Assembly (NCBI GenBank): GCA_964514595.1
Contig: CAZEQZ010000002.1
Coordinates: forward strand, 185,663 to 249,662
Source: an uncultured Candidatus Saccharibacteria bacterium
Lineage (GTDB): Bacteria > Patescibacteriota > Dojkabacteria > SC72
Length of the DNA: 64,000 bases
Direction of reading: 5' to 3'
Positions 1 through 64,000 of the stretch are shown here, piece after piece (the stretch's first letter is position 1; the number at the start of each line of letters is the position of its first letter). A model generated the notes under the pieces. That model ran no database searches, was not told where the DNA came from, and worked only from the letters and a program-made list of their open reading frames with translations. Both the position numbers and the translations under genes were made by a program.

Positions 1-1790
1 TCCAATTCATGTCCATGAATTGCCATCTCCACATCCTCGACTATGTTTACTCTTTCTGGATTCAATTCTATTTTGTCTCCCTCTAGTTTGGCACTACTTA
101 ATAAGGTATTTATCAATTTAATCTCGTTATCTACAGCTGTCTTTATCCTCTTTAGATACAATTCAAATTTATCCCTATTATTAAGAAGATCCTCTGTGAA
201 ATTCTCTAGAAGCTCTGCATTTAACTTAACAACAGTAGCAGGTGTTCTTAATTCATGACCCATTATGTCTATCATGTCAGACTCTTTTCTGCGAGCTTCT
301 TCTAATTGCTCAATCTTTTCTTGGAGCTCCTTGGTTTGCTCAGATACTTTCTGTTGAAGAGAAAGATTCAGATCCTGAACTTGACTATATAATATAGATC
401 TACTGAATGCGACAGAAAAACTTACTATGAGCTCCTCTAGATAGTCTATATCTTCGACTGTAAACGGATTCTTATTATTCTTCCTACCAAGTACTATCAC
501 TCCATTTAAATGGACCTTCCGATTAAGCGGAAGAATTATTTCTATATCATCTTTCTCCATAAATGAAAGGATCCTTTGAAGATACGGATTATCTATTTTT
601 GAGGACAGTAGTTCCTCTTTAGCTATAACCGTACTATGACCTATTTCATCCCAATAGTAGATAACTTGCAGAAGATTTCTGTTATCCAAAGGTCTATCTT
701 GGAATTCTCTCAACTTTTTATATAATATCGTTGCGTTATCACTGTCAAATATTATTACTCCAGATTTATCCAAATCAAATATAACATCTATAGCCTTTAA
801 TACCACTATCCCTAGTTTCTCGATATTTAATTCTGTACTAATACTTCTTAAAAATTTCTCCCTTATCTCCTCAGCTCGTTCACTTTTAAATCCAACCACT
901 GGATTCAATTTTCTGTTTAAAAAGTCCCCTAGAATAGAGTATAAGAGGACAAATAATATAGATGTTCCTATACCGATAACATATGTCAAAAACACATCTT
1001 TTGTTAGTTCAAATGTGGGGAGTAGATTGAGAAGTAATACAAAAAACAGGAATGGTATTACGGTAAGGGAAGCGTAGTACGTTAACTTTCCTAAAAGGAA
1101 TTTAACACTGAACAAGCGATGGCTAGTAACAGTGTATGTTGTGATTACACTAAATATACTAACTGCTACTGGTCCCCAAAATGCTGAAGCAGAGCTTTTT
1201 GTTATTATTGGCAGTATTACATTTGTAAAGATTGCAAATATAGATGCCAGGACCATTCCTATTGTTATATATGACATTTGCAAGTATTCTAAGCCTCTCG
1301 AGATCTTTCTTAATTTGAATATAGAGTAGATCAGGTAACCTATACCTATGACAACAAAAAATACATATATTAATGCTAATATTCCAAATTCCACAGCTGG
1401 ATAATTTGAGCCCTCTACCGCAATCATTTCCCTCACCAAAAAAGGAGTGAAGGCAAAAAGAGCCATTAAAAACCCAAGTATATTTATAACTTTTTGTAAT
1501 ATTGACTTTTCTTCATCGGCATATGATGAAAAGAATGAGGTATAACTAGCTACTGCTATTGCTGTCGTGGAGAAGGTCAATCTTGCAAACCAAATTGCTA
1601 TTTCTAAATTAGTTGTTCTAGTTATTGAGAATATAGAGAGAACCCAAAGTACGATACTAACATTGAATAGAAAGAGACTCTTTAAACCTTTCTCTCTTTT
1701 CCTTAAAAGTACCCAAACCAAGTACACATGTAGAAGAATTTGCAAGCCAAATAGTGTATATTCAAACACATTAGAAAAGTTACTATTTTA
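1..1790 (-). CDS. Sensor histidine kinase, partial (C-terminal HATPase part lies beyond window start); N-terminal multi-TM region, GAF-like domain, HisKA
   Basis: Minus-strand translation is open from about 1787 to position 1 with no stop. It contains the H-box MIDIMGHELRTPATV (plus coordinates about 250-285), a preceding coiled-coil linker, a GAF-like segment and at least six hydrophobic helices near the N-terminus. The start codon is uncertain (no ATG near the 5' end; possibly GTG/TTG). Confidence 0.6.
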
Positions 1791-1810
1791 ACTTTCTTAA
1801 TATACTATAT

Positions 1811-3451
1811 TTACCTTCTAACTTCCATCTTCTCTTGGGGAACTTGAACATAGTACAGGGACACATTCATTGGAAATTTCCCTGTATCATTTATATTTTC
1901 ATAAATATAATTCATCTTTAGATCTTTCTCATTTGGCCAAAGCTCACTTACTGCAATATCCAAAGAAACATCCTTGTTCTCAATCATATACTCCCTTATC
2001 CTATTTAGGATTTCATCCCTCTTAACATTATCAAATCCGTCTTCTGTGAAAAAATATTTTGCTCCTGTAAGTATAGTTCTTATGTTGTCAGGGTCCTCCC
2101 TATTTAATTCCACTCCTTCGACCTTCTCAAATTCCTTAACTCCTAAATTTTTCAATATCCTATTAAAAAGCATTACTCTATCGGGGGTAGCAGTAAAGAA
2201 AAGGATCCCCAAATTCTGGTCATACACTTCTTTATAAATTCTTTCTATAACTCTCTTGATAGATTCCAAACCTATTCTATTGTATTCCTCACCGTATGCA
2301 CTTATAGTCCCCAATCTCCTTATTTCTCCTGTCTTTCTGTTTTGAGGAATAAGTTTGTCAAAATCTTTTGGTAAAACAAACAAATCTCCAAACTCCCAAG
2401 AATCTAAATTGTAATCTTCCTCTATATCGAAAGTAGCTATAGCACCTGGGACATTCATCCCTATGATCGATGCTAAAACTGTAAGGCTTTTCTTGTGTTT
2501 TTTATCCTGTTCATCCACTCCTGTTACTATTGGATTTATCTTCTCAGAATAATTTCTCTCTCTAAACCTTTCCAATAACTCTCTTGCTGAAGATGCGAGG
2601 ATGTCCAAAGCAAAGGTTCCATTAACTTTGGGTTCTACTTCATTTATTTTTCTTAGTTGTAAAGTAAGGTTGTGTCCTAGATAATCACCTCTTTTTAAAT
2701 ATTCTACTTCAAACAAACCTGTTTGCTTTATAAAATCTAACATCTCTTGCTCTCCAAAAAGCTGACTGGTAGGAAGTATTTCTTCCTTATTTCTTCTTAT
2801 GGCATTTTTAGTTTCAGGATTCTTTATATTTTTTATAGATTCAGAGATCTCTCCTCTCTTTGATGCAGAAGAAACTTCTTTCATTAGTCCCTTCATAGTG
2901 TTCATTAAACCAACATTTTGCGTAGAAGATAGGGGATCCGTAATTATCAAAGTTCCATTCTCCTTTAATAATCTCCAAGCATTCAGTAATACTGTCCATC
3001 GTCTATATAATGCTTCCTCTTTATCAAGGTGACCTATCCCTGTTGTGACTGCATACCAGGAATTTTCTAATATTACTGTGTCTAACAACTCTCCACCCCC
3101 TCCTAGATACCTTTCTACCAGAAACGGATCCGATATATTCGTATTAAAGAAAGAGAAATTCTTATCCTCCGGTAGATTACGAGACATTTCAAAACTATTG
3201 TCAAAACCTACTAATCTATACATATCCTTGCCCCAAGCCTTATTAAACTTGATCAAGACCTCGGATATAGGTGCAGGACCACATCCAAACTCTGCGATTA
3301 ATGAAGGAGTACTTGGATTATTATATGCATGTTCTTGGGTTATTAATTCGACAATACTTAAATCCAATTCTTTTTTGGCACTTGCGGTTGTAACTTCATT
3401 GTATTCTGTTTTTCCATACTGTCCCCAGATTTCTTTTGCTTCAGTTTCCAT
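1811..3451 (-). CDS. Class I SAM-dependent methyltransferase domain (N-terminal about 200 aa, motif I AEFGCGPAP) fused to a C-terminal domain of about 340 aa with unknown function
   Basis: The 546-aa ORF has a Rossmann-type MTase glycine-rich motif (EFGCGPAP) followed by an acidic residue at the end of beta-2 and a post-I motif (TLIITDP). The C-terminal half has no recognisable motif. Confidence 0.5.
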   Translation of the reverse strand: METEAKEIWGQYGKTEYNEVTTASAKKELDLSIVELITQEHAYNNPSTPSLIAEFGCGPAPISEVLIKFNKAWGKDMYRLVGFDNSFEMSRNLPEDKNFSFFNTNISDPFLVERYLGGGGELLDTVILENSWYAVTTGIGHLDKEEALYRRWTVLLNAWRLLKENGTLIITDPLSSTQNVGLMNTMKGLMKEVSSASKRGEISESIKNIKNPETKNAIRRNKEEILPTSQLFGEQEMLDFIKQTGLFEVEYLKRGDYLGHNLTLQLRKINEVEPKVNGTFALDILASSARELLERFRERNYSEKINPIVTGVDEQDKKHKKSLTVLASIIGMNVPGAIATFDIEEDYNLDSWEFGDLFVLPKDFDKLIPQNRKTGEIRRLGTISAYGEEYNRIGLESIKRVIERIYKEVYDQNLGILFFTATPDRVMLFNRILKNLGVKEFEKVEGVELNREDPDNIRTILTGAKYFFTEDGFDNVKRDEILNRIREYMIENKDVSLDIAVSELWPNEKDLKMNYIYENINDTGKFPMNVSLYYVQVPQEKMEVRR

Positions 3452-3525
3452 TCAGATTATAACCAATTTAACCTATAGTATTATATCCCAAATGATGTAT
3501 TTTTGTCCACTAAATACAATAAGAC

Positions 3526-4176
3526 TTAGATACTTATTATGAAAGCCTCTATCTTTCCATCCTTGCCTATAGATTCTATCTTCAAATCACTAAATTTTAC
3601 TAAATTAACAGAATAATCCTTTTCGTGGATAATCCAAAAACCAGTAGATATATGGTTTTCATTATAGAAATATTTAATCAATTTTCTAAACTCATGCAGT
3701 GAATCACCATCTATCCAATCATCACCTATCTTCCCCAGACCTAAATCCATTATATAGCCCACTCTTCCATACTTATTGCCTAAAGAATTTCTTAAAATAT
3801 TACTTAATATCTCGACGTGCTGCCTCTTACTATTCAAATCAATCGAATCAAATCCGTAGAGATTTATATCTAAGGCTTTTCTATAATCGTTCTCAAATTG
3901 ATTAATCATCTCCTCGGTTTCTCCACTACGTGCTAAAAGAAAACCAGCAGGATTTAATTCTTCGTCATCGTAAATAATACCACTGAAAACTGAAGTATCT
4001 CTTAAAATCTCTTCTAATTCTTCTTTAATAGCACCCCCATTCTCTTCCTTACCAAATGGAGGATTAGAGTATCTATCTACATAGTATTTAACAAATACTG
4101 AACTTGGGTCTACTTCTGAATTGTCACCTGTTGTAATTTCTTCTATTTCTCTATCCATACTTCCCTCCCATAGCAT
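3526..4176 (-). CDS. Hypothetical protein (about 216 aa); the ORF-track N-terminus (to 4305) overlaps rnpB and is rejected
   Basis: The ORF is open to 4305, but the first 43 codons lie inside the RNase P RNA gene. The first Met downstream of the RNA 3' end is at 4176 (alternatively 4158). It contains an NPPFG motif of unclear meaning. Confidence 0.4.
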   Translation of the reverse strand: MLWEGSMDREIEEITTGDNSEVDPSSVFVKYYVDRYSNPPFGKEENGGAIKEELEEILRDTSVFSGIIYDDEELNPAGFLLARSGETEEMINQFENDYRKALDINLYGFDSIDLNSKRQHVEILSNILRNSLGNKYGRVGYIMDLGLGKIGDDWIDGDSLHEFRKLIKYFYNENHISTGFWIIHEKDYSVNLVKFSDLKIESIGKDGKIEAFIISI

Positions 4177-4214
4177 AATAATATCAGTACTAAAGAAAGA
4201 TCTCAATATACCAA

Positions 4215-4512
4215 GAAAATACGCAAGTACACAATAAGCCGGATTCTGTATAACGATGATTATCTGTCTATGCGGTTTAACCTTGCTCCGGGTGGGGGTT
4301 ACCACGCAATACTGTATTACTACAGTACCCGGTAGTCTCTTACACTACCATTTCACCCTTACCTAATAAATTAGGCGGTATATCTTTCTGTTGCCCTTTT
4401 CTCCGAAAGATCACTCCCTCCCAACTCTCGTTGGCACCCTTTCGTGGAGTCCGGACTTTCCTCACTTACTTTAAAAAAGCAAGCGTAATCATCTAGTAGT
4501 ACTTGCGTGTTG
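4215..4512 (-). ncRNA. rnpB: RNase P RNA, bacterial type A (M1 RNA homologue), about 295 nt
   Basis: The minus-strand sequence contains GAGGAAAGTCCGGACTCCACGAAAGGGTGCCAAC (P4 strand), GGGCAACAGAAAGATATACCGCC, GGTAAGGGTGAAATGGTAGTGTAAGAGACTACC, CCCACCCGGAGCAAGG and ACAGAATCCGGCTTAT. These follow E. coli M1 RNA block by block. The P1 stem is formed by ACGCAAGTAC (4499-4508) pairing with GTACTTGCGT (4221-4230). Confidence 0.85.
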
Positions 4513-4520
4513 ATATTATA

Positions 4521-5426
4521 CTATTTTTTACGCTTTTTTTGAATCAATATGACCGGAACTACTATCAAGGCTATTACTGGAATGAATACAATCAACCATA
4601 TAATTCCACTCCCAACAAACTTTGCGAAACCAACTAAAGCCCTTATAGCATCCCTCAAGACACCCTCTGGTCTCCATTCATCCTCTACTAGATCTGCACC
4701 TACACTACTTTGAGATATATGCATATATATATACGAATATTTTGTTTGATTTCCTATGTTCTTTAATTCTGCTTCTACCCTCTCAATATTGTACCTAACC
4801 TCATTTAATTCTTTATAAATAGCTAATGTCTCTTCTACAGTTGTAGAATTTCCTAAAAGGGTTACAAACTGAGTTTCTACACTTTTATAATTACTTAATC
4901 TAGCTTCTAAATCTACTACCGTATCTGTCACATCACTCTCACTAATTGAAGAACTTAGAAATTCACCATCCAAATCTTTAAGTCTATTATATAACTCTTC
5001 AAATTTACTCTCTTCCACCTTTATTGTTAAACCAACACCCCTATCTTTCCCTTTTCCATAGTCATTTAGATTGATCACAGAGGCGTTAAATTCAGCCCTG
5101 ACAGCTGTTATCTCATCTAATGATTCATCTATATCATCTACAGCTATATTTATACTACCTGTTCTAATTATGCTTCTTGTTTCATCGGAATATTCATAAG
5201 AATAGCTTTCTTCCTTCATCATGACATCAGGCTCTATATATGCGCTATCCTCATACATCCCTGGGCCCCCATACCCCATTCCATAGCCTCCATAGTAGTC
5301 GTTTGTCGTATTCATATATCCATCTTTTACTTTGTATATCCAAAATCCAGCTAGAAAAACGAGAGGGATAAAGAAAATAATTGCCAAAGATATTAAAACA
5401 ATCTTTAGAGTTTTGTTATTTTTCAT
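4521..5426 (-). CDS. DUF4349-like membrane protein (N-terminal TM, coiled coil, C-terminal TM)
   Basis: The 301-aa protein has an N-terminal hydrophobic helix, a Gly/Tyr-rich low-complexity stretch, the DVTDTVVDLEARL...ELNEVRYNIERVEAEL coiled coil typical of DUF4349, and a C-terminal TM plus KKRKK tail. Confidence 0.5.
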   Translation of the reverse strand: MKNNKTLKIVLISLAIIFFIPLVFLAGFWIYKVKDGYMNTTNDYYGGYGMGYGGPGMYEDSAYIEPDVMMKEESYSYEYSDETRSIIRTGSINIAVDDIDESLDEITAVRAEFNASVINLNDYGKGKDRGVGLTIKVEESKFEELYNRLKDLDGEFLSSSISESDVTDTVVDLEARLSNYKSVETQFVTLLGNSTTVEETLAIYKELNEVRYNIERVEAELKNIGNQTKYSYIYMHISQSSVGADLVEDEWRPEGVLRDAIRALVGFAKFVGSGIIWLIVFIPVIALIVVPVILIQKKRKK

Positions 5427-5487
5427 ATGTGGAGATGATTAAATTATCCTAAATGATAGGGGATACTTATAAACATTACAATAGAAA

Positions 5488-5880
5488 CTACCTCTTTGAG
5501 AATTGAGGCTTCTTCCTAGCTTTAACATGATGATACTTCTTCCTTTCAACTGCCCTAGGATCTCTAGATACTAGCTTTTCTTTTCTCAATGTTGTTTTAA
5601 GCTCAGGATCCATTCCATACAATGCTCTAGCCAAGCCCAATCTTACAGCTTCCAACTGACCATTTATACCACCTCCAGATACCTTTGCCGTAAAGTAGTA
5701 CTTCCCTTCAAGACCTAACACTATTAAGGGTCTGTTTACAATTTTCTCCGCATCATTTTTAGCTGAAAAATATTCGCTAACTGCATTACCATTAACAGAA
5801 GACGCTTTATCTCCCTTGTATAGCCTCACTCTAGCTGTAGATGTTTTTCTTCTTCCTATTCCTTCTGTATACTTCTCCAC
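5488..5880 (-). CDS. rpsI: 30S ribosomal protein S9
   Basis: GRRKTSTARVRLY core and C-terminal RKKPQFSKR. Confidence 0.92.
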   Translation of the reverse strand: MEKYTEGIGRRKTSTARVRLYKGDKASSVNGNAVSEYFSAKNDAEKIVNRPLIVLGLEGKYYFTAKVSGGGINGQLEAVRLGLARALYGMDPELKTTLRKEKLVSRDPRAVERKKYHHVKARKKPQFSKR

Positions 5881-5891
5881 TATTTAAAATT

Positions 5892-6326
5892 TTATAATTT
5901 AATTTCAACTGGTTTTTGAGCAGAATTCTTATGTTCCAAATTCTTATAGACGATTAATCTGGTCATCCTCCTGTCTCTATGTTTATTCTGCGGTAACATG
6001 TTCTTTACTGAATCCTCTATAACCTTTCTCGAATCTTTAACCATCTGTTCATCAAATCTGGTCTCTTTATAACCACCAGGATACCCTGAGTGTCTATAAT
6101 ACATTTTCTTTTTCTCTTTGCCCCTTGTTAACTTAACAAAGTCACTATTTACTACTATTACATAATCTCCACAATCTACATTAGGAACTATCTCAGGTTT
6201 CTCTTTACCTATTAATAAGGATGCTATTTGGGTGGAGGCCCTGCCTAATATCTGATCCTTAACATCAATCAAGTACCACTTCCTTTCAACATCTTCTTTA
6301 TTTGTCCAACTAGTTTTATATTTCAT
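5892..6326 (-). CDS. rplM: 50S ribosomal protein L13
   Basis: KWYLIDVKDQILGRAST... signature; located directly upstream of rpsI. Confidence 0.9.
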   Translation of the reverse strand: MKYKTSWTNKEDVERKWYLIDVKDQILGRASTQIASLLIGKEKPEIVPNVDCGDYVIVVNSDFVKLTRGKEKKKMYYRHSGYPGGYKETRFDEQMVKDSRKVIEDSVKNMLPQNKHRDRRMTRLIVYKNLEHKNSAQKPVEIKL

Positions 6327-6342
6327 AATTTGTTAACCTCAA

Positions 6343-6855
6343 TTAAATACCTGCTCTACTTCTAGCTCTTTCTGTTTTTTTAATAACTGCAGTTTTATCA
6401 ACTCTCTTATCTACATCTAATTCAATTTTTCTATGTTCATCATGCTCATGATGCTTAGCTTCTTTCTCTTCTTTTTCTTCCTTCTTAACTACTTTCTTTC
6501 CTTTTTTCTCCAAACCTAGGAGAAACACCCTAGATTTCTCTGCATTATCACCATCTCTAAAACCAACTCTAACAAATCCAACTCCAGCACTATCCTTTTT
6601 AATATATTCAAAATACTTTTTAACCAAATCCTCTTTACCTAAAATGTTCTGAAGCTCCCTTCTGAAAGATAGTTCATCTTTTGTACCTTTACCTTTCTGT
6701 ATTATGGACATAGCTTCTTTTTTCAGAGCCTTCGCTTTAGGAGTAGTTGTTACTACATAGTTATTATCAAAGAGAGATCTTAGAAGATTACTTACTAAAG
6801 CATCTCTATGTGACTTCTTTCTTCCTAATTTTGCTCTCTTTACTCTTTTGTACAT
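6343..6855 (-). CDS. rplQ: 50S ribosomal protein L17 with K/E-rich C-terminal extension
   Basis: N-terminal KLGRKKSHRDALVSNLL... matches L17. It is 170 aa long with a charged tail and follows rpoA. Confidence 0.9.
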   Translation of the reverse strand: MYKRVKRAKLGRKKSHRDALVSNLLRSLFDNNYVVTTTPKAKALKKEAMSIIQKGKGTKDELSFRRELQNILGKEDLVKKYFEYIKKDSAGVGFVRVGFRDGDNAEKSRVFLLGLEKKGKKVVKKEEKEEKEAKHHEHDEHRKIELDVDKRVDKTAVIKKTERARSRAGI

Positions 6856-6860
6856 TCCCC

Positions 6861-7826
6861 CTATGCTCCTTTAATATTAATTCCATACTCAGTTAAAAGC
6901 TCCAAGACTTCATTCAATGACTTGTTACCGAACCCTGGCAAATTCAATAGTTCTGTGGCTGTAGTATTTCTAAGATCACCAACTGTTTTGAATCCACCAG
7001 AAAGAAGTCCTGTCTTAGATCTCTTTGATATTGGTAATTCTTCTATCTTCCATCCCCCTATCTCATCATCTTCCTGTCCAACTATCTCTTCAGAAGCTTC
7101 AACTTGATTGGCCTCTTCGGCTAATTCTATAACTTCCCTTTCTGACATACCCATAGCAATCATTACTTTACCTGCAAATTCTTGCAAAATTCTAGATGAC
7201 TGGACTAACGCATCTTTAGGAGAAATGCTTCCATCGGAAGTCACTCCTATCAACACTGCATCCAAATCGGTCTCCTGTCCTTTTCTAGCCTGCTCCACAC
7301 TTAAGCTAACTCTTTCTATTGGAGTAAAATCACAATCTAGAGGTATAAGACCTATCTCTTTCCTTTCCCCTGTATCAACTCCTCTATACCCTACTCCTGA
7401 TTCTACGGTAATATTCATTACCAGTTCAGAGGATGTATCTGTTAGTTCTGCCAAGACCAAATCCTTATTCACTACCTCCAAATCTCCGGTAATCTCAATA
7501 TCACCAGCTGTTACAACTTTCTTTCCTTTGGCTTCCAATTTACAGGAAAACACCTCATCCATCTCCGTTTTGAATTTAACCTGCTTAAGGTTCAAAATTA
7601 TATCCACAACTGTCTCTTTAACTCCGTCTAAAGTCGAATATTCATGATCAACCCCTTTTATCTGCACAGCTGTAATACCTGTACCCTTCAAACTAGAGTA
7701 AAGGATTCTCCTTAGGGCATTCCCAAGAGTATGACCATATCCTCTTGGAAGAGGAGATATTTCAAACAATCCGTAATTATCTTTCTCCTCCTTTATTGTT
7801 ACCTTTATATCTTTAAAAGCTTCCAT
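6861..7826 (-). CDS. rpoA: DNA-directed RNA polymerase subunit alpha
   Basis: N-terminal domain (GYGHTLGNALRRILLSS) and C-terminal domain (helix-hairpin-helix region LLNLPGFGNKSLNEV). Confidence 0.92.
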   Translation of the reverse strand: MEAFKDIKVTIKEEKDNYGLFEISPLPRGYGHTLGNALRRILYSSLKGTGITAVQIKGVDHEYSTLDGVKETVVDIILNLKQVKFKTEMDEVFSCKLEAKGKKVVTAGDIEITGDLEVVNKDLVLAELTDTSSELVMNITVESGVGYRGVDTGERKEIGLIPLDCDFTPIERVSLSVEQARKGQETDLDAVLIGVTSDGSISPKDALVQSSRILQEFAGKVMIAMGMSEREVIELAEEANQVEASEEIVGQEDDEIGGWKIEELPISKRSKTGLLSGGFKTVGDLRNTTATELLNLPGFGNKSLNEVLELLTEYGINIKGA

Positions 7827-7843
7827 TTAAAAAATATTTAAAA

Positions 7844-8455
7844 TTATCTAGAGTAGAACTCAATTATTAAGTTCTCCTTAATTCCTTCATCCATATCATC
7901 TCTTATCGGTAATCTTACAATCTTACATTTTGTATCCTTGCTCTCTATCCAATCAGGTGTCTTAAAAAACTTCTCTGTGGGAGCCAACTTTGCCTTTACC
8001 AACTCTACAGAATCTCCCTCCTTAAGCTCTAGAGAAGGAATACTTATTTTCTCCCCATTGACCTTCACATGACCATGAGTTACAAACTGCCTAGCAGAAG
8101 CTCTAGAAGGAGCCAAACCGGCAAGATATATCACATTGTCTAACCTAAGTTCTAAAAGTCTTAAAAACTCCAATCCTTTATCTGAGTTGAAAAATTTAGA
8201 CCTTCTGTCCGCTTCCTTAAAACTTAACTTCATCTTTTTTTCTCTAAGACCATACATTCTCTTCACCTTCTGCTTCTCTCTTAACTGAAAACCATAGTTA
8301 GACAACCTTGCCCTTCTCTGATTTCCATGCTGACCCGGAGGAAATGGCTTCCTTGCAAGGCCACTTTTCTCAGAAAATGATCTAGCACCCTTGAGATGCA
8401 GATTTACTCCCTCTCTCCTACTTAATTTTTCTTTTGGTCCTGTATATCTACCCAT
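7844..8455 (-). CDS. rpsD: 30S ribosomal protein S4
   Basis: MGRYTGPKEKLSRREG..., contains an S4 RNA-binding domain; conserved operon position. Confidence 0.92.
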   Translation of the reverse strand: MGRYTGPKEKLSRREGVNLHLKGARSFSEKSGLARKPFPPGQHGNQRRARLSNYGFQLREKQKVKRMYGLREKKMKLSFKEADRRSKFFNSDKGLEFLRLLELRLDNVIYLAGLAPSRASARQFVTHGHVKVNGEKISIPSLELKEGDSVELVKAKLAPTEKFFKTPDWIESKDTKCKIVRLPIRDDMDEGIKENLIIEFYSR

Positions 8456-8476
8456 TTATAACAAAAAATATATTAA

Positions 8477-8857
8477 TTACTTTCTAGGAGCTTTTCTCGG
8501 CCTACATCCATTATGTGGAATAGGGGTCCTATCAACCAACATAGTAATTCTTAAACCTGCTGAATCCAATCCTTTAACTGCTGCATTTCTTCCCGCTCCT
8601 GGCCCCTTTATGAAAACCTTTACCTCTTTAAGTCCATATTTCTTTATAACTCTTTCTGCCACCTCCATAGCAGCCTTAGTAGCTGCAAATGCTGTACTCC
8701 TTTTTGCTCCTTTAAATCCAACCCTCGCAGGACTTCCCTGTCCTAAAAGCTCACCTTCATTATCTGTCAAACTTATTATTGTATTGTTAAAAGTTGATTG
8801 AATAGACGCAATTCCACTCTGTACGCTCTTTTTTGTTTTACTTTTAACTTTAGCCAT
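8477..8857 (-). CDS. rpsK: 30S ribosomal protein S11
   Basis: C-terminal GLRITMLVDRTPIPHNGCRPRKAPR signature. Confidence 0.92.
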   Translation of the reverse strand: MAKVKSKTKKSVQSGIASIQSTFNNTIISLTDNEGELLGQGSPARVGFKGAKRSTAFAATKAAMEVAERVIKKYGLKEVKVFIKGPGAGRNAAVKGLDSAGLRITMLVDRTPIPHNGCRPRKAPRK

Positions 8858-8860
8858 ATT

Positions 8861-9244
8861 TTATGTTTTTTCTAATTTACGCTTTAATCCACCAACAGGT
8901 TTACTTCTACCTTTCCTTGTTCTTGCATTATGCCTAGTTCTCTGTCCCCTAACCGGCAAACCTAATTTATGCCTTATACCTCTATAACTTCTGGTATCCT
9001 TCAGTCTCTTTACATCCCTAAATATTCCCTGTCTTAATTCTCCCTCTACTTTGTAATTTTCTTCTATGTATTTTCTTATTACATCCAACTCTGCTTCACT
9101 CATATCTTTAACAAACTTATTTGCATCCAACCTTGTTTTCTCACATAACTCCTTGGCCTTACTCTCTCCTATCCCATAGACGCTTAAAAGAGAGACCCAG
9201 AGTCTCTTCTCGTTTGGTATTTCTATTCCAGCTACCCTTGCCAT
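8861..9244 (-). CDS. rpsM: 30S ribosomal protein S13
   Basis: MARVAGIEIP... and RGIRHKLGLPVRGQRTRHNARTRKG. Confidence 0.92.
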   Translation of the reverse strand: MARVAGIEIPNEKRLWVSLLSVYGIGESKAKELCEKTRLDANKFVKDMSEAELDVIRKYIEENYKVEGELRQGIFRDVKRLKDTRSYRGIRHKLGLPVRGQRTRHNARTRKGRSKPVGGLKRKLEKT

Positions 9245-9269
9245 TTAATAATCGTATAACTTAATTAAA

Positions 9270-9386
9270 TTATCCCTGCCTTTGCTTATGTTTAGGATTC
9301 TTCTTACAATATACATAAACTCTTCTTTTCCTCTTAACAACGTAACAATCCGGACATCTTTTTTTTGCTGACGCTTGAACTTTCAT
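9270..9386 (-). CDS. rpmJ: 50S ribosomal protein L36 (38 aa, zinc ribbon), absent from the ORF track
   Basis: Minus-strand translation gives [38 protein letters not shown], lying between rpsM and infA in the canonical position. Confidence 0.85.
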
Positions 9387-9393
9387 AACTACA

Positions 9394-9627
9394 TTAATTC
9401 ATATATCTATATGTTATTCGCCCCTTCTCTTTGTCATATGGAGTCATCTCAATCCTAACCTTATCCCCCTCTAAGATACGGATATAATGCATTCTCATCT
9501 TTCCGGAGAGATATCCAACTACCTCATGCTTCTTCCCTTCTACATCAATCTCCACAACGAATTGAGTGTTAGGCAAACATTCCTTCACTATACCATCGAA
9601 TTCAAATACTTTTTTGCTTTCTTTCAT
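9394..9627 (-). CDS. infA: Translation initiation factor IF-1
   Basis: A 77-aa protein with an S1-like fold and an infA-like core ([45 protein letters not shown]). Confidence 0.9.
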
Positions 9628-9773
9628 AAGTATCCCTTTTTCTCTTTGTAAATAGAGTCCTCAGAATTATATCAAAGGAATACCTTTAATTCAACAAAAA
9701 TAGTTGAACCATGGTTGTTTTCACTAACAAAGGAACAGAGAAAGCATAACAAAAAAAAAGAATATTTACAAGA

Positions 9774-10418
9774 TCATAGTCCGAGAACTTTAACAACATT
9801 ATCATGTATCTCCTCTATCCCAGGATTAGCGTCTATTTCTATCAATATCCCTCTATTTCTATACTCCTCCAAGATGGGAGTTATCGTCCTGCCGTATTCC
9901 AAAAGCCTTTTCACTATCTTCTCGGGCTTGTCATCCTCCCTTTGAGAAAGAATCGTACCACATTTATCACAGTATCCATCCACTTTTTCCTTCTTATATT
10001 TAGTGTGGTATGTCGCATCACAATTAGTACACACCCTTCTTAAAGACATCCTTTCTATTGCAGCATCCTCTCCGAGGTTGAAATGTACAAAATAATCTAA
10101 TTTTTTACCACTTTGCTTGAGAAGATTATCAAACATAGGGATTTGCCCCTCTTCTCTTACAACGGAAACGAATACCCAATCTTTAGAATCATCATACTCG
10201 TTCAACCACCTGGACAACATTCTGTACACAAGTTCATTGGGAACAAACAATCCCTTTGACCAATATTGATGAGCCCTAATACCATCCATATCACCATTCG
10301 CATACATCTTCCGAAACATTTCACCTGTCCCAATACTTTGAAAATCATACTTGGATACAAGCAATTCAGCTTGAGTATCCTTACCTGAGCCAGACGGACC
10401 ATGAAAAAGAATAGTCAT
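9774..10418 (-). CDS. adk: Adenylate kinase with zinc-binding LID
   Basis: P-loop GPSGSGKDTQ; LID with CTNCDATYH...CDKCG. Confidence 0.92.
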   Translation of the reverse strand: MTILFHGPSGSGKDTQAELLVSKYDFQSIGTGEMFRKMYANGDMDGIRAHQYWSKGLFVPNELVYRMLSRWLNEYDDSKDWVFVSVVREEGQIPMFDNLLKQSGKKLDYFVHFNLGEDAAIERMSLRRVCTNCDATYHTKYKKEKVDGYCDKCGTILSQREDDKPEKIVKRLLEYGRTITPILEEYRNRGILIEIDANPGIEEIHDNVVKVLGL

Positions 10419-10528
10419 AGTTATACTACGTCGAGTTTATTTGAGAATATTGTATCACAAATAACTATCGAGTTAATGTCAACAAGAATTAATATGCTAT
10501 GGGCATTTAATATAAATTTAATTTTTAT

Positions 10529-11002
10529 ATGATAAAACTAAACATGAAGAGAATAAAAAATAAAAAGAATATGATTCTGCACGTTTACAACAGAGGGAAC
10601 CGGAAGGAAGAAATTTGCCTCGATAGAAAAGACTACATCTTTCTATACAATTTATTTTCTTACCACTTTCAACAAAATAATTTTGATTTATTGAGCTTTT
10701 GTATCTTACCAAACCATTACCATTTACTTGCTGTACAAAAAGGTAATGTCGACATTGCCGTCCCTATGCAGGGGATTGCAGCCAGATACACTAAATACTT
10801 CAACAAAAAATACGGCTATTGTGGACACTTATTTCAAGGTCCTTATCAATGTAAAACAATTCATAACATTTACCAGCTTCAAATAGCGTCCAATTACTTG
10901 AACAGCAATCTGCCCAAAACAAAGAGATCTTATCCATATTTATATTTTAATCAAACCATCACACATTTTTACATCTTGAATTTTCACCTAGCCTCTTTGT
11001 GA
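10529..11002 (+). mobile_element. IS200/IS605-family Y1 (HUH) tyrosine transposase, RAYT-like (REP-associated tyrosine transposase)
   Basis: LHVYNRGNRKEEIC motif; HUH motif LPNHYHLL; GHLFQGPYQCKTI; C-terminal helix with Tyr (ASNYLNSNLP). It lies on the strand opposite to the flanking secY and adk. Confidence 0.6.
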
Positions 11003-11081
11003 GCCCTCAAAGACCGATAGAATATTAAATTTCGACACTAAAATCTGTATAGTCCCCTACAAACCAACAAAACTCGCAAAG

Positions 11082-12347
11082 CTAGAGGTATTTATCGTAA
11101 CTCCTTACAGTCATCATAGACTCTATCTGTCTTTTGACATCCAATACTACCCCAACAACTATCAAGAGTCCTGTTCCAGAAAAAACCGCTGCGGAGATAA
11201 GCCCAGTTCTTACAAATACGTCGGGAAGAATAGATAATGTCGCTAAAAATATGGCACCTACCGCAGTTAGTCTGAAACTCACCCTCCTCAAATAGTTTGC
11301 CGTATTTTCTCCCGGTCTTATTCCTTGTATGAAAGCACCCTGTTTTTGAAGATTTTCAGCCAATTCCTCTGTTTTAAATACAACGGTTAGATAGAAGAAG
11401 GAGAATGCAACTATCAATAGAAACGACAGAGTATTAAAAAAATACGGATTTTCTAAAAGATTCATTACCGTATTTGTGAAATTTGTAATATTTGGATTAA
11501 TATCCTTACTTATTATGAATTTTCCTATCAGTTGAGGGAAAGATAGAAATGACATAGCAAATATGACCGGCATCACTCCTGATTGTGTTAGCTTGATGGG
11601 TATGTAGCTTTCCAAAGCTCCTCCCGCTCTTACTCTTCGGGAGTATTGTATTTTTATTTGCCTTTCTGCTTGGGTAATAATTATTACTGCTACAACAAGA
11701 ATTATAGAGAAAACAATGAAGACTGTTTTTTGAAAGGAATCCATAGTTAGGAAATTAGACCTCAAGGTTCCAGGGATACCCGAAAGTATACCAAGCATAA
11801 TAAGGTATGAAGATCCGCCTCCGAGACCATCTTCGGAGACTATCTCTCCAAACCACATCATCATTATAGATCCAGCTGTTAAAGTGGCTGACATTGTTAT
11901 CAATTCAAGAGTACCTAGAGTTTCTATTAGTCCAAATCCTCTTAGGGTGGAGTAAATTACAAAAGATTGGAGTATTGCTAATGGAACGGTCACTAATCTT
12001 GTGTACATAGATATTTTTCTTCTCCCCTCTGCTCCCTCTTTATTCAATTCTTCTAGCTGAGGAATAACTGTACCTAGTAATTGGAAAATGATGGAAGCAT
12101 TGATATATGGAGTTAACCCAATTGCCACTATTGATGCGGTTTCTAAGACTCCCCCAGAGACTGTGGATAGTATATCTCCAAATCCGGTGCCTTCAAATAA
12201 CTGTACAATTGCTTCAGCTGGGATTCCAGATACTGGAACAGCTGAGAGTATTCTATAAACAATAAGAATTAAAAGGGAGAAGATTATTTTTTCCCTTATT
12301 TCCTTAGTCCTAAATATGGCTTTAAATCTTTCCGTTATTTTGTTCAT
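11082..12347 (-). CDS. secY: Protein translocase subunit SecY
   Basis: A 421-aa protein with 10 TM helices and SecY family blocks; positioned after rplO. Confidence 0.92.
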   Translation of the reverse strand: MNKITERFKAIFRTKEIREKIIFSLLILIVYRILSAVPVSGIPAEAIVQLFEGTGFGDILSTVSGGVLETASIVAIGLTPYINASIIFQLLGTVIPQLEELNKEGAEGRRKISMYTRLVTVPLAILQSFVIYSTLRGFGLIETLGTLELITMSATLTAGSIMMMWFGEIVSEDGLGGGSSYLIMLGILSGIPGTLRSNFLTMDSFQKTVFIVFSIILVVAVIIITQAERQIKIQYSRRVRAGGALESYIPIKLTQSGVMPVIFAMSFLSFPQLIGKFIISKDINPNITNFTNTVMNLLENPYFFNTLSFLLIVAFSFFYLTVVFKTEELAENLQKQGAFIQGIRPGENTANYLRRVSFRLTAVGAIFLATLSILPDVFVRTGLISAAVFSGTGLLIVVGVVLDVKRQIESMMTVRSYDKYL

Positions 12348-12358
12348 TAGCTTTAAGA

Positions 12359-12802
12359 CTATTTAACACTACCTCCGGCCTTTACTATTTTCTCTTCCGC
12401 AACAGGAGACATCAAGATTCCCTCTATGGAAACTTTCTTTGAAATTTCTCCTCTTCCTAATATTTTTATTTCAGTACTATTTTTCTTAACCAAACCCTTT
12501 TCCTTCAAAATCTCGGGAGTTACTTTATCACCAGATTTAAAGTTTTCTGCCACTGTATCTATATTTATAACTTGGGTTTTTATATTAGATTTGCTTTTAA
12601 AGCCATTATATTTAGGCATTCTTCTATAAAAAGGGACATTCCCTCCTTCAAATGCAACTAAGGATTTGTGACCAGACCTTGATTTCTGTCCTTTGGTACC
12701 TCTGCCCACTGTATGTCCACCTACACCAGATCCGTATCCTCTTCCCAATCTTTTGGCCTTCTTTATTCTGTTTTTTCTTTTTGGAATGTTTTCTAGGTAC
12801 AT
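12359..12802 (-). CDS. rplO: 50S ribosomal protein L15
   Basis: GRGYGSGVGGHTVGRGTKGQKSRSG signature. Confidence 0.9.
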   Translation of the reverse strand: MYLENIPKRKNRIKKAKRLGRGYGSGVGGHTVGRGTKGQKSRSGHKSLVAFEGGNVPFYRRMPKYNGFKSKSNIKTQVINIDTVAENFKSGDKVTPEILKEKGLVKKNSTEIKILGRGEISKKVSIEGILMSPVAEEKIVKAGGSVK

Positions 12803-13443
12803 TATTTTCTATTTCTAACTTTAGTATTTCTGTCTTTACTTCTACCTTTGCTCTTCTTTTCTGACATTCTTTTGTTTCTTTCCTGTTTTCTCTTTTTTTC
12901 ATCTTTGATTTGCTTCTCCTTATCCATTTCTTCTTTCAGCACTATTCTCTCTCTCATTCTTTTCATTTTCTTAAGAACCCTATCTTTCTTTAGTTCTTGT
13001 AAAGCTTTGAATGTACAATATGCGTTTGCATTAGGTTCTGGGCTTCCAAGTATTTTGCCATATACATTATCTACTCCTGCCAATTCCAATACTGTTCTAA
13101 CAGAAGATCCTGCTATTATTCCTGTACCTGGTCTAGCTGGCCTTAGTAGAACTTGAGCTGCTCCATACTTATATAAAATCTCGTGTGGAATCGTATCTCC
13201 TATTAACTCTATTTTCTTAATAGCTTTGGTTGCCAATCGCTCTCCTTGCTCTATAGCACTTCTTACATCAGCTCCCCTTCCTAGTGCTACTCCTACTGAT
13301 CCCTTTCTATCACCTACTACTACTACTGTACTAAATCTCAATCTCTTCCCCCCTTTAGTTACCTTAGCGACTCTCCTCACTGGGAGGGCCCTTTTATCAA
13401 ATTCCTTATTTTCTTTATTTCTGTTTCTGAAATCTCTTTCCAT
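12802..13443 (-). CDS. rpsE: 30S ribosomal protein S5 with lysine-rich C-terminal extension of about 50 aa; there is no rpmD (L30) downstream
   Basis: S5 dsRBD and C-terminal domain (GKRLRFSTVVVVGDRKGSVGVALGRG...) then a KEEMDKEKQIKDEKKRKQERNKR... tail. Its stop overlaps the rplO start. Confidence 0.9.
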   Translation of the reverse strand: MERDFRNRNKENKEFDKRALPVRRVAKVTKGGKRLRFSTVVVVGDRKGSVGVALGRGADVRSAIEQGERLATKAIKKIELIGDTIPHEILYKYGAAQVLLRPARPGTGIIAGSSVRTVLELAGVDNVYGKILGSPEPNANAYCTFKALQELKKDRVLKKMKRMRERIVLKEEMDKEKQIKDEKKRKQERNKRMSEKKSKGRSKDRNTKVRNRK

Positions 13444-13453
13444 TTATACTTTT

Positions 13454-13780
13454 CTAAATATTAACTTTTTGTTTTCTTAATTCTTCGGCGAATGTTTTAA
13501 CTAAGCCGTGATATCTATACCCACTTCTATCAAATACTAAGCTCTCGCTTTTTATTGCTTCTTTAGCAAACTTTTTAGCCATAGCAATTATATCATCACT
13601 GTTCTTTTTACACATGTATGATTTGATTACTACACTTTTTACATCGTCCGCTAATCCTGCATAGAAATATTTATTACTTTTAAAAACAAATATCCTAGGC
13701 TTAGAAGATGTCCCTCGCACATTTTTCCTGATGTGTGTTTTTCTTCTTTCTCTTTTTTGTTGTCTAGATTTTCTTACCAT
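13454..13780 (-). CDS. rplR: 50S ribosomal protein L18
   Basis: PRIFVFKSNKYFYAGLADD...FDRSGYRYHG. Confidence 0.9.
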   Translation of the reverse strand: MVRKSRQQKRERRKTHIRKNVRGTSSKPRIFVFKSNKYFYAGLADDVKSVVIKSYMCKKNSDDIIAMAKKFAKEAIKSESLVFDRSGYRYHGLVKTFAEELRKQKVNI

Positions 13781-13797
13781 ATTTATTATTACTTACT

Positions 13798-14343
13798 TTA
13801 GTCCGACCCTAAATTAGATTTTGAGCTCTTTCTTCTGATATATTCGTTTTCATATCTAATACCTTTTCCTTTGTATGGTTCTGGTTTCTTTAATTCCCTT
13901 ATCTTGGCAGCAAACTCCCCTACTTTCTGTTTGTTAAATCCTTTAATTATTATTTTCGTTTCTTCAGGTACTTCTATTTGTATACCTTCCTCGGGTTCCA
14001 TCTCTACTGGATGATTTAATCCAAGACTCATGACCAACTTATTTCCCTCCATCCTAGCCCTATATCCCACTCCTACTAATTCCAATGTTTTTGTAAAACC
14101 ATCCTTCACACCTTCTACTGCATTACTCAACAACATTCTGTAGGTACCGTAGTTTGATCTATCCTGTTTAGTTTCCCCTTTCAAAACAATTGTAGCTGAG
14201 TTTTCTTTCACTTCCACATCTATTCCCTCTGGTATGGTTATATTTATCTCTCCCAAAGGACCTCTGACTGAGATTATACTTCCTTCCTTACTTACGGTCA
14301 CCCCTTCTTTAATTGTTACTTCTTGTTCTCCTATTCTAGACAT
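13798..14343 (-). CDS. rplF: 50S ribosomal protein L6
   Basis: Two L6 alpha/beta repeats, VRGPLGE motif. Confidence 0.9.
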   Translation of the reverse strand: MSRIGEQEVTIKEGVTVSKEGSIISVRGPLGEINITIPEGIDVEVKENSATIVLKGETKQDRSNYGTYRMLLSNAVEGVKDGFTKTLELVGVGYRARMEGNKLVMSLGLNHPVEMEPEEGIQIEVPEETKIIIKGFNKQKVGEFAAKIRELKKPEPYKGKGIRYENEYIRRKSSKSNLGSD

Positions 14344-14346
14344 TTA

Positions 14347-14730
14347 TTACCAAATTTGACATATTAATTCTCCACCTAGTTTCTTACTCTTAGCCATAGC
14401 TCCAGACATAATTCCACTTGACGTACTAATTATCGATATTCCTCTACCATTCATAACTGGTTTAATCTCATTATGAGTTACATATATTCTTTGCCCTGGT
14501 TTACTAACCTTTTTAAGAGATGCTATGACTGATTCGTTTTCATCATATTTAAGAACCACTTCTACATATCTTTCTCCCTCATTAACTAAAAAGTCACTTA
14601 TCATCTCTTCCTGTTTTAGTACTTTCAAAATTTCGATATTCATCTTCGTGTTAGGAACATTTACCTCTTCTTTTTTCCTCATTATTGCATTTTGTATTCT
14701 TGCTAACATATCTGCTATTGTATCGTTCAT
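14347..14730 (-). CDS. rpsH: 30S ribosomal protein S8
   Basis: MNDTIADMLARIQNA... N-terminus and GGELICQIW C-terminus. Confidence 0.9.
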   Translation of the reverse strand: MNDTIADMLARIQNAIMRKKEEVNVPNTKMNIEILKVLKQEEMISDFLVNEGERYVEVVLKYDENESVIASLKKVSKPGQRIYVTHNEIKPVMNGRGISIISTSSGIMSGAMAKSKKLGGELICQIW

Positions 14731-14750
14731 TCTTTTTTACCTTAAATTAA

Positions 14751-14945
14751 TTACCAAATAGATTTCTTAACTCCTGGGATTTTACCCTCACTAGCTAATT
14801 TCCTAAAACATATCCTACAAAGACCATAATGCCTCATATATCCCCTAGCCCTGCCACATAATTCACATCTGTTGTGAACTCTTGTGCTAAACTTTGAGCT
14901 TTTCTTTAATTTTCTTGCTTTGTATTCTTTAGCTTCTGTTGACAT
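14751..14945 (-). CDS. rpsN: 30S ribosomal protein S14 type Z (zinc-binding, about 64 aa); start moved to the internal Met to avoid overlap with rplE
   Basis: [38 protein letters not shown] matches the Zn-ribbon of type-Z S14. Confidence 0.85.
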
Positions 14946-15483
14946 CTTTTCTAAAAGGGAATCCAAATTTATCTAAAAGAACTCTTGCGTCTTCATCATT
15001 CTTTGATGTCGTAACGATTGTAACCTGCAAACTTCTCACTTTTGTTACATTATTAGGATCTATTTCTATAAATACTGTATGATCTTCAATACCAATTGTG
15101 TAGTTACCTGCACCATCAAAAGAGTTAGGACTTAATCCTCTGAAGTCTTTTGTTCTGGGTAATACTATATTTACCAGTTTATCAAAAAACTCCCACATCC
15201 TTTTACCTCTTAATGTTACAGATACACCTACCTCCATTCCCTGCCTTACTTTGAATGCAGATATAGCTTTCTTAGCTTTGTTTACAACAGGTTTCTGTCC
15301 AGTTATCAACGTTAACATTTCTATTATTTCTTCTAAAGCAGCACCATTTGATACTGCCTCTCCTGCACCCACATTTACTATTATTTTCTCTAGTGTGGGT
15401 ACTCGCATAGGATTATCCCATCCTTTATCTTTCATTATCTCCTTTTTTATTTTTTTATTGTATTCTTCTATTAACCTTGGCAT
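14929..15483 (-). CDS. rplE: 50S ribosomal protein L5
   Basis: [13 protein letters not shown]... and [13 protein letters not shown]. Confidence 0.9.
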
Positions 15484-15899
15484 TACTCTTTCTTACTTTT
15501 TGATTTAGATTTACTTTTCTTAGTTGTCGATTTCTTCGCTACAGCTTTCTTCTCAACTTTTTTAATTTCTTTCTTCTCCTCGACTGCTGTTTTCTCCATA
15601 CTCTTACCACATTTTTTACATATTCTCTCTATTTCTTTTCCATTTTTGTTTATTCCAACTTTTGTGGGCTTATCACAAGATGGACAAACCAACATAACCT
15701 TAGACAGAGGAAATGGTTTTTCCACCGTTACTATCTCCGATGTCCTTGTCTTACCATCTCCTTTGAGATGCCTTTTGTAAAGGTTCAAGCCTTCTACTAC
15801 AACTCTGTCTCTCTTCATATCAACAGCAACCACAGGACCTCTCTTCCCTCTTTCCTTCCCGTATAGTATTTTTACTGTGTCTCCTTTTTTAATCTTCAT
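15483..15899 (-). CDS. rplX: 50S ribosomal protein L24 (KOW domain) with C-terminal CxxC...CxxC zinc-ribbon and K/S-rich tail
   Basis: KIKKGDTVKILYGKERGKRGPVVAV KOW core, then CPSCDKPTKVGINKNGKEIERICKKCGKSM and KSKSKSKSKKE. Confidence 0.88.
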   Translation of the reverse strand: MKIKKGDTVKILYGKERGKRGPVVAVDMKRDRVVVEGLNLYKRHLKGDGKTRTSEIVTVEKPFPLSKVMLVCPSCDKPTKVGINKNGKEIERICKKCGKSMEKTAVEEKKEIKKVEKKAVAKKSTTKKSKSKSKSKKE

Positions 15900-15913
15900 A
15901 TTATTAATTCTAA

Positions 15914-16285
15914 TTAAAGTACCTCCGGTGCAAGAGAAACTATTTTATCAAAACCTTTCTCTTTTAATTCCCTTGCGACTGGTCCAAATATTCTTGTTCC
16001 TTTCGGTGCTTTATTCTTAGGATCTATTATCACCAAAGCATTATCATCAAATCTAACATATGTGCCATCTTTTCTTTTCATTTCCTTGTGTGTCCTTACT
16101 ATCACAGCCTTTTGTACTTCGTGCCTTTTTATACCAGTATTAGGCAGGGCTTTTTGTACCGCTACAGCAACAATATCTCCTACTTTCGCATACCTTCTTT
16201 TTGAAGCTCCAGGTATACCTATTATCTTGGCTATCTTGGCTCCGCTATTATCTGCTACTTTTAGATTTGATTCTCTCTGTATCAT
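15914..16285 (-). CDS. rplN: 50S ribosomal protein L14
   Basis: [17 protein letters not shown]... signature. Confidence 0.92.
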
Positions 16286-16287
16286 AT

Positions 16288-16545
16288 TTATTCCTCCTTA
16301 CTTATTACTAACCATCTTACTTTCTTAGAGTATGGCCTACTTTCTCTTATTGTCACAACATCATTCACATTTAGTTCCATATCCGTATGAGCAAAGTATA
16401 CTTTCTTCCTTTTTACAACTTTTTTGTATACAGGATGAGCTTCTACAGTATCAACCCTAACCTTAACGGTTTTCTGCATTTTGTTGCCTATCACTACTCC
16501 CTTTATTTCTCTTTTTTTACCTATCTTTTTTATTTCTTTCTCCAT
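16288..16545 (-). CDS. rpsQ: 30S ribosomal protein S17
   Basis: An 85-aa OB-fold protein ([16 protein letters not shown]...[15 protein letters not shown]). Confidence 0.9.
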
Positions 16546-16602
16546 ATCTTTTTTATTTAAATAACGGCTTGTATTCTATCAATTATTGTTATTATACTCA
16601 AG

Positions 16603-17016
16603 CTATATCTCAGTCCTTTCAACAAACTTAGTCTTTACTGACAACTTATGTCCAGCTAATTTCAATGCATCTCTGGCTGATTTTTCATCTATTCCTCCTA
16701 TTTCTACTAAAATCGTTCCAGGATTTACAACTGCAACATAGCCCTCTACAGCTCCTTTTCCTCCCAACATCTTACTGTTTGCAGACTTTTGAGTATATGG
16801 CTTGTGAGGAAATACCTTTATCCAAACTCTTCCCTTTCTTTTCGTAAAGCCAGTCATCGCTCTCCTAGCAGCTTCTAACTCTCTTGCATTTATCCAACCG
16901 TTTTCCATAGATTTGAGTCCGTACTCTCCGAAATGAACTCTATTATTGGCAGATGCTACACCTCCCATCTTCCCCCTCATTTCTTTTCTGTATTTTCTTT
17001 TTTTAGGCTGTAACAT
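16603..17016 (-). CDS. rplP: 50S ribosomal protein L16
   Basis: MLQPKKRKYRKEMRG... N-terminus; standard 137-aa length. Confidence 0.9.
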   Translation of the reverse strand: MLQPKKRKYRKEMRGKMGGVASANNRVHFGEYGLKSMENGWINARELEAARRAMTGFTKRKGRVWIKVFPHKPYTQKSANSKMLGGKGAVEGYVAVVNPGTILVEIGGIDEKSARDALKLAGHKLSVKTKFVERTEI

Positions 17017-17033
17017 AGCTTTATATTAATATA

Positions 17034-17681
17034 TTATTCTTCTCTATCTATATCTTTTTTATCCCCTCTATATATCCATACCTTTACTCCCATCAATCCG
17101 GCATCAGCTGTGTTGGCAATTTCATTAGCATAATCCACGTCTGCACGAAGTGTTTGAGCTGGAACAGAGCCGGCAGAAGCTTTTACTGTTCTTGCTTGAC
17201 TAGCGTTATTTATTCTTCCAGCTACCCATATCCTCAAACCTTTAGCTCCGGATTGCATTATTTTCTCCTTAGCTGCGGCAACCAGTAACTTGGAAGGTTG
17301 TCTTCTTTCTATACCATCTGCTATTGATCTAGCAACTATTCTAGCTGACAGATCTGCTTTCTTAACCTCCCTCACTTTAAGTTCTACGTCTGATTGAGTA
17401 ATTCTTCTTAATTCCTTCTGTAGCATATCAATGCCCTCTCCACCTCTTCCTATGGCAACACCAGGTCTAGCAACATATGCTATTACTTCAATCTTATTTA
17501 AAGATTTGTGTACCTTAATACTATCCAATCCTGCGTCCTTCATAGCATCTCTAACCTTTTCCTTAATCAATATATCCTGTGCCAAGGACTTAGGATACTC
17601 CTTTTTATTAGAGTACCAAACAGAATCCCATGTTCTGTTAATTCCCATTCTTATAGCTTTTGGATTTACTTTTCTTCCCAT
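17034..17681 (-). CDS. rpsC: 30S ribosomal protein S3
   Basis: MGRKVNPKAIRMGINRTWDSVWYS and a KH domain. Confidence 0.92.
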   Translation of the reverse strand: MGRKVNPKAIRMGINRTWDSVWYSNKKEYPKSLAQDILIKEKVRDAMKDAGLDSIKVHKSLNKIEVIAYVARPGVAIGRGGEGIDMLQKELRRITQSDVELKVREVKKADLSARIVARSIADGIERRQPSKLLVAAAKEKIMQSGAKGLRIWVAGRINNASQARTVKASAGSVPAQTLRADVDYANEIANTADAGLMGVKVWIYRGDKKDIDREE

Positions 17682-17683
17682 AA

Positions 17684-18025
17684 TTATTTAACTTTTAATT
17701 CTAAATACAAATTAGATCTTCTTTTATTTATAACTGACACCCTACCTCTAGAAGCAAATCTTGTTCTTTTTAATGTTCTTGCCTCTCCAACCTCTATATT
17801 ACTTATGTCCAAATTTTCCTTATCTACACCATGTACCTCCCTTGCATTAGCTACACCTGAAAGAATTGCCTTAATTACGGTATCTTTACCCTTTCTCTGT
17901 ATTAGGCTCAATATATCTAGCGCTTCTTCAACACTCTTCCCCCTTACAGTATCAGCTACTAGCCTTAATTTGAGTGCTGATTGTGCTATATTCTTTACTT
18001 TTACTTTTACTATTTTTTCGTCCAT
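17684..18025 (-). CDS. rplV: 50S ribosomal protein L22
   Basis: L22 fold signature (AQSALKLRLVADTVRGKSVEEALDIL). Confidence 0.9.
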   Translation of the reverse strand: MDEKIVKVKVKNIAQSALKLRLVADTVRGKSVEEALDILSLIQRKGKDTVIKAILSGVANAREVHGVDKENLDISNIEVGEARTLKRTRFASRGRVSVINKRRSNLYLELKVK

Positions 18026-18041
18026 ATTTTTATTTATTTAA

Positions 18042-18347
18042 TTACTCTTCAAATCTACCTGTACTACCGTATACTTTAGACAGTTTTCCTTTCTTAGCAT
18101 GTCCTCTAAATTTTCTTGTTTGAGAAAACTCTCCTAATCTATGTCCTATCATTGATTCTATAATTAATACTTCTTCATGTTTTTTACCATTGTGTACCAA
18201 GAATTTCATCCCTACCATTTCTGGTGTTATGGTAGATGCTCTGGCCCAAGTTTTAATAGGGGACATATTACCCTCAGCTTTGGCTTTGATAATCTTTTTC
18301 ATCAATTTTTCGTCTGTATATGGTCCTTTCTTTAATGATCTAGACAT
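18042..18347 (-). CDS. rpsS: 30S ribosomal protein S19
   Basis: [15 protein letters not shown]...[11 protein letters not shown]...[11 protein letters not shown]. Confidence 0.92.
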
Positions 18348-18364
18348 AATTAAAAATCAATAAT

Positions 18365-19216
18365 TTATTTTTTAGCAAATGGTCTATTTTTAGTTCTTCT
18401 CCTTTTAACAATGAACTTTTCTGTTCTCTTATTCTTTCTTGTCCTTGTACCTATTCTATTTCCCCAAATATCTTTAGCCTGGCCTCCAACCTGTCCTTTA
18501 CCTTCTCCACCTCCATGTGGATGCTCTACTGCATGCATCGCCATACCCCTAACCTCTGGCCTCCATCCCAAGTTCCTTTTCCTACCTGCCTTCCCTAACT
18601 TAACATTCAACTTATCCTCATTACTTACCTGTCCAACAGTTGCCATACATTCTGCATATATCAATCTTATCTCCCCAGATGGCATCTTCACTTGCATATA
18701 CTTCCCCGACGTGTCTGGACCTTGTACTACAATTGCTTCTCCCGCCGACCTTCCATATTTTGCACCTCTTCCAGGATAGTCTTCTACACAGTGTACTGTG
18801 GTACCTGATGGTATATTTTTGATCATCATGGCATTCCCAGGCAATACATCTGCTTTCTCTGCAGACAGAATCTTATCCCCTATTTTAATCCCACGAGGAG
18901 CAATTATATACCTTTTTTCTCCATCAGCATACTGCAGAAGGGCCAAATGTGCTGTTCTGTTAGGATCAAAATAGAAACCTAACACTTTTGCAGGAATATT
19001 ATGTTTATCCCTCTTAAAATCAACAATCCTTACTCTCCTCTTGAAGCCACCACCTCTATGCCTAATGGTTATCTTACCTTGATTATTCCTTCCAGATCTC
19101 TGTTTTTTGGATACAGATAGCTTTCTAGGACCAGAGATCTTACTTAACTTTGATCTATCTTCTAGTTTTGTTTTTCTTCTCGTCGAAGTTGTGGGTTTAA
19201 ATGCTCTAACTGCCAT
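18365..19216 (-). CDS. rplB: 50S ribosomal protein L2
   Basis: A 283-aa protein with the conserved GRNNQGKITIRHRGGGFKRR and MHAVEHPHGGGEGK blocks. Confidence 0.92.
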   Translation of the reverse strand: MAVRAFKPTTSTRRKTKLEDRSKLSKISGPRKLSVSKKQRSGRNNQGKITIRHRGGGFKRRVRIVDFKRDKHNIPAKVLGFYFDPNRTAHLALLQYADGEKRYIIAPRGIKIGDKILSAEKADVLPGNAMMIKNIPSGTTVHCVEDYPGRGAKYGRSAGEAIVVQGPDTSGKYMQVKMPSGEIRLIYAECMATVGQVSNEDKLNVKLGKAGRKRNLGWRPEVRGMAMHAVEHPHGGGEGKGQVGGQAKDIWGNRIGTRTRKNKRTEKFIVKRRRTKNRPFAKK

Positions 19217-19217
19217 A

Positions 19218-19511
19218 TTATCCTTTCAAAAATTCATCTATTTTATCTCCCTTTTTAAGAGTTACTATTATTTTCAAATTGTCAGCTTTTCTACTAAATT
19301 TATTACTTCTCAAATCTCTTTTCAATTTACCTGGTCTAACAATACTATTCATATTAACTACCTTAACCTTGTATTTCTCTTCAACTGCCTTTGCCAACTC
19401 TATTTTATTTACTCCCCTAGGGACTAAAAATGTATATTTATTTAAAGCATTTGCCATAGCATAGCTTTTTTCAGATATAACTGGTTGTATTGCTATTTCT
19501 TTATTTCTCAT
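19218..19511 (-). CDS. rplW: 50S ribosomal protein L23
   Basis: QPVISEKSY...KYTFLVPRGVNKIELAKAVEEKYKVKV. Confidence 0.88.
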   Translation of the reverse strand: MRNKEIAIQPVISEKSYAMANALNKYTFLVPRGVNKIELAKAVEEKYKVKVVNMNSIVRPGKLKRDLRSNKFSRKADNLKIIVTLKKGDKIDEFLKG

Positions 19512-20094
19512 TCGTTAATCTACTTTCCAAAATCTTAATATTCTCACTATCTACCAATACTTTCTTACTTGAAGCCAAATGTTTTGCATTTAACTTCGTC
19601 GGACTAACAGTATTTACTTTCTTGTTGTTTCTAAGCGTTAAGGCTACATCTTCTTTGTCTGTAATTACCAAGGTGTTCTTTTCATTAGCATCTCTTAATT
19701 TTTTAGCTTGTGCCTGTGTTAATTTCACAAAATCCAAATCTTTCTTTCTTAATCTGTCTGAAAGCATTACACATGTAGCTTTCTTGGCCATTTTCTTATT
19801 TATTTTTCTACTAAAATTCCTATCTACACTTGCGAATGTGACTCCACCACCAACCCACAATGGAGATCTAATTGATCCATGTCTGGCCCTTCCTGTACCC
19901 TTCTGTTTCCAAGGTTTCTTTCCTCCTCCAGATACTTCCCCTCTAGATTTCTGCTTTATGGTACCTTTCCTTTCATTGGAGAAGTAGACATAGAGGACCT
20001 GAGCAACTAAGTCCCCATTGTATGGTAACTCCCATACTGAGGGATTTAATACTAATTTTTCTTCTTTTTTAGTTGTTTTTTTTGTTTCTGCCAT
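19501..20094 (-). CDS. rplD: 50S ribosomal protein L4
   Basis: GGGKKPWKQKGTGRARHGSIRSPLWVGGGVTF block. Confidence 0.9.
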   Translation of the reverse strand: MAETKKTTKKEEKLVLNPSVWELPYNGDLVAQVLYVYFSNERKGTIKQKSRGEVSGGGKKPWKQKGTGRARHGSIRSPLWVGGGVTFASVDRNFSRKINKKMAKKATCVMLSDRLRKKDLDFVKLTQAQAKKLRDANEKNTLVITDKEDVALTLRNNKKVNTVSPTKLNAKHLASSKKVLVDSENIKILESRLTNEK

Positions 20095-20096
20095 TT

Positions 20097-20681
20097 CTAT
20101 TCTGAATATATTGCTACTACATCTCCTTTAGAACCTGGTATTGGTCCTAAAATCAATATTAGACTATCTTTAATATCAATTATCTCCCTACCTTTTAGGG
20201 TAATCCTGTCCTGCCCCATTCTCCCACCCATCTTCTTTCCTTTAAGTACTCTACCTGGATCTGTACCTGCTCCTATGGATCCTGGTGCTCTTTGTCTATC
20301 TGATTGACCATGTGTCCTTGGACCACCTTTAAATCCCCACCTTTTTACAACTCCCTGAAACCCTTTTCCTTTAGAAGTTCCACTAATTGTTACCTTATCT
20401 CCAGCCACAAATGTCTCAGCTTTTATTTCACTTCCAGGAGTTATTTCCTCCGAAAGTGATCCTTTAAAATATTCCCTGTTCATAGGTACCTTTCCTGTGG
20501 CTTTATATTTACCCTCCATTGACTTAATTGAGCTTTTCTTTTGGCCTAACCCCAATTCGAAACCTTCTGGTTCTAAATGAGAAAGGACACATCCCTCTGT
20601 GTCTATGACAGTAACGGGGACGACTTTGTCATCCTTAAAAACCCTTGTCATTCCTTTTTTTATTCCAATTAAAGCTTTCAT
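20097..20681 (-). CDS. rplC: 50S ribosomal protein L3
   Basis: MKALIGIKKGMTRVF... and KGKGFQGVVKRWGFKGGPRTHGQS. Confidence 0.92.
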   Translation of the reverse strand: MKALIGIKKGMTRVFKDDKVVPVTVIDTEGCVLSHLEPEGFELGLGQKKSSIKSMEGKYKATGKVPMNREYFKGSLSEEITPGSEIKAETFVAGDKVTISGTSKGKGFQGVVKRWGFKGGPRTHGQSDRQRAPGSIGAGTDPGRVLKGKKMGGRMGQDRITLKGREIIDIKDSLILILGPIPGSKGDVVAIYSE

Positions 20682-20697
20682 TAAGCTAATATATAAT

Positions 20698-21009
20698 TTA
20701 TTGTATTCCTATATCCACACCGGCAGGCATCTGAAGATGCTGTAGGGCATCTATTGTCTTAGGGGTAGGATCAATGATATCTATTATTCTTTTATGAGTG
20801 TTAATCTCAAAGTGTTCAATTGAGCTTTTGTAAATAAATGGCGAACGATTGACTGCTACTTTTCTTTTTCTTGTTGGTAGTGGTATAGGACCAGCCACCT
20901 TAGCACCCGTGCTTATAGCGGTCTCTATAATACTTCTTGCTGATTTATCTACTACAACAGAGTCATAACCCTTAAGTTTTACTCTAATTTTTGCAGTGTT
21001 ATTAGCCAT
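20698..21009 (-). CDS. rpsJ: 30S ribosomal protein S10
   Basis: [39 protein letters not shown]. Confidence 0.92.
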
Positions 21010-21043
21010 TCTATTTAAAAGAGCTAAATTAAATTATTATGCT

Positions 21044-21067
21044 CAGAGGGCAGATACCTGCCCTCTG
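21044..21067 (-). promoter_or_regulatory. Stable 10-bp stem-loop (CAGAGGGCAG-ATAC-CTGCCCTCTG) in the tuf-rpsJ spacer; possible attenuator, processing site or weak terminator
   Basis: Perfect inverted repeat, GC-rich for this genome. It sits 10 nt after the tuf stop, but the U-tract on the minus strand is poor. Confidence 0.35.
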
Positions 21068-21076
21068 ATACTTAAC

Positions 21077-22246
21077 CTACTTTATAATCTCAGTAACTAC
21101 TCCGTGACCTACTGTTTGACCACCTTCTCTAATTGCAAATGTAACACCCTTTTCTATTGCAACTTGAGATACTAACTTAACGGTAAATTCAGTATTATCA
21201 CCAGGAGCTACCATCTCAGTACCTTCCTCCAACACAACCTCACCTGTAACATCAGCTGTTCTTACATAGAACTGAGGCTTATACCCTGTTACGAAAGGAG
21301 TGTGTCTTCCACCTTCCTCTTTACTTAACACATATACCTCTGCCTTAAATTCTGTATGAGTTGTAACAGATCCTGGTATTGCCAATATCTGACCTCTTTC
21401 AATATCTTCCCTCTTAAGACCTCTTAATAGGATACCGACATTATCTCCTGCTTGACCTTCGTTCAATGTTTTATTAAACATCTCTACTCCAGTTACTGCT
21501 GTCTTCTGAGCTTTTCTTCCCATTCCAAGTATTTCTACATCCTGACCTACTTTTATTACTCCTCTCTCAATTCTTCCTGTTGCAACTGTTCCTCTTCCTT
21601 CGATAGAGAATACATCTTCTACAGGCATAAGGAATGGTTTGTCTATATCTCTTTCTGGCAAATCAATATATTCGTCAACTGCCTTCATCAATTCTCTTAC
21701 TGATTCCAATCCCTCTTCCTCACCCTTCTCTGCCTTTAATGCATCACCTACAACTATTGGTGCATTTCCATCATAGCCATACTTCTCTAAAAGATCTTGT
21801 ATGTCGGCCTTGATGAGCTCCAATATCTCCTCATCTGCTTCACCAAACTTGTTGATGTATACCACAACCTTAGGAACCCCTACCTGCTTAGCTAGCAAAA
21901 GGTGCTCTTTTGTTTGAGGCATAGCACCATCATTGGACGATATAACTAAAATTGCACCATCCATCTGTGCTGCACCTGTGATCATATTCTTAATATAGTC
22001 TTTATGACCAGGGCAATCTACAAGTGCGTAGTGCCTATTATCAGTCTCTAACTCAACGTGTGCTACTGATATTGTAATGGACTTAGCTCTAGACTCTGGA
22101 TCTTTATCTAGCTTGTCCTTAATGCTGTCTGCTGAATCTCCAGCGAAAGCGTTTAGAATACCACGAACCAAAGTAGTCTTACCGTGATCAATATGACCTA
22201 AGGTTCCGATATTCATGTGTGGCTTTGTTCTTTCAAAATCTGCCAT
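21077..22246 (-). CDS. tuf: Elongation factor Tu
   Basis: [18 protein letters not shown] and NKFG GTPase motifs, then EF-Tu domains 2 and 3. Confidence 0.95.
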
Positions 22247-22364
22247 GAATATATTGTTAAAAAATTAAATATATTTTCTTTTAATACACAAATTCTCTCA
22301 AATTGAGAACCTGCGATGAATATTATCAAAAAGTAGTGATAGTTGCAAGAGGATTATACTATAT

Positions 22365-23192
22365 TTACCAGTTTTTCGTATCCTTTCTGTGCAACTCTAT
22401 TCCCTTTGTCACAATACTGACTGTTAACATTAGAAACATAACTGTACTTAAAGCAAAAACCCCCAGATCATACTGTGTAGCTATATATCCATATATGTCA
22501 TAGTAGTTGATGGGCAAGAAAAACATTACTACAGCGACCATTATTCCGATTATCCTTATCTCAGTAGGTCCAAACCAACCAAATGAATTCTGACATTTAT
22601 TTTCTACATATACCAACAAATCAACGTTTAACATCATTGCAAGGTATACGCAGACTAGGAGGAGGGAGATCTCTATCTTAACAAAACCTGATAGTCCCAA
22701 ACCTAATCCAAACATTATTATGACGATCGCATCTACTATTTTATCTATATAATATCCATAGTGAGGTCTTGTTTTCTTCCTATACCTAGCAATGCTTCCG
22801 TCAAATGAGTCTCCAAACCAATTAACTATTAATCCGATAATTACGAGAACAAGGTAGTATCTGTTAAAAAATCCTAATACAAATCCCGCTGATACCATAG
22901 CAACTCCTAAAATCCCTATTGCTGTCAAATGATCAGGATTCATCCACAATGGGATTCTTGGGCATATTATCTCCTTCAATTTTTCTTCGACCTTTGCTGT
23001 GATTGCAGTATTAACTGTATCCTGAGTATCTCTCTTATACCTTACCTTAAGATTCTCTAAGTCAAACACTATTTCACCCATCCTAATATCCTCTATCCAA
23101 TGCCTTATCTCATCTACAACATTTTGAAATTTACCTTCCCTAAGGTATTCATTTATCTTGTTTATTCTATTTTTAGAGAATTTTTCTGACAT
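22365..23192 (-). CDS. CDP-alcohol phosphatidyltransferase family membrane protein with cytoplasmic N-terminal extension of about 80 aa
   Basis: DSFDGSIARYRKKTRPHYGYYIDKIVD matches D-G-x2-A-R-x8-G-x3-D-x3-D. The remainder has six or more TM helices. Confidence 0.7.
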   Translation of the reverse strand: MSEKFSKNRINKINEYLREGKFQNVVDEIRHWIEDIRMGEIVFDLENLKVRYKRDTQDTVNTAITAKVEEKLKEIICPRIPLWMNPDHLTAIGILGVAMVSAGFVLGFFNRYYLVLVIIGLIVNWFGDSFDGSIARYRKKTRPHYGYYIDKIVDAIVIIMFGLGLGLSGFVKIEISLLLVCVYLAMMLNVDLLVYVENKCQNSFGWFGPTEIRIIGIMVAVVMFFLPINYYDIYGYIATQYDLGVFALSTVMFLMLTVSIVTKGIELHRKDTKNW

Positions 23193-23194
23193 AT

Positions 23195-25297
23195 TTATGC
23201 ATTTTTACCAGAAATTTCTTCTGCTACATTTTTAGGAACCTCTGCATAGTGGGAAGGTTCAATATTTGGCGTACCTCTACCACTAGTTATAGATCTTAAC
23301 TCATTTGTATACCCAAACAACTCCGAGAGAGGAACCATTGCAGTAATTCTACTGATACTGTTCCCCAAGCTTTCGGTTCCTTGTATTTGGCCTCTCTTGC
23401 TACTCAATGATCCCGTGACATCACCCATGTGGGCATCAGGAGTTTCTACCTCTACTTTCATAATTGGCTCCAAAAGAATAGGATCTCCATTTCTACAACC
23501 ATCCTTAAATGCCATAGATCCAGCAACTTTAAATGCAGCTTCAGAGGAGTCCACCTCGTGGTATGAACCATCATATAGTGTGACCTTTATATCTACTACT
23601 GGATAGCCAGCAACTACACCTGTCTTCATTGCTTCCTCTACACCCTTCTGTATAGCTGGGATAAATTCTCTAGGTATTGCTCCACCTTTAATAGCATTAA
23701 CAAATTCGAAACCTTTTCCAGATTCATTAGGTTCAAGTTTCAACCAACAGTGACCATACTGTCCTTTACCACCAGACTGTTTTACATATCTACCCTCAGA
23801 TTGCTCAACTACTCTCTTAATAGTTTCTCTGTATGCTACCTGCGGTTTACCAACATTAGCAATTACACCAAATTCTCTCTTCATCCTATCTACAATTATC
23901 TCCAAATGAAGCTCTCCCATACCGTGTATTATTGTTTGACCCGTTTCTTGATTGCTTGAAACATGGAATGTCGGATCTTCCTTCACCAACCTTCCCAAAG
24001 CTTCTGACATCTTCTCTTCATCTGATTTAGTAGCTGGTTCAATTGCTTGTGATACAACTGGTTCAGCAAATGATATTTTTTCAAGTATTATTGGGTTACT
24101 TTCATCACAAAGAGTATCTCCTGTTACAGAATCTTTAAGACCTACAATTGCCCCGATATCTCCTACTCTTAACGAATCAACTTCCTCTCTCTCATCCGCA
24201 TGCATTAGTATCAATCTACTAACTCTCTCTCTTTGTCCTTTTGTAGAGTTTAAGACATATGAACCCGCATCTATCTTTCCAGAATATATTCTGAAATAGG
24301 ATAGGTTCCCAATATGAGGATCATTTACTATCTTAAACACCAAAGAGGAGAATGGTTCCGACTCTTCGGCTTTTCTTTCAATCTCTTCTTGTGTCTTTGG
24401 ATGTATTCCCTTAACTGGAGGGGTCTCTGTCGGAGATGGAAGACATATTGTTATGTAGTCTAGTAGTGTTTTGGCCATTGCTGTTCTTGAATCTCCACCT
24501 AATACAGGAAATATTTTCCCCTCTAATGTTCCTTTCCTCAAAGCAGAGTATAGCTCGTCAGTACTTAACTCCTCCCCAGAGAAATATTTCTCCATTAAAG
24601 CATCATCCTGCTCTGCCAATATCTCTACCAATTCCTCCCTCAATTTATTAACCGTATCTTTGATGTCATCAGGAATCTCTACCTCTATTAAGTCGGGGGT
24701 ATCTATCCCTTTATACTCATACGCTTGCATTTTAACTAAGTCAACATATCCATGTAGCTGTTGCTCTTTTCCTATAGGGAATGTTACTGCTATTGCTTTA
24801 TTACTTAACCTATCCTTTATGGTCTTAAAACTTGTTTCAAAGCTTCCACCTATAAGATTTATTTTATTCATAAAGCAGATACGAGGAACTTTGTATTTAT
24901 TGGCTTGTCTCCATACAGTCTCTGATTGTGGTTCAACTCCCTTTCTTCCGTCAAATACTACTACGGCACCATCCAATACTCTTAATGATCTTTCAACTTC
25001 TGCTGTAAAATCAACATGACCTGGGGTATCTATTATGTTTATTCTATATCGATCGCCCTTATAATCCCAGAAACATGTAACGGCTGCGGACATTATTGTA
25101 ATACCTCTTTCCTTTTCCTGTTCCATGAAATCTGTAGTAGCAGCTCCTTCATGCACCTCCCCTATTTTGTGTACCTGCCCTGTGAAGTATAGAAGTCTTT
25201 CTGTAGTTGTAGTTTTACCAGCATCAATATGTGCTATTATTCCAATATTTCTTACCTTGTCCAAGGGCATTTTGACATTATATGTACTCTTATCCAT
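23195..25297 (-). CDS. fusA: Elongation factor G
   Basis: AHIDAGKTTTTE, DTPGHVDF and NKID G-domain motifs; 700 aa. Confidence 0.95.
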   Translation of the reverse strand: MDKSTYNVKMPLDKVRNIGIIAHIDAGKTTTTERLLYFTGQVHKIGEVHEGAATTDFMEQEKERGITIMSAAVTCFWDYKGDRYRINIIDTPGHVDFTAEVERSLRVLDGAVVVFDGRKGVEPQSETVWRQANKYKVPRICFMNKINLIGGSFETSFKTIKDRLSNKAIAVTFPIGKEQQLHGYVDLVKMQAYEYKGIDTPDLIEVEIPDDIKDTVNKLREELVEILAEQDDALMEKYFSGEELSTDELYSALRKGTLEGKIFPVLGGDSRTAMAKTLLDYITICLPSPTETPPVKGIHPKTQEEIERKAEESEPFSSLVFKIVNDPHIGNLSYFRIYSGKIDAGSYVLNSTKGQRERVSRLILMHADEREEVDSLRVGDIGAIVGLKDSVTGDTLCDESNPIILEKISFAEPVVSQAIEPATKSDEEKMSEALGRLVKEDPTFHVSSNQETGQTIIHGMGELHLEIIVDRMKREFGVIANVGKPQVAYRETIKRVVEQSEGRYVKQSGGKGQYGHCWLKLEPNESGKGFEFVNAIKGGAIPREFIPAIQKGVEEAMKTGVVAGYPVVDIKVTLYDGSYHEVDSSEAAFKVAGSMAFKDGCRNGDPILLEPIMKVEVETPDAHMGDVTGSLSSKRGQIQGTESLGNSISRITAMVPLSELFGYTNELRSITSGRGTPNIEPSHYAEVPKNVAEEISGKNA

Positions 25298-25364
25298 TAT
25301 ATTTATCTAAAAATTAACAAAAGGAAGGGAAGTTAAGACCTTCGCAGTTGCGATTATAGCAAAA

Positions 25365-26810
25365 CTACCTTAAAGAAGACAACAGCTTTCTCGCTTCCTC
25401 CGTAACTTCATATTCTAAATCGTACTCTATGGCCTTTTCCAATGATTGGATGGCTAATTCTACTTCGTTATCCTTGATCTGTGTTTGAGCGAGGAAAAGG
25501 TTATAGTATGGATTAAACTTATCTATACTAACCAACTTAACCATATATTCATCCACATCACCATCTGATTCTAGGAGTACCATTATCTTCCATTGGAGAT
25601 ACTCTTTCTCATCACTTCCAGTTAATTCCAATCCCTCCAGTTTACTAAGATAAAAATCCACCTTAACACTTTCATTCAAATTATAATGTGTTTTAACGGA
25701 GAGGAGATTTAGATACGGTTCATCGGGAAGCAAGAGTAGCAGGTCCTTAACTAATTCATTTGCCTTCAACCCCTGTTTATTATCCAGCAGAATATCTATA
25801 TATTCCTTTACCAAATCTGAGTTAACTTCAGCCCCTGCATAACCAATTGCCCCATCATAGCTCTTAACCATATTATCTAAATCATTATCCATAAGGTACG
25901 CTCTAGCTTTTGTCCAAAGAATTTCAGTTTCCATTCCACCCAAGGTTAGGGCTCTGTCTAAAGTTTCTATTGCTTTTTCGTAGTCACCAAAGTCAAAATA
26001 CGCCCTACCCAAGAAATACATACCCTCCAGATATTCTGACATATTCTCCTTTAGTGGCCCAAGCACTAATATTGCCAAATATGGATATCCATTATTAATA
26101 TATATCCTGGCTAACTTAGATGCGTTAAATTTCTCATCATCATCCAATGAATCCAATACACCCTTAAATTCCTCATAATTCACCTGCATACTTCCAGATG
26201 GCTTCACAGAAGAGAGAGTTTTTTTTGCATTAGAGACATCCTCTACAGCATATATATATGCGAGGAGAAGATTGGCTTCCATCTTAACTTCCTCTTCATA
26301 TCCCTGTTTTTGGAACTGCTTTTTTGCTTGATTAATATCACCCAATTTTAGAAATATTTTTCCTAAAGATAGTTCTAATTGCATATTTTTTACCCCCAGA
26401 ACTAATCCTGCATCGTACATATCAAATGCTTCCCTATATTTTCCGACATCAGAATATGCATCACCTATCATATTGTATAGTATGGACCTATCGTTATTAC
26501 TAAGTGGTTTTGCAGATTTCTCTACGACCTGTTTTGCATCATCTATTCTGTTTTTTAATAACAGTACCGAAACAATACCCTCATATGCCTCAACCTTTTT
26601 GGGAACTATATCAACCGCTTCGTAATACTTCTCTATGGCCACAGAGTACTGCCTAGCTTCAGCGTGTGTTGCTGCTTCTTCCACTCTTTCGTTATAGAGT
26701 TCTAGTTGTTCTTGAGTTACTCTTCTACTTAGAACATACCAAAGGGATAGCGAAAGAATTACTAAAAGCAAAATTATCCAAGGAATATATTTCTTTAACT
26801 CTTTTTTCAT
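25365..26810 (-). CDS. Membrane-anchored tetratricopeptide-repeat (TPR) protein
   Basis: N-terminal TM (IPWIILLLVILSLSLWYVL) then multiple 34-aa TPR-like repeats (W/LG/Y-A-F-A-P pattern). Confidence 0.6.
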   Translation of the reverse strand: MKKELKKYIPWIILLLVILSLSLWYVLSRRVTQEQLELYNERVEEAATHAEARQYSVAIEKYYEAVDIVPKKVEAYEGIVSVLLLKNRIDDAKQVVEKSAKPLSNNDRSILYNMIGDAYSDVGKYREAFDMYDAGLVLGVKNMQLELSLGKIFLKLGDINQAKKQFQKQGYEEEVKMEANLLLAYIYAVEDVSNAKKTLSSVKPSGSMQVNYEEFKGVLDSLDDDEKFNASKLARIYINNGYPYLAILVLGPLKENMSEYLEGMYFLGRAYFDFGDYEKAIETLDRALTLGGMETEILWTKARAYLMDNDLDNMVKSYDGAIGYAGAEVNSDLVKEYIDILLDNKQGLKANELVKDLLLLLPDEPYLNLLSVKTHYNLNESVKVDFYLSKLEGLELTGSDEKEYLQWKIMVLLESDGDVDEYMVKLVSIDKFNPYYNLFLAQTQIKDNEVELAIQSLEKAIEYDLEYEVTEEARKLLSSLR

Positions 26811-26878
26811 TACTTTAATATATGTATGATAGAGGTAGTTGTCAATGACTTTAAATTATGTGATAGAATAGCATACTT

Positions 26879-27802
26879 ATGTACAAGAATAGTTTTGTGC
26901 ACGTACTGGTACTTTTATTCGGCATTTTTCTTCTCAATGGTGTATATTTGCTATATCCTAGGGAAACCAAATCAAAGGAATTACCGGGAAAGATCTATGA
27001 GATATATAGGGTGGATCCCGTAGAGGCAAGGCATGGAAGTCACATTAAGTTGATAACTGTAAACTATGACGGCACTATTACAAAGCATCTGTGTAGATCA
27101 TATTCGCCGGTAACTGCACTTATAGAGTTGGGATATCATATTAGTAATATGAATAAGATTACTGCCACCTCACCAATATCACAGCTTTATACTAACTCTT
27201 TTATTCTTGTTGAGACATATAGGACTACCATAGACGAAGTATTACTTGAGATACCCTTTCAAACCGTGATGAAGGGCAATGTACTATGCAAGAGTTTGTC
27301 CCAAGAGGTCAAAGAGCAAGAGGGAGTGTTGGGATTGATGACTCAGAAGGTAAAGAGGATATATCGTGGGAATACACTTATTGCAGAAGAGATTATTGAA
27401 GAACATATGGAGAGAGAAGCTAGACCTGAAATAATTATAATTCGAGGGCCAGAAGATCTGCCTACCTCTGTTCCTCAGAGAGGATACAACTGTGCATATT
27501 GGAGTGCATATATCGATGGTATTGATGCAACAATCCAAGAGAAAGAGTGGCTAAAGTTTGTAATGAGATGGGAATCAGGATGCAATGCGGAAAGTAACAA
27601 ATCTTTTCACAAAGGTCTATACCAATGGGATCCATGTTTATGGTACAAACAGTATCCTAATGAGAATATTTTTGATGGAGAGGCACAGATTAGGAGGACA
27701 CTGGAAAAGTTAAGAAACGGGGCCAATCCAAGCAGGATGTGGCCTGCAGTACATAAAAAATATTTAAGCAATTGTATCAACTGGGAAAACGGATGTTTGT
27801 AG
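26879..27802 (+). CDS. RpfB-like secreted protein with DUF348-like, G5-like and transglycosylase-like (Rpf) domains
   Basis: N-terminal signal anchor. KLITVNYDGTITKH...ALIELGY (DUF348 pattern). TIDEVLLEIPFQTV...IIIIRGPED (G5 pattern). The C-terminal FVMRWESGCNAESN...YQW resembles the W-x-CESGG-N core of Rpf/transglycosylase-like domains. Confidence 0.5.
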   Translation: MYKNSFVHVLVLLFGIFLLNGVYLLYPRETKSKELPGKIYEIYRVDPVEARHGSHIKLITVNYDGTITKHLCRSYSPVTALIELGYHISNMNKITATSPISQLYTNSFILVETYRTTIDEVLLEIPFQTVMKGNVLCKSLSQEVKEQEGVLGLMTQKVKRIYRGNTLIAEEIIEEHMEREARPEIIIIRGPEDLPTSVPQRGYNCAYWSAYIDGIDATIQEKEWLKFVMRWESGCNAESNKSFHKGLYQWDPCLWYKQYPNENIFDGEAQIRRTLEKLRNGANPSRMWPAVHKKYLSNCINWENGCL

Positions 27803-27811
27803 TATTTTAGA

Positions 27812-29824
27812 TCAGAAATTATTCCAACTGTAATAATCACATATTTCTTGAGGAATTTCTCCCAGAAATCTGGATGGTATTTGAGATGAGTATCCATCCC
27901 TTGTTTGCCTCCTCTCTGCGAATGTAAGGAATAGTTTCTGCTTTGCCCTAGTAATACCAACATAACAAAGTCTTCGCTCCTCTTCCATATCATCCTCTTC
28001 TAAAAATGACCTTGAGTGTGGTAGTAATCCCTCCTCCATACCAACTATAAATACATATTCAAATTCTAATCCCTTAGAAGAGTGAAGTGTCATGAGGTTA
28101 ATGTAGTTCCCACTACCATCTTGATTTTTATCCTGCTCCTGCTCTATCAAATTAATTTCATTTAGAAACATCTCTAAGCTCTTTCTTCCGTTCTTATCAG
28201 CATATGAGGAAGCAACATTCTTCAACTCAATAATATTTTCTTTTTTCATCTCGGCCTGCTCACTCCTGTCATCAAACCATTGCACATACTTAGTTTTCTC
28301 AAGTATAAAATCTATGATTTCTAAAACATCCTTTTCTTTAGAGAAGAAATATATATTTCCAAATGTATTTATTAAAGAGAAATATTTACCCCAAACATCT
28401 TTCTGAGAAGATATCTTCTCCAATGTTCCCTTACTCATTCTTATATCCTTTTCATATTCACTATTACCAACAACATACGCCCCAACTATATACTCTCCCA
28501 ATGTACAACCTGCTTCTTTAGATAGTTGGTGTAACTGAGCAACAGATTTTGGACCCATTTTCCTCGCAGGAACATTGATTATTCTATCTACACTTAATTC
28601 ATCTTTTAGATTGAAACAGAATCTAAGATAGCTAATGATATCCTTGATTTCCTTTCTTTCGTAGAATCTAAATCCGCCTACTAGTTTGTACGGAAGTCCT
28701 GACTTAAGTAGCGCTTCCTCCACTGCCCTCGATTGATAATTGGTCCTATATAATACTGCTATATCTTTCAGAGAAACCCCCATTCTTTGTAGGTATGTTA
28801 TTTGCTCTACGACATACTCTGCTTCATTTTCCTGATCACTTGCTTGATATACGGTAATGGTTTCCCCATCATTATTATCCGTCCATAGGACTTTCTCCAC
28901 CCTTGCATTGTTTTGCTCAATAACCTGAACCGCTGCTCTTATGACATTCTTCGTGGATCTGTAGTTCTGTTCTAATTTAATAACAGTTACATTCTTAAAG
29001 TCATTTGCAAATGATTGGATGTTTTTAATATTTGCTCCCCTCCATGCGTATATACCCTGATCATCATCTCCGACCACACATATATTTTGATGTTTCTCTG
29101 AGAGTAGCTTTGCAAATCTGTATTGTGCTAGGTTAGTATCCTGGTATTCATCTATTAATATATATTTATATTTCTCTTGATATCTCTTCCTAATATCTTC
29201 ATTCTCATCTAATATTTTTACTGTTAAATAGAGAAGGTCTCCGAAATCGACAGAGTTTTGCGCAAGTAGCTGTTTTTGGTACTCTGGATATATTTCTGCA
29301 GCTATATCTTCTATGTATCCTCCGTAGTGGAATTTAAATTTCTGAGGAGATATCATCTCATTTTTAGCAGCACTTATGAAGTGAGATATAGCAGCTGGTT
29401 TAATCTGTTTAATATCTATATCTCTTTCTAAGAGCAACTCCTTTATCATGTTGTCAGAATCATCGGAATCGTATATGGAGAAATTATTTGTAAGTCCCAA
29501 TTCTTTTGCATTCTGCCTTAATATCATCGCTCCTATGGAATGAAATGTGCCTATGGTGGGGATATCTTTAGATTTTACCTCCAAATCCTTAAGCAAGGAT
29601 GTTATTCTTTCTTGCATCTCTCCTGCAGCTTTTTTAGTGAATGTAACAGCTAATATGTTGTTAGGGTTAACATTCTTTTCTGTGATTAGGTATGCAATCC
29701 TATTAGTTATGACTCTGGTCTTTCCCGAACCTGCTCCTGCGAAAACTAAAAGGGGACCCTCTGTACACATAACTGCTTTCTTCTGCTCTGGATTTAATTT
29801 GTCCAGAATAGTATTGGAATCCAC
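27812..29824 (-). CDS. uvrD: ATP-dependent DNA helicase, UvrD/PcrA/Rep family (SF1)
   Basis: LNPEQKKAV, Walker A AGAGSGKT, DEYQDTN and a 670-aa SF1 architecture. Confidence 0.9.
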   Translation of the reverse strand: MDSNTILDKLNPEQKKAVMCTEGPLLVFAGAGSGKTRVITNRIAYLITEKNVNPNNILAVTFTKKAAGEMQERITSLLKDLEVKSKDIPTIGTFHSIGAMILRQNAKELGLTNNFSIYDSDDSDNMIKELLLERDIDIKQIKPAAISHFISAAKNEMISPQKFKFHYGGYIEDIAAEIYPEYQKQLLAQNSVDFGDLLYLTVKILDENEDIRKRYQEKYKYILIDEYQDTNLAQYRFAKLLSEKHQNICVVGDDDQGIYAWRGANIKNIQSFANDFKNVTVIKLEQNYRSTKNVIRAAVQVIEQNNARVEKVLWTDNNDGETITVYQASDQENEAEYVVEQITYLQRMGVSLKDIAVLYRTNYQSRAVEEALLKSGLPYKLVGGFRFYERKEIKDIISYLRFCFNLKDELSVDRIINVPARKMGPKSVAQLHQLSKEAGCTLGEYIVGAYVVGNSEYEKDIRMSKGTLEKISSQKDVWGKYFSLINTFGNIYFFSKEKDVLEIIDFILEKTKYVQWFDDRSEQAEMKKENIIELKNVASSYADKNGRKSLEMFLNEINLIEQEQDKNQDGSGNYINLMTLHSSKGLEFEYVFIVGMEEGLLPHSRSFLEEDDMEEERRLCYVGITRAKQKLFLTFAERRQTRDGYSSQIPSRFLGEIPQEICDYYSWNNF

Positions 29825-29859
29825 TATATATGAATAGTAAAAAGTAATTTAAAGGAATA

Positions 29860-31038
29860 CTATATTTTTACCAAGTATCTTGCACTTACCCACCCTACTA
29901 AATCAGCTCCATACTGTACCTGATACCAACCTTCCTCCTCCCCTAGTAAAATGAAGACAGTACCATCATCTGCACTGTCCAATATTTTACAACTTGACCA
30001 CCTACACTCTCTAATATTCACGAAATTATATGTCGGAGAAGATACTTCCACTAATTGCTTCTCTCCCCGAGAGATTTCAAATTTAACATCAAAAGAGGAT
30101 CCTTCAAATGGCTTTCCTTCAAACTTAAGCAATTCGAACGATTCAGTAGCTTCTCCTAATAAGACTCTTGCTTCCAATTCAAACTCCACCTCCACGGATT
30201 CTCCAGGTAGTATGTTCTTATCCGATACACTCACAGGCTTACTAAAACTTTCCCATTCCTGATTTATTGCAAAGCTACTCTCCTTCCCATCTTTTACAGA
30301 TATATATACTGGATCCCTGTCTGTGAACCAAATAAAGTCATTATTATTCTTAAATTTCACCTTCACCTTTAGCCTTTCTCCTATCTCCAATTGCTCTTCA
30401 TGCACCACCTCTTCTATTCTCGCTCGATATTCTAGGTTCTCCGCTTCATATCCTTCCCAGCCTGAAAGTACTTCCAATACTGAATTAGCAAACTCTCCAG
30501 ATATTTCCTCAGCTGTTATGGTAGATAGTTTTCCTTCTTCCTGGTTAATATTTAGCTTTACTACAGAAAGTTGAGATATTCCCCAATTAGAGGATATCTC
30601 CTCTACCATTTGATTTAAAGAATCGGTAGCCCTATTTGAAAGTATGGAGTTGTTTGACATATATCCTATTGTGACTGCACCTTCCACTTCTCTAAGCTCT
30701 GGATTAGCACCAACACCACCCTCTTTGCCTTGATATATTATCCCATTCTCATCAAGGAGGTATGTATATGGGAGGTCGGAGAAGTGTAGTCTGGTTATAC
30801 TGTAGTAGTAGAGAGTCTTAACCCATTTTGCAGGATCTCTAAGTAGTATGTCGGAATCTGTTGTTACTTGAGTTATGTATATCTTAACTGGATTACTGTA
30901 TATGGTATTAGACTTGTCTGATAGTGAAGTGTCAAATTTCTGACTTTGCGTTGAGTAGTATGAAAATGCCAAAGCAGATGTTGGCTTAAATAGTGCCAAA
31001 GTAAGAAGGAGTGTCAAAAAAAGAATTGTTTTCTTCAT
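29860..31038 (-). CDS. Secreted protein with a degenerate PGRP/amidase_2-like domain and C-terminal bacterial SH3 (SH3b) domain
   Basis: Signal peptide MKKTILFLTLLLTLALFKPTSALA. YTYLLDENGIIYQGKEGGVGAN...TIGYMSNN resembles the amidase_2 core, but the Zn-ligand His residues are replaced. The C-terminal GWYQVQYGADLVGWVSARYL is SH3b-like. Confidence 0.35.
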   Translation of the reverse strand: MKKTILFLTLLLTLALFKPTSALAFSYYSTQSQKFDTSLSDKSNTIYSNPVKIYITQVTTDSDILLRDPAKWVKTLYYYSITRLHFSDLPYTYLLDENGIIYQGKEGGVGANPELREVEGAVTIGYMSNNSILSNRATDSLNQMVEEISSNWGISQLSVVKLNINQEEGKLSTITAEEISGEFANSVLEVLSGWEGYEAENLEYRARIEEVVHEEQLEIGERLKVKVKFKNNNDFIWFTDRDPVYISVKDGKESSFAINQEWESFSKPVSVSDKNILPGESVEVEFELEARVLLGEATESFELLKFEGKPFEGSSFDVKFEISRGEKQLVEVSSPTYNFVNIRECRWSSCKILDSADDGTVFILLGEEEGWYQVQYGADLVGWVSARYLVKI

Positions 31039-31078
31039 TCTAGATATCTTATCAACTATTGTTGTAAATTTGAAGTGA

Positions 31079-32122
31079 TTATTCGGGTGCGGGATCTAGT
31101 AACTCTATCTCTTCTGTTTGCTTCTCTATTAAATATTCTGGATTTATACCACATAGATATACTTGTATTTCAGCAAGGTATGTACTTTTGGTAGAATCCA
31201 GCAGTTTTCCAGTTCCTGTTAATTTATACGCAGGGAAGACATATGAGTAATCATAGTTCATAAATACGTATAAATTATCTACGCCTTCAACTTCCAAAGA
31301 TGAGAGTCTAGCAGAAGAACGTACTAAAATATCTTGTTCCCAAAATCTTTCTTCCACAGAGTTTCTCATAAGGTGCATTGGATATTTTGTAAATTTGAGT
31401 ATCTCATCAACTGATATGGTAGGCATCTTCTGTATGGGAACCAATCCTCTCTCAACATCATGAAGAAGAATTGCAAGTGAATACATTCTATTATCCCCCT
31501 CAATACGAATTTCAAATGCATTTCCCTCTAGATATAAAGATCCATACTTAATACCATCCTTTACAAAGAATCCTTTATATAAGTATGAATTCTCGGACTG
31601 CTTCTTTGTCTCTAAAAGCTCTATCTTCTCAATATTAAAATATGTCTTTAAAAATATATCCAAGTCTTTTGCAGAATTAATTTTCATATCTAAGTTAAGT
31701 CCTGTTTGAGATGTAACATAAAATACTCCTGTGTCTTCATCGTATAAGAATGTGTCTGTTTCAAAGGTCTCGTATAATTGATTCTCGTTTGCAATATAAC
31801 GATCGTCCAAATCGTAGAAGTTCTTTATAAAGTTTCTTGCCACAGAGAGATCTGGCTTGTGTAGCTTATATACCATCTGATACTTATCGAATTCTGAGCT
31901 TTCTCCCTGGAGGTTTAATGTAAAATTATCGCTTAATTCCGCAAATGGACTCTCTATGGAGATTATCTCTCCTGCGGGGATATCTTCTTCAACCTTCTTT
32001 GATTTTAGAAAGATTATTGCAATAACAGATAAACCCAGAACAATTCCTATTATTATATACACACCGTAATTTTTTATTATTTTTTTTATTCTATCCATCT
32101 TATCTAGCAAATCCTTTAACAT
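31079..32122 (-). CDS. Bitopic membrane protein (N-terminal TM anchor, extracytoplasmic domain of about 300 aa), unknown function
   Basis: The single hydrophobic helix VYIIIGIVLGLSVIAIIFL follows a basic N-terminus. No catalytic motif was recognised. Confidence 0.4.
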   Translation of the reverse strand: MLKDLLDKMDRIKKIIKNYGVYIIIGIVLGLSVIAIIFLKSKKVEEDIPAGEIISIESPFAELSDNFTLNLQGESSEFDKYQMVYKLHKPDLSVARNFIKNFYDLDDRYIANENQLYETFETDTFLYDEDTGVFYVTSQTGLNLDMKINSAKDLDIFLKTYFNIEKIELLETKKQSENSYLYKGFFVKDGIKYGSLYLEGNAFEIRIEGDNRMYSLAILLHDVERGLVPIQKMPTISVDEILKFTKYPMHLMRNSVEERFWEQDILVRSSARLSSLEVEGVDNLYVFMNYDYSYVFPAYKLTGTGKLLDSTKSTYLAEIQVYLCGINPEYLIEKQTEEIELLDPAPE

Positions 32123-34649
32123 AACTCTTTATCTCAGAATCTAGTTTAGCTGTGCCCGAACTAGAAATACCTTTAGACCAATCTTCCAAGGTCTGTTGAT
32201 CATATCCTCTAGATAACATTGCATCCCTAATCTGTGTTCCAGATTTCACACCATCTATCGTATGAAATTTATATCCTCCATAATTTCCAGAGATTATCTC
32301 AGCTCCCACTTCCATTCCTAGAGGATTTCCATTTAACCCTCCGCTTCTATACTGTACTAGGTGCGTAACCTCATGGACCATGAGACCTTGGAAGTATGAT
32401 AATCCCGCAGAACCCGCCTTTGAAGAATTACATATTATTCCATTATACCTAGCTACACACCAAGCCCATTCACTATACGTACTAGAGAATGTTCCATCAT
32501 CCACAAAGGTCAAAGAAACTCCACTGAGTCCAAATCTTTCTAGGATACTATCGAAGATTTCTTGATAATCGCCTCCCAATAGTTGCCCTATCATATCCTC
32601 CTTCCCTACGGGAGTCCCCGTGGGATCTATTTCATCTATCATATCAGGAGCACCACATGATACTACTTCAAATGGAGCTACATGAGAATGTACCCCCAAA
32701 AGAGAGCTCCCGAATATGATGACAAATCCCGCAAGAGCAACTATTCCCGCTAGGAAATAAACCAAACCCTCCACACCTATCTTAATAGCGTGAGCACTCA
32801 TCTTCATTAAAGGTTGGGATAGTTTGTATACTAACTCAGAAGCAAGGAAACTAATTAATCCTGCGATAGGAGTTCCTACAACCCCAAGTGCAGACGAAAT
32901 TGCTGTAGTGATACCTTTAACTAAGGTTTGTACCCCTCCTTTCAACATCCAATCCTTTACTAAGGCAACTGCTACCGAATTTTTTATACCCAACAATAGT
33001 ACTTTTCCTACAGCATTTCTAACATGAGAAAGAACATGTTTATTTATTAATCCATCTATTTTATCCCTAATTCTTGATATTGTTCCAAATGTCTTATACA
33101 GGTTAGACAACCTCGCATCTTTTTTTAGAAATTTATCTATCATCTCCATTTGTTGAGTAGATACTCTTCCTGCCAAACTTCGTACATATGCATCATCTCC
33201 CTTCTCTAATTCTGCAAGAAATCTAGTCCAATCGAAATTCGATATCTCTCCTAAAATTTGTTTCTTAAACTTTTCCTGCGATCTATACGCTAGATATCCA
33301 AAGCCCTCTCCATCTATCAATGTCTTAACCCAAGCAGCCGGAGAAAGGTAGTAGACAGAATTCATTTTATCGAAGTATGCCTGCTGGAATCGATTAGTTG
33401 CTTCTTTTGCTGCATGGATCTTCAAACTATGCCCCCTTCTTGTAAATGCTTGCTCTTTAGATGGTTGTAACCAATTAATTTGATTATATTTATCTGCAAA
33501 GAATTTCCCGTTAAGAATATTCCCCATAAGGTTTCCGTCTATAAACAAATCTTTTGCAGAATAATACATTCCTTCCCATTGACCTAATTGCCCTGCAAAA
33601 TCTTCGAATCTAGACATTCTGATATCACCCTGTATGCTTCTCATTGAATTTTTTAGTTCCCTTATCTTCACATGCTTGTCTGGGTCGTTACTTCTTTGTA
33701 GTTGAGATATTGCATTAGAGATACTATTTAAATCTCCCTCTAATTTGTTTCTAAATGCTCTTGCAGCTGTTTGATCATATACATTGGCTACAACATCACT
33801 GGCTCTTTGATATTTCTCTGCCTTATCCATATCCCCCGCCATTCTTGCATCTACTGATTTTTTAGAAAGGTTAGCCTTTTCTAAGACGGTATATAGTTCA
33901 CGATTAACAAGTAATTCGTCTCTTATTTTTTCAAAGTTATTATTACTCAAGTGGGTGGAGTAGCTTTGTCTCCATTTTCTATATTGGTTCCACTTCATAT
34001 CCGCCTGTGCATCCCCTAGAGTACCACCGAACATATTTCTAAACTCCTGTCTTGTGAATTCCCTACTATTAGGATCTAGGTATCTTTGTGCTAATTTCTC
34101 ATTTCTGTATGTCACACCAAAGGTGTCGTATTGAGTTCTCATACCTATTGGTTTTTTTGTAAACTCATCTACTTTACCCCCTCTTCCTGCTGCAACCATT
34201 GCTTCTTGAGTATCCTTATCCAATCCATATTTCTTTGCCCACATGTATCCAACTATACCTCTCATTTCCTCCCCTGCCCAAGCTATTCGTTGCTGTTTTC
34301 TAATACCCTCTATCTTCTTGTATTGAGCATCTATGTATGTGCTCGGATTTTCCATCAACTTTTTCAGCTCTCCAAGATTGAACTTGATATTATCTGGAAC
34401 TCTCTTTCCTACACTTACGGTACCCACATCCACATCGAAGGCGTTATTGAAGGCCTCCATTGTCGTCTTATTTACATATAGGAGGGGATTTTCTAGTACA
34501 GCAGTTAAAGCATCAACCATTTCAGAGGAACCATCTACACCAGTGACCTTAACTGGCTTAACTTTATTGGGAGGCTTTTGGGACTCTTCAAATATGAAAT
34601 CAAAAACCGATCCCAGGGCATCTTCGTATTGCTTCTTTTGCTGTGGCAT
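32100..34649 (-). CDS. Large (849 aa) protein: soluble N-terminal region of about 640 aa, cluster of TM helices, C-terminal HExxH zincin-like domain
   Basis: No signal peptide. Hydrophobic helices around residues 640-730 (GLISFLASELVY, LVYFLAGIVALAGFVIIFGSSLL). Motif GLMVHEVTHLVQY with a downstream Glu (GMEVGAE) near the C-terminus. Confidence 0.45.
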   Translation of the reverse strand: MPQQKKQYEDALGSVFDFIFEESQKPPNKVKPVKVTGVDGSSEMVDALTAVLENPLLYVNKTTMEAFNNAFDVDVGTVSVGKRVPDNIKFNLGELKKLMENPSTYIDAQYKKIEGIRKQQRIAWAGEEMRGIVGYMWAKKYGLDKDTQEAMVAAGRGGKVDEFTKKPIGMRTQYDTFGVTYRNEKLAQRYLDPNSREFTRQEFRNMFGGTLGDAQADMKWNQYRKWRQSYSTHLSNNNFEKIRDELLVNRELYTVLEKANLSKKSVDARMAGDMDKAEKYQRASDVVANVYDQTAARAFRNKLEGDLNSISNAISQLQRSNDPDKHVKIRELKNSMRSIQGDIRMSRFEDFAGQLGQWEGMYYSAKDLFIDGNLMGNILNGKFFADKYNQINWLQPSKEQAFTRRGHSLKIHAAKEATNRFQQAYFDKMNSVYYLSPAAWVKTLIDGEGFGYLAYRSQEKFKKQILGEISNFDWTRFLAELEKGDDAYVRSLAGRVSTQQMEMIDKFLKKDARLSNLYKTFGTISRIRDKIDGLINKHVLSHVRNAVGKVLLLGIKNSVAVALVKDWMLKGGVQTLVKGITTAISSALGVVGTPIAGLISFLASELVYKLSQPLMKMSAHAIKIGVEGLVYFLAGIVALAGFVIIFGSSLLGVHSHVAPFEVVSCGAPDMIDEIDPTGTPVGKEDMIGQLLGGDYQEIFDSILERFGLSGVSLTFVDDGTFSSTYSEWAWCVARYNGIICNSSKAGSAGLSYFQGLMVHEVTHLVQYRSGGLNGNPLGMEVGAEIISGNYGGYKFHTIDGVKSGTQIRDAMLSRGYDQQTLEDWSKGISSSGTAKLDSEIKSYVKGFAR

Positions 34650-34662
34650 AGATATTTAAAAA

Positions 34663-35970
34663 CTATTTAAACATACTTCCAACAAATGGAACTTTTCCAA
34701 ATCCTTCCTTAATTGCCGCAGCTGCATCTGCACCACTCTTGGATGCTGTGGGAGGAATTATTGCTTTTGCCAAGGCAGGAGCTTGAACTGCAGCATAGAT
34801 AGCTATTAATTTTGCTAAAGCGATTAGCATAGGGCCCATATCTCCTATGCTTGCCTGATCACCTGTAAGAGATTTAGGAAAATCTATTGATATGTTTTTT
34901 GTTTCTAGATAGAAGGGTATGTTAACTATGGCAAATGCTATTGGAAAGACTAGGGCATTACGAAATATTGATTTAAATATATTAACTATACTAGCATCAT
35001 TTCCTGGTAAGGAGCCTAACATTATTGATAATGGAGCAACTATCACATTCAACAGTATAGCTAAGTATGATTTAACTAATGTAATCCAAAGCTTTATTGC
35101 TCCAACTAAGGCCGCTCCAGCAATAATTATTCCCAATATAATGGGGATTAATCCGGCTACCGCATTCAGTGTTGCTAACCCCAAGACTATTCCAACTAGA
35201 GATATTGAGGAACCTGTCTGAGCTCCTCCACTCCAAGTTACTGCCCAAATATCATGTATTGGGACCCCACTTCCTAGAAGACTTTTTATTACTGTCATAA
35301 GGACACCGCATATGTCAATAATTACTCCCGCTATGGCAAAACTAAAGGTTACCAAGACTAATGATATTACAACCCTTGGAAGTGTATTACCTAATGTTAC
35401 CAAGGTCTGACCTCCCAGTTTACTTCTAAACATTATCATAAAGCCTACTGCAATCATCACTACAACAAAGGCAAGGTACGCTATATTTCTTGTAAAGGAC
35501 CATATTTCATCAACACCGGTACTCCTAATATCATCATAACCTGAAGCATATATAGATTGTGTCTCTTTATATCCTGGAACCCATTCCCTTGAGAGATGTG
35601 CTATGACATCAATCCTTGGTTGAGAATCAAACATGGCTGTAACTTGACGTTCAGCGGTACCTAATAAACCGTATTTCATCTGATCAGGATAATTTCCTGT
35701 TTGTATCCTAGGATTCGCTTCCGTACACTCTGGACAAAGTATAGCAAGTATGAATTCTCCTATTCCCGTAATGATTTTCCCTACAAACTGGGCTATACTT
35801 TCCCCTACAAAGCCAGTCAGATCTCCAACAAAGGAAACTATATGTTCCCATGTGGTCTTTGTGTCTATGGGTTCACCTAGCGTATCTTGGGCCAGTATAG
35901 GGGAACTTAAGCTTGTGATGAATACAAATAGTGTGGTCATCAATACAACAATTATCCTAAGAGCTTTCAT
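34663..35970 (-). CDS. Polytopic membrane protein, TrbL/VirB6-like topology (signal peptide, extracytoplasmic loop with a Cys pair, about 6 TM helices, Ala-rich C-terminus)
   Basis: Hydropathy pattern. CPECTEANP loop. TM-rich Gly/Ala/Ile core. The family assignment is by architecture only. Confidence 0.35.
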   Translation of the reverse strand: MKALRIIVVLMTTLFVFITSLSSPILAQDTLGEPIDTKTTWEHIVSFVGDLTGFVGESIAQFVGKIITGIGEFILAILCPECTEANPRIQTGNYPDQMKYGLLGTAERQVTAMFDSQPRIDVIAHLSREWVPGYKETQSIYASGYDDIRSTGVDEIWSFTRNIAYLAFVVVMIAVGFMIMFRSKLGGQTLVTLGNTLPRVVISLVLVTFSFAIAGVIIDICGVLMTVIKSLLGSGVPIHDIWAVTWSGGAQTGSSISLVGIVLGLATLNAVAGLIPIILGIIIAGAALVGAIKLWITLVKSYLAILLNVIVAPLSIMLGSLPGNDASIVNIFKSIFRNALVFPIAFAIVNIPFYLETKNISIDFPKSLTGDQASIGDMGPMLIALAKLIAIYAAVQAPALAKAIIPPTASKSGADAAAAIKEGFGKVPFVGSMFK

Positions 35971-35997
35971 ATTTTTATATAATTAAATTTAAAGATA

Positions 35998-37440
35998 TTA
36001 TATTAACAAATAATGCTTTGCTGATTCTCTGTTTAATTCCAAAACTTCATTCCAATACTCTATAAACGTTGGAATAAAGTCTTCTTGACCAGGAGCCTTG
36101 TCTTTAGCCTGCATTCTATAATTCATTAGGAAAGGTGTCGCATCCCATAGACACCACACATCAAATTCTCCTGTTGCTCCATTATCATAAGTTGCTATAC
36201 CACTACATTGTGTAGCTACATAGAACATTAAACTATCTTCAATATTATTAGAGACCTCCTTCTTAGAGGCTGTTTGAAAAGGAGCCTGTGTAGCAAGGTA
36301 TGTGTATGTCATAAAAGCATTAGAACATATACCATTATTACAATCATATGTGTTCCCAAATATTGGTGTCATTTCTACCATGAGACCCCTAGATCTAGGA
36401 CATTTCTCACGCTTAATAGATTTATTCCCCTCTTCATCTATAATTTCAACACCATCTTCATCACAGTAGTCCCATTGATTGGAGCTAAACGTTTGTCTAA
36501 AAAGACCCTTGAAGCGTGTATATATTGATCTTTGGTCACACGCCTTCCATACCCCATCATTAGTACCTAAAAAAGTAACACTAACACTACTCAAACACTC
36601 CGCTTCTCGTTGATAATCATAATTATCTCCTCCTGGGATTTGCTGTCTCGTAAAGCCACCCCCGCTATCTCCCCTCAGATTACTAGCCCCAACGTTGAAA
36701 TCGCTTGTACTAACCTCACGAGGACAGTTACACGCGGGATCATTTTCCGCATTATCTATGTTATATCTTCCATCTCTCTTTTCCTGCTCCTGATTAGCAG
36801 AGACAGTTAATTGACCAGTAACTTCAAATGCCTGTCTTTCAGTAGCTGGCAACTCTTTCACGAAGGCATCGGACTGATATGGAGCCATAGTCTTTTCCAC
36901 TATCGCACCTTCCCACTCTCCACTAGAAGAATACGACGGATCATCCACTCTAATCTGTCTGTTACTATCCTTCATAGTATATGGACCTAACCAGAGAGCG
37001 AGAGGATATGTGACCATAGTAAGTTCAAAATCAACTATATTTTCCACCTCAACTTCATCTCCGGAGAATCCCACAGGATCACCTCCATAATTAGGAACTT
37101 CATAGTGAATCTGTGCACCACCAGATGAGCAAAGCCTTCTCTCCAAATCTACAATATTAGCAGGTTGTCTACACAAAGATGATATCTCTCCCTTAACCTC
37201 TCCTCCCTCTGCATACTCGGTAGCGTTACTATCTTCCAAAAATACATACTCTACATTCTCTGTTACTATATTTTCTTCCCTACTAGGAGAGCATGTTGAG
37301 CACTGTTGCGCATCTTTATTCAACCACCTCCCATCGAACGAAACCTTTATACTTTTAGCTAGGTATACTGAGAAAAGAGCAAAGAATAGCATGCCTAAAA
37401 GAAACAAGATCCCATTTTTCCTACTATTTTTTATACTCAT
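35998..37440 (-). CDS. Secreted cysteine-rich protein (480 aa, about 17 Cys)
   Basis: N-terminal signal anchor (ILFLLGMLFFALFSVYLA). Cys clusters (CSTCSP, PACNCPRE, DYCDEDG, YDCNNGICSN). No known catalytic motif. Confidence 0.4.
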   Translation of the reverse strand: MSIKNSRKNGILFLLGMLFFALFSVYLAKSIKVSFDGRWLNKDAQQCSTCSPSREENIVTENVEYVFLEDSNATEYAEGGEVKGEISSLCRQPANIVDLERRLCSSGGAQIHYEVPNYGGDPVGFSGDEVEVENIVDFELTMVTYPLALWLGPYTMKDSNRQIRVDDPSYSSSGEWEGAIVEKTMAPYQSDAFVKELPATERQAFEVTGQLTVSANQEQEKRDGRYNIDNAENDPACNCPREVSTSDFNVGASNLRGDSGGGFTRQQIPGGDNYDYQREAECLSSVSVTFLGTNDGVWKACDQRSIYTRFKGLFRQTFSSNQWDYCDEDGVEIIDEEGNKSIKREKCPRSRGLMVEMTPIFGNTYDCNNGICSNAFMTYTYLATQAPFQTASKKEVSNNIEDSLMFYVATQCSGIATYDNGATGEFDVWCLWDATPFLMNYRMQAKDKAPGQEDFIPTFIEYWNEVLELNRESAKHYLLI

Positions 37441-39293
37441 AATGCTCTAATCATTTTACCCCCTTTCCTTTGTCTTGTCACACTTCCTTTATATGTGACT
37501 ACCCCTATAGAGATAAGGGCAAAGGAAAGCAATATTAAGTATACTACATTATCCAATATTCCTGTTTTTGGAGTTTCTATCCCCGAATCTACTTCATACT
37601 CTGAATCGTCTGGAGTAACTACTAAATCAGGATTTACACCCGTACTATGTCCTAAGATTCCGTAGTTCTGAAGTAGCTCTACCCTTGTATACCCCACTCC
37701 TGAGCTAGAATTCCCCTCTACGGATATTTCAACATCCCTATCACTTATGCCTTGCATTTTCTCTGTATGTGTACTTGCTGAGAATGTTGTTACCAAATTT
37801 ACATTAAGCGAATCTTCAGACGTATACTCAAAGTATGAGGTACCGTCCTGAACTCTACTTTCGGCTATTGATAGTATCCATTTACCATTCTCATCAACTA
37901 GGGTAGAGAGTTTTAGACTTTCTCCCTTACTTCCTGCACCATCTTCATCCTTAATATGTACCGTAACTACTACTTCCTTATGCTCTGGCATACCATCTAT
38001 CACTCCAGTCACAGATTCGAATGGTGGAGGAGATGTAAGTGTAGAGAAAGTTTTCACTACATATTTATTCCCCCCATTATCGTATTTATTATCCCCTGAT
38101 TCTATCTCAAAGAAATACTCAGTATCTGGTTGTAGTCTACTTAGAACTACAGAGTGGATATAGTAGTTACTTTTTGTTGTAAGGCCATCTCTTTCATCAG
38201 TAGCTTGACTAGACAAAGAATCACGGGAAGTTCCATAGTTAATATGACCTTTCTCTTTATTCTCTGATATCCAAAGAACCGTAAAGCCTGTGTCTGTTAG
38301 GTTTGTTGTTTGCACACTTGCAGCACCAGACACACCCGAGACTGCTGATCCATCTCCCGTGACCATATCTATCCATTGCAAATTATGTACTATCCTAAAT
38401 ACTCTTCCTGTGTTTCCAGTTGGAGTATCATCTGTCTCCTGGGCTGGAGGGGTTGTCGGAGTTGTTGGCGTTGTCGGTTGTGTGGGCTCTTCTGGTTCTG
38501 CTACAAATGCCTCCAACATAGATACAGGAGGAAAGTCGTTGTATAGAGAGGAATTATCGCCAATTGTTAAGGCATACACATCCTTCAATTTACCACTGCT
38601 ATCAAATAGTTCGGAGTATGTACCTTCCTGTACTGCACCTTTATTAGGACCGGAGATAGCAACAAGAACTATGTTAGTAGAATTGGTAACTACAATAGGG
38701 GTCTTATTGGCAATACTTCTAAATGCAGAGAGGTCTATAACCCAATTACCTCCTGTGGGAATGGTGGTTGATACAGGATACGCAGATTTATCTTTAAGAA
38801 GGGCATATATTATTACATCGTCTCCCACTACCCCCTTAATTCCTCCATGTATGGGATTGGGAGTTGCAGACGTCTCTGTTATTGGAGCAGTTTTGAATGC
38901 AAAGTTTTTGTTTCCTTCACTACGATACTTCTCTCTATCCGATACTATTACAAATTCGTATTGAGTATTTGGATCTAAGTCTTCAATATCGATATGGTGC
39001 GTGTATCTTCTTCTATTACCTCTTTTTGTATCAACAATGGGACTTTTTTCTATTCCATTTTGGATAGGTATTACAGAACCAAATGACTGTACATCTGTGA
39101 CCCAGCTTACGGTAACGGCACTTGTAGTTAATTTACTAATAACAACATTACGAGGTTGTGCCTCTGCTGACGCTCTCGTTATGAGTTGGTATGCTTGGTA
39201 TGATGCAAAAACTACCAAAGGTATTCCTATTAACAGTATCCCTATTATCGTGAGATCTCTTCTTCTTTTACTAGGTACAGTAGCTATTCTCAT
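37437..39293 (-). CDS. Cell-surface protein: N-terminal TM, two purple-acid-phosphatase-N-type fibronectin-III-like domains, Pro/Thr linker, C-terminal TM anchor with basic tail
   Basis: VVISKLTTSAVTVSWVTD...YTHHIDIEDLDPNTQYEFVI and FTVLWISENKEKGHINYG...YYIHSVVLSRLQPDTEYFFEI. PTQPTTPTTPTTPP linker. The C-terminal ETPKTG + LILLSFALISIGVV + RQRKGGK. Confidence 0.5.
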   Translation of the reverse strand: MRIATVPSKRRRDLTIIGILLIGIPLVVFASYQAYQLITRASAEAQPRNVVISKLTTSAVTVSWVTDVQSFGSVIPIQNGIEKSPIVDTKRGNRRRYTHHIDIEDLDPNTQYEFVIVSDREKYRSEGNKNFAFKTAPITETSATPNPIHGGIKGVVGDDVIIYALLKDKSAYPVSTTIPTGGNWVIDLSAFRSIANKTPIVVTNSTNIVLVAISGPNKGAVQEGTYSELFDSSGKLKDVYALTIGDNSSLYNDFPPVSMLEAFVAEPEEPTQPTTPTTPTTPPAQETDDTPTGNTGRVFRIVHNLQWIDMVTGDGSAVSGVSGAASVQTTNLTDTGFTVLWISENKEKGHINYGTSRDSLSSQATDERDGLTTKSNYYIHSVVLSRLQPDTEYFFEIESGDNKYDNGGNKYVVKTFSTLTSPPPFESVTGVIDGMPEHKEVVVTVHIKDEDGAGSKGESLKLSTLVDENGKWILSIAESRVQDGTSYFEYTSEDSLNVNLVTTFSASTHTEKMQGISDRDVEISVEGNSSSGVGYTRVELLQNYGILGHSTGVNPDLVVTPDDSEYEVDSGIETPKTGILDNVVYLILLSFALISIGVVTYKGSVTRQRKGGKMIRAL

Positions 39294-39341
39294 TAATGAT
39301 TATGATACCTGTAATAAGGCTAGAAAACAATCTATGTATTA

Positions 39342-42300
39342 TTATCTTACACTAGGATGCCAGTTACCTACACCCTTTATAACCCTTACGAAGTATGATC
39401 TTTGTTTTTCTATAGGAAAATCAAAGCCGTAGGTTTGAGCACTACCCTCTACAGAAGTATCTCTTTGAAAACCTTCATACGACCCCTTACTCTCTTGCCA
39501 CCTAGTAACATTATCTGCATCAAAATCTATACCTTTGTAGTTAGCTATGTCTTCTAATAATGATTTAGCTGTGTATGATTTAGCCTTAGAACCGTATACC
39601 CCTACTAAGTTCCATCCAGGAATTAGTAGTATGGGTGCAGAATCTCCTATTTGTTCATATTTTATTTCTTTACCAAAGAGAGAAACTCTTATATCCTTTT
39701 TAACATTTAACAGATATCCCTCACCTGGGAGTATCCTAAAGTCATTCTGATCATAGTTACCTGCATTAGCTCCAACTGAGATCCATTTACCATTTTCTAA
39801 TTTTGATATAGAGGAAACAGAATTACCAATGACACTGTTTAGATATTTAATAAGACCGGAAGCTTTATTTAATTCAGATCTTTCATTTATAAAAGGAAAG
39901 GATATCAAATTGAAACCTTTTTTAAGGTCATACCTGTATTCTCTTTGTATTGTAATAACCTCTAAGGTTTCAAAATCTTTACTTAGATTAGTATCTCCTG
40001 AGTCTATTATTCCGTTACCATTAGAGTCCAAGTATACATCAGCACCTTTTGAGTCTGTATCATTTATTATAGCTAAGTAATAATCACCATTTACATTGAA
40101 TATATGCACCCCTCTTCCTACCCTCTCCAAGATGTCTTCTTTTGTATTTATAATATATGACTCGAACTCCTCTGTCTCTTCAGCAAAAACTTTCCCTAAG
40201 ATACTAAATCCTTTGCTCTCAAAGCTTAAGCTTTTATCTTCATTTGTATTCTGAATACTACACCTAGTGTATCTCCCTGAGCCCGAGCCACATACTCCAA
40301 AGTCTTCTATATACGTTTTTATAGCAAAATTTCTATCTTGTGTTGCTTTCATACTCTCGTATTTTTCCTGAGTAATAGGGACCCACTCTTCCTCTGCTGT
40401 AAATTCGTTAATTAATATAGTGGCTACTACAACTCCCCCTACCACAAGAGCTGCTGTTCCCAATCCGACACCCGTTGTTGCCGCTGCTGCTTCTGTAGTT
40501 ATATATATTGTTGGCGCCTGACTAACCGCAAGAGCTGAAGTAGAAGTAGATGCGGCTGTGGTAGCTAGCGATGAGCCTGTGTATACTGTAAGTGCTTTGG
40601 TCCCTACGTAGGGGACAATAGGATACAAACTAGCAGAGGCATATGGCATATCATCAAGTATCTTCTGTATTTCAGGATCTGGTTCTTTTGCATTATTTTC
40701 TTTAAACTTTGCCCATAGTCGATCTACTGCACCTATACTATCACAGTGATAATACATACCTGTATCCGCATTATGATATAGAGTACCCGCTTGCCCATCA
40801 CATTCCTTTCCTGACAAATTGTCAGCCGGAGGGACTTGTAGAAAAGGCATTGCCTGAGCACCAGCTTCTGCATCTATACCAACCCCTTCATCTGGACTCA
40901 TAGAAATACCGTACTCATGTCCTTCGATCCCCCAACGTTTCGTTTCTCCATTACATTTAAGACTACCATCTATGGTAACATAGCCATCACTAAACCAACA
41001 TTTATATGTATAACTATAACAATCCCGTGTAGTACCTGTATTAAATCCTCCACATAGACCTCTACTGTCGGCTTCATCCGCCATTCTATCCCTTAATTCA
41101 TCTGTATATTTATCTTCCGTATCTGGATGTACTTTCACTCTTCCATCTGGGGTACATAAGCACATTTGTGCTGGACCGATGGGTTTTTGTTCATTTGCAC
41201 ACGCACAATCACACTCTTGACTATTACTATATCCACACATCCCCATGTGTCCACAAATATCACCTACACATGTACCTTGTACTCTATTAAAATTAATCTC
41301 ACAATCAGAAGTAAAAACGTCAAAGGTCCCAAGACCAGAAACATTAATTCTTTTACACATTGGAATATCTACCCCATCTATTTTTTTTGTACATGCGTCG
41401 TTAAAACAACTTCCCAGTTCACAACTAACTGAACCTTGCCCCCCACTTGTATCTCTTCCATTAGAACCTGCAAATATCTGTTCATTTATATCCGCATCTA
41501 TAGGGTCCGTACAAGAACCATCAAGCGGATCTAAACAATACCCACCATCATTACTAGGTTCAAATTTAGGAGTACAATCGGGATCCCCCCACCCCAATCT
41601 AGAATCACTACAAACTTCACATTGATTATTATCTCCTCCATCTGTATCCTCCGCACTCACTCCGAAAACAAAAGCTCTTAAATCTATACCATTGAAATCC
41701 TTATTTGTATTAACTACCTCCTTATTCTCTTTCCCAAAAGAATTACCCTCATATATGACACTCTCATCTAACTCATCATCCATTCTCATATCTATAGCCT
41801 TTGCAGGTGCCTTATTATATACATCTATCTCAGTACTCCATCTCCCTTTCCACGTATTCTCTATCGTTAACTTAAGTTTTATATATGTACCTTCATAATC
41901 CTTTACACTATCCCAAAAAGTTGTACCATCCTCCATATATGCATTCATAATATCTAAATACCATCCACCTTCTTCATTTGTAATAGATGAAATCATCTCA
42001 GATTCCACTTGATATATCTCTTCATATACCGTCGCATACACTATTGCATCAGAAGGCCTCTCATAGCCAACCACATCATCTACGTAGTACCTAACAACTC
42101 CATATGCTGGTTCAGGAGTCCTAATTTCCTCAATCTCTTTTCCTGTCTTAAAAGAGTATTCCCCAGTATTCTCAGAAGAAACCCTCTTAAACACATTCCC
42201 ATCCCCAATCATGAAATAGTACTCTTTATTAGATTCCAAACCTCGTATGGTAGCATGATGGACATAATATTCACCCATATCTGTAACTACTATATCGGTA

Positions 42301-42731
42301 AATATCTCCCCTGCATCCACACTACTACTTCCTTCCTCTGATACTTTCTCAGAATTCCTCTGTGCCTCATCTAATTCAGCCTTAGTATAGTCTCTATCAT
42401 CATATGCTAACAAAGAGTTTCCAATCTTGGGCATAAAGGGAAGAATAAAATTTCTCTCCTGATACATAACCATCCCAGGAGTTGGCTCTTCTGTAATCCA
42501 AGATACTGTTGCTGATCCTGCAGTCACATTACTAACCATTACCCTATATGGCACAAAAGAGGATGCCTTATACCATCCCCATATACCTATTCCTATAACG
42601 GCTACTAAACAAACAACTAATACAGGAATAATTACTTTAAGGAAATTAAACTTACCCTTTTCTTTAACCTCAACTTGCTGAACCTGCGGTTCTACGACTG
42701 AAGGAGGAGTCTCTTGATTACCTTCGTACAT
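39342..42731 (-). CDS. Giant (1129 aa) surface protein: N-terminal TM, PAP-N-type Fn3-like domain, long Cys-rich extracellular module, internal hydrophobic segment, C-terminal domain
   Basis: MVSNVTAGSATVSWITEEPTPGMVMYQE...YYVHHATIRGLESNKEYYFMIGDG is paralogous to the neighbouring 618-aa protein. More than 40 Cys lie between residues about 365-660. A TM-like GVGLGTAALVVGGVVVATIL segment follows. Confidence 0.5.
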   Translation of the reverse strand: MYEGNQETPPSVVEPQVQQVEVKEKGKFNFLKVIIPVLVVCLVAVIGIGIWGWYKASSFVPYRVMVSNVTAGSATVSWITEEPTPGMVMYQERNFILPFMPKIGNSLLAYDDRDYTKAELDEAQRNSEKVSEEGSSSVDAGEIFTDIVVTDMGEYYVHHATIRGLESNKEYYFMIGDGNVFKRVSSENTGEYSFKTGKEIEEIRTPEPAYGVVRYYVDDVVGYERPSDAIVYATVYEEIYQVESEMISSITNEEGGWYLDIMNAYMEDGTTFWDSVKDYEGTYIKLKLTIENTWKGRWSTEIDVYNKAPAKAIDMRMDDELDESVIYEGNSFGKENKEVVNTNKDFNGIDLRAFVFGVSAEDTDGGDNNQCEVCSDSRLGWGDPDCTPKFEPSNDGGYCLDPLDGSCTDPIDADINEQIFAGSNGRDTSGGQGSVSCELGSCFNDACTKKIDGVDIPMCKRINVSGLGTFDVFTSDCEINFNRVQGTCVGDICGHMGMCGYSNSQECDCACANEQKPIGPAQMCLCTPDGRVKVHPDTEDKYTDELRDRMADEADSRGLCGGFNTGTTRDCYSYTYKCWFSDGYVTIDGSLKCNGETKRWGIEGHEYGISMSPDEGVGIDAEAGAQAMPFLQVPPADNLSGKECDGQAGTLYHNADTGMYYHCDSIGAVDRLWAKFKENNAKEPDPEIQKILDDMPYASASLYPIVPYVGTKALTVYTGSSLATTAASTSTSALAVSQAPTIYITTEAAAATTGVGLGTAALVVGGVVVATILINEFTAEEEWVPITQEKYESMKATQDRNFAIKTYIEDFGVCGSGSGRYTRCSIQNTNEDKSLSFESKGFSILGKVFAEETEEFESYIINTKEDILERVGRGVHIFNVNGDYYLAIINDTDSKGADVYLDSNGNGIIDSGDTNLSKDFETLEVITIQREYRYDLKKGFNLISFPFINERSELNKASGLIKYLNSVIGNSVSSISKLENGKWISVGANAGNYDQNDFRILPGEGYLLNVKKDIRVSLFGKEIKYEQIGDSAPILLIPGWNLVGVYGSKAKSYTAKSLLEDIANYKGIDFDADNVTRWQESKGSYEGFQRDTSVEGSAQTYGFDFPIEKQRSYFVRVIKGVGNWHPSVR

Positions 42732-42802
42732 AGAAAATTTCTATCAAATTATTACTTAAAATTAACACAACAGACCTAAGAATACAAGCATTCTCTATAG
42801 CT

Positions 42803-43126
42803 CTACTTCTTCAAACCTGAGAAAAAATCTCCTACTATTGATATTGTACTACCTATCTTCTTAATGGGTATTAGTATAGCTTCATTTATCTTCCCAACAG
42901 TACCTTTTACTGTGGACACCATATCCTGCACATCATCTACTATGAGAGTAGCCTGTTCCATTATCTTGTTAGCATTCTTTATTATCTCTCTGGAATCTTT
43001 AACAGCATCCTTCGATTCCCTTATGAGCATAGCCAAATAGTATAGAACCAAGGAGAACATAATCGTAATGGCCGATACAATAATCATCCAAAATATCGCC
43101 GGTATTTCTGACATAGTAATAATCAT
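42803..43126 (-). CDS. Small membrane protein, DUF948-like (N-terminal TM plus coiled coil)
   Basis: A 107-aa protein. An N-terminal hydrophobic helix is followed by a charged helical segment (KDAVKDSREIIKNANKIMEQATLIVDDVQDMVSTVKG). Confidence 0.4.
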   Translation of the reverse strand: MIITMSEIPAIFWMIIVSAITIMFSLVLYYLAMLIRESKDAVKDSREIIKNANKIMEQATLIVDDVQDMVSTVKGTVGKINEAILIPIKKIGSTISIVGDFFSGLKK

Positions 43127-43196
43127 AAAAGTTTAATTTATACCTATATATAATAGAAAAATGATTAATATGTCAAATATAATGATATAATCACTA

Positions 43197-43934
43197 ATGC
43201 AAAAATTCTTTATTAGACACAAATTAAAGGTTGGAGATATAACTAACCTCTCTGATTCAGACAGTGAGATAGTTATTAAGGGAGGAAAACTCAACATAGA
43301 GGATATTGTGGAGATAGAGACATATGAAAAAATATTCTATGCACAAATAACTGACATTACGAAATCAAGTGTTGAGGTAGAGATTATAGAAGAGATCGGA
43401 GAAAGAAATAGTGAATATGTTCCTAGTATCACAATAATACAGTCACTGAGTCATGACAGTAAGTTTAACTATTTTATAGAAAAGAGTGTGGAAATTGGTA
43501 TAGAAAAAATAATACCTATACAATCTAAATACTCTCTAAAGACAAAAGCTAAAGCTATTAAAGATGTTGGATTTTGGAACAAGTTAGTAAAAGATGCAGT
43601 AGAACAATCCAGGAATATATTCCCCACTATAATTGAAAGACCCATTAGAATAGATGAACTCAAAGAATATACATTTCCAACGGATAGTATAAAGATATGT
43701 CTTAGTACAGAAACTGTGGACTCTAAATACCTTAATCAGATAGTTAAAAACATAGATCTGTCTAAACCAATATATATAGCCATAGGTCCTGAGAAAGGAT
43801 GGAGTTCATCTGACTTAAATGTATTTAAGGAATTAGACTTTAAATTTGTTAAATTAAGGGGAAATATCCTCAGAACAGAGACAACTGGTTTAGTTATTGG
43901 TAGTATACTTAAATATTTGAAAGGAGAGATATAG
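43197..43934 (+). CDS. rsmE: 16S rRNA (uracil1498-N3)-methyltransferase, RsmE family (SPOUT)
   Basis: C-terminal IYIAIGPEKGWSSSDL...LRGNILRTETTGLVIGSIL matches the RsmE knot region; N-terminal PUA-like domain. Confidence 0.8.
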   Translation: MQKFFIRHKLKVGDITNLSDSDSEIVIKGGKLNIEDIVEIETYEKIFYAQITDITKSSVEVEIIEEIGERNSEYVPSITIIQSLSHDSKFNYFIEKSVEIGIEKIIPIQSKYSLKTKAKAIKDVGFWNKLVKDAVEQSRNIFPTIIERPIRIDELKEYTFPTDSIKICLSTETVDSKYLNQIVKNIDLSKPIYIAIGPEKGWSSSDLNVFKELDFKFVKLRGNILRTETTGLVIGSILKYLKGEI

Positions 43935-44932
43935 TGAAAAAAAGAAGATCAAATTATAAACAATCTAGAAAGAAGGATTATAGTAAGCCAGACAGATTCT
44001 ATACTAAAGAAGATATATTCATATCTAGAATGGCCAGTATACTGATGCTTCCCAAATCTAAGATAGTGCCTCTATTCTCTCAGAGGTCCATAACAACCAT
44101 TAGATTAAATCCATTAAAAGGAGATGTTATTAGAATGAAAAATTCGTTAATCAAGAAGGGATACAATCTGGAAGAGATAAATGGTGTTGCTAATGCATAC
44201 TTTGTTTTAAATAAGGATAAGAGTGAGATATCACAAACTGATGAATATTTTAGTGGGAAATTCTACATACAAAATCTCTCTAGTATACTTCCTTCCATAC
44301 TACTAGATCCTAAGGAAGATGAAGTTATTTTGGATATGTGCGCTGCACCTGGTAGTAAAACTACTCACCTAGCTGCATTAATGAATAATAAAGGTGAGAT
44401 TATTGCAAATGATTCGGAAATGTCTAGGGTATCATCTTTAAAAAATGTACTTGAGCAATTTGGTGTAAAGAATACAAAGGTTGTAATGAGTGATGCTAGA
44501 GATTTTGGGAAGCAGTATCCTGCTACCTTTGATAAAGTATTATTGGATGCACCATGTAGTGGGGAGGGATTAATATATTTTAGAGGATCCAAACCATTGA
44601 GATTTTGGGGTATAGATAGAATAAAAAGATATACATTCCTACAAAGAGAGTTACTGGAGAGTGCATTTTTAGCATTAAAGCATGGGAAACATATGATCTA
44701 CTCCACATGTACATTAGAGCCAGAAGAGAATGAAGGAGTAGTTACATACCTATTAAACAAATATCCCAATGCCAGATTAGAGGAAATCAAAATGGACAAG
44801 GATATACAGTATGTAGGTGGCATAAGAAAATGGAGTGGTAATATATATGATCCTTCTATAAAGAAGAGTATACGTATACTACCAACAAGCAAGACTATGG
44901 CATTTTACATTGCTAAAATATTTAAGGAGTAG
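43934..44932 (+). CDS. rRNA cytosine-C5 methyltransferase, RsmB/NOL1/NOP2/Sun family
   Basis: DMCAAPGSKT (motif I), DAPCSGEG (motif IV with catalytic Cys), TCT (motif VI Cys). Confidence 0.85.
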   Translation: MKKRRSNYKQSRKKDYSKPDRFYTKEDIFISRMASILMLPKSKIVPLFSQRSITTIRLNPLKGDVIRMKNSLIKKGYNLEEINGVANAYFVLNKDKSEISQTDEYFSGKFYIQNLSSILPSILLDPKEDEVILDMCAAPGSKTTHLAALMNNKGEIIANDSEMSRVSSLKNVLEQFGVKNTKVVMSDARDFGKQYPATFDKVLLDAPCSGEGLIYFRGSKPLRFWGIDRIKRYTFLQRELLESAFLALKHGKHMIYSTCTLEPEENEGVVTYLLNKYPNARLEEIKMDKDIQYVGGIRKWSGNIYDPSIKKSIRILPTSKTMAFYIAKIFKE

Positions 44933-44940
44933 AAAAATTT

Positions 44941-45903
44941 TTATTCTTGAAAGCAATCCTCAATAATCTCAAGAAGATAACTCTTATCAATAGCTTCATC
45001 TTCTAAATACTCCTTCAGTTTTGTTATCTCTGATAGAGAAATATCTTTATCATCCAAATCATTACATGTCCTAATATTTGTAATAGAATCTCCATCCCAT
45101 ACTTCCCAAATTAATGGTTCAATATCTCCATTTAACTTACTTTTACTAAAATAAAATATGTTTCTTTCTGTGGATTGGTGATTAAAAGTAGTAAGTACTC
45201 TAATTTCACTTTCGTTTTCAAAAATATTAAATAATAAGATGTTGTTATCATCATCTACATCTATATAATGTGTTCTTTTAATAGATTCGGTTGGAAAAGA
45301 TTCAAATATTTTTGAATGTTCTTTCTCTATTTCTTCAATGGTTTCTGTTGTTCCAAGATAACCAAAATGGATATAATACTCTTCTGGAGAATCAGTATAA
45401 TAAGCCTTAATAATAAAATACATATCTGAGCCATTTTCCCAAACCTCCGAAACCTCATAGAATACCCCTCCACTATAAGGACTTAATATCTGACGTTTAG
45501 AATCTCTTTCAAAATCATTTTCTATTAAGATACTAGAGAGATTGTTGTATAAAGAATTTGACTTGCTATTATTTAATCCTTCTGAACTTCTTAACCATAA
45601 CATTTCTGAATATCTAACAATGAATCTAAAGCCATAGCTCTCATTGGCCCAATCAATTTTTTTATGACTTATTCCTTCATCTGAGTTTTTCCAGTTTGTT
45701 AGTTCGTAGACATCATCCATTAAATCCTCAGACGAATACTCTTTATTTAGTTCAGAGGAAAAGAAACTTTTGTAACAGAATATAGCAAGAAGAGAAAAGC
45801 CAACGAAGAACAGAACAAAGAATAACGTTTTCAGATATAATTTATTCTGAAAAACTGGTATCTTACTACCAATTTCTTCAGCCCATCTTCTTATAGTTTC
45901 CAT
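44941..45903 (-). CDS. Hypothetical membrane-anchored protein
   Basis: A 320-aa protein with one N-terminal TM (LFFVLFFVGFSLLAIFCY) and an acidic C-terminal half. Confidence 0.35.
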   Translation of the reverse strand: METIRRWAEEIGSKIPVFQNKLYLKTLFFVLFFVGFSLLAIFCYKSFFSSELNKEYSSEDLMDDVYELTNWKNSDEGISHKKIDWANESYGFRFIVRYSEMLWLRSSEGLNNSKSNSLYNNLSSILIENDFERDSKRQILSPYSGGVFYEVSEVWENGSDMYFIIKAYYTDSPEEYYIHFGYLGTTETIEEIEKEHSKIFESFPTESIKRTHYIDVDDDNNILLFNIFENESEIRVLTTFNHQSTERNIFYFSKSKLNGDIEPLIWEVWDGDSITNIRTCNDLDDKDISLSEITKLKEYLEDEAIDKSYLLEIIEDCFQE

Positions 45904-45919
45904 TGAGAGCGAGTATTAA

Positions 45920-45961
45920 ACTTAAGTAGCTTAAGTCCATAATACTACTTAAGTTTTTTTG
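45920..45961 (-). terminator. Inverted repeat ACTTAAGTAG-N15-CTACTTAAGT flanked by an A7/T7 tract; bidirectional-type terminator downstream of pnp
   Basis: Perfect 10-bp stem seen directly. A T7 run follows the stem on the plus strand, and the minus strand has TTTAAT after the stem. Confidence 0.4.
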
Positions 45962-45989
45962 ATACAACAAAGAAGAGATTACTCCACTA

Positions 45990-48071
45990 TTACTTCTCCA
46001 ATCCCTTTATACTAAGCTTTATCTTTCCCTGACTATCTACACCTACTACCTTTACTTTTATGATGTCTCCTTCATTGACATACTTTCTTACGTCCTTGAT
46101 AAATTCGTCCGCTATCTCGGATACATGAAGTAATCCTGCTACACCTGGTGCTAGATCTACAAATGCACCGTAGTTCATTATAGATGCAACCTTACCCTCA
46201 TATATCTCTCCGACCTCAGGTTTAAAATCGTATCCTGCTACTAACTTCTTAGCCATCTCTATAGATTCCTCCGATGAACTATATATATTTACAGTACCAT
46301 CCTCCTCTATCTCTAATTCTGCTCCTGTTCTCTCTGATATCTCACGGATATTTTTACCTCCTGGTCCAATTATTTCTCCTATCTTATCCTTTGGTACTTT
46401 AATCTGTACTACCCTGGGAGCATACTTAGACATATTTGTTCTGGGCTCTGCTATAGCCTCTGCCATTTTTTCTAATACCTTCAACCTTGCCTCTTTCGAT
46501 TGTTTAAATGTTTGTTCAACAATCTCCATACTCAAACCCTTCAATTTGGTATCCATCTGTACTGCTGTAACTCCATCTGTAGTACCTATGATTTTGAAAT
46601 CCATATCCCCGTAGAAATCCTCCACACCTTGCATATCAGTTAGAACCTTAAAGTTTCCTTTTTCATCCGTTACCAAACCACAAGCTATACCTCCTACTGC
46701 CTTCTTTATAGGGACTCCTGCTCCCATCAATGCCATTGTAGATCCACAGGCTGAAGCCATGGAACTTGATCCATTCTCTCCCTGTATTTCACTCATTACT
46801 AGCATTGTATATGGAAATTCTTCTTCTGATGGTATCACAGGCCAAAGACCTTTTTCTGCTAACATACCATGCCCTATGGCTCTTCTACTTGGCATTAATT
46901 TGACCCTATCTGCATCACCGTATGCAAATGGAAGATCATTATAGAAGTGCATATACCTTTGCTCTCTTTCCCCTTCCATATCATCTACTAATCTAACATC
47001 CCTAAGACTACCTAATGTAGCTATTGTCAATGTCTGTGTTACACCTCTGGTAAATAAAGCGGACCCGTGTACCCTAGGCAGAAGATCCATTTCTACTTCC
47101 ATCTCCCTAATCTCCTCCATTTTTCTTCCATCAGATCTAACATCTTCATTCATAACCAGTTTCCTTAATGCTTTCTTAAGTAATAAATCATACGCCTCAT
47201 TCATGTTAGTTTTAGAATATTTACCTTCAAACTTTTCATACAACTCCTTCTTAGCAATATCGTGAATAGTAGAGTCTGATGCTTGAAGATTTTCGGTAAT
47301 TCTTTTTTCAGTCAAAAATTCTTTTACCTTCTCTATCAACTCCTCTGGAGTAGTGATAGATTCGTATGACTTGTCCTTACTCTCTAATTTCTTTAAAAAA
47401 CTGCCCTGAGCATCCAACCACACCTTCATATATTTCAAAGACTCCTTCATACCCTCTATCATTTTCCCTTCTTCAACTTCATATGCCCCTGCGTCTATCA
47501 TGGTGAATGTTTGACCATCACCTGCTACTACATAATTCATTTTCTCCTCCTGTGATGTCAAATCCATAGATTTAAGGATATTTGTTGGAGAGTCATTTTC
47601 TAAACCAACCCTTACACCTGCTATTGGTCCCTCAAATGGAGACTTAGAATTCATCAAAGCAACAGATACTGCATTAATAGCCAATATCAAAGGATCATTC
47701 TCCACGTCATATGACATTACTGTAACTATTACACTTACCTCATTCTTATAATCATGGGGGAATCTTGGCCTAATAGCCCTATCTATCATCCTCGCTTTAA
47801 GTACTGCATCATCCGTAGGGAATCTCTCTCTTTTTACAAATCTAGACCCACTAATCTTTCCTGAAGCATAGAATTTTTCTATGTATTCTACTGAAAGAGG
47901 AAAATAATCAAACTCACCAGACGATGGTTTACTGTTTACATTAACTGTAATTACTGTATCACCCATTCTTGCTAATATGGATGACTCTGATCTGAGAGCT
48001 AATTTTCCTGTTTCAAAGGAACACTTTCTACCCTCTATTTCAAACTCATGTTTTATTTCTTTAAACAACAT
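45990..48071 (-). CDS. pnp: Polyribonucleotide nucleotidyltransferase (PNPase)
   Basis: Two RNase PH-like domains, then KH (GPGGKNIREI) and S1 domains at the C-terminus. Follows rpsO. Confidence 0.92.
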   Translation of the reverse strand: MLFKEIKHEFEIEGRKCSFETGKLALRSESSILARMGDTVITVNVNSKPSSGEFDYFPLSVEYIEKFYASGKISGSRFVKRERFPTDDAVLKARMIDRAIRPRFPHDYKNEVSVIVTVMSYDVENDPLILAINAVSVALMNSKSPFEGPIAGVRVGLENDSPTNILKSMDLTSQEEKMNYVVAGDGQTFTMIDAGAYEVEEGKMIEGMKESLKYMKVWLDAQGSFLKKLESKDKSYESITTPEELIEKVKEFLTEKRITENLQASDSTIHDIAKKELYEKFEGKYSKTNMNEAYDLLLKKALRKLVMNEDVRSDGRKMEEIREMEVEMDLLPRVHGSALFTRGVTQTLTIATLGSLRDVRLVDDMEGEREQRYMHFYNDLPFAYGDADRVKLMPSRRAIGHGMLAEKGLWPVIPSEEEFPYTMLVMSEIQGENGSSSMASACGSTMALMGAGVPIKKAVGGIACGLVTDEKGNFKVLTDMQGVEDFYGDMDFKIIGTTDGVTAVQMDTKLKGLSMEIVEQTFKQSKEARLKVLEKMAEAIAEPRTNMSKYAPRVVQIKVPKDKIGEIIGPGGKNIREISERTGAELEIEEDGTVNIYSSSEESIEMAKKLVAGYDFKPEVGEIYEGKVASIMNYGAFVDLAPGVAGLLHVSEIADEFIKDVRKYVNEGDIIKVKVVGVDSQGKIKLSIKGLEK

Positions 48072-48166
48072 TTAAATATATATTTATTAATTTAATTTTA
48101 AGATCAAAAAACTGATCTATTTATTTTAATTGGAAAGTTTTTACAAAGAAAGAGGGGAAGAGGATA

Positions 48167-48448
48167 TTATATCTTCAACTTTTTTGAAAAGGTCTCGTAT
48201 CTTTCTGGTTCGCTACTCTTTAAATACTGTATTAACCTTCTTCTTTTACCAACCATATTTAAAAGACCTCTTCTAGAGTGGTTATCTTTCTTGTGAGTTT
48301 TAAGATGTTCACTTAGATCATTTATCTGTTGGGAGAGTAGTGCAATTTGTACTTCTGGGGAACCTGTATCACCCTCGTGGAGGGCGAACTTATCTACAAT
48401 CTCAGACTTTGCTTCCTTGGTTAATGACATATTAGTATAGGTTAGCAT
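48167..48448 (-). CDS. rpsO: 30S ribosomal protein S15
   Basis: [38 protein letters not shown]. Confidence 0.92.
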
Positions 48449-48536
48449 TATATAATTACATAATCAAGAGAGAATCCAACAAAATGGAAACGATAGCTAT
48501 TGTATACTTTTATAGGACATCTGTCAAGCATAATGG

Positions 48537-50096
48537 CTATTTAATAACCTTATAACAATGTATTTCGTCACCCTCTTTGACATCTATCTGATCTATTAAT
48601 TGAATTCCACAATCAAATCCAGTTTTCACCTCATTAACAGTATCTTTATTTATCCTCAAAGTCTTTATTTTTGATTCCCCAATTATCTCATCATCTCTTA
48701 CTATATCAACCTTACAATCCTTCTTAAGGTAGCCCTTGCTTACTCTACAACCCACTATCGTAGTACCATCGGACAGAGTAAATAGTGCCTTCACCTTTGC
48801 ACTTCCTATCTCCTCTTCCTTGCTTGTTGGCAATGACATCAATGATACGGCTTCCTGAACTTCTTCTATCAACTTATATATGATTTCATATGTTTTAACC
48901 AATATTCTTTTCTTTTTAGAATAGTCCATAACACCAGATTCTATTCCCACCTCAAATCCTAAAAGTATTGCTTTAGAAAGTTCTGCTAACTCCGCATCAC
49001 CCAAACTAATATTACCTACACCTGCGTTAACTATCTTAACCTTATATCCATCTTCCTCTATTTTACTCAGTGAATTAACTATAGCTTCTAAAGAACCTTC
49101 AGAAGAGCTTTTCACTACAACATTTAGGAAATCTCCTAAGTCTTCTTCACTCAAGGTGAAAAACTCTTCTAAAGTTACATCCTCTTCCTCGTCTTCTTTT
49201 TTTTCTTCTTTGTACATAGATCTTAATTTTGCTTCGTCCTTTTTTTCTAGAATATATATCTGGGTACCAAGCTCTAAGAGATTTGACACTCCAATAATCT
49301 TCCCTCCACAACCGCAATCAAGCATGCATAGATTTTCTCCTTCCTCTGTTATTATCCCCTTTACCTTCTCTAGAACAAATTCGCCATCTAATTTGTATCC
49401 TAACCAATTTCCTTGACACACCTCTCCCTGGATTAATGCTATTGAGGACATATTGCCTTTAAATTTATCCTTTACCGATTCCAACACGAATGCCTTCCCT
49501 AATATCCCAGAAGGAAGTTCATCAGACTCTCTTACTCCCTCTACTTCTGCAACGAGAAGTATTAAATCCAAAAGTTCTGGAATACCTTTTCCTGTTTTAC
49601 CAGAAACCTCGATCACAGGTACGCTTCCTCCATACCCTTCTAACTGAAGACCGTTATTAACTATATCTCTTTTTACCTTATCTAAAGATATATCTGGAAG
49701 ATCTGTTTTATTTATCACAGCAATTGGTTTGGCATCAGAATTGTTAATTATCTCTATTGATTCTTTTGTTTGAGGTTTAACACCATCATCAGCAGCTACT
49801 ACTAAAAGTACAATATCCGCAATACTACCTCCTCTAGATCTCATTAAATCAAATGCTTCATGGCCAGGAGTATCAACAAAAGTTACTCTCTCTCCATTAG
49901 GAATCTGTACTGTGAATACTGATACTTTCTGCGTTATACCACCTGCTTCACAACCCTGAACGTTGCTTTCTCTAATTTTATCTAGTATGGTGGTCTTTCC
50001 GTGATCTACATGTCCTAAGATAGTTACAATAGGGGGTCTAGCACAACCTTGTGTGCTTTTAGAGTCCTTGTTTGTAACCTTCTTTGCCTTAGGCAT
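48537..50096 (-). CDS. infB: Translation initiation factor IF-2, short form (519 aa, no long N-terminal region)
   Basis: G-domain GHVDHGKTTILD, DTPGHEAF and NKTD motifs, then beta-barrel domains. Confidence 0.9.
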   Translation of the reverse strand: MPKAKKVTNKDSKSTQGCARPPIVTILGHVDHGKTTILDKIRESNVQGCEAGGITQKVSVFTVQIPNGERVTFVDTPGHEAFDLMRSRGGSIADIVLLVVAADDGVKPQTKESIEIINNSDAKPIAVINKTDLPDISLDKVKRDIVNNGLQLEGYGGSVPVIEVSGKTGKGIPELLDLILLVAEVEGVRESDELPSGILGKAFVLESVKDKFKGNMSSIALIQGEVCQGNWLGYKLDGEFVLEKVKGIITEEGENLCMLDCGCGGKIIGVSNLLELGTQIYILEKKDEAKLRSMYKEEKKEDEEEDVTLEEFFTLSEEDLGDFLNVVVKSSSEGSLEAIVNSLSKIEEDGYKVKIVNAGVGNISLGDAELAELSKAILLGFEVGIESGVMDYSKKKRILVKTYEIIYKLIEEVQEAVSLMSLPTSKEEEIGSAKVKALFTLSDGTTIVGCRVSKGYLKKDCKVDIVRDDEIIGESKIKTLRINKDTVNEVKTGFDCGIQLIDQIDVKEGDEIHCYKVIK

Positions 50097-50117
50097 TGTA
50101 GTATATTAATTATTAAA

Positions 50118-51305
50118 TTATTCCTCTTTCTCATCACTTTCTTCTGATGGTTCTTCTGTTTTAATATTTTCCTCCTCTATACTCTTTTCAGCAACATCTT
50201 CTTTCTCCTCAGTTTGCTTTTCAGTTGCTTTTTCCTCCATATCTTCTTTCGTAACGACCTCACCTCCCGATCCAACTATGTCTATCTTAAAACCTGTCAA
50301 TTTCCAAGCTAATCTAACATTCTGTCCGTCTCTTCCTATTGCCAAAGATAGTTGGTCATCTGCCACAGTTACTGTTGCAGTGTCATCTTCTATTTTAACC
50401 TCATCTATTTTAGCTGGGCTTAGTGCATTGGCAACAAATTGCTCTGGCTCCTCGTCCCACTCTATTATATCAATCTTTTCTTCTCCTAGCTCGTTCATTA
50501 CATTTGCGATACGAATACCTCTCTGTCCGACACACGAACCTATTGGATCAACACCATCTTGCGTGGAGTTCACCGCCATTTTACTTCTAGATCCTGCCTC
50601 CCTTGCAATTGCTTTGACTTCTAAAACTCCAGATTCTATTTCAGGAACTTCCAACTTAAAGAGCTCTATTAAGAAATTAGGATCTGCTCTAGATACCATC
50701 ATCTGAGAATCTACTATATCTTTCAAAAGTACTTTGTACCTATCCCCCAATCTGTAGAATTCGTTTGGTATCTGCTCCTCTACAGGCATATATGCAGTAG
50801 CTTTTCCTATTTCAAATATAACCTGTCCTTTCTGCATCCTTTGCATAAGAGCTGTAAAGACCTCCCCAACCTTGTCACTATACTCACTTATTACTGCATC
50901 TTTTTCAGATTCTCTTATTTTCTGAAGAATTACCTGCTTTGCCGTTTGTGCTGCTATTCTACCGAAATCCTCTGTGGGCATCTCTATCTGAATTGAATCT
51001 CCAACCTCAACGCTTGGGGATATTAGCTCAGCTTCTGATACAGATATTTCCATATCATGATCTTTTACTTTTTTTACAACTTCTTTTGTAGCTATTAGTT
51101 TGTAATCTCCTGTTTCTCTATCCATTTCTACTGAAAGGTTGCTACCCTGCTCATCTTCCTCATCTCTATCTATATTTGTATATTTTTCCTTCTTATATGC
51201 CACTAATATAGCCGACTCAAGAGCTTGGAATATTTCCTCCTTCTCTATACCTCTTTCTGCAGCTATTTGATTAATAGCGGCAACAAATTCTGATATCATT
51301 GCCAT
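50118..51305 (-). CDS. nusA: Transcription termination/antitermination factor NusA with acidic C-terminal tail
   Basis: N-terminal domain, S1 domain and two KH domains (GSCVGQRGIRI, GRDGQNVRLA). Confidence 0.9.
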   Translation of the reverse strand: MAMISEFVAAINQIAAERGIEKEEIFQALESAILVAYKKEKYTNIDRDEEDEQGSNLSVEMDRETGDYKLIATKEVVKKVKDHDMEISVSEAELISPSVEVGDSIQIEMPTEDFGRIAAQTAKQVILQKIRESEKDAVISEYSDKVGEVFTALMQRMQKGQVIFEIGKATAYMPVEEQIPNEFYRLGDRYKVLLKDIVDSQMMVSRADPNFLIELFKLEVPEIESGVLEVKAIAREAGSRSKMAVNSTQDGVDPIGSCVGQRGIRIANVMNELGEEKIDIIEWDEEPEQFVANALSPAKIDEVKIEDDTATVTVADDQLSLAIGRDGQNVRLAWKLTGFKIDIVGSGGEVVTKEDMEEKATEKQTEEKEDVAEKSIEEENIKTEEPSEESDEKEE

Positions 51306-51337
51306 TTTAGTTTGTTAATCAATTTAAATTTATACCT

Positions 51338-51368
51338 AAAAAAAAAGGTGAGAATATTTATCCTCACC
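51338..51368 (-). terminator. Rho-independent terminator (GGTGAG-N10-CTCACC followed by T9 on the minus strand) downstream of the dockerin-like gene, upstream of nusA
   Basis: A 6-bp GC-rich stem plus a 9-nt U tract seen directly in the sequence. Confidence 0.65.
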
Positions 51369-51440
51369 CTCCTCTTTGTATAACTTTCAATTAAGAGTAT
51401 AGCATAACGAAAAAGGAAAGCCAACAAATTTGAAATTATT

Positions 51441-52424
51441 TCAATTCAAATTAATAATTGTTGTCCTTTGAATCAAACGTGTACTCTCAGGATCAAATTC
51501 TCGGTGTATTCCCAAAATTATATTCGAAGAACCACTACTAGCTATTGCTTTAAAATAATAAGTTACAGTAGTTGTATTTCCACCGACCAAACCATTTCCT
51601 ACACTAGAGACATCTCTACCTATTAATTCCATCAGATTTGGATTGTATTGCGGATCAAAATCTGTGTAACCTGTTGTTACATTATACTCAACCGTGAATT
51701 TAACTATTTCTCCTTCCTTCATAGAAATACTCTTATTATCGCTTTCGTCACCATTTATTATCTCAGACTCCGATCTTTGTACATAAAAAATAAAATCGTA
51801 ATTTTTCCCTACATTTACTACCCCCTCTTTCTCAAAATCTTTAATCACTTGGGCACAAACAGTATCTGCAGAGGGAGAAGTAATCAATAATGTAACATTA
51901 ATAATTTTACTCTCCAAATCCTTCTTCGTTGATACCGTTGCCCCGTAACAAGGATTGGGTAAGGTTCCAGTTACAACGTATTTCCATCTACTATCTCCTT
52001 TGTATGTAGCAATTAATTTGAATCCCTCAACAGACCTATTTAGTCCAATATTCTCGGAAATCTCTTCCTTCGTAGGGATATTCCCCGCCTTGTACTCTCT
52101 CCACAACCTTAACCAAAGAGAAAAATCCATCAGTGTTATATTATTATCCGAATCTAAATCTCCTACCAAATTAATTTGGTTTTGTTTATTTTTAAATTTT
52201 CTAAAATTATCCAACCATATGCTAAAGTCTTTTAATGAAATAGAGTTATCATCATCTAAATCTGCTTGTTTAAATTTTTCTCCTAACTCAGCAATCTGTC
52301 CAGCACTACTTCTAGTGTCGAAAACCCCAGATCCCTCTAGAACATAGAATATTGTTAATGGAGTAATTAAGAAAAATCCTATTAGATAAAACAGTACTCT
52401 AACATTATTGTTTAACTTAAACAT
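51441..52424 (-). CDS. Membrane-anchored protein with two dockerin-type (EF-hand-like) repeats and C-terminal beta-rich domain
   Basis: N-terminal TM. The paired repeats DLDDDNSISLKDFSIWL and GDLDSDNNITLMDFSLWL match the D-x-D-x-D-x-x-I-x-x-x-D 12-residue calcium-loop pattern of dockerin repeats. Confidence 0.45.
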   Translation of the reverse strand: MFKLNNNVRVLFYLIGFFLITPLTIFYVLEGSGVFDTRSSAGQIAELGEKFKQADLDDDNSISLKDFSIWLDNFRKFKNKQNQINLVGDLDSDNNITLMDFSLWLRLWREYKAGNIPTKEEISENIGLNRSVEGFKLIATYKGDSRWKYVVTGTLPNPCYGATVSTKKDLESKIINVTLLITSPSADTVCAQVIKDFEKEGVVNVGKNYDFIFYVQRSESEIINGDESDNKSISMKEGEIVKFTVEYNVTTGYTDFDPQYNPNLMELIGRDVSSVGNGLVGGNTTTVTYYFKAIASSGSSNIILGIHREFDPESTRLIQRTTIINLN

Positions 52425-52486
52425 AATTTTATTTCCCCAATATATATTATATTAGTCTATGAAATCCTTTTAGAAAAAACAATATG

Positions 52487-53584
52487 TCAATATTCTTTTG
52501 AAAGCTTGTCCCATAATTCCTTTTCTCTCCTGTTTAACCTTGTTGGTATATCGACATTTATCCTAACATACTGATCTCCCCTTTCTCCCTCTCTATTAAA
52601 TACAGGACATCCCTTGTTTTTAAGTTTAAATATTGTCCCAGACTGTGTACCTTTAGGAATTTTTAATTTAACATCCCCTGTTATTGTTTCCACAGATATC
52701 GTTCCTCCTAAAACTGCAACGGGTACCGGGATATTTTCTTCTGAATAAATATCATTACCCCTCCTATCAAACTTCTCTGATGCTTCAACTTCTATTTCAA
52801 TATATAGATCTCCCACTGTACCTTGATTCCTTCCTGTATTCCCCCCACCTCTAAACCTAAGAACCATACCATCGTATGCACCTGCAGGGATTTTAATGGT
52901 TAATGTTTCTTCCTTACTTTTTACTCCTGTACCTTTACACTCCTTACACGGATTTTCTATAACCTTGCCTGTACCTTGACAATTGGAACATGTTGACATC
53001 ACTGCCATCTGCCCAAGAATTGTATTTCTAACCTGTCTCTGTTGACCTGTTCCATTACAGACAGGACATTCCTTTGTCTTACCATCATCACTACCAGTAC
53101 CTTCACATTTTTCACACCTATCTTCTCTCTTAATCTTTATCTTATACTCTCCCCCCTTCATTGCTTCATCAAAACTAACCCTAACCTTATACCTTATATC
53201 TGAGCCAACATCTTCCCTAGGACCTCTACCCTGTGTACCAAAATCAAAACCAAATCCACTGCCAAAATTACCTCCTCCAAAGAAGGTATTGAAGATATCA
53301 CCCATATCAAACGGAGTACCTTGAAAATCGTATCCATTTCCCGCAGTTCCGGGATTAAATCCTGCTGTACCAGCATGACCGTACTGATCGTATGCCTTTC
53401 TCTTTCCTTCATCCGAGAGAGTTTCGTATGCCTCCTGTATTTCTTTAAATTTCTCTTCTGCATCCGATTCCTTATTTACATCAGGATGATATTTTTTAAC
53501 AAGCTTTCTGTATGCTTTTTTAAGCTGATCACCGCTTGCATCTTTTTTAACACCTAATACTTCATAGTAGTCTCGTTTTTCCAT
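52487..53584 (-). CDS. dnaJ: Chaperone DnaJ (J domain, Gly/Phe region, four CxxCxGxG zinc-finger repeats, C-terminal domains)
   Basis: DYYEVLGV...HPD J-domain; [32 protein letters not shown]. Confidence 0.92.
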
Positions 53585-53663
53585 AACAGAATGATTTTAG
53601 CAAAGTATGTATATATTTGCTACCCATTTTATCTACAATCTTAAATCTGCTAATATCTATACT

Positions 53664-54458
53664 ATGGAAAATAGTTGGAACGTACAAACACATAGTGAAA
53701 ACAAAGTACGAAGAATACGCATATGGATATCTGCTGTATTGGCACTGTCTGGTTTAGTTATAGTTTCCAGCCAGGTTATACCTTTGACAAAATCATACGT
53801 GGAGGGAGTGGTGGAACAAAGGAGAGTTGACATAAAGGTGGATCCTGTACCAGAGTCGTATAAAAAATATATAGAAGAAGAGTTCGCATATTATGATCCT
53901 GGGAAGAGCTACTTTGCAAATCTTTCCCAGCAGTTGGGGAATTTAGACATTACAGGACAATACTCATATAACCCAGATACCAAGACACAAAGAGAAGTTC
54001 TAATAGACAGAGAGTACAAGACGGATATGTCCGTCACTATTGAGAGTGTAGGGATTAAAAATATTAAAATATCATCGAACGTGGAGAGTTCTAATGAATC
54101 TGTATACAATCAATATCTTAAAAATGGTGTTGCCCACTTTAAAGGTACACCTCTTCCGGGAGATGGAGGAAATTCGTTCATATATGGGCATAGCGCTGTT
54201 GAATCATTTTTTAGTAGACATAGGGATTTGCCTGAAACAATATTTTCTAGACTGAATGATATAGATATTGGACAAAAGGTTGTTGTAAATAGAGAGGATA
54301 AAGTATTAGAATATATCGTAAGGAACAAGAAGATTGTAGATCCTGATGATTTTACAATCCTACAACCTTTACACAACAAAGAAACAGTAACATTAATGAC
54401 TTGTTGGCCTTTGGGTATAGGAACTAAGAGATTAATAGTAGTTGCTGAAAGGAGATAA
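53664..54458 (+). CDS. Sortase (cysteine transpeptidase); the ORF is open from 53607, but the second Met at 53664 is the more plausible start
   Basis: N-terminal TM anchor. Catalytic His in NSFIYGHSAV. TLxTC motif VTLMTCWP. Conserved Arg nine residues later (TKRLIVVAE). Confidence 0.7.
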   Translation: MENSWNVQTHSENKVRRIRIWISAVLALSGLVIVSSQVIPLTKSYVEGVVEQRRVDIKVDPVPESYKKYIEEEFAYYDPGKSYFANLSQQLGNLDITGQYSYNPDTKTQREVLIDREYKTDMSVTIESVGIKNIKISSNVESSNESVYNQYLKNGVAHFKGTPLPGDGGNSFIYGHSAVESFFSRHRDLPETIFSRLNDIDIGQKVVVNREDKVLEYIVRNKKIVDPDDFTILQPLHNKETVTLMTCWPLGIGTKRLIVVAERR

Positions 54459-54475
54459 CTTTTTAAAACTAGAAC

Positions 54476-55816
54476 ATGGACGATAAACAGAGGAAGACAT
54501 TGATAATTGTGGGAGTTGTTCTATTAATTCTAATGATATCGACTGCAATATTACTTCTGGTAAATAGGAATAAAGGAGGTAATGACCAAGAGCAAATATT
54601 TTCGGGCGAAACGATTGAGTTAACATATTGGGGATTATGGGAACCCTCTTCTGTTATGCAACCAATCATAGATGAGTTTGAAGATAAATATCCAAATATT
54701 AAAATATTGTACTCTCAACAAACTTTCACTAACTATGAATCCAGATTGTATACAAGATTGGAGCAAGCTACAGGATCAGCAGAACCTGCGCCTGACATAT
54801 TTAGAATTCATAATACATGGACACCGAAATACTATTCCTATCTTTCTCCGCTACCATCTTCAGTTATGAATCCACAGGAATATGGTGAGCTATTCTATCC
54901 CACAGCCATAGAAGATTTTTCGGCTAAAGATGGGAATATATATGCCATACCGTGGGAGATAGACGGGTTAATGGTTTACTACAATAAACAGCTTCTATCA
55001 GAGATAGGTACAGACAAACCACCTGAGGATTGGGATTCGTTCTTTGAGTTAGCCCAAAGATTGACCAAAAAGGATGCTAGCGGAAGAATTACTCAATCAG
55101 GTTTGGCAATAGGAACATCGAGAAATATTAGACACTCTGCTGAAATCCTTTCCTTCTTGCTTCTACAAGAGGAGGTCAATGTGATTGACCAAACACGAAC
55201 CAGAGTTACACTGGACACTCCTAAAGTTCAGAAGGTATTTGAAACATATACGAATTTCGCGAGAGGAGATACTGCTATATGGTCCTCCACCTTAAGAACT
55301 GATCTGGAGATGTTCTTTAGTGGTGATCTGGCCATGATGATTGGGCCTAGCTGGAGAGCTTTTGACATTATTGAAGCAGCTCCAACTATTGAGTTTGATA
55401 CTGCCCCACTACCACAGTTGGAAGCTAATCAAGAAAAAATATTCTTTGCCACATACTGGGGAGATGCGGTGAGCAGAACTGCATCTAATCCTGAAGCTGC
55501 GTGGATGTTTATAAAATTCTTGGCAGAAAAAGAGCAACAAATGAAACTGTACTCAAACGCTTCAAAAATCAGAGCATTTGGGGAACCATACTCCTTAGTT
55601 GGACTAAATGAGCAGATGTTAGGAAAACCATACGTCTCAGCAATCGCAGAAATGGCACCGTATATGAGATCGTGGCAAAAGGGTGATGAAATGAGTGTAA
55701 ACACAGCTATTGATGAGGCTATAACAGATATCATTGAAAATGGACAAGATATTAGTACTGCTCTCAAGAAAGCTCAAGAAGCAATTAATGCTAAAATAGA
55801 GGTGACAAATAAATAA
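54476..55816 (+). CDS. Extracellular solute-binding protein, ABC-transporter SBP family 1 (sugar/oligosaccharide type), N-terminally membrane-anchored
   Basis: N-terminal TM. The pattern LTYWGLWEP...PDIF..HNTW...NIYAIPWEIDGLMVYYNKQLL is typical of family-1 SBPs. Confidence 0.7.
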   Translation: MDDKQRKTLIIVGVVLLILMISTAILLLVNRNKGGNDQEQIFSGETIELTYWGLWEPSSVMQPIIDEFEDKYPNIKILYSQQTFTNYESRLYTRLEQATGSAEPAPDIFRIHNTWTPKYYSYLSPLPSSVMNPQEYGELFYPTAIEDFSAKDGNIYAIPWEIDGLMVYYNKQLLSEIGTDKPPEDWDSFFELAQRLTKKDASGRITQSGLAIGTSRNIRHSAEILSFLLLQEEVNVIDQTRTRVTLDTPKVQKVFETYTNFARGDTAIWSSTLRTDLEMFFSGDLAMMIGPSWRAFDIIEAAPTIEFDTAPLPQLEANQEKIFFATYWGDAVSRTASNPEAAWMFIKFLAEKEQQMKLYSNASKIRAFGEPYSLVGLNEQMLGKPYVSAIAEMAPYMRSWQKGDEMSVNTAIDEAITDIIENGQDISTALKKAQEAINAKIEVTNK

Positions 55817-55832
55817 TTAATTAATATAGTAA

Positions 55833-57860
55833 ATGCCCAGAAGAAGTGCCCCAAAACAATACGCCCAAAGATCAGTTATATATCTGACATTTTTTCTCTT
55901 GCTATCTATTCCTGTAGTACTATATGGATTGGCACAAGAGAATCTGGATACCAGAAGACGAGCTTTTGAAGATCTGGAGCTCAGTGAAGAACACCCATGT
56001 TTAATATCACTTCCCAATGTTAACCCATACTCTTTGCAAGTTGGGAGAACAGTTACTATACAGGTAGATGCACTACTCAAGGATGACTACATAGATGAAT
56101 TAGAAATATCTGACTCATCTGGCGACATAATCTATCAAGAAACATTCGAAGGTGCTCCTCTAGAAATAGCTACTAGTTTTCCATTTACACCAAAAGAGTC
56201 GGGAGAGGTAGATATGCTAGGTATTATAAAAAAGGGACAGGGAGGTCGCGTAGAATGTGAAATAAGTAGCCCATACGACATAAAGGGCCTTAGAGCAATA
56301 ACTAATAACAGCTCTCCTGAGTTCACATCCAATCCATCACAATCAGAACCTTCTCAAAATATTGTAACGGGGGATCAGTATGAATATACTGTAACTGCTA
56401 CAGATGCAGATGGTGATAGAATAAACTACAGCTACTCTTTCACGCCCAGGGCTGATTGGTTAAAACCTGTGATCATAGAAGATGGTTCTAATGGGAAATT
56501 AACTATAAAGTTCAGAGGATCTTCGAATAAAGCTGCTAGCTACCTAGCTAACATTTTCATACATGATGGATATAGCAAACATCTAAGATCTCAATCTTGG
56601 GTAATCAGTGTAAGTCCAAAAGAGAATGATATCCCTATTGTCAGAATCATAGACCCCATACAAAGTATTAGAATAGATAGAGGAACTTCGTTTAAAACAT
56701 CTTGGGAAGCTACAGATCTTAATCATATTATTAGATATGAACTATATATTACCAACAACCCCGCAAACGAGGAGTCCTGGAAAGCAATAGATACAGACAT
56801 TGATTATAATACAACTTCATATACTGTAGAGACCCAAGATATTACCCCAGGGACGTATAAAATAATAACCAAGGCAATAGATAATCAAAATCCTGCAGGT
56901 GTAGGTATGGGTGTTTCCTCTGAAATAGTGATAAGTGGAAGTACAGAACAAGAGGAGAAAGATGACGTTGTTACCTTGGAACAGCCTCAGGTCGTAAATA
57001 TGTCCCCTATCAGTACAGAAGAAATTACAAATAAAAGGGTCACTGTGAGAGCTACCATTATTGCCAGTAAAGACTCCACCGTTGATGAGAACAGTATTAA
57101 ATTCACCTTGGATGGAAATGATATAACAGACTCTATCAAGATAAATAGAATCACAAGTAGTGAGCTAACTCTAATATATCAACCGGAGGAAGATCTAGAG
57201 GAGGGAGTACATAAAGCAGAGGTTAGATTTTTGGATAGTAAAGGACTGAGTGTGTCAAAATCTTGGAACTTCACTATACAGGGAGACAGTAGTACTAAAG
57301 AAGATACGTATACAATATTTGGATATGAAATTGCTCAAAACATTGTACTCATAGTGGGAATAGGTGTAATAACAGTCATCCTAGCCTTAGTGGCACCATT
57401 TGTAATATTCACAATTTGGAAGGAGGATAAAGGAGAGAGCGATTTCTATGGACAGCCAAATAGCAAACTTCCTCCATCTACTCCTGTTGATAATACACCG
57501 TATATACTATCCGATGAGAACAACCGAATCAAAGAAAAGGTTGATACTAAGCCAACATCAGAGAAGAAAGAGGAAGATGTTTGGGATATGTATTCCGCTG
57601 CTAAACCAGTGGTAACAGAAGAACAAAAGAGTAAAGATTTGGAGGACCTACAACAGAAAGATTCCATGGAACCATCACCCACCCCACAAAACCAACCTGC
57701 GCTAGAACCAACCGTTAAAGCAGAGCAAGAAATTCCTGTTTCAGAACCTGTAATCCCTGAGCCGGAGATTCCTGACGCTCAGGATTTAGAAAAGATATTT
57801 CAACAAATACAACAGGCTAAGCAAGAAGAGAAACAACAACCTCCTGTAGTTAATGAATAG
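55833..57860 (+). CDS. Cell-surface protein with Ig/cadherin-like beta-sandwich repeats, C-terminal TM and P/E/Q-rich cytoplasmic tail of about 130 aa
   Basis: N-terminal TM. YEYTVTATDADGDRINYSYSF (cadherin-like/Big motif). TM IVLIVGIGVITVILALVAPFVIF. Tail rich in P, E, Q. Confidence 0.45.
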   Translation: MPRRSAPKQYAQRSVIYLTFFLLLSIPVVLYGLAQENLDTRRRAFEDLELSEEHPCLISLPNVNPYSLQVGRTVTIQVDALLKDDYIDELEISDSSGDIIYQETFEGAPLEIATSFPFTPKESGEVDMLGIIKKGQGGRVECEISSPYDIKGLRAITNNSSPEFTSNPSQSEPSQNIVTGDQYEYTVTATDADGDRINYSYSFTPRADWLKPVIIEDGSNGKLTIKFRGSSNKAASYLANIFIHDGYSKHLRSQSWVISVSPKENDIPIVRIIDPIQSIRIDRGTSFKTSWEATDLNHIIRYELYITNNPANEESWKAIDTDIDYNTTSYTVETQDITPGTYKIITKAIDNQNPAGVGMGVSSEIVISGSTEQEEKDDVVTLEQPQVVNMSPISTEEITNKRVTVRATIIASKDSTVDENSIKFTLDGNDITDSIKINRITSSELTLIYQPEEDLEEGVHKAEVRFLDSKGLSVSKSWNFTIQGDSSTKEDTYTIFGYEIAQNIVLIVGIGVITVILALVAPFVIFTIWKEDKGESDFYGQPNSKLPPSTPVDNTPYILSDENNRIKEKVDTKPTSEKKEEDVWDMYSAAKPVVTEEQKSKDLEDLQQKDSMEPSPTPQNQPALEPTVKAEQEIPVSEPVIPEPEIPDAQDLEKIFQQIQQAKQEEKQQPPVVNE

Positions 57861-59685
57861 AGAAGTTGGTATAATCAACGCTATGAACAAAACTCATACG
57901 TACAAAGAAATAAGAGATAAATATATTGAATTTTTCAAAGAGAAAGGTCATGCTGTAATCCCAAGTGCATCCTTAGTACCTGAAGATGACCCTTCTGTAC
58001 TTTTTGTAAATGCTGGGATGTTTCCTCTTGTCCCATTTCTAAAGGGAGAAAAACACCCCAAGGGGAATAGATTAACAAATTCACAGAGATGTATAAGAAC
58101 TGGAGATATAGAAGAGGTAGGAAACAAATATCACTGTACTGCATTTGAGATGTTGGGGAACTGGTCACTAAACGATTATTTTAAAAGAGAAGCTATATCA
58201 TACTCTGTGGAATTTTTTGTTAAAGAGCTTGGATTAGATATTAATCATATCTACGCATCTGTCTTTGGAGGAGAGGACGGGATACCAGAAGATGAAGTTT
58301 CCATATCCGTATGGAAAGAAATATTTAAAGAGTACGGTATAGATGCCAAAGTTGGTCCAAATGAAAGAATTCAGAAATTTGGCAAAAAAGAAAATTGGTG
58401 GGGACTAGAATCTGGAGGACCTTGTGGACCTGATTCAGAGATTTTCTTTGATACTGAAAAAGAGAAATGTTCTGATGAGTGTAATGTGTCTTGTAATTGT
58501 GGTAAATATGTAGAGATTGGAAATAATGTCTTTATGGAGTATCTCAAACAGGGAGATGAACTTAAACCATTAGGTAGACATAATGTGGATTTTGGTGGTG
58601 GTTTGGAAAGAATCACTGCGCTAATTCAAAATGTGAACAGTGTATACGATATTGACATATACAAGCCCATACTAGAGAAAGTAAGAGGTATTTCTAAAAC
58701 AGATGATATTAGATCCCAGAGGATAATAGTAGATCATATGAAGGCTTCGTGTTTAATAGTAATGGATGGAATTGTTCCTGGAAGAAATCAACAGGGATAT
58801 ATCTTAAGAAGATTGATAAGAAGAGCAGTCAGACACGGCAAAAAACTTGGCATAGAGAAACCCTTTACAAAGGAAATAGCATTAGCTGTTATAGAACAAT
58901 TTTCTAAAATATATGATGATTTGGAAATTAAGAAAGAGCAAATAATAAAAATCATAGAGGATGAGGAAGTTAAATTTAACAGAACAATAGAAAGTGGTCT
59001 TCGAGAACTAGATAGACTACTTGAAAAAGAAAGTGGTGTTGACGGAGCAGTAGCTTTTCAATTATACGAGACATACGGACTACCCCTAGAGGTCACTGAG
59101 GAGATACTCCAAGAAAAAAACTTAAATCTTAATAATCGAGACACCTTTTTTGAATCTGAGAGAGAACATCAAGAAAAATCTAGAACATCTTCTAAAGGCA
59201 TGTTCAAAGGAGGATTATCTGACACCTCAGATATGTCTACCAAATACCACACTGCAACTCACCTACTTCTTGCATCGCTAAGGAAAGTATTAGGGGATCA
59301 CATCTATCAAATGGGAAGCAATATCACACCAGAGAGATTAAGATTAGATTTCCCAAATGAAACTAAACTAACACCAGAAGAAATAACGAAAGTAGAGAAC
59401 TTGGTAAATGAGACTGTCGATAAGGGCTTAGATATTACATATGAAGAGAAAAGTAAGGATGAAGCTTTAGAAATTATTCAGAAATACTCCTCCACAGCAT
59501 CATTTACTGAAAGATATGGAGATATTCTAAAAGTCTACTATGTTGGACCTAAGGAAGATCCATTTTCGGTAGAGATATGTAATGGCCCTCATGTTGAAAA
59601 TACCAAAGAGCTTGGGAAATTAAAAATCACTAAGCAAGAGAACGTAGGGGCAGGAATTAAGAGAATAAAAGCTGTGTTAGAATAA
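57853..59685 (+). CDS. alaS: Alanine--tRNA ligase, short form (610 aa; catalytic, tRNA-recognition and editing HxxxH region, no C-Ala domain)
   Basis: FEMLGNWSLNDYFK class-II AlaRS signature. Editing-domain TATHLLLASLRKVLGDH. It terminates about 260 aa earlier than canonical AlaRS. Confidence 0.85.
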   Translation: MNREVGIINAMNKTHTYKEIRDKYIEFFKEKGHAVIPSASLVPEDDPSVLFVNAGMFPLVPFLKGEKHPKGNRLTNSQRCIRTGDIEEVGNKYHCTAFEMLGNWSLNDYFKREAISYSVEFFVKELGLDINHIYASVFGGEDGIPEDEVSISVWKEIFKEYGIDAKVGPNERIQKFGKKENWWGLESGGPCGPDSEIFFDTEKEKCSDECNVSCNCGKYVEIGNNVFMEYLKQGDELKPLGRHNVDFGGGLERITALIQNVNSVYDIDIYKPILEKVRGISKTDDIRSQRIIVDHMKASCLIVMDGIVPGRNQQGYILRRLIRRAVRHGKKLGIEKPFTKEIALAVIEQFSKIYDDLEIKKEQIIKIIEDEEVKFNRTIESGLRELDRLLEKESGVDGAVAFQLYETYGLPLEVTEEILQEKNLNLNNRDTFFESEREHQEKSRTSSKGMFKGGLSDTSDMSTKYHTATHLLLASLRKVLGDHIYQMGSNITPERLRLDFPNETKLTPEEITKVENLVNETVDKGLDITYEEKSKDEALEIIQKYSSTASFTERYGDILKVYYVGPKEDPFSVEICNGPHVENTKELGKLKITKQENVGAGIKRIKAVLE

Positions 59686-59688
59686 AAT

Positions 59689-60129
59689 ATGGAAGAGTAC
59701 CCAATCCTAGCTATAGATTATGGAGAGAAGAATTTTGGTCTTGCAATATCAGACTCTAAAGGAATTATGGCCACACCACTAGATACAGTCTCCATAACGA
59801 AGAAAAGAGATATTAATTTTGTGATACAAGACATATTAAGACTCTGCGAAGAGTACAATGTGAAAGGAATACTGGTAGGAAAGCCTCAAGTATTTAGTGA
59901 AAATCAAGAAAAAACTGAGAAAAAAATTTCTAAATTTATATCACTGCTCAAAAACAGTACCAATATACCACTTAATACATACGATGAAAGCTTTTCTACA
60001 ACTGAAGCTCAAAATGTGTTAACATCTTCTGGACAGAATTACAAAAGCTACAAGAACAAGATTGACAGTGTAGCTGCTACAGTATTTTTACAAGAATTTC
60101 TAAATTCAAAAAACAAAAAAAATGAATGA
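59689..60129 (+). CDS. ruvX: Holliday-junction resolvase-like YqgF/RuvX
   Basis: ILAIDYGEKNFGLAISD... RNase H-like N-terminus; 146 aa. Confidence 0.8.
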   Translation: MEEYPILAIDYGEKNFGLAISDSKGIMATPLDTVSITKKRDINFVIQDILRLCEEYNVKGILVGKPQVFSENQEKTEKKISKFISLLKNSTNIPLNTYDESFSTTEAQNVLTSSGQNYKSYKNKIDSVAATVFLQEFLNSKNKKNE

Positions 60130-61132
60130 GAGGAAAGGTTCTTCATCCAAAATTTTAATTTTTTTAGTATTACTAACCTTCGTACTAATTGGAGTACTCA
60201 AATTGGACTATGATAGGTCTCTTAAAAAATCTAGTAGTGAAAGCTCGGAAAAAGTTGTAATAGAGGTAACAGAAGGTGAGAGTGTAGATAATATACTCAA
60301 ATCCCTAATAGATAACGAACTAATACAAAAAAAATACCTCTACTACACCAAGCTTTATCTCAAAATCAATAACTTGGGAAGTAAGCTTCAGGCTGGGACA
60401 TATGAACTCCCAAAAAATTTAAGTATTATAGAGCTCATTGACACCTTGCAATTTGGGAGAAGTCAAGATGTTTGGGTCTCCATACCCGAGGGATTAAGGA
60501 AAGATGAGATAGCAGATATAGTTGCTACAGAATTAGGAAGATACAATACATCCTCTTTTTATCAAAGTGATTTCCTCTCTTTGACTACAGACTCTTCATT
60601 CATTAGTACACTTGACCTGCCTATACAAATTACTGATTTAGAAGGTTTTCTTTTTCCAGACAAGTATGCACTTCCAAAGGATGCAAATACTGAGTTTGTT
60701 CTAAGAATGTTGGTAGACAATTTTAAGAGGAAGGTAGGGGAAAACTATACCTATCAAGATATTATCTTGGCAAGTATTGTTGAGAGAGAGGGCTTTAATG
60801 GAAATGACAGACCAATAATAGCTGGAATCATTATTAAGAGATTTAATGAAGGTTGGCTACTTCAAACGGATGCAACGCTTCTCTATCCTGTTAAAGATTG
60901 GAAGCATGCCATTACCGTTGTAGACAAAGAAGATGATAATCCATACAACACATACAAACGAATTGGATTGCCTCCGACACCAATATGTAACCCAGGATTG
61001 CAATCTATAGAGGCGGTATGGAATCCTACGGAAACAAACTACTATTACTACATACACGACAAAGACAGAAATCCCCACTACGGTGCAACATTAAGTGAAC
61101 ACAATGCTAACGTAAATAAATATCTTAGATAG
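60122..61132 (+). CDS. mltG: Endolytic murein transglycosylase MltG (YceG family)
   Basis: N-terminal TM. LQAGTYELPKNLS, YNTYKRIGLPPTPICNPG. Confidence 0.85.
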   Translation: MNERKGSSSKILIFLVLLTFVLIGVLKLDYDRSLKKSSSESSEKVVIEVTEGESVDNILKSLIDNELIQKKYLYYTKLYLKINNLGSKLQAGTYELPKNLSIIELIDTLQFGRSQDVWVSIPEGLRKDEIADIVATELGRYNTSSFYQSDFLSLTTDSSFISTLDLPIQITDLEGFLFPDKYALPKDANTEFVLRMLVDNFKRKVGENYTYQDIILASIVEREGFNGNDRPIIAGIIIKRFNEGWLLQTDATLLYPVKDWKHAITVVDKEDDNPYNTYKRIGLPPTPICNPGLQSIEAVWNPTETNYYYYIHDKDRNPHYGATLSEHNANVNKYLR

Positions 61133-61145
61133 ATATTAAAAGAAA

Positions 61146-62591
61146 ATGACTATAGATATTGATCTAAAAGATAGTAAATTGGATGATAAAATAAAGATTC
61201 CAAAGAGCTCAAGGAAGAAAAATATCACTCCCCTTTCTACCGAAGAAAAAATCAAAAGAAGAAAAAAAAGAGTTACTCTATTTCTTTTTTCACTCTCTTT
61301 TTTCATCATTCTAGGAATAGGCTTTCTTGTATATAAGGGATATATATTTTCAAAGGGGATAGGTTTTAAATTTGACCCAACCTCTTTGATTTCTGCACAA
61401 AACAAGGAACTGAAGAAAGATTCATCCGGCCAATATACTAATATGCTACTTGTTGGTATAGATACTAGAGAAAGTGGAGGATTACTCAATACTGATACTA
61501 TAATACTTGCTTCATATGACCATACTAATCACGACATCACTATGCTATCAATACCACGAGACTTCCATGTCGAAGTTTCAAAAGATACTGCTTGGTATGT
61601 GAGAATCAATAGTATATATGCCAGCGCAGAAGGGAAAGAGAAAGACTCTGGAATGGATGCCTTGGTTGGTAGTGTAGAGAGATTAACTGGACAAGATATT
61701 CAGTACTACGCTATGGTAGATTTTAGAGCATTTGTAGAGATAATAGATGCCGTAGGAGGGATAGACGTAAATGTGGAAAACAGCTTTACGGACTATATGT
61801 ACCCCAAAGGACTAGGATATATGACTGTGACATTCAAGGCTGGTCCACAAACTATGGATGGTGAGACAGCACTCATATACTCAAGATCTAGACATGCACA
61901 ACAAAACAATGAAGGAACCGATTTCGCAAGAGCACGAAGACAACAGAAGGTCATCATAGCACTTAAGGAAAAGATTTCCACAAATGCTTCTTTTTCAGAC
62001 CCTAAAACATTGATGAGTATAGTATCCTCTATTGCTGGGAATATCAAAGTATCCGAATTTACAATAAAGGACATAGAGGCAGCATTTGAGTTATCAAAAA
62101 AATATGACGAAGCCGAAGGTAGTGTGTTTTCTTTTGTACTAGATCCAAGTAGTGGAGGTGGCCTAATAGTAGATAGAAAGAACATGGAAAGTGGAGCCTA
62201 TGCAATTGGACCTAAGCTTGGATTTGGGAAGTACGATGATATACAAGAATTCATTTCCCTAATTAGAAAAAATCCAAAACTGTATTCAGAGGATCCCAAA
62301 ATTGTTGTGTATGACACAGGATTAGGTTTCCAAAAAGCCAAGGAACAAGTAGAGGAACTTAAGGATGAATTCCCATATCTAAACATTACATTCGCAGGAA
62401 CACTATTCAGAGATAAAGAGGGAATAGTAATATACCCAAAGGAGGAGGAAGAGAAATTAGAAAGTATCAAAATGTTAAGTGAATTCTTCAATACAAAACT
62501 TAATGAAAAACCTGAATACATCACTTCAAATCTGAATGGTCAAGATGTTACAATCTTATTAGGTAAAAGTATTCAATTAAACGAAGAATAA
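61146..62591 (+). CDS. LytR-CpsA-Psr (LCP) family cell-wall polymer transferase with C-terminal accessory domain
   Basis: TM. LLVGIDTRESGGLLNTDTIILASYDHTNHDITMLSIPRDFHVEV, then RSRHA...GTDFARARRQQKV. Confidence 0.85.
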   Translation: MTIDIDLKDSKLDDKIKIPKSSRKKNITPLSTEEKIKRRKKRVTLFLFSLSFFIILGIGFLVYKGYIFSKGIGFKFDPTSLISAQNKELKKDSSGQYTNMLLVGIDTRESGGLLNTDTIILASYDHTNHDITMLSIPRDFHVEVSKDTAWYVRINSIYASAEGKEKDSGMDALVGSVERLTGQDIQYYAMVDFRAFVEIIDAVGGIDVNVENSFTDYMYPKGLGYMTVTFKAGPQTMDGETALIYSRSRHAQQNNEGTDFARARRQQKVIIALKEKISTNASFSDPKTLMSIVSSIAGNIKVSEFTIKDIEAAFELSKKYDEAEGSVFSFVLDPSSGGGLIVDRKNMESGAYAIGPKLGFGKYDDIQEFISLIRKNPKLYSEDPKIVVYDTGLGFQKAKEQVEELKDEFPYLNITFAGTLFRDKEGIVIYPKEEEEKLESIKMLSEFFNTKLNEKPEYITSNLNGQDVTILLGKSIQLNEE

Positions 62592-62592
62592 A

Positions 62593-63534
62593 GTGAAATA
62601 TAAACTGTATCATGGTACATCTCCATATCTGTCCCTCAGGGCAGTACACACATATATAGATGGCATAGCAAAAAAATCTCCCTCTGCTGTCCTCACCCTA
62701 CTCGAAGCAGATACACTCAAACCAAAAGATATTGTCGATTCAATATCTTCCCCTTCGCTCTTCTCATCAAAAAGAATTATCTTTCTAAAAAGAGTCTACA
62801 AAAATAAAGAAAAAAGTATTCTCATTGAGAAGATATTAGAGCTTTTAGGAAATGGAAATTCTGAAGATGTTTTGATTATTTGGGAGGATCAAAAAATTAA
62901 ATCTAATACAAAGTACTATAAATTTTTTAAAGAAAGGAGAGCACTGGAGGAAATAGAAGATCTGAATAAAAGAACTTTCCTTACATGGTTAAGACAGGAA
63001 TTAGAATTAAATGAATTGAAGATAGACCCTGTTGCTGTTAAAGAATTTGCTGAAAGAACAAATTACGACCCTGAGAGATGTGCAAGCGAAATAAAAAAGT
63101 TCAAACTAAATCATGAATCAAAAATCATACGAAAGGAAGACATAGAGGAATTAATTGCGGACACACTAGAAAGAGACATTTGGGATCTAACAGATGCAAT
63201 AAACGAAGGAAATAAGGTTGAGAGCATGCAAATATTAGAGAAATTAAACCAACAATTTGTGGATGTTAATTACATAATATCTATGCTAGCAAGAAATCTT
63301 AGATTAATAACATTGACCAAATCTCTTAACGAAGATGGAACAGATTATAGAAAAATATCTTCTATTCTCAAAATTCCCCCATTTACTACTCCATCATTAG
63401 TGAAATCTTCTAAGAAATACACTGAGGAAAGAATCAGTAGATTGTACTCCAAATTATCCAATTTAGATTATCAAATTAAAACCGGTAAAATAGATGGAAA
63501 TCTTGGGCTCACACTTATTTGCCCCTACCTCTAA
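62593..63534 (+). CDS. holA: DNA polymerase III delta subunit (probable)
   Basis: A 313-aa protein. N-terminal clamp-loader-like fold (SLFSSKRIIFLKRV), a central DIWDLTDAINEGN helix typical of delta, and a C-terminal helical domain. Confidence 0.55.
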   Translation: MKYKLYHGTSPYLSLRAVHTYIDGIAKKSPSAVLTLLEADTLKPKDIVDSISSPSLFSSKRIIFLKRVYKNKEKSILIEKILELLGNGNSEDVLIIWEDQKIKSNTKYYKFFKERRALEEIEDLNKRTFLTWLRQELELNELKIDPVAVKEFAERTNYDPERCASEIKKFKLNHESKIIRKEDIEELIADTLERDIWDLTDAINEGNKVESMQILEKLNQQFVDVNYIISMLARNLRLITLTKSLNEDGTDYRKISSILKIPPFTTPSLVKSSKKYTEERISRLYSKLSNLDYQIKTGKIDGNLGLTLICPYL

Positions 63535-63567
63535 ACTGGTAAAGAGCAAATTCGTAAAAACTTCGTA

Positions 63568-63596
63568 TTGACACTAGATTACTATTAAACTAAACT
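63568..63596 (+). promoter_or_regulatory. Sigma-70-like promoter: TTGACA -N17- TAAACT upstream of the last gene
   Basis: Exact -35 consensus at 63568-63573, a 17-nt spacer, and a -10-like TAAACT at 63591-63596. It lies about 30 nt upstream of the ATG at 63627. Confidence 0.45.
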
Positions 63597-63626
63597 TTAT
63601 TAATGCAATAAGTTTTGACTGCCCTT

Positions 63627-64000
63627 AATGGAAGAGGTTAGAAGAGTTACTACTACACGAAAACCAAAGAGAAGAACCGTAATATTATTAACCTTAGTTG
63701 GGATATTGGGGCTTGGATTAATAGGGGCTGCAATATATTTCTATGCAATTGGTGATACTTCTGACAGTACAACCACCTCCGAAACCACCTGTGCCTGTTA
63801 CTACATAGACCCCTCTGTCATATCCGAATGTGGAGATCCAAGAAGAGGCTTTATGTTTGAAACAGCTACAGTCACTGGAGATCAGGTTTGTAGAGCTTCT
63901 TGTGCTACTAACAAACTCTCTGTAAATCTACTTAACAGTAATACTAAACAAGATCTATACCAAATATGTCAAATACAGAGTGTACAAGATAAAAGATGTT
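63627..64000 (+). CDS. Membrane-anchored hypothetical protein, partial (runs off window end)
   Basis: The ORF is open from ATG 63627 to the window end. A basic N-terminus is followed by the TM VILLTLVGILGLGLIGAAIYFYAI and then a Cys-rich segment. Confidence 0.4.

Follow-up and report, generated by a model that had tools for sequence, protein, structure and literature searches.

A divergent VirB6-like membrane protein of Dojkabacteria, encoded about 38 kb from the VirB4 operon of a candidate split T4SS

The stretch of DNA analysed here (64 kb, hereafter the window) encodes a 435-residue polytopic membrane protein, the target, which is probably (probability of about 0.8) the channel or platform subunit of a chromosomal, monoderm-type T4SS of a Dojkabacterium. 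A VirB6-type protein is by far the best reading, since the fold, sequence and context lines, each weak to moderate alone, converge: the target would be the Dojkabacteria version of a very divergent, unannotated VirB6-like family. The VirB4 ATPase is encoded on the same contig, past the end of the window, and the system would be a split but otherwise ordinary T4SS, not an ATPase-less one.

The target belongs to a run of eight co-directional genes separated by gaps of -23 to +71 bp, given here from the first gene to the last.

42803..43126, minus strand: g107, small single-TM helical protein, first gene of the cluster, syntenic in 62 of 88 loci
39342..42731, minus strand: g1129, giant Cys-rich surface protein with a Pur_ac_phosph_N/FN3-like domain (Pfam)
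37437..39293, minus strand: g618, surface protein with FN3 / purple-acid-phosphatase-N-like domains (Pfam)
35998..37440, minus strand: g480, signal-anchored secreted protein with 14 Cys, directly upstream of the target (27-bp gap)
34663..35970, minus strand: the target, VirB6-like polytopic membrane protein, 435 aa, ATG start
32100..34649, minus strand: g849, membrane protein, 13-bp gap to the target
31079..32122, minus strand: g347, N-terminally anchored extracytoplasmic protein, 23-bp overlap with g849
29860..31038, minus strand: g392, secreted protein with a C-terminal bacterial SH3 domain of the cell-wall-binding type, last gene before uvrD

The large surface proteins that had been noticed beside the target are thus real, the 618- and 1129-residue products carrying FN3 / Pur_ac_phosph_N domains according to Pfam. 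The former has an N-terminal anchor and a C-terminal TM segment with a basic tail, its gene overlaps that of g480 by 4 bp, and it is syntenic in 67/88 loci. The latter, with 27 Cys and two TM segments, is a variable member found in 38 of the 88 loci. The secreted protein g480, present in 57/88 loci, displays 11 invariant Cys columns and has no match in Pfam, the PDB or PHROG, nor any homology to the large secreted proteins whose genes precede family members in other CPR T4SS clusters, and its occurrence is specific to Dojkabacteria-type clusters. At the other end, the SH3 domain of g392 is recognised by Pfam SH3_3 (E=2.2e-9), next to a weak PHROG amidase match (E=1.3e-3), and this gene is syntenic in 57 of the 88 loci. 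The order rsmB/rsmE - g107 - g1129 - g618 - g480 - target - g849 - g347 - g392 - uvrD is kept, among these loci, down to about 30% target identity, which marks the cluster as belonging to the core genome rather than to a mobile element. Around it, Pfam analysis of the large ORFs identified only housekeeping genes (ribosomal-protein operon, EF-G, EF-Tu, UvrD, PNPase, IF-2, NusA, DnaJ and AlaRS), and a walk along the contig to the left of the window met housekeeping genes only.

The topology of the target agrees with what the preliminary description had proposed, namely a signal peptide, an ectodomain of about 130 residues with a CPECTE cysteine pair, and six TM helices, as judged from hydropathy and an AlphaFold2 model. 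Residues 1-27 form an N-terminal hydrophobic signal/anchor ending at ILA|QD, followed by an acidic, mostly helical ectodomain segment of about 128 residues (28-155; 19 D+E versus 9 K+R) in which C79-P-E-C82 is located. Six strong TM segments follow, at 163-181, 200-218, 274-292, 303-321, 331-349 and 382-400, and a seventh is probably present at 256-272; the six to seven hydrophobic helices behind the signal peptide include the five or more that VirB6/TrbL proteins possess. The C-terminal tail, also predicted to be Ala-rich, is indeed rich in Ala and Lys. The charges of loops and tail, read by the positive-inside rule, are consistent with an N-out/C-in orientation, in which the tail, with its 5 Lys, and the short loop RSKLGGQ behind TM1 would face the cytoplasm. 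The AlphaFold2 model is all-helical and its layout agrees with hydropathy. The two CPEC positions are Cys in 25/38 and 21/38 of the close homologues, and in about 12 of 40 sequences across the wider family; the pair is only a clade-specific feature and does not define the family.

Curated profiles do not recognise the target. It has no match in Pfam at E<=10, PF04610 included, so that the profile check proposed for the VirB6/TrbL assignment failed, and none in NCBIfam at E<=1; the lack of any VirB6/TrbL model recognising it in these scans counts against the VirB6 reading. The family profile likewise retrieves no PDB sequence, and PF04610 yields weak, sub-threshold matches in 3/56 distant family members, the best at E=5e-4. 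The fold comparison gave the opposite outcome: in a Foldseek search of the target model against 350,542 chains, TrwI/VirB6 chains occupy ranks 1-4, with probabilities of 0.75-0.98 and modest TM-scores (0.39-0.46). T4SS channel proteins come first by two independent structure-comparison methods, among more than 48,000 and more than 350,000 chains, and their aligned stretches are far longer than those of any other structure match. No PrgH/TcpH chain, a type that these libraries may lack, stands among the best-ranked PDB matches. The model thus shares the fold of the solved VirB6, TrwI of R388.

A remote sequence relationship points in the same direction. A reference alignment was built from 11 authentic plasmid VirB6 proteins (R388, IncN, Agrobacterium, Rhizobium, Xanthomonas and others), and hhalign placed the broad family alignment on it with P=1.7e-4 over 102 columns, at a probability of only 49%. 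In this same alignment, and at the same 49% probability, P313, invariant in the family, is matched to the invariant Pro of the VirB6 motif 'GPIFI', and a Trp that is consensus in the family (25/40 sequences) to the invariant VirB6 Trp. The latter position is Ile331 in the target, and Ile, Val, Thr or Leu in the Dojkabacteria subgroup. A narrow, Dojkabacteria-only alignment is not significantly similar to VirB6 (E=0.045). The VirB6/TrbL-like identity first put forward from the layout of the protein is therefore partly supported, by fold, remote profile match and gene context, and not by any curated profile.

All homologues of the target are annotated as 'hypothetical proteins' and come from Candidatus Dojkabacteria (WS6) and Microgenomates; none has a precomputed Pfam domain. 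A profile built on 38 of them retrieves, at E<=1e-3, at least 4,057 representatives of clusters at 50% identity, 1,021 of them at E<=1e-30, and at least 566 relatives were found by scanning GTDB species genomes: the target belongs to a Patescibacteria family that is large and unannotated. At two loci (L007 and L087), members of the family occur as tandem paralogues.

The genomic surroundings of this family in other lineages were explored by a metagenome scan seeded with its most distant subgroup, whose members are 580-610 residues long, yielding 80 loci. Small two-TM genes of the PF18895 type (T4SS_pilin) adjoin the family member in 35/80 loci, many as tandem arrays, while VirB4 (PF19044 P-loop_TraG, PF12846, PF03135) is present in 6/80 and VirD4 (PF10412) in 3/80. 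Among the long loci (>=18 kb), 8 of 22 harbour VirB4 or VirD4 within 10 kb of the family member. A recurrent order starts with pilins, followed by a large secreted protein, the family member and, on the opposite strand, a large soluble protein; it continues with a PrgI-like two-TM protein, a TraC-like protein of about 230 residues, VirB4, a membrane protein with a C-terminal M23 domain and an anchored protein of about 340 residues. The family member occupies the VirB6 slot, as it is the sole polytopic protein of the mapped clusters. Since many distant-subgroup loci lack VirB4 within 10 kb, the separation of the VirB6-like and VirB4 sets is not peculiar to Dojkabacteria. Two candidate features of such loci were discarded: Walker-A motifs in several hydrolase-type proteins of about 1,400 residues, judged to be due to chance given their scattered positions, and locus L084 (275 aa, family member, 668 aa, 813 aa) as a PrgI...VirB4 layout, nothing in it matching the Dojkabacteria VirB4, PrgI or TraC-like proteins.

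The two genes downstream of the target have counterparts in these clusters. In the g849 protein, a cytoplasmic helical N-terminal domain of about 540 residues is followed by three TM helices and a C-terminal domain outside the cell. Its orthologues carry Peptidase_M23 in 14/29 cases and CHAP in 1/29, and the family profile matches M23 endopeptidases of the PDB (E=5.6e-6). In the window copy, the M23 domain is replaced by a C-terminal domain with an HEVTH motif, and no hydrolase domain is recognisable. Aligned by hhalign with the TM+M23 proteins encoded behind VirB4 in CPR T4SS clusters, the family reaches 98.2% (E=3.9e-14) over the M23 domain only, and a BLAST similarity extends over the TM+M23 part (E=1e-7); in loci L166/L167, the g849 equivalent comes after VirB4. 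From the hydrolase domain of its orthologues, g849 would be a functional analogue of the VirB1/PrgK-like hydrolase. As for g347, which possesses an N-terminal TM helix, its family aligns over its full length with the gene located after the TM+M23 hydrolase gene of CPR T4SS clusters (hhalign, 97.0%, E=8.1e-11, 304 columns), and its position in the gene order is that of the VirB8-like PrgL/TraM in monoderm systems. Neither its profile nor a merged profile matches anything beyond noise in Pfam or the PDB, VirB8-like chains included, and an AF2 model from 3 sequences (the homology search returned two proteins) has a pLDDT of 41. A 'VirB8-like' label for g347 would thus be one of gene position; judged by sequence, it appears to be a conserved partner of the T4SS hydrolase, and both g849 and g347 are predicted to belong to the secretion system of the target.

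The presence of such a protein without any T4SS ATPase in its neighbourhood had been pointed out as an oddity. This holds for the window and for the 10 kb on either side of Dojkabacteria-type loci, but not for the genome. In the 64 kb, Pfam analysis of submitted ORFs of at least 120 residues identified no VirB4/VirD4/VirB11-type ATPase, a scan of the cluster genes no Walker A motif, and tblastn with CPR VirB4/VirD4 no match; a VirB4/VirD4-like gene lies within ±10 kb of the family gene in 0/88 loci, nearly all of them of the Dojkabacteria type. The search for VirB4 beyond the window had a different outcome. Walking from the last gene of the window along Logan SRR10872661_23080, the contig that also carries the target, and annotating with Pfam revealed a VirB4 operon outside the window:

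72,296-76,202 in window-equivalent positions, plus strand: PrgI-like / TraC-like / VirB4 operon
first gene of the operon, plus strand: PrgI-like protein, 275 aa, PF12666
second gene, plus strand: TraC-like protein, 211 aa, PF26593
third gene, plus strand: VirB4, 813 aa; PF19044, AAA_10, DUF87

VirB4 displays a Walker A motif, AKSGAGKS, at residue 347. The operon is located 37.8 kb from the target and 8.3-9.8 kb past the right end of the window, and the apparent 'VirB6 without ATPase' is explained by a window boundary that excludes it. The PrgI-like protein is recorded on a contig of 760,270 bp, and the longest contig recorded for the target has this length too. Compared with the VirB4s that other lineages encode next to family members, this VirB4 shows 49-54% identity, and the TraC-like and PrgI-like proteins are homologous to the partners found in the clusters of those lineages. 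In a divergent Dojkabacteria genome (GCA_964480345.1), whose target homologue is 46% identical, the same operon is found about 42 kb away, in divergent orientation; for at least five further homologue pairs, the longest contigs recorded for the two loci match, which suggests that these too share contigs. A cumulative GC-skew minimum at about 53.25 kb and a gene-orientation switch fall between the two loci, which thus stand on either side of an origin-like strand switch. Next to the PrgI/TraC-like/VirB4 operon of this genome, there is no alternative VirB6 candidate. Three observations count against the VirB6 reading: in Dojkabacteria-type loci, VirB4 is never within 10 kb of the family gene, and the ~85 kb of this genome that were read yielded neither a T4SS pilin gene nor a VirD4 coupling protein. 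No relaxase was seen in these ~85 kb either. Two kinds of pilin candidates were dismissed: g107, which has one TM only and gives no BLAST match with a CPR pilin query, and small two-TM ORFs of the window, which are antisense artefacts.

These elements suggest a system built from two modules. By analogy with TrwI/VirB6 of R388 and with DotA, the target would oligomerise in the cytoplasmic membrane and form the base of a translocation conduit, its helical ectodomain projecting outward. The anchored hydrolase g849 might open or remodel the peptidoglycan of its own or of the host cell wall, and g347 may be a further conserved envelope component. Together with the VirB6-like protein, they would make up an envelope module set among FN3, SH3 and Cys-rich surface proteins, while the second locus, encoding the PrgI(VirB3)-like protein, the TraC-like protein and VirB4, would be the energising module. 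The two loci, separated by about 38-42 kb, are in divergent orientation on the two sides of the origin-like strand switch. As the energising module is encoded separately, the ATPase would be supplied in trans, and the PrgI-like, TraC-like and VirB4 proteins would energise assembly and transport through a physical or functional coupling with the target module that we infer.

Three other readings of the cluster have been weighed. The target could be a VirB6-derived paralogue acting in an ATPase-independent complex for host attachment or cell-wall breaching, the VirB4 locus serving something else. Several observations go in this direction: the cluster is tightly conserved as a unit together with g480, g618 and g392, which are without counterparts in other CPR T4SS clusters, its Dojkabacteria-type version never adjoins VirB4, 14 of the 22 long non-Dojkabacteria loci have no VirB4 within 10 kb, and the family has tandem paralogues. 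We nevertheless consider this reading unlikely, because it leaves VirB4 without a channel subunit, the operon having no other VirB6 candidate, whereas the same VirB4 is 49-54% identical to those standing directly beside family members elsewhere; the relative arrangement of both loci is also fixed in two divergent genomes, and the at least five further homologue pairs suggest shared contigs. That the target might instead be an unrelated, permease-like polytopic scaffold, an alternative raised at the outset, would make its VirB6 likeness convergent, as expected of any all-helical membrane bundle. This is very improbable: T4SS channel proteins come first by both structure-comparison methods, the invariant Pro and the consensus Trp are in register in the profile alignment, no transporter family of Pfam or NCBIfam matches, and family members are embedded in pilin/VirB4/VirD4 clusters at the place expected of VirB6.

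The third reading, a prophage or mobile-element remnant comprising a tape-measure-like protein with M23 and a holin-like membrane protein, draws on the long helical region, hydrophobic segments and orthologous C-terminal M23 of g849, which are indeed tape-measure-like, and on the weak PHROG amidase match of g392. It is hardly credible and was rejected, being effectively refuted by the core-genome synteny that places the cluster between rsmB/rsmE and uvrD/fusA across the whole class, to about 30% identity. Besides, PHROG matches are found in 0/7 of the other cluster proteins scanned, target and g849 included, tblastn of the target against 72,556 plasmids gives no match, and there is no integrase, tRNA or compositional anomaly.

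Beyond the split T4SS preferred here, a more far-reaching proposal can be formulated, which we regard as doubtful. In Dojkabacteria, the VirB6-like protein, the hydrolase and g347 would have been detached from the ATPase operon and turned into a pilus-less, T4SS-derived host-contact conduit for feeding or injection, which VirB4 would join transiently or never; their operon would be hard-wired with the giant FN3 proteins, the disulfide-rich secreted protein and the SH3 wall-binding protein, and the wider family would be the 'missing' VirB6 of Patescibacteria.

Classical VirB6 possesses about five TM helices, whereas the target has about seven, preceded by a cleavable-type signal peptide and a helical N-terminal ectodomain of about 130 residues. 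Compared with the VirB6/TrbL proteins (PF04610; TrwI of R388, PDB 7O3V/8RT9; A. tumefaciens VirB6), it displays about 12-17% identity without a Pfam match, and in the Dojkabacteria subgroup Ile takes the place of the conserved Trp. Its surroundings differ as well, since the gene before it encodes the Cys-rich 480-residue protein in place of any VirB5-like gene, and virB4 is 38 kb away. DotA of the Legionella Dot/Icm system (DotA-IcmX protochannel, PDB 9NGY), a diderm type IVB machine, is much larger, with a solved chain of 857 residues; it has no detectable sequence similarity to the target and its Foldseek rank is only 36.

The closest parallel among monoderm systems, PrgH/TcpH/ConG of the MPF-FATA type (pCF10), is one of gene set: a VirB6-like protein, a PrgI-like protein with VirB4 (PrgJ-like), an anchored hydrolase that is PrgK-like (M23/CHAP in orthologues) and an anchored protein of about 340 residues in the PrgL position. 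The system described here differs in being chromosomal, part of the core genome and split over two loci, and its hydrolase g849 differs from the PrgK type by a long cytoplasmic N-terminal domain. To our knowledge, such a domain is present in no PrgK-type protein.

The T4SS already described in Patescibacteria (Quinonero-Coronel et al. 2025, PMC12102498; Southlakia epibionticum, Wang et al. 2023 via PMC12857230) belong to the same phylum and have the same VirB4 type. The likeness extends to an ATPase of the PF19044 type encoded behind PrgI and a small TraC-like protein, to a chromosomal location near an origin-like strand switch and, in other lineages, to target-family members adjoining tandem pilin arrays. 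These systems are reported as MPF-FATA-related, and their genes as often near the origin (PMC12102498), a placement with which the flanking of the strand switch observed here fits. The same survey found VirB6 homologues in only 480 cases versus 2,474 VirB4s, VirB6 being rare in Microgenomatia and missing from Gracilibacteria, 'suggesting extreme sequence divergence', and its Table S1 marks VirB4 as present in two Dojkabacteria genomes (PMC12102498). A cultivated Saccharibacterium cannot grow epibiotically without its T4SS (Wang et al. 2023, cited in PMC12857230).

The existence of T4SS in Patescibacteria (PMC12102498) and their essentiality in one Saccharibacterium (PMC12857230, citing Wang et al. 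2023) are thus already known, as described in these sources. What is new is a large family, missed by Pfam and NCBIfam, in the VirB6 slot of T4SS clusters from several Patescibacteria lineages, together with a conserved two-locus T4SS layout in Dojkabacteria. The latter illustrates that an apparent 'VirB6 without ATPase' can result from the splitting of a system into two loci, here about 38-42 kb apart. The general understanding of T4SS is unchanged and the interest moderate, for specialists: annotators gain three profiles (VirB6-like, M23-type hydrolase and the ~340-residue partner) for the Patescibacteria T4SS parts list, and structural biologists gain defined channel candidates. For the organisms themselves, the T4SS is the one envelope machine that a cultivated Patescibacterium has been shown to need for its epibiotic life (Wang et al. 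2023, cited in PMC12857230), and the target family, which matches no VirB6/TrbL model of Pfam or NCBIfam, may account for part of the VirB6 gap of this phylum.

Directly upstream of the VirB6-like gene lies g480, a Cys-rich protein, in the slot of virB5, the gene found immediately upstream of the VirB6 gene in classical T4SS:

35998-37440, minus strand: g480, 480 amino acids, signal-anchored, 14 Cys

Eleven Cys columns are invariant across the g480 orthologues. Pfam, PDB and PHROG searches gave no match for the protein, and the T4SS clusters of other Patescibacteria hold no equivalent of it.

The T4SS-associated, membrane-anchored hydrolase-type protein g849 carries an M23 domain in 14 of 29 orthologues and a CHAP domain in one. 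The window copy has lost the M23 domain and harbors in its place an unassigned domain with the motif HEVTH (HExxH, zincin-like); the business end of g849 looks like a site of domain swapping. Elsewhere, in some lineages, a ~950-residue N-terminal cytoplasmic domain brings the T4SS-associated TM+M23 hydrolase to ~1,400 residues. In g849 the corresponding N-terminal stretch of 540 residues may be a shortened form of that domain, although demonstrated homology is confined to the M23 domain.

32100-32750: C-terminal ~210 residues of g849, HEVTH-bearing domain
L105 15465-19667, L114 14855-19093, L130 15260-19480: ~1,400-residue TM+M23 hydrolases

Members of the VirB6-like family itself are duplicated in tandem in some lineages. 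One copy, 845 residues long, possesses an N-terminal extension of ~450 residues that recalls the "extended VirB6" paralogues of Rickettsiales.

L007 8198-12538, L087 7760-11257: tandem VirB6-like duplicates

In non-Dojkabacteria T4SS clusters, a protein of ~640-1280 residues is consistently encoded right after the VirB6-like gene, convergently on the opposite strand (L105, L114, L130, L140, L142, L151, L166 and L167). It is soluble in most of these eight loci, and no convincing P-loop was found in any of them. In two divergent Dojkabacteria genomes, a 77-residue ORF overlapping the 3' end of virB4 is conserved; its hydropathy is not that of a pilin.

L182 13891-14124, L184 8936-9169: 77-residue ORF

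At its C-terminus, g618, the surface protein with FN3 domains, has a hydrophobic helix followed by a basic tail, as in a sortase substrate; a search of g618 for an LPxTG-type motif found none. A sortase gene is located 14 kb away, at a strand switch:

37437-39293, minus strand: g618
52487-53584, minus strand: dnaJ, left flank of the switch
53607-54458, plus strand: sortase gene, right flank of the switch

All window genes to the left of ~53,250-53,610 are on the minus strand and all those to the right on the plus strand, and the cumulative GC-skew minimum falls at the same place. Neither a dnaA gene nor a DnaA-box cluster was found nearby. This change in skew and orientation is an origin-like strand switch, and the two T4SS loci of the contig, the VirB6-like cluster and the PrgI-like/TraC-like/VirB4 operon, flank it, one on each side.

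Follow-up and report, generated by a model that had tools for sequence, protein, structure and literature searches.

Two Fn3/Ig-fold surface proteins from a conserved envelope operon of Candidatus Dojkabacteria: candidate components of a host-contact structure

Introduction

Dojkabacteria are uncultured CPR bacteria with reduced genomes and a presumed dependence on host cells. Several described systems offer points of comparison for the envelope locus analysed here. The T4SS of pCF10 from Enterococcus, a monoderm conjugation system, is the prototype of the MPF_FATA class (10.1101/2025.01.22.634366). Its operon places the large surface proteins PrgA, PrgB and PrgC, two of which are LPXTG-anchored, directly upstream of membrane and wall components, which include the polytopic PrgH, the TM-anchored multi-domain peptidoglycan hydrolase PrgK and small bitopic proteins. 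T4SSs related to monoderm conjugation systems have also been described in the CPR; Dojkabacteria are listed as carriers, and the survey detected no adhesins in these systems (Quinonero-Coronel et al. 2025, 10.1101/2025.01.22.634366 / PMC12102498).

A different kind of surface structure is the Pam pilus of the CPR, reported mainly from Saccharimonadia and Microgenomatia, whose operons contain donor-strand-exchange pilins and PapD-like chaperones. Its PamR protein, which combines two FnIII domains with a TM helix at the C-terminus, is proposed to form the end of the filament and to fasten it to the membrane (Troman et al. 2026, 10.64898/2026.03.03.709456). At the level of single domains, the relevant precedent is the N-terminal Fn3-like domain of purple acid phosphatases (PF16656), along with PhoD_N.

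Here we describe two adjacent genes, encoding the proteins p1129 and p618, within a 64-kb window (the whole stretch of DNA that was analysed) from an uncultured Dojkabacteria bacterium. A first-pass annotation had read them as paralogous, membrane-anchored surface proteins built around a phosphatase-type Fn3 domain and recently diversified by local duplication.

An envelope operon fixed in the Dojkabacteria chromosome

Both genes belong to an operon of eight (Table 1) that is flanked by housekeeping genes on either side, RsmE/RsmB and UvrD. The start of p480 and the stop of p618 overlap by 4 nt, and p347 overlaps the 3′ end of p849. When synteny was judged in every Dojkabacteria locus that was complete enough (~90 fetched), the gene order p1129-p107-p618-p480-p435-p849-(p347)-p392 proved to be kept in ~48 loci of GTDB species genomes and in 41 from metagenomes. 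p107 sits between the 1129- and 618-type genes in all loci but this window, where it opens the operon. p1129 and p618 are both found, as separate orthologues in the same place, in all loci for which that portion of the contig was recovered. The operon is a conserved, chromosomally fixed cell-envelope locus of Candidatus Dojkabacteria, and p1129 and p618 are old parts of it. Its genes evolve at different rates, as identity to the nearest species reaches 63% for p618, 65% for p435 and 73% for p392 vs 36% for p1129 and 39% for p480.

Table 1. Features of the operon and of its two Fn3-containing proteins, in window coordinates.
Feature	Position	Strand	Basis
Eight-gene envelope operon, uncultured Dojkabacteria (CPR) bacterium	43126 down to 29860	(-)	
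p107, small, N-terminal TM and coiled-coil-like region	42803..43126	(-)	ORF; TM aa 1-37
p1129, N-terminally anchored giant surface protein, 1129 aa	39342..42731	(-)	ORF
p1129 N-terminal TM helix, aa 30-58	42558..42644	(-)	Hydropathy; AF2 helix 30-58; kept in homologues
p1129 conserved N-module, aa 61-330: PAP-N-type Fn3 with helical insertion, then beta-sandwich(es)	41742..42551	(-)	
p1129 hypervariable Cys-rich centre, aa 333-870	40122..41735	(-)	
p1129 non-conserved hydrophobic segment in centre, aa 750-780	40392-40484	(-)	
p1129 conserved C-terminal domain, aa 871-1129, two tandem ~95-aa beta-rich repeats	39345..40121	(-)	
p618, two-unit Fn3/Ig stalk protein (putative), 618 aa	37437..39293	(-)	ORF
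p618 N-terminal TM helix or putative long signal peptide, aa 8-41	39171..39272	(-)	Hydropathy; AF2 helix 8-41; kept family-wide
p618 unit 1: Fn3 aa 46-135 and beta-sandwich aa 147-255	38529..39158	(-)	Pfam; AF2 pLDDT 79-94
p618 Pro/Thr-rich disordered linker, aa 262-316, PEEPTQPTTPTTPTTPPAQETDDTP	38346..38510	(-)	AF2 pLDDT < 50
p618 unit 2: Fn3 aa 328-415 and beta-sandwich aa 427-525	37719..38312	(-)	Pfam; AF2 pLDDT 85-94
p618 C-terminal sorting-signal-like tail, aa 573-618	37440..37577	(-)	Motif; AF2 helix 579-605
p480, N-terminally anchored, Cys-rich (14 Cys), extracytoplasmic	35998..37440	(-)	ORF, hydropathy
p435, polytopic membrane protein	34663..35970	(-)	Multiple TM segments
p849, membrane protein with swappable C-terminal ectodomain	32100..34649	(-)	TM segments
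p347, N-terminally anchored TM protein, 347 aa	31079..32122	(-)	ORF, hydropathy
p392, PGRP/amidase_2-like N-domain and C-terminal SH3_3, wall-binding	29860..31038	(-)	
Sortase gene, outside operon	53607..54458	(+)	PF04203, TIGR01076

By analogy, the operon resembles the layout of pCF10 prgA-prgL, in which surface adhesins, a channel and a wall hydrolase follow one another, and p618, like two of the Prg surface proteins, ends in a sortase-type signal. The likeness is one of arrangement, with no sequence homology detected: hhalign gave a probability < 1% both for the p435 family against PrgH and for the p849 family against PrgK, and showed no similarity of the p435 family to TrwI. Furthermore, the surface proteins combine PAP-N-type Fn3 with a beta-sandwich, whereas those of pCF10 are annotated as aggregation-substance/adhesin types; PrgI (VirB3), PrgJ (VirB4) and a coupling protein are missing from the Dojkabacteria operon; and the locus is chromosomal, housekeeping-flanked and fixed rather than part of a mobile element. 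Scanning the operon and its flanking ORFs revealed no VirB4, VirD4 or VirB3 gene in or beside the operon at any locus, and no ATPase among those scanned in the 64-kb window.

A tentative link to the T4SSs of other Patescibacteria runs through p435. Elsewhere in the CPR, genes of the p435 family end operons of 4-9 T4SS_pilin (PF18895) genes plus a large 1-TM protein, with PrgI occasionally nearby. The Dojkabacteria operon differs in that it lacks both a pilin array and a VirB4 gene within reach, and in that Fn3/Ig and Cys-rich proteins are encoded upstream; VirB2-like pilin and VirB3/PrgI genes occur only beside p435 relatives of other lineages. Since the survey of CPR T4SSs reports no adhesins, p1129 and p618 fall outside the repertoire described so far. 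The idea of a membrane-tethered Fn3 anchor is comparable to that put forward for PamR, a comparison of architectures as described only; however, Pfam gave no matches to donor-strand-exchange pilins or PapD-like chaperones among the Dojkabacteria operon proteins.

The common module is old and carries no phosphatase

The two ORFs exist as first described, and hydropathy (aa 25-57 in p1129, aa 11-35 in p618) and AlphaFold helices agree on an N-terminal TM anchor in each. PF16656 (Pur_ac_phosph_N) is the best Pfam model for all three copies of the Fn3 domain, and both proteins exceed its gathering score of 30 bits. p618 reaches 63.8 bits in two stretches, the best at aa 328-402, with the first copy also appearing as an fn3 match at aa 46-121, in keeping with the earlier proposal that this protein carries the domain twice. 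p1129 scores 36.7 bits across aa 62-196, including an insertion of ~50 aa, and the model matches 22/24 of its orthologues. The motifs quoted in the first-pass annotation recur in every copy: VSNVTAGSATVSWIT / ISKLTTSAVTVSWVT / TTNLTDTGFTVLWIS for the first, YYVHHATI / YTHHIDI / YYIHSVVL for the second and YYFMI / YEFVI / YFFEI for the third.

BLASTP aligns p1129 with p618 across the TM helix, the Fn3 domain and the following beta domain (E = 2e-6), and p618 unit 1 with unit 2 (E = 2e-8). The module similarity amounts to 47.8 bits, compared with 16.2 +/- 2.6 bits for shuffled sequences (maximum 24.3; n = 100 shuffles), and judged by these alignments the resemblance is not compositional. Copies of the module are ~21-25% identical to one another; across species, identity is 40-58% within a type and 22-25% between types. 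The homologous unit reaches past Fn3 into the second beta-sandwich of each p618 unit, which makes the repeat ~210 aa rather than ~90 aa long. Homology ends there: calling the proteins paralogous is correct for the N-terminal ~250-aa module, i.e. TM helix, Fn3 and second beta-sandwich, whereas the rest of p1129 is unrelated to p618.

If a stand-alone surface module with a PAP-type Fn3 had recently been duplicated in place and were now diversifying under selection, this would account for the adjacency of the two genes, their common module and the fast evolution of p1129. The domain phylogeny contradicts this part of the first-pass annotation. In a neighbour-joining (NJ) tree, the copies form separate pure clades across species (unit 1, 27/27; unit 2, 27/27; 1129-type N-module, 23/24), and, as each of the three copies thus has its own clade across ~25 Dojkabacteria species, the module duplications predate the Dojkabacteria lineage. 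Moreover, both genes are conserved orthologues wherever their part of the contig was recovered, and p618 is conserved over its full length at 45-65% identity. We therefore regard recent duplication as very improbable.

The match to PF16656, together with a weak match to PhoD_N, could also mean that the proteins serve a PAP- or PhoD-like phosphatase encoded elsewhere, as accessory or substrate-binding subunits. Yet no Metallophos domain follows the Fn3 domains, as it does in purple acid phosphatases: Pfam gave no such match at E <= 1 in p1129 or p618, neither protein contains GDxHG, GNH[DE] or GHxH (of GDxxY there is a lone instance, GDNKY, inside the second Fn3), and Pfam annotations show no Metallophos domain in any listed homologue. 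A phosphatase gene is likewise missing from every syntenic locus. The fold is equally close to generic FnIII, Foldseek with p618 unit 1 returning tandem FnIII arrays (E ~1e-8), and the Fn3 of the module, unlike that of purple acid phosphatases, invariably comes with a second beta-sandwich and with a TM helix at the N-terminus. With neither domain, motif nor syntenic phosphatase gene, a role as phosphatase subunits has a probability close to nil and is effectively excluded. The earlier view of p1129 and p618 as non-enzymatic Fn3/Ig-fold surface proteins fits these results.

p618: a conserved protein with a sortase-type signal

The AF2 model of p618 has a pLDDT of 77 overall and 79-94 in its domains. 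The N-terminal helix is preceded by KRRR and followed by RASAEA, which would suit either a signal anchor or a long signal peptide. At the other end, E-TPKTG is followed by a 22-residue hydrophobic segment, ILDNVVYLILLSFALISIGVVTY, and a basic tail, KGSVTRQRKGGK (RQRKGGK). With an xPxTG motif, a hydrophobic segment of ~20 residues and a basic tail, p618 is, as far as its C-terminus predicts, a sortase substrate. No other ORF of the window has such a C-terminus.

We identified 141 full-length relatives of p618 that are 45-65% identical from end to end, three of which carry Candidatus Dojkabacteria names. [TI]P[KQE]TG, the TM segment and a K/R tail are kept in almost all complete family members of ~585-628 aa and are missing in forms of ~520-550 aa (>40 of 120 listed). 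The window itself encodes a sortase (PF04203, E = 8e-24; TIGR01076 sortase_fam, 72.5 bits vs a cut-off of 39.35) that scores below every class-specific cut-off and is a candidate processing enzyme for p618.

p1129: a hypervariable centre between conserved ends

p1129, labelled 'hypothetical protein' in public sources, is modelled poorly by AF2 (mean pLDDT 49). Its centre holds nearly all of the protein's 27 Cys (14-73 Cys in homologues) and is mostly unalignable among homologues, one short patch (aa 482-640) reaching 28-33% identity in three of them; homologues lack the second TM segment. For this centre, Pfam gave no match among 24 orthologues and AF2 no confident structure. The C-terminal domain, in turn, has a mean column identity of 48% (alignment A10) and a pLDDT of 65-82. 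It has no sequence relative in the PDB, and its repeats belong to an undescribed family, one repeat of which was also found in a module protein from Anaerolineae (E = 6e-8). The domain comes in two types whose spread is incongruent with species similarity, the window copy being a type II variant. Rapid divergence within the pair is real only for the Cys-rich centre of p1129, and it does not stem from duplication of the module.

Companion proteins: secretion machine or wall maintenance?

Orthologues of p107, found in 47 loci, are 38-70% identical; Pfam gave a weak DUF948 match only, and PF18895 (T4SS_pilin) did not match. p480 is fast-evolving, its orthologues being just 21-46% identical, and has no Pfam match among 18 orthologues. 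Orthologues of p347 were detected in some loci only, at 25-33% identity.

The p435 family is CPR-wide, with 3255 cluster representatives at E <= 1e-3. Weak matches to TrbL (PF04610) appear in 1/37 and 3/47 p435 relatives (4/84; best E = 5e-4), and the genes next to p435 relatives in other lineages include T4SS_pilin (23/93) and PrgI (3/93). The family profile has no match in the PDB and hhalign was negative, so that the link to T4SSs rests on the weak Pfam matches and on gene neighbourhood elsewhere. p435 is possibly VirB6/TrbL-like, a weakly supported assignment.

p849 consists of a ~540-aa N-terminal domain, 3-4 TM segments and a C-terminal ectodomain, which in the window is of the HEVTHLVQ type (aa 759, nt 32352-32375), an unclassified domain. 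Among 32 orthologues, this position is taken by Peptidase_M23 (11/32 by Pfam or 13/32 by motif), CHAP (2/32) or HExxHxxQ (7/32). p392, 36-73% identical across species, has an SH3_3 match (E = 2e-9), and in the PDB its family profile retrieves PGRPs (E = 1.6e-4) as well as an SH3 domain from an autolytic lysozyme (E = 5e-7).

These parts allow a plainer reading, in which p1129 and p618 are ordinary wall-associated surface, adhesin or S-layer-like proteins and the operon is a locus for wall maintenance or remodelling with no dedicated secretion or host-contact machine. Beta-sandwich arrays are generic building blocks of surface proteins; M23, CHAP, PGRP and SH3 are typical autolysin parts; the locus lacks an ATPase; and housekeeping genes flank it. 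We nevertheless find this doubtful, given that p435 relatives from other CPR lineages are associated with PrgI and with pilin arrays of the T4SS type. Additionally, the hypervariable centre of p1129, the species-incongruent type of its C-terminus and the cassette-like swapping in p849 suggest a variable external partner rather than housekeeping.

Module relatives in type IV pilus loci

Outside Dojkabacteria, the closest relatives of the module are undescribed Fn3 proteins of other Patescibacteria. In 7/7 non-Dojkabacteria Patescibacteria-like loci, the gene for the closest relative comes after those for PilN (PF05137, E as low as 9e-16) and PilO (PF04350) and after a small ORF, and the six relatives examined all have the same two-ended topology as p618, with an N-terminal TM helix, the module and a C-terminal xPxxG, TM segment and short basic tail. 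p1129 and p618 might accordingly belong to type IV pilus machinery, as Fn3/Ig proteins, anchored in membrane and wall, that steer the pilus through the monoderm-like CPR wall or hold it there—at the position of PilP/PilQ in the pilMNOPQ operons of diderms—and that in Dojkabacteria merely moved beside other envelope genes. We consider this unlikely. phmmer detected relatives of PilN and PilO neither in the window operon nor at a single Dojkabacteria locus, where the genes are fixed beside the p435/p849/p392 set instead, and the pilNO-linked proteins, which have a single module and stand in an operon of T4P alignment genes, are just 24-34% identical, with 24-28% for the module. The link nonetheless suggests that the module may be a general 'wall-spanning stalk' solution for trans-envelope machines of monoderm-like cells.

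A candidate host-contact structure

On the sequence evidence, the operon probably builds a host-contact structure. The explanation we favour, to which we assign about an even chance, is that p1129 and p618 are non-enzymatic ectodomain components of this conserved envelope operon, a variable adhesin and a conserved stalk, respectively, of a T4SS-related apparatus. p618 would be exported and, in lineages with the long form, linked to the wall by sortase, so that it would span the cell wall as a conserved stalk or spacer. p1129 would dock into the p618 assembly through the common module and expose its variable Cys-rich region and its C-terminal repeats on the outside, acting as the adhesin that sets specificity. 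p435, whose relatives elsewhere in the CPR are encoded after T4SS-type pilin arrays, would provide the membrane platform or channel, and p849 and p392 would open and grip peptidoglycan, be it the cell's own or the host's. Against this explanation stand the pilN-pilO operons of the closest non-Dojkabacteria module relatives, which point to type IV pili, the p618 family members of ~520-550 aa without a sorting signal, the negative PDB and hhalign results for the p435 family and the negative hhalign result for the p849 family, the poor model of p1129, and the absence of VirB4, VirD4 and VirB3 from the locus.

A more far-reaching version, which we hold to be rather improbable, would make the operon a Dojkabacteria-specific, ATPase-less derivative of the CPR module of pilin array, large surface protein and polytopic membrane protein, in which Fn3/Ig stalk proteins anchored in membrane and wall replaced the VirB2-like pilins. 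It would then be a fixed host-contact organelle with p618 as its sortase-anchored conserved stalk, p1129 as a hypervariable Cys-rich tip adhesin exchanged between lineages, and p849 as a cassette-swapped peptidoglycan-hydrolase 'warhead' matched to the host wall, while the same stalk module would serve type IV pili in sister lineages at the PilP/PilQ position.

Returning to the favoured reading of a conserved stalk and a variable adhesin, the locus offers testable host-contact candidates: a conserved protein with a sortase-type signal, a hypervariable Cys-rich partner and a hydrolase with a species-swapped catalytic cassette, all three fixed beside a family of membrane proteins found with T4SS-type pilin arrays throughout the CPR. 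Even if that reading is only partly right, two 'hypothetical proteins' gain defined domain architectures, and the idea of a recent duplication is removed. The C-terminal signal of p618 and the operon context both lie beyond what had been noted for this DNA before.

A module shared by two adjacent surface proteins

The best-supported reading of the locus, to which we give about an even chance, is that the surface protein p618 is a conserved stalk and its neighbour p1129 a variable adhesin, and that both belong to a Dojkabacteria-wide envelope apparatus. The stalk would be anchored by sortase in those lineages that carry its long form, and the adhesin would use a docking module that it has in common with p618.

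Both proteins are encoded by adjacent minus-strand reading frames and open, as the first-pass annotation had proposed for a membrane anchor, with a strongly hydrophobic segment in hydropathy profiles that is a helix in the AlphaFold models. A motif scan recovered every motif that had been cited for them, and both exceed the 30-bit gathering score of the Pfam family PF16656 (Pur_ac_phosph_N), p618 in two stretches that together reach 63.8 bits, p1129 with 36.7 bits and a large insertion within the domain. The two proteins align with each other (BLASTP, E = 2e-6), as do units 1 and 2 of p618 (E = 2e-8), the repeat that had been recognised there; a purely compositional resemblance can be dismissed, since the real score of 47.8 bits compares with 16.2 +/- 2.6 for shuffled sequences. 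The homologous unit (hereafter, the module) is larger than noted earlier, comprising the Fn3 domain and a second beta-sandwich of together ~210 aa (BLASTP, AlphaFold model). A phosphatase-related role, to which the PF16656 match might be taken to point, is next to inconceivable: as stated before, neither p1129 nor p618 has a metallophosphatase domain or motif downstream of Fn3 (Pfam and motif scan).

The arrangement had also been interpreted as recent diversification by local duplication, and this the module phylogeny does not support. In a neighbour-joining tree each module type forms its own cross-species clade (27/27 for p618 unit 1, 27/27 for unit 2 and 23/24 for the p1129 N-terminal module), with 40–58% identity within types and 22–25% between them, which argues that the duplications took place before the sampled Dojkabacteria diverged and leaves a recent duplication highly improbable. 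Because the nearest relatives show ~65% protein identity, synonymous sites are saturated, and rates and age were read from identity contrasts and the module phylogeny.

Features in the window (nucleotide positions unless marked aa)
Feature	Position	Strand	Basis or remark
p107	42803-43126		
p1129	39342-42731	minus	1129 aa
p1129 C-terminal domain	39345-40121		two tandem repeats
p618	37437-39293	minus	618 aa
p618 TM helix	aa 8-41		AlphaFold model
p618 Fn3, first	aa 46-135		AlphaFold model
p618 beta-sandwich, first	aa 147-255		AlphaFold model
p618 Pro/Thr linker, disordered	aa 262-316		AlphaFold model
p618 Fn3, second	aa 328-415		AlphaFold model
p618 beta-sandwich, second	aa 427-525		AlphaFold model
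p618 disordered stretch	aa 527-579		AlphaFold model
p618 C-terminal TM helix	aa 579-605		AlphaFold model
p849	32100-34649		HExxHxxQ-type motif at aa 759 (32352-32375)
Sortase gene	53607-54458	plus	in window, outside operon
Solute-binding protein	54476-55816		
Big_7 protein	55833-57860	plus	675 aa

Conserved and variable partners

p618 is conserved along its entire length (45–65% identity), and its AlphaFold model, built on 53 relatives, reaches a pLDDT of 77 overall and 79–94 in the domains. In the PDB, Foldseek matched this model solely to beads-on-a-string FnIII arrays (contactins, fibronectin; E ~1e-8), and the sequence itself gave only weak matches to Ig repeats and designed Fn3 proteins. 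The C-terminal end runs from E-TPKTG through 22 hydrophobic residues to RQRKGGK, and so has the build of a sorting signal for sortase; such a C-terminus occurs in p618 alone among the window ORFs, and the candidate peptide for the window sortase is DSGIETPKTGILD. Among the 120 listed relatives, almost all complete forms of ~585–628 aa end in [TI]P[KQE]TG, a hydrophobic stretch and a K/R tail, and the forms of ~520–550 aa stop just short of the signal. The N-terminal helix (KRRR...RASAEA) may be either a cleaved signal peptide or an anchor.

Three named p618 relatives bear the label Candidatus Dojkabacteria, and Dojkabacteria or WS6 stands in the titles of many genome records in which relatives were found. 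Among L005-L058, many records with the Dojkabacteria-type operon or the pilN-pilO variant have 'uncultured Candidatus Saccharibacteria', 'Pseudomonadales', 'Gammaproteobacteria' or 'Clostridia bacterium' in the title and are probably mislabelled MAGs. Copy number is lineage-specific in L026 (10001-12950) and L030 (3899-6870), where an additional p618-like ORF of 304–307 aa follows a 665-aa p618 orthologue.

A 675-aa protein is encoded directly downstream of the sortase and a solute-binding protein; besides a Big_7 Ig-like domain it has a TM segment around aa 500, it ends in a long acidic/Pro-rich tail, and it has no sorting signal. At ~53.6-54 kb of the window, GC skew turns from strongly negative to positive and the coding strand flips from minus to plus (DnaJ minus, sortase plus), a change that may indicate an origin or terminus of replication; no dnaA was seen near this site.

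Homologues of p1129 are scarce and divergent (11 from the first search, 7 by profile) and align throughout only over the N-terminal ~340 aa (33–43% identity) and the C-terminal ~290 aa (31–48%). The Cys-rich centre, with 14–73 Cys per protein among homologues, is mostly unalignable, apart from a short patch at aa 482-640 (28–33% identity in three homologues), and a second hydrophobic segment at aa 750-780 is not kept in homologues. The AlphaFold model is poor overall (pLDDT 49), with moderate confidence at the N-terminal module (aa 61-330) and at a beta-rich C-terminal domain (aa 920-1129). Two repeats of ~95 aa each, in tandem and from a family not described before, make up this domain (alignment A10). 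It has a Pfam match in none of 24 orthologues, and its profile found no credible relative among PDB sequences. In an Anaerolineae protein, one such repeat occurs together with two modules. Two types of the domain can be told apart: the tail of type I contains Cys, whereas that of type II is short, and type II has an NGNGxxD motif. The window copy of the domain is of type II and 30–31% identical to the type I domains of the nearest species; the distant locus L028, whose p618 is 43% identical, carries a type II domain 42% identical to that of the window. The types are thus distributed otherwise than the similarity of the flanking genes would suggest, which hints at exchange or an old polymorphism. 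Three exact window proteins, p1129 included, are 'hypothetical' in public sources.

Relative to the nearest species (L004), p618, p435 and p392 are 63%, 65% and 73% identical, and p1129 and p480 36% and 39%; p1129, its centre above all, and p480 are the fast evolvers.

The operon and its putative hydrolases

The loci comprise 57 from a scan of GTDB species genomes and 41 further Dojkabacteria-type loci, found by searching metagenomes for the p435 family. Wherever the contig suffices, the gene order is p1129 - p107 - p618 - p480 - p435 - p849 - (p347) - p392, flanked, on contigs of sufficient length, by RsmE/RsmB upstream and UvrD downstream. In the window the genes overlap or lie <=71 nt apart, a promoter and terminator scan found no intergenic terminator-like site inside the operon, and promoter-like sites are fewer than in shuffles. 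Here p107, the gene of a small TM protein, lies upstream of p1129, whereas every other Dojkabacteria locus has it between the 1129-type and 618-type genes; the difference is a local rearrangement, at that end of the operon which evolves fast. In the Dojkabacteria relative L002 (3662-4426), a heliorhodopsin gene (PF18761) that the window does not have sits immediately before the operon, between PNPase and the RsmB-type methyltransferase.

In p849, a ~540-aa N-terminal region and 3–4 TM segments precede a C-terminal ectodomain that varies among species: of 32 orthologues (alignment A3), 11 have Peptidase_M23 by Pfam and 13 by motif, two have CHAP, and seven, including the window copy, have an HE(L/V)xH(Q/L)(I/V)Q motif. 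An M23 ectodomain is found, unlike in the window copy, in the nearest relative (53% identity overall); the ectodomain is swapped between species in cassette fashion. p392 has a PGRP/amidase_2-like domain and a C-terminal SH3 domain; when the operon proteins were scanned against NCBIfam and PHROGs, its weak amidase match was the one useful result.

These domains would also suit a plain wall-protein or wall-remodelling locus, an explanation that we regard as doubtful. Surface proteins of the Fn3 type are nothing unusual, nor are sortase substrates. The literature searched contained neither the fixed eight-gene operon nor the contrast between conserved stalk and hypervariable partner, the cassette-swapped hydrolase or the recurrence of the module beside pilN-pilO, which are the new points.

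Relationship to secretion and pilus machines

The polytopic p435 belongs to a family of 3255 representatives of 50%-identity clusters (E <= 1e-3), with a weak TrbL/VirB6 match in 4/84 relatives (best E = 5e-4). Two p435 paralogues stand in tandem in L100 (9398-12940). Outside Dojkabacteria, the relative is the last gene after 4–9 small 2–4-TM genes and a 750–1450-aa single-TM protein; of 93 neighbours, 23 match PF18895 (T4SS_pilin) and three each PrgI, M23 and CarboxypepD_reg. Tandem T4SS_pilin-like genes, a single-TM protein and a p435-family protein form a CPR-wide architecture in L104-L138 (e.g. L113 14-11431, L117 4275-11434). Further downstream, some loci, L113 among them, encode a TM protein that ends in an M23 domain; the TM proteins at this place in L117 and L118 are of similar size.

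The paper on the Patescibacteria type IV secretion system (T4SS) counts Dojkabacteria among its carriers and reports having detected no adhesins (10.1101/2025.01.22.634366). Its described VirB2-like arrays match the small-TM-gene arrays beside p435 relatives. The Dojkabacteria operon is analogous to these loci in architecture only, for example in the TM-M23 protein of L113: HMMs of p618, p849, p392, p480, p107, p1129 and p347 found no match near non-Dojkabacteria p435 relatives, even at E <= 1. In most of L104-L138, no large ORF with a Walker A motif that would clearly be VirB4-like lies within 10 kb, and for the large opposite-strand ORF adjoining p435 relatives (1279 aa in L113) no relative was found in the PDB. 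In its layout the Dojkabacteria operon resembles the arrangement of adhesin, channel and wall hydrolase in monoderm conjugation operons (pCF10 layout checked), but unlike these it has no ATPase. The link to a T4SS is circumstantial, since neither the operon nor its vicinity encodes a VirB4-like ATPase, p435 family profiles have no PDB relative, and hhalign, at the low power of single-sequence templates, matched the p435 family neither to PrgH (pCF10) nor to TrwI (R388 VirB6), nor the p849 family to PrgK, all of which counts against it.

The closest non-Dojkabacteria relatives of the module (28–34% identity) come from seven loci of Patescibacteria-like genomes (L052-L058), in which PilN, PilO and a small ORF always precede a single-module protein (e.g. 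L054 8068-11599, L055 8104-11275), the position held by PilP/PilQ in diderm pil operons. All six examined have an N-terminal TM segment, the module, and xPxxG with a TM segment and a short basic tail. These neighbours favour an accessory role of the module proteins in a type IV pilus, which we nevertheless think rather unlikely for p618 and p1129, given the distinct gene order around them. The recurrence of the module next to trans-envelope filament machines also fits a wall-spanning structural role, as proposed here for the stalk. A loose analogue is PamR of the newly described CPR Pam pilus, a protein in which two FnIII domains are combined with a TM helix at the C-terminus.

Follow-up and report, generated by a model that had tools for sequence, protein, structure and literature searches.

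In the reading that we prefer, and to which we would give about an even chance, the cysteine-rich segment of a 1129-aa protein would be the lineage-specific, fast-diversifying middle ("head") of a type-II membrane-anchored surface protein of Dojkabacteria, stabilised by disulfides and serving the recognition of a partner or evasion. The segment comprises residues 371 to 663 (positions 40743 to 41621), an acidic, Gly/Asp-rich region with 24 Cys. A role of this module in surface interaction, as in the original prediction, appears plausible; the label "eukaryote-like EGF/TSP3" and the cysteine count that came with it were both wrong.

The CPR (Patescibacteria) make up a large share of bacterial diversity, and a life in attachment to other cells is assumed for most of them; the tiny Dojkabacteria are likewise believed to be dependent on other cells. 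To our knowledge almost nothing is known about how they recognize their partners outside the type IV pili of Saccharibacteria. In a survey no adhesins were associated with CPR type IV secretion systems (bioRxiv 10.1101/2025.01.22.634366). The protein family described here, limited to a single phylum and part of a conserved envelope operon, with invariant ends and a variable head, is a concrete candidate for such partner recognition.

Domain organization of the protein and its family

The window, i.e. the whole stretch of 64 kb that was analyzed, encodes the 1129-aa protein in an open reading frame at 39342 to 42731 on the minus strand, the strand to which all features below belong. Protein length and residue range had been predicted correctly (positions 40750 to 41640 are residues 364 to 661, given as about 365 to 660), and the three strings quoted from the protein occur verbatim, namely CEVCSDSRLGWGDPDC (residues 371 to 386), CLDPLDGSCTDPIDAD (399 to 414) and CVGDICGHMGMCGYSNSQECDCAC (488 to 511). 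The identical protein is present on 16 public contigs from several sources, the longest of 760 kb, with the annotation "hypothetical protein", and besides these copies no variants of more than 90% identity were found.

We assign the protein, putatively a membrane-anchored surface protein, to a Dojkabacteria-specific family; its 79 loci belong with few exceptions to Candidatus Dojkabacteria (WS6, CPR), and there are multiple paralogues per genome. In the family architecture an N-terminal membrane anchor is followed by two domains of the FN3 type, then by a hypervariable and usually Cys-rich middle, which measures 350 to 900 aa, and finally by a conserved domain of about 270 aa at the C-terminus. 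Both end domains occur in 70 full-length open reading frames. The window protein has the anchor, the FN3 pair, the variable middle and the C-domain motifs GFNxxSFPF, GWNLVG and YGxDFP; the invariant columns of the alignments A1 and A4 include G939, N941, S944, F945, G1039, W1040, N1041, Y1101, G1102 and D1104. A full-text literature search found neither a description of the family nor an account of Cys-rich surface proteins from Dojkabacteria.

Residues 1 to 57 (42561 to 42731) form a short cytoplasmic tail (KEKGKFNFLK) and a single N-terminal transmembrane anchor according to hydropathy and the AF2 model. The hydropathy peak is 2.96 over residues 25 to 57, with basic residues preceding, and AF2 predicts a helix at residues 30 to 58. 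Such a single N-terminal hydrophobic segment is common to most of the 70 full-length relatives, six being without one at the threshold used. The first FN3-like domain (residues 62 to 196; 42144 to 42548) matches the Pfam profile Pur_ac_phosph_N with a score above its curated cut-off and has the fold of a beta-sandwich with seven strands. It is followed by a second, Ig/FN3-like beta-sandwich (residues 205 to 330; 41742 to 42119) with AF2 strands of pLDDT 75 to 90, which is conserved in the family alignment A1. Foldseek aligns both domains together to pairs of FN3 domains over about 260 columns.

At the other end, an isolated Cys pair (CGSGSGRYTRC, residues 814 to 824; 40260 to 40292) lies in the linker preceding the C-terminal beta-rich domain, which is the family signature (residues 858 to 1129; 39345 to 40160). 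Its identity to 36 relatives is 28 to 45% with 19 invariant columns, and pLDDT is mostly 70 to 90 from about residue 930 and about 40 to 63 over residues 858 to 930. The domain matches no Pfam family at E <= 10, and in the PDB sequence search nothing was better than E = 0.38. Among 5.8 billion proteins 35 matches were obtained, all unannotated or "hypothetical" save one dubious automated name, and those labelled with an organism all come from Dojkabacteria or Patescibacteria. As far as these sequence searches reach, the C-terminal domain is without known relatives outside the lineage. Within it, DSNGNGIIDSGD (residues 902 to 913; 39993 to 40028) is an EF-hand/dockerin-type motif and the sole match in the protein to the full loop pattern D-x-[DN]-x-[DN]-G-x-[ILV]-x(3)-[DE], and as such a predicted Ca2+ loop only. 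The family consensus of the loop is YIDxNxNGxYDxxxD, with D913 nearly invariant. An LPxTG-like motif with hydrophobic stretch and basic tail is absent from the C-terminus, so that the protein is not sortase-anchored.

Cysteines of the variable middle

Cysteine richness as such was borne out. Residues 364 to 661 contain 23 Cys in 298 residues (7.7%), in place of the predicted more than 40 in about 300 aa, and the whole protein contains 27. Compared to the 0.68% Cys of the other 43 open reading frames of the window that are 150 aa or longer, this is an approximately 11-fold enrichment (binomial P = 3e-17). The cysteine-rich region has a pI of 4.18 and consists of 13.4% Gly and 11.4% Asp. The dense spacing that had been proposed holds in part: CxC, CxCxC and one CxxC motif are present, while a DxDxDG-like motif does not occur in residues 364 to 661.

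A conserved core with 12 Cys lies at residues 488 to 593 (40953 to 41270); eight of these Cys belong to one module and four to a second, the "CYSYTxxCW" module. Within the segment relatives were found for this core alone (P0002, P0003, P0005, P0012, P0015 and partially P0004), and all 12 of its Cys are invariant across six aligned sequences that are 27 to 35% identical. AF2 models the core as two small beta modules of pLDDT 61 to 73, the range over the core being 45 to 73 and the mean of the model 52.5, and in the full-length model pLDDT is below 50 in the cysteine-rich region outside the core; at this low confidence the fold and the disulfide pairing are tentative. No PDB sequence relatives of the cysteine-rich region were found.

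According to the original prediction the segment is reminiscent of eukaryote-like disulfide-knot repeats of the EGF/TSP3/furin type and may contain calcium sites; in such a reading the repeats might stem from eukaryotic adhesion modules or have converged on them. The likeness lies in small, Cys-dense, probably beta-hairpin modules in an acidic extracellular setting; the high Cys density, the Asp/Gly-rich composition and the CxC and CxCxC motifs fit, and some relatives (L028) do carry tandem Cys repeats of 36 to 48 aa. The segment is unlike such repeats in that neither Pfam nor the patterns match it, tandem periodicity is missing and Ca-binding DxDxDG repeats do not occur. Isolated as residues 350 to 710 it matches 0 Pfam families even at E <= 10, and Cys-rich Pfam families are matched by 0 of 69 family middles, which represent a sizeable pool of Cys-rich sequence wholly outside Pfam. 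PROSITE-style patterns for EGF_1, EGF_2, ASX_HYDROXYL, EGF_LAM_1 (laminin-EGF), TNFR and TSP3, used in self-written versions, gave no match. An EGF-like domain (six or eight Cys, signature of the C-x-C-x(5)-G-x(2)-C type) is not indicated by Pfam or by these patterns. The same applies to thrombospondin type-3 repeats (tandem DxDxDGxxDxxD between Cys), as there is no Pfam TSP_3 match and no [DN]x[DN]x[DN]G in residues 364 to 661; elsewhere in the protein this loose pattern is matched by NKDFNG at 343, which precedes the segment, and by the C-terminal loop at 902 to 913. A Furin-like or GF_recep Cys-rich region is opposed by the missing Pfam match and by the negative test for internal repeats, where the best internal local alignment scored 31 compared to 38 +/- 6 after shuffling and 96 of 100 shuffles were equal or better. 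Direct or tandem repeats of the DNA were not found within the gene.

A search for relatives points in the same direction. In a scan of 1.84 billion representative proteins the only true relatives were P0003, P0012 and P0015, each a member of the same bacterial family, and no eukaryotic or other non-family relative appeared; P0013 and P0014 were dropped as spurious, being repeat proteins without cysteines. The alignment of the 12-Cys core (A2) returned nothing from 5.8 billion proteins although members are present there, which reflects a limit of the word index and not absence, and a scan of metagenome contigs with A2 yielded the P0003 and P0005 contigs again, plus one weak match. Foldseek against the PDB with the low-confidence core model gave a best E of 0.95 and no Cys-rich module among the matches; with so poor a model a distant fold match is still conceivable. 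The GC content is 40%, with no sign of foreign origin. At the level of sequence the EGF/TSP3/furin reading is largely refuted, and we attach hardly any probability to it.

In general terms the prediction of an extracellular module of the disulfide type fares better, being consistent with the single N-terminal anchor, the FN3-like domains, the invariant core Cys and the even Cys counts. From the single anchor we infer an extracellular topology, and the cysteines would then probably be paired in disulfides. An even number of Cys is found in 43 of the 48 Cys-rich middles (P = 7e-9). The disulfides could be made by the pair of an MdbA/DsbA-like oxidoreductase and VKOR, which is widespread in CPR; an MdbA-like oxidoreductase and VKOR have been reported CPR-wide (bioRxiv 10.1101/335083). 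No MdbA/DsbA-like oxidoreductase was found in the 64-kb window by a Pfam scan covering part of it. A certain doubt arises from metabolism, since NrdD in the neighbourhood of paralogues marks an anaerobe, and in anaerobes such as Dojkabacteria disulfide chemistry is less certain.

This anaerobic way of life is one argument for clusters of cysteines that bind metal (Zn, Fe-S or sequestered heavy metals) instead of forming disulfides. The CxC, CxCxC and single CxxC motifs would suit such sites, and multiples of four are somewhat over-represented among the even Cys counts of the relatives (29 versus 14 others, counted by hand). Four-Cys disulfide modules explain these multiples equally well, and the region lies outside the membrane anchor. 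CxxC is not a favoured spacing, as it makes up 3.5% of the Cys gaps in the middles, less than CxC (7%) and a gap of six (9%), which argues against Zn or Fe-S sites. The segment moreover contains only four His, and no metal-binding Pfam family was matched. Metal binding seems very improbable to us.

Exchange of the middle between conserved ends

The middle of the window protein shares a median of 2.5% identity with 68 relatives, compared to 28 to 29% for the N and C domains. In tandem paralogues the identity is 56 to 67% in the N and C domains and about 20% in the middle. The 69 middles fall into 46 distinct types, which are linked through common local modules. For P0003 and P0012 the last 200 aa are 98 to 100% identical and the middle is at most 30% identical. 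Between their loci, which belong to near-identical strains, the DNA of the final 596 bp of the gene is 97% identical and that further downstream 95% identical, and upstream of these 596 bp no blastn similarity is found; a recombination breakpoint in a gene of the family is hereby documented between near-identical strains. The reverse is seen for L012 and L013, with a middle that is 84% identical between lower flanks (64% and 75%). The sharp transition from 97% identity to none, together with a middle conserved above its flanks, indicates that whole cassettes are exchanged and retained and is not explained by drift. As judged from these alignments, the comparison demonstrates cassette replacement, and the middles behave as swappable units that would be exchanged by recombination.

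Other sources of variability were considered and rejected. A diversity-generating retroelement is not indicated, as there is no direct repeat involving the gene in the 64-kb window and no repeat of the TR/VR type; the gene would also be an unfit target, its variable part being central and hundreds of residues long in place of a C-terminal VR of about 100 bp. Phase variation or tandem repeats were dismissed because the gene, in this window, contains no simple-sequence repeat. The identity of the allele on 16 contigs and the lack of variants above 90% identity likewise give no sign here of ongoing hypermutation or phase variation.

The middle could also be an inert, disulfide-stiffened spacer that merely distances the C-domain from the cell, its diversity resulting from relaxed constraint, where only the cysteines matter, and from occasional recombination. 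The wide range of the middles in length and in Cys content (0.8 to 9.4%) agrees with this, and since some of them are almost Cys-free (0.8 to 2%) cysteine richness is not needed for the core function of the family. Conservation, and with it presumably function, resides in the N and C domains, and the window middle has no detectable ligand-binding domain. The intragenic drop in DNA identity between near-identical strains, the better conservation of the L012/L013 middle than of its flanks between species, and the different middles kept by tandem paralogues are less easily reconciled with a spacer, which we therefore regard as possible but somewhat unlikely.

For the variable head that we prefer, the following mechanism can be proposed. 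The N-terminal helix would hold the protein in the cytoplasmic membrane, and the two FN3-like domains may form a stalk through a Gram-positive-type wall. The acidic Cys-rich region would form small modules of beta-hairpins, and about 12 intramolecular disulfides would lock them. The C-terminal domain with its one Ca2+-type loop would perform an invariant task, probably docking to a conserved partner, for which the wall-anchored FN3 protein encoded in the operon or the cell wall itself are candidates. Conserved ends would assemble while the exposed middle is free to vary and to be swapped as a cassette by recombination, in a logic similar to that of flagellin. Such a head would be suited to recognizing a variable ligand of partner or host cells, to escaping phage or other enemies that target the surface, or to both; adhesion or host specificity as the function is speculative.

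Flagellin is a filament subunit with coiled-coil ends, conserved N and C termini and a hypervariable exposed central domain. The Dojkabacteria family resembles it in its conserved ends (28 to 67% identity) and in a middle that is at noise level, very variable in length, and different between paralogues and strains. It differs in being membrane-anchored, with beta-sandwich ends and a probably disulfide-rich variable part, and as there is no relation in sequence or fold the analogy would concern the design logic only. A second analogy may be drawn to surface proteins with antigenic variation, among them the cysteine-rich ones of eukaryotic parasites such as the VSPs of Giardia, which are CXXC-rich variant surface proteins with a C-terminal anchor. 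Likewise the family appears to combine a membrane anchor, a diverse Cys-rich ectodomain, a conserved anchor-proximal part and several paralogues per genome; unlike in VSPs the anchor would be N-terminal, CxxC is not dominant, and there is neither homology nor evidence of expression switching.

A narrower version of the variable head, which we put forward tentatively and consider unlikely, would make the family a determinant of host or partner specificity. The protein would then be a membrane-anchored receptor-binding protein with a disulfide-knotted head that is swapped between strains and paralogues, by analogy to the receptor-binding tips of phages, and the cassette type would predict the host cells to which a Dojkabacteria strain can attach.

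One stretch behind the cysteine-rich region is nearly unique to the window protein. Residues 700 to 780 (40392 to 40634) are rich in Ala, Thr and Ser, of low complexity, and end in a Gly/Ala/Val-rich hydrophobic segment at 754 to 779 with a hydropathy peak of 2.31. The local GC content is 47% compared to 34 to 40% elsewhere in the gene. A true internal hydrophobic segment is otherwise seen in just one (L055) of 68 full-length relatives. If residues 754 to 779 span the membrane, the C-domain would be placed in the cytoplasm and the model of a surface head would be broken. In the reading of the family as a specificity determinant, the segment might be an element of this allele that is directed at the partner cell and inserts into a membrane.

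Neighbouring genes

The gene is part of a conserved operon of tightly packed genes. Upstream a small membrane protein of 107 aa is encoded (42803 to 43126), which is syntenic with the family in 43 loci. Downstream follow a 618-aa protein (37437 to 39293) and an N-terminally anchored 480-aa protein (35998 to 37440) whose 14 Cys are for the most part nearly invariant. The rest of the operon (29860 to 35970) encodes proteins of 435 aa (polytopic membrane protein), 849 aa (transmembrane segments and a C-terminal HEVTH motif), 347 aa (single transmembrane segment) and 392 aa (secreted SH3_3 protein). Synteny extends to 20 to 34 loci for three of these genes (435 aa, 849 aa and 392 aa) and to six loci for the 347-aa gene. 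In this part of the operon Pfam and NCBIfam recognised the SH3 domain alone. A scan for promoters and terminators gave fewer promoter-like sites than in shuffled sequences.

This neighbourhood raises the question of a lineage-specific envelope machine, for instance an attachment organelle or a secretion device, in which the 1129-aa protein would be a structural subunit with the Cys-rich part as exposed tip. The gene order recurs in 20 to 43 Dojkabacteria loci depending on the gene, and every operon product is a membrane protein or exported. The idea of secretion arose from the polytopic 435-aa protein, which matches 0 families at E <= 10. VirB4 is the defining component of type IV secretion in CPR (bioRxiv 10.1101/2025.01.22.634366), and it is absent among the scanned operon products. 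Type IV secretion of the Patescibacteria kind (VirB4 with VirB3, VirB6 and VirB8-like proteins) was rejected, as no operon product has a VirB-type match in Pfam or NCBIfam; nor is there a match to an ATPase, secretin or pilin. In addition many paralogues of the family lie outside the operon, beside the housekeeping genes LexA and NrdDGR. Such a machine, which would be compatible with a variable head and does not exclude it, appears quite unlikely.

Regarding the variable head, a further comparison is offered by the FN3/Ig-stalk adhesins of Gram-positive bacteria (sortase-anchored, MSCRAMM-like). Common features are the FN3-like stalk, the monoderm setting with a sortase and an LCP enzyme encoded in the window, and the xPxTG motif of a neighbouring protein. 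The 1129-aa protein is different in that it has no LPxTG and is held by an N-terminal transmembrane helix, and its variable region and C-domain are without relatives among characterised adhesins. The neighbour in question is the 618-aa protein, in which Pfam finds two FN3/Pur_ac_phosph_N domains. These are followed by a Pro/Thr linker and a C-terminal TPKTG with hydrophobic stretch and basic tail (TPKTG...KGSVTRQRKGGK), i.e. a sorting signal of the sortase type. Relatives of this protein (E <= 1e-5) occur in 63 loci, in part through the FN3 domain it has in common with the 1129-aa family, and 18 of 44 relatives contain PxTG within their last 60 aa.

The cysteine-rich segment and its proposed kinship

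The longest ORF called in the window (39342-42731, minus strand) encodes a protein of 1129 aa, and window positions 40750-41640 correspond to its residues 364-661. All three peptides quoted in the original prediction were found verbatim in this protein. The cysteine-rich module described there is real: cysteine makes up 7.7% of the segment versus 0.68% across the window's 43 further ORFs of ≥150 aa (binomial P = 3e-17), an enrichment far above chance. Both the cysteine count and the calcium-motif claim were in error. Where more than 40 cysteines had been stated we counted 23 in the interval, 24 in residues 371-663 and 27 in the whole protein, and the announced DxDxDG-like sites are missing, as the pattern [DN]x[DN]x[DN]G has zero matches in the segment and two in the whole protein (NKDFNG at 343, DSNGNG at 902). 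The segment is acidic (pI 4.2) and abundant in Gly and Asp.

The segment had been likened to EGF/TSP3/furin-like disulfide-knot repeats. In the whole protein the sole domain recognised by Pfam was an N-terminal, FN3-like Pur_ac_phosph_N domain; the isolated segment matched no Pfam family even at E ≤ 10, and sequence searches of NCBIfam and the PDB gave no matches. The segment was also free of PROSITE-style patterns for EGF_1, EGF_2, Asx-hydroxylation, laminin-EGF and TNFR, and of the TSP3-type DxDxDGxxDxxD. The best internal local alignment scored 31, compared to a mean of 38 ± 6 after shuffling, and was equalled or exceeded by 96 out of 100 shuffles, so that the expected repeat periodicity was not seen; direct or tandem DNA repeats were likewise not found in the gene. 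A HMMER scan of residues 350-710 against 1.84 billion representative proteins returned three true relatives, all of the same bacterial family and aligning to residues ~478-613 only. AF2 modelling, whether of the whole protein or of its conserved core, gave low confidence over the cysteine-rich region, and the best Foldseek match obtained with the low-confidence core model had E = 0.95. With no profile, pattern or internal repeat in the segment, the EGF/TSP3/furin-like, repetitive and eukaryote-like reading was rejected at the sequence level, and what stands of the interpretation is that the protein likely contains an extracellular disulfide-type module.

Conserved ends and a variable middle

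The protein belongs to a surface-protein family that is uncharacterised, confined to one phylum and marked by a variable head that behaves like a cassette. A homologue search, together with a scan in which each GTDB species was represented by one genome, placed the family at 79 loci. Almost all of these are labelled Candidatus Dojkabacteria or candidate division WS6; the label "uncultured Saccharibacteria" is found on many auto-binned MAGs. A common plan was found in 70 full-length ORFs: basic residues and then a single hydrophobic anchor at the N-terminus, a middle that is 350-900 aa long, and a conserved C-terminal domain of ~270 aa. This last domain is 28-45% identical to 36 relatives, with 19 invariant columns. 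Pfam and PDB searches with it gave no relative, and its matches among 5.8 billion proteins are all unannotated or "hypothetical"; those with an organism label belong to Dojkabacteria or Patescibacteria. The protein's only match to the full Ca-loop pattern, DSNGNGIIDSGD (residues 902-913, window 39993-40028, minus strand), is a canonical EF-hand/dockerin-type Ca2+-loop motif by pattern match, and lies in this C-terminal domain, outside the cysteine-rich segment. The motif is kept family-wide with the consensus YIDxNxNGxYDxxxD. In a deeper branch of the family (relatives P0006-P0011 and P0004) an extra cysteine pair occurs at the C-terminus, e.g. ...CRSIWWNPGGEKNGEC, and P0004 has a C-terminal extension of ~115 aa with six cysteines beyond the conserved domain; the window protein has neither.

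The middles differ widely. Their cysteine content ranges from 0.8 to 9.4% (median 5.4%), and since some are nearly cysteine-free, the family can do without cysteine richness. In 43 out of 48 cysteine-rich middles the cysteine number is even (P = 7e-9). Median identity of the window protein to 68 relatives is 2.5% in the middle versus 28-29% in the end domains, and a BLAST search with its middle gave a match at a single one of the 79 loci. The middle could be nothing more than a spacer on which constraint is relaxed. Its only conserved piece is a core of 12 cysteines (residues 488-593), composed of an eight-cysteine module, GxCxxDxC...CG...CxCxC...PG..CxC, and a four-cysteine module, C...CYSYTxxCW...C. 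All 12 cysteines are invariant in six sequences at just 27-35% identity; a seventh sequence has the first module without the second. When the core alignment was run against 5.8 billion proteins by word-indexed search, it gave zero matches although the collection holds at least five core-bearing family members, and negatives of such a search with short cysteine-rich queries do not amount to absence. Across the family, 46 full-length types of middle can be told apart, with local modules in common, and none of the 69 middles matched a known cysteine-rich Pfam family. The mini-module C-x(2-6)-C-x-C-x(10-18)-C recurs in 26 of the 69, often toward the C-terminal end of the middle. Tandem cysteine repeats do exist in relatives, but not in the window protein: one middle (L028:3342-5219) has seven units, 36-48 aa apart, of the form TAQTNCxxSGGTWxxxxCNCGxKKxNxxTQKCE.

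In comparisons of close relatives the middles behave as cassettes. Comparing tandem paralogues within one genome gave 56-67% identity for the N and C domains, and about 20% for the middle. P0003 and P0012, from two JGI samples, are 98-100% identical in their final 200 residues; identity in the middle does not exceed 30%. Their loci in near-identical strains (L085:2117-3007 and L086:10239-12817) are 97% identical in DNA across the final 596 bp at the gene's 3' end and 95% identical in the downstream flank, and no identity is detectable upstream within the gene; judged from this alignment, the transition represents a sharp recombination breakpoint inside the family gene. The L086 flank also holds two additional genes (137 aa, 402 aa) missing from L085. 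The reverse pattern was found between two species representatives (L012:10913-12892 and L013:10913-12889), in which the cysteine-rich middle is 84%, the N domain 64% and the C domain 75% identical, suggesting lateral exchange of the middle cassette. The window's own allele is identical on 16 contigs, and DGR-type repeats, simple-sequence tracts or close variants of it were not found.

A proposed working of the protein

In the favoured model the protein is a type-II anchored surface protein in which the FN3 pair would serve as a stalk, the conserved C-domain with its one Ca-type loop would perform an invariant docking or assembly task, and the middle would form an exposed, disulfide-stabilised variable head swapped through recombination. 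Genes for an MdbA-like thiol-disulfide oxidoreductase, with VKOR next to it, are widespread in CPR bacteria (bioRxiv 10.1101/335083), which makes extracellular disulfides plausible; these genes were not found in the scanned part of the 64-kb window. Metal binding by the cysteine-rich region is unlikely, because the region is predicted to be extracytoplasmic, its CxxC spacing shows no enrichment and His is scarce. Going by the diversification pattern only, the head may function in recognising a partner or host, in evasion, or in both. The family resembles flagellin in having conserved ends around a free middle, and its logic is similar to that of cysteine-rich variant surface proteins and unlike that of EGF or TSP3 arrays. 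It would be a further case of a familiar theme, the "variable surface protein", and a candidate for setting specificity in CPR bacteria.

A caveat to this model lies in residues 700-780 (window 40392-40634, minus strand), where an Ala/Thr/Ser-rich low-complexity stretch leads into a Gly/Ala/Val-rich hydrophobic segment (754-779). The latter may be a second TM helix, a membrane-interacting element or a buried strand; if it spans the membrane, the location of the C-domain would be inverted. This segment is nearly unique to the window allele among 70 family members; GC over residues 700-780 is 47% versus 34-40% elsewhere in the gene, and the stretch may be an insertion.

Gene neighbourhood

The gene stands at the head of a cluster of closely spaced minus-strand genes, and the same order recurs in 20-43 loci of Dojkabacteria, the number varying with the gene. 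In relatives pnp and rsmB/rsmE-like genes are followed by one or two family genes, a small TM protein, a two-FN3 protein, a 480-aa cysteine protein, a polytopic membrane protein, a HEVTH TM protein and a secreted SH3 protein. The small membrane protein (107 aa, 42803-43126, minus strand) lies upstream of the 1129-aa gene in the window; in most relatives (compare L005, L014, L016, L018 and L034) its gene separates the family gene from the 618-aa gene. Some genomes have two tandem family genes (L006, L020, L032, L034), which suggests that the window genome kept the second-position copy or underwent rearrangement.

The last 50 residues of the 618-aa two-FN3 protein (37437-39293, minus strand) contain TPKTG, a hydrophobic stretch and the basic tail KGSVTRQRKGGK, together a predicted sortase-type sorting signal; [TI]P[KQNED]TG is found at the same place in 18 out of 44 relatives. 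A sortase gene (53607-54458, plus strand) and a LytR-CpsA-Psr (LCP) enzyme (61146-62591) fit a monoderm wall. A second exported cysteine-rich protein is the N-terminally anchored 480-aa product (35998-37440, minus strand; 14 Cys, 2.9%), which has no Pfam family; most of its cysteines are kept almost without exception in 37 orthologues, in contrast to the middle of the 1129-aa protein. The 435-aa and 849-aa products (32100-35970, minus strand), kept in ~34 loci, have zero Pfam or NCBIfam family matches. The former is a polytopic membrane protein with a signal peptide and ~8 hydrophobic segments, and the latter combines a long coiled region at its N-terminus with TM segments (546-655) and, toward the C-terminus, the motif MVHEVTHLVQ (HExxH, zincin-like). 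A secretion ATPase, pilin or VirB component was not detectable among the cluster products scanned, so a connection with CPR type IV secretion is unsupported. Elsewhere, paralogues adjoin LexA, NrdDGR and a four-Ig-domain surface protein.

The window's sole sizeable direct repeat (57 nt, 75% identity; 21906-21962 and 49762-49818) joins a 389-aa ORF (21077-22246) and a 519-aa ORF (48537-50096), which we take from their N-terminal sequences to be EF-Tu and IF2; the repeat would then be a common GTPase motif, and trivial.

Follow-up and report, generated by a model that had tools for sequence, protein, structure and literature searches.

The locus and its gene

The gene considered here lies on the minus strand of a 64-kb stretch of DNA, referred to throughout as the window, and encodes a protein of 327 aa in which a leader is followed by a dockerin module, a beta-sandwich and a chagasin-like domain. 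Its neighbours on the same strand are dnaJ (52487-53584), nusA (50118-51305) and infB (48537-50096). Divergently oriented genes code for a sortase (53607-54458), a solute-binding protein and a surface protein of 675 aa. The sortase, matched by Pfam at 84 bits, is encoded 1.2 kb from the dockerin gene. The features of the gene, in order from its 5' end, are as follows.

52434..52438, minus strand: Shine-Dalgarno-like GGGGA, 9 nt 5' of the ATG, read off the sequence
51441..52424, minus strand: whole gene, 327 aa, from the ORF list
52338..52424, minus strand: export leader, basic aa 1-9 followed by the 20-residue hydrophobic segment aa 10-29, from an alignment of 40 N-termini
52302..52322, minus strand: FDTRSSA, aa 35-41, candidate signal-peptidase site (cleavage after A41), from family conservation
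52080..52289, minus strand: dockerin-fold module, aa 46-115
52188..52262, minus strand: dockerin repeat 1, aa 55-79, DLDDDNSISLKDFSIWLDNFRKFK
52086..52160, minus strand: dockerin repeat 2, aa 89-113, DLDSDNNITLMDFSLWLRLWREYK, the sole stretch matched by Pfam Dockerin_1 (aa 88-109)
51771..52046, minus strand: seven-strand beta-sandwich domain, aa 127-218, with two invariant Cys (C159, C190)
51444..51755, minus strand: chagasin-like (MEROPS I42) domain, aa 224-327, from a 16-member profile and loop motifs

Terminator-like sites were not found in 51200-52600, and promoter-like matches there did not rise above shuffle level. The identical 327-aa protein is encoded on 16 public contigs from NCBI, JGI, ENA and Logan assemblies, the largest of 760,270 bp, and a relative sharing 86% identity is also available (P0002). 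The G+C content of the window is 34-38%, and its other contents include a ribosomal-protein/SecY block and an RNase P RNA. Together with the labels borne by relatives of the protein, these features suggest a bacterium of the candidate phyla radiation (CPR, Patescibacteria), of Microgenomates type and with a small genome.

Tandem loop-helix repeats

Two segments, DLDDDNSISLKDFSIWL (aa 55-71, plus-strand positions 52212-52262) and GDLDSDNNITLMDFSLWL (aa 88-105, plus-strand positions 52110-52163), had been taken in a sequence-only reading of this DNA for the duplicated calcium-loop-plus-helix signature of type I dockerins. Both are indeed encoded, on the minus strand of the ORF 51441-52424, and the repeats of which they are part agree at 14 of 25 positions and are conserved in the family. 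The interval assigned to them, 52064-52259, started one codon inside the first Asp and was otherwise correct; the separation of about 25 aa was not, the measured gap being 16 residues and the distance from loop start to loop start 34. A spacing of 34 residues falls within the dockerin range and is shared with type I dockerins, among them that of C. thermocellum Xyn10B, whose loop starts are likewise 34 residues apart.

The loop pattern D-x-[DN]-x-[DNS]-x2-[IVL]-x3-D occurs four times in the six-frame translation of the window, where the repeats at aa 55/89 form the only pair spaced 25-45 residues apart; residue shuffles (n=200) contained on average 0.29 loops and never such a pair. In the alignment of 39 relatives, D occupies loop position 1 in 36/39 (repeat 1) and 39/39 (repeat 2) and loop position 12 in 39/39 of either repeat; positions 3, 5 and 8 are N/D, D/N and I/V, respectively. 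The helices follow the subfamily motif DF-x-IWL-xx-(Y/F)R-x-(Y/F)K, with Trp at position 16 in 37 (repeat 1) and all 39 (repeat 2) of these relatives; this W, together with R at position 21 and K at position 24, is strictly conserved in both repeats, all three being surface-facing helix residues. Two tandem segments of calcium loop plus helix, with D/N at loop positions 1, 3 and 5 and D at position 12, are the arrangement of type I dockerins, which similarly consist of two near-symmetric repeats of about 22 residues, each a 12-residue loop (D1, D/N3, D/N5, D12) followed by a helix. In contrast to type I dockerins, the subfamily to which the window protein belongs has the invariant Trp and is without a Ser-Thr recognition pair.

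Dockerin or EF-hand

Judged alone, the sequence of the 327-aa protein is ambiguous between a dockerin and an EF-hand. A search with Pfam Dockerin_1 (PF00404), which had been proposed as a check on the sequence-only reading, left the protein under the curated cut-off (14.7 bits versus 22.9; E 0.036, repeat 2 only), as did Pfam EF-hand_7 (18.3 bits versus 30) and NCBIfam dockerin_GC (13.4 bits versus 29), and the best single-sequence matches among solved structures were calmodulin N-lobes (E ~2e-3). When 1.8 billion representative proteins were searched exhaustively, 209 matches came up and revealed three independent modules in the protein, and the loop-helix region of 39 N-terminal relatives was assembled into a family alignment (A1). 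When solved structures were searched with the A1 profile, the dockerin 2y3n_B came first at E 3.2e-6 in a match spanning both loops, followed by 2yik_A and 5nrk_B, and EF-hand proteins ranked below. Dockerin_1 is also the commonest Pfam match among the relatives, found in 36 of the 39 isolated modules at E<=1 (best 1.3e-8) and in 18/42 full-length relatives at E<=1e-3 (best 4.5e-7), as against 8/42 for EF-hand_7.

AlphaFold2 models aa 40-116 with confidence (pLDDT 88.6, pTM 0.77) as a succession of a short helix (49-54), a calcium loop (55-66), a helix of 16 residues (64-79), a linker, a second calcium loop (89-100) and a helix of 18 residues (98-115), with no helix entering loop 2. These are the two loop-helix 'F-hands' with antiparallel long helices of a dockerin; an EF-hand pair (PF13499) would instead show four helices and, as residue 12 of each loop, a bidentate Glu. 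Loop position 12 is usually Asp in dockerins and Glu in canonical EF-hands. The predicted fold superposes at 2.0-3.0 A on the type I cellulosomal dockerins of C. cellulolyticum Cel5A (2vn5), C. thermocellum Xyn10B (2ccl/1ohz) and P. cellulosolvens (2y3n), differing from them in a linker that lacks the middle helix. The calmodulin reading given by the single-sequence search was overruled by the family profile and the predicted fold. By profile and by model, the module is a dockerin fold belonging to a divergent dockerin subfamily, and the earlier view of the repeats as dockerin-like and not a generic EF-hand pair is upheld by the match of A1 to 2y3n_B, the Pfam counts and the Asp at position 12, as well as by the structure prediction.

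Export leader and cassette

Upstream of the dockerin, the aligned leaders share the consensus FLLxTPLxVFY, with TPL...FY conserved, and within the FDTRSSA stretch F35, D36, R38, S39 and A41 are each at least 90% conserved among 42 family members, equal to the calcium ligands. The S-x-A sits 12 residues past the hydrophobic segment, a position that fits a signal-peptidase I site, and since it is nearly invariant the whole may represent a cleaved export leader; judging from these patterns, cleavage after the conserved S-x-A is probable. Similar motifs mark the leaders of two further surface proteins encoded in the window, LDTRRRA on the 675-aa protein and LITRASA on a 618-aa protein. Both have C-terminal anchors of their own, a TM segment in the former and TPKTG plus a TM segment in the latter, which argues for a lineage-typical cleaved leader and not a membrane anchor specific to the dockerin. 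The TM anchor described in the sequence-only reading is thus present as a hydrophobic segment, and its role as a permanent anchor is doubtful with an S-x-A following it.

Leader and dockerin together form a cassette, composed of the basic end, the 20-residue hydrophobic segment and G-V-F-D-T-R-S-x-A followed by the dockerin, and this N-terminal 115 aa recurs as the head of about 45-55 proteins of 74-1729 aa, whose sources are labelled Candidatus Microgenomates, Dojkabacteria or Saccharibacteria (CPR). A profile search of genome contigs with a 7-member alignment found three loci and a metagenome search seven, while the whole 327-aa protein matched nothing in the genome-contig search. Passengers of the cassette recognised by Pfam include RCC1 (4), Big_2 (3), LamG (3) and GH10 xylanases (2), with DUF285, LRR_5, a clostripain-family C11 peptidase and alpha/beta hydrolases occurring once each, and several members carry one to five copies of the beta-sandwich domain of the window protein. 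Type I dockerins are likewise reused on glycoside hydrolases, peptidases and binding proteins. Passengers of these kinds are typical of dockerin-borne exoproteins, and the pattern is the one expected of an addressing module.

The chagasin-like passenger

The C-terminal domain (aa 224-327) falls under the Pfam cut-off for Inhibitor_I42 (PF09394; 19 bits versus 27.2, E 1.7e-3), and the best relative reaches 24 bits. A profile of 16 I42-domain members nevertheless aligns over its full length with amoebiasin-2 (3m86_A) at E 1.2e-6. The three loops characteristic of I42 inhibitors (NPTTG in L2, GxGG in L4, RPW/F in L6) are present in the window protein as NVTTGY, GLVGGN and HREFDP, and STGY, GGD and R-x-W are conserved in the 16 relatives. 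The domain keeps the xTTGY, GxxGG and R-x-(W/F) loops shared by chagasin, amoebiasin-2 and P. aeruginosa ICP (2wgn), and by profile and loop comparison it is related to the chagasin family; inhibition of papain-type peptidases at the surface would be in keeping with this relationship. It differs from I42 inhibitors in scoring under the Pfam cut-off and in being fused to a dockerin and an extra beta-sandwich.

Cohesins and candidate receptors

A cohesin-like domain, which the sequence-only reading had suggested looking for in the genome, was not found in the surroundings of the gene. None of the genes called in the window and in the 10 kb flanking it at either end (~84 kb) matched Pfam Cohesin, nor did ten uncharacterised surface proteins at E<=0.1; custom profiles for cohesin and for the two small-protein families described below had no match in the same interval, in which dockerin paralogues were not found either.

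Another cassette member, P0003, presents a different picture together with its orthologues at loci L004, L008, L009, L011 and L012. At each of these five loci, the ones with sufficient flanking sequence, two paralogous genes for small proteins come after the dockerin gene, although these loci are orthologous and syntenic and therefore count as one evolutionary observation. Each of the small proteins opens with a signal peptide and continues with a domain of about 125 aa, in which two cysteines are conserved, and with a linker that leads to an anchor at the C-terminus. In one of the families (24 sequences) this anchor has the form of a sortase signal, in which an invariant LPDSG precedes a hydrophobic segment and a basic, Arg/Lys-rich tail; L, P and G of LP(D/Q)(S/T)G are invariant in the 24 sequences. 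None of 23 homologues of the LPDSG proteins lies on a 760,270-bp contig.

Pfam, and profiles compared with solved structures, gave no match for the small proteins, and hhalign against a CipA-type (type I) cohesin profile gave a probability of 0.1-0.2%, that profile being narrow because a word-index cohesin search had yielded only close relatives of CipA. A cohesin accepted by Pfam (34.8 bits versus a cut-off of 24.1) is encoded at L014:4480-5109, carries an LPTSG signal and allows a different comparison. Aligned with it as full proteins, the LPDSG proteins reach an hhalign probability of 93.7-95.1%; for the domain only, the probability is 39% against this single cohesin and 74% (E 2.9e-5) against the four L014 cohesin domains. 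A domain-only HMM scores the L014 cohesin weakly (hmmsearch, 16.8 bits), and phmmer with the L014 cohesin domain alone did not reach the LPDSG family. These profile comparisons make the LPDSG proteins probable, if unproven, divergent ScaE-type cohesins.

L014 is an unrelated metagenome locus in which the relevant genes stand in a row, encoding two C-terminal dockerins of the DFEIW subtype, one protein with both Cohesin and Dockerin_1, and two small cohesin proteins. This gene row means that the 'DFEIWR'/DFEIW dockerin subtype co-occurs with real cohesins. An absence of any cohesin-like partner, named beforehand together with the lack of a dockerin profile hit as grounds for abandoning the dockerin reading, therefore does not hold for the family, as cohesin-like proteins adjoin other members.

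Proposed mechanism and alternatives

We consider it somewhat probable that the window protein is exported, that its leader is probably cut, and that its dockerin, loaded with Ca2+, docks onto a wall-anchored receptor of cohesin type and so displays the inhibitor passenger. The family leader, with its basic end, hydrophobic segment and FDTRSxA, would take the protein across the membrane, and after a cut behind S-x-A the folded part of the mature protein would begin with the dockerin. The two loop-helix repeats of this dockerin, nearly identical, predicted to bind calcium and packed like those of type I dockerins in cellulosomes, would plug in the Ca2+-loaded state into a wall-held receptor of cohesin type, candidates for which are, in related genomes, the small LPDSG proteins encoded directly after the dockerin genes. 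Docking would then display the beta-sandwich and the chagasin-like domain at the cell surface, where the latter may bind and inhibit papain-type cysteine peptidases of environmental or host origin. Surface tethering through the dockerin is retained here from the sequence-only reading, with its direction reversed if the leader is cleaved, for in that case the dockerin tethers the 327-aa protein to a receptor instead of tethering a partner to a membrane-anchored protein. Among the points that speak against this reading are the score of the protein, which lies below every curated cut-off, the calmodulins as its best single-sequence matches among solved structures, the lack of a cohesin in the ~84 kb, the weak domain-level likeness of the small proteins to cohesins and the N-terminal place of its dockerin, dockerins being usually C-terminal.

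The direction originally proposed would apply if the hydrophobic segment stayed in the membrane permanently as a type II anchor and the dockerin, close to the membrane, recruited a soluble or wall-bound partner bearing a cohesin. The length of the segment, 20 residues, and a TPL...FY conserved like a functional helix and not like a disposable signal are in accord with such an anchor. The nearly invariant S-x-A 12 residues past it is not, nor is the sharing of this leader type with the 675-aa and 618-aa proteins, which are anchored at their C-termini, and the candidate cohesins of the relatives are themselves anchored in wall or membrane, which makes them receptors and not cargo. A permanent anchor is on balance unlikely.

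Rather improbable, too, is a role independent of any cohesin, in which the module would serve as a calcium-stabilised spacer or stalk, or bind a wall glycopolymer or a host surface glycan. Such a role would account for the lack of a cohesin in the ~84 kb; many organisms with dockerin-like modules lack recognisable cohesins (Peer et al. 2009, as cited in PMC6487960), and a dockerin-domain protein of Saccharibacteria has been proposed to target host glycans (PMC10633639). Against it stand the adjacency of dockerin genes with cohesin or cohesin-like genes in two separate contexts and a strictness of conservation at W16, R21 and K24 that exceeds the needs of a calcium clasp. A canonical EF-hand pair acting as calcium sensor or buffer, which would suit the calmodulin N-lobes as top single-sequence matches (E 2e-3), the marginally higher score of EF-hand_7 than of Dockerin_1 on the 327-aa protein and the short helix preceding loop 1, is contradicted by the fold, the Asp at position 12 and the extracytoplasmic context, and is very improbable.

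Relation to known systems

A non-cellulosomal cohesin-dockerin display system is the best reading of the window protein, with a receptor family that is plausible and unproven. The dockerin-fold module of the locus is real, and it is unusual in where it sits, in its host and in its cargo: set against type I dockerins it is N-terminal, directly behind an export leader, instead of C-terminal, and its host is a non-cellulolytic CPR bacterium, with the protein falling under the Pfam cut-off. Dockerin-like modules outside cellulosomes are already known (Peer et al. 2009, as cited in PMC6487960). In the non-cellulosomal pair NagH-NagJ of C. perfringens (2ozn), the phylum and the passengers are different and the dockerin is at the opposite end of the protein.

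On the receptor side, the closest likeness is to ScaE of R. flavefaciens, since the small proteins of the relatives combine, as ScaE does, a signal peptide, one cohesin-like domain, a linker and an LPxSG sortase signal. ScaE is a sortase-anchored scaffoldin, and this architecture attaches the Ruminococcus cellulosome to the wall (PMC11557425). The comparison differs in that the cohesin homology of the CPR small proteins gives a weak signal and that no gene of this kind was seen near the window gene.

Among CPR proteins, SEML1_0315 of Southlakia epibionticum (Saccharibacteria) also has a dockerin domain. It is mentioned in passing as a cell-envelope protein with a dockerin annotation, reported to be essential (PMC10633639); the likeness is one of annotation, and that paper describes neither a cohesin partner nor an N-terminal cassette for SEML1_0315. 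The literature searched contained no paper on cohesin-dockerin systems in CPR bacteria, on an N-terminal leader-dockerin cassette or on a dockerin fused to a chagasin-type inhibitor.

Significance

A life attached to other cells is assumed for CPR bacteria, and the organisation of their surfaces is little known. A cassette borne by varied exoproteins, combined with sortase-anchored cohesin-like receptors, would provide a concrete and testable mechanism of surface display in this group, and would extend cohesin-dockerin assembly to a new phylum, to an N-terminal position and to a chagasin-type inhibitor as cargo. More broadly, and only tentatively, Microgenomates-type CPR bacteria may possess a cellulosome-like display system of their own, in which the cassette of leader and Trp-type dockerin addresses proteins to small, sortase-anchored receptors with a single cohesin and the window protein represents inhibitor cargo. 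The exoproteome displayed in this way would include xylanases, a clostripain-like peptidase, protease inhibitors, binders of the RCC1, LamG and LRR types and tandem beta-sandwich proteins, amounting, if true, to an exchangeable surface toolkit for ultra-small, host-dependent cells. Protein engineering would also gain a compact new affinity pair in the Trp-type dockerin and the small receptors.

Small anchored proteins beside the dockerin gene in related loci

In the five related loci listed below, which carry P0003, another member of the dockerin family, or a gene of its type, the dockerin gene is always followed by two paralogous small anchored proteins, the region being flanked by a radical-SAM gene on one side and proS on the other. 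The first paralogue, of about 200 aa, is encoded on the opposite strand and has a C-terminal transmembrane segment, and the second, of about 230 aa, carries an LPDSG signal.

Positions of the small-protein pair in five related loci
L004, 11688-13104
L008, 5876-7273
L009, 8650-10105
L011, 7820-9240
L012, 7770-9200

Immediately downstream of this cohesin-like pair in L009, from the 'LaPlata_bin-3090' genome, lies a form II/III-like RuBisCO large-subunit gene (10126-11487). A separate metagenome locus, L014 (Ga0210015_1001548, 1-6995), is compact and cellulosome-like, as are L013, L016 and L017.

Genes of L014 in order
First two listed genes, proteins with DFEIWR-type dockerins at the C-terminus
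Next gene, 582-aa protein with Cohesin and Dockerin_1
Next gene, cohesin protein of 211 aa
Next gene, cohesin protein of 209 aa with an LPTSG sortase signal
Last listed gene, fn3-like protein

Surface proteins of the window and their shared leader

Three surface proteins of the window, the dockerin protein among them, have in common an unusual leader in which a basic end precedes a hydrophobic segment with proline at its centre, followed by the motif [FLI][DT]TR[SRA]xA, of which the FD-RS-A residues are conserved at 90% or more in the dockerin family. The leader may represent a lineage-specific signal-peptide class or processing site.

Leader positions in the window
52302-52397 (-), dockerin protein, ITPLTIFY then VFDTRSSA
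55833-55980 (+), 675-aa surface protein, SIPVVLY then NLDTRRRA
39150-39293 (-), 618-aa surface protein, GIPLVVF then LITRASA

The 618-aa fn3/Pur_ac_phosph_N protein (37437-39293, -) ends in TPKTGILDN, a transmembrane segment and a basic tail, which looks like a variant sortase signal, similar to the LPDSGLFDD and LPTSGVIDN found in the cohesin-like proteins that related loci encode. The sortase gene (53607-54458, +) adjoins dnaJ, 14 kb from the gene for the 618-aa protein. The latter belongs to a run of seven large genes (29860-42731, -; 1129, 618, 480, 435, 849, 347 and 392 aa), whose products are apparently mostly secreted or membrane proteins and are mostly unannotated, fn3/Pur_ac_phosph_N and SH3_3 being the only recognised domains. 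The 1129-aa surface protein contains a single EF-hand/dockerin-like loop, DSNGNGIIDSGD (about 39990-40030, -), with no second repeat.

Other features of the window and its flanks

The bacterial class A RNase P RNA (4220-4505, -; 177.9 bits) is overlapped by a mechanical ORF (3526-4305) that is probably not a gene. Within the ribosomal protein region, a Y1_Tnp gene encoding an IS200/IS605-type transposase (10529-11002, +) separates secY from adk, and a second copy lies immediately beyond the left window end (7928-8359 of the left flank, L019). About 9-10 kb past the right window end, the presence of PrgI-like and TraC-like genes (19704-20942 of the right flank, L018) suggests that a gene cluster of the type IV secretion or conjugation type begins there.
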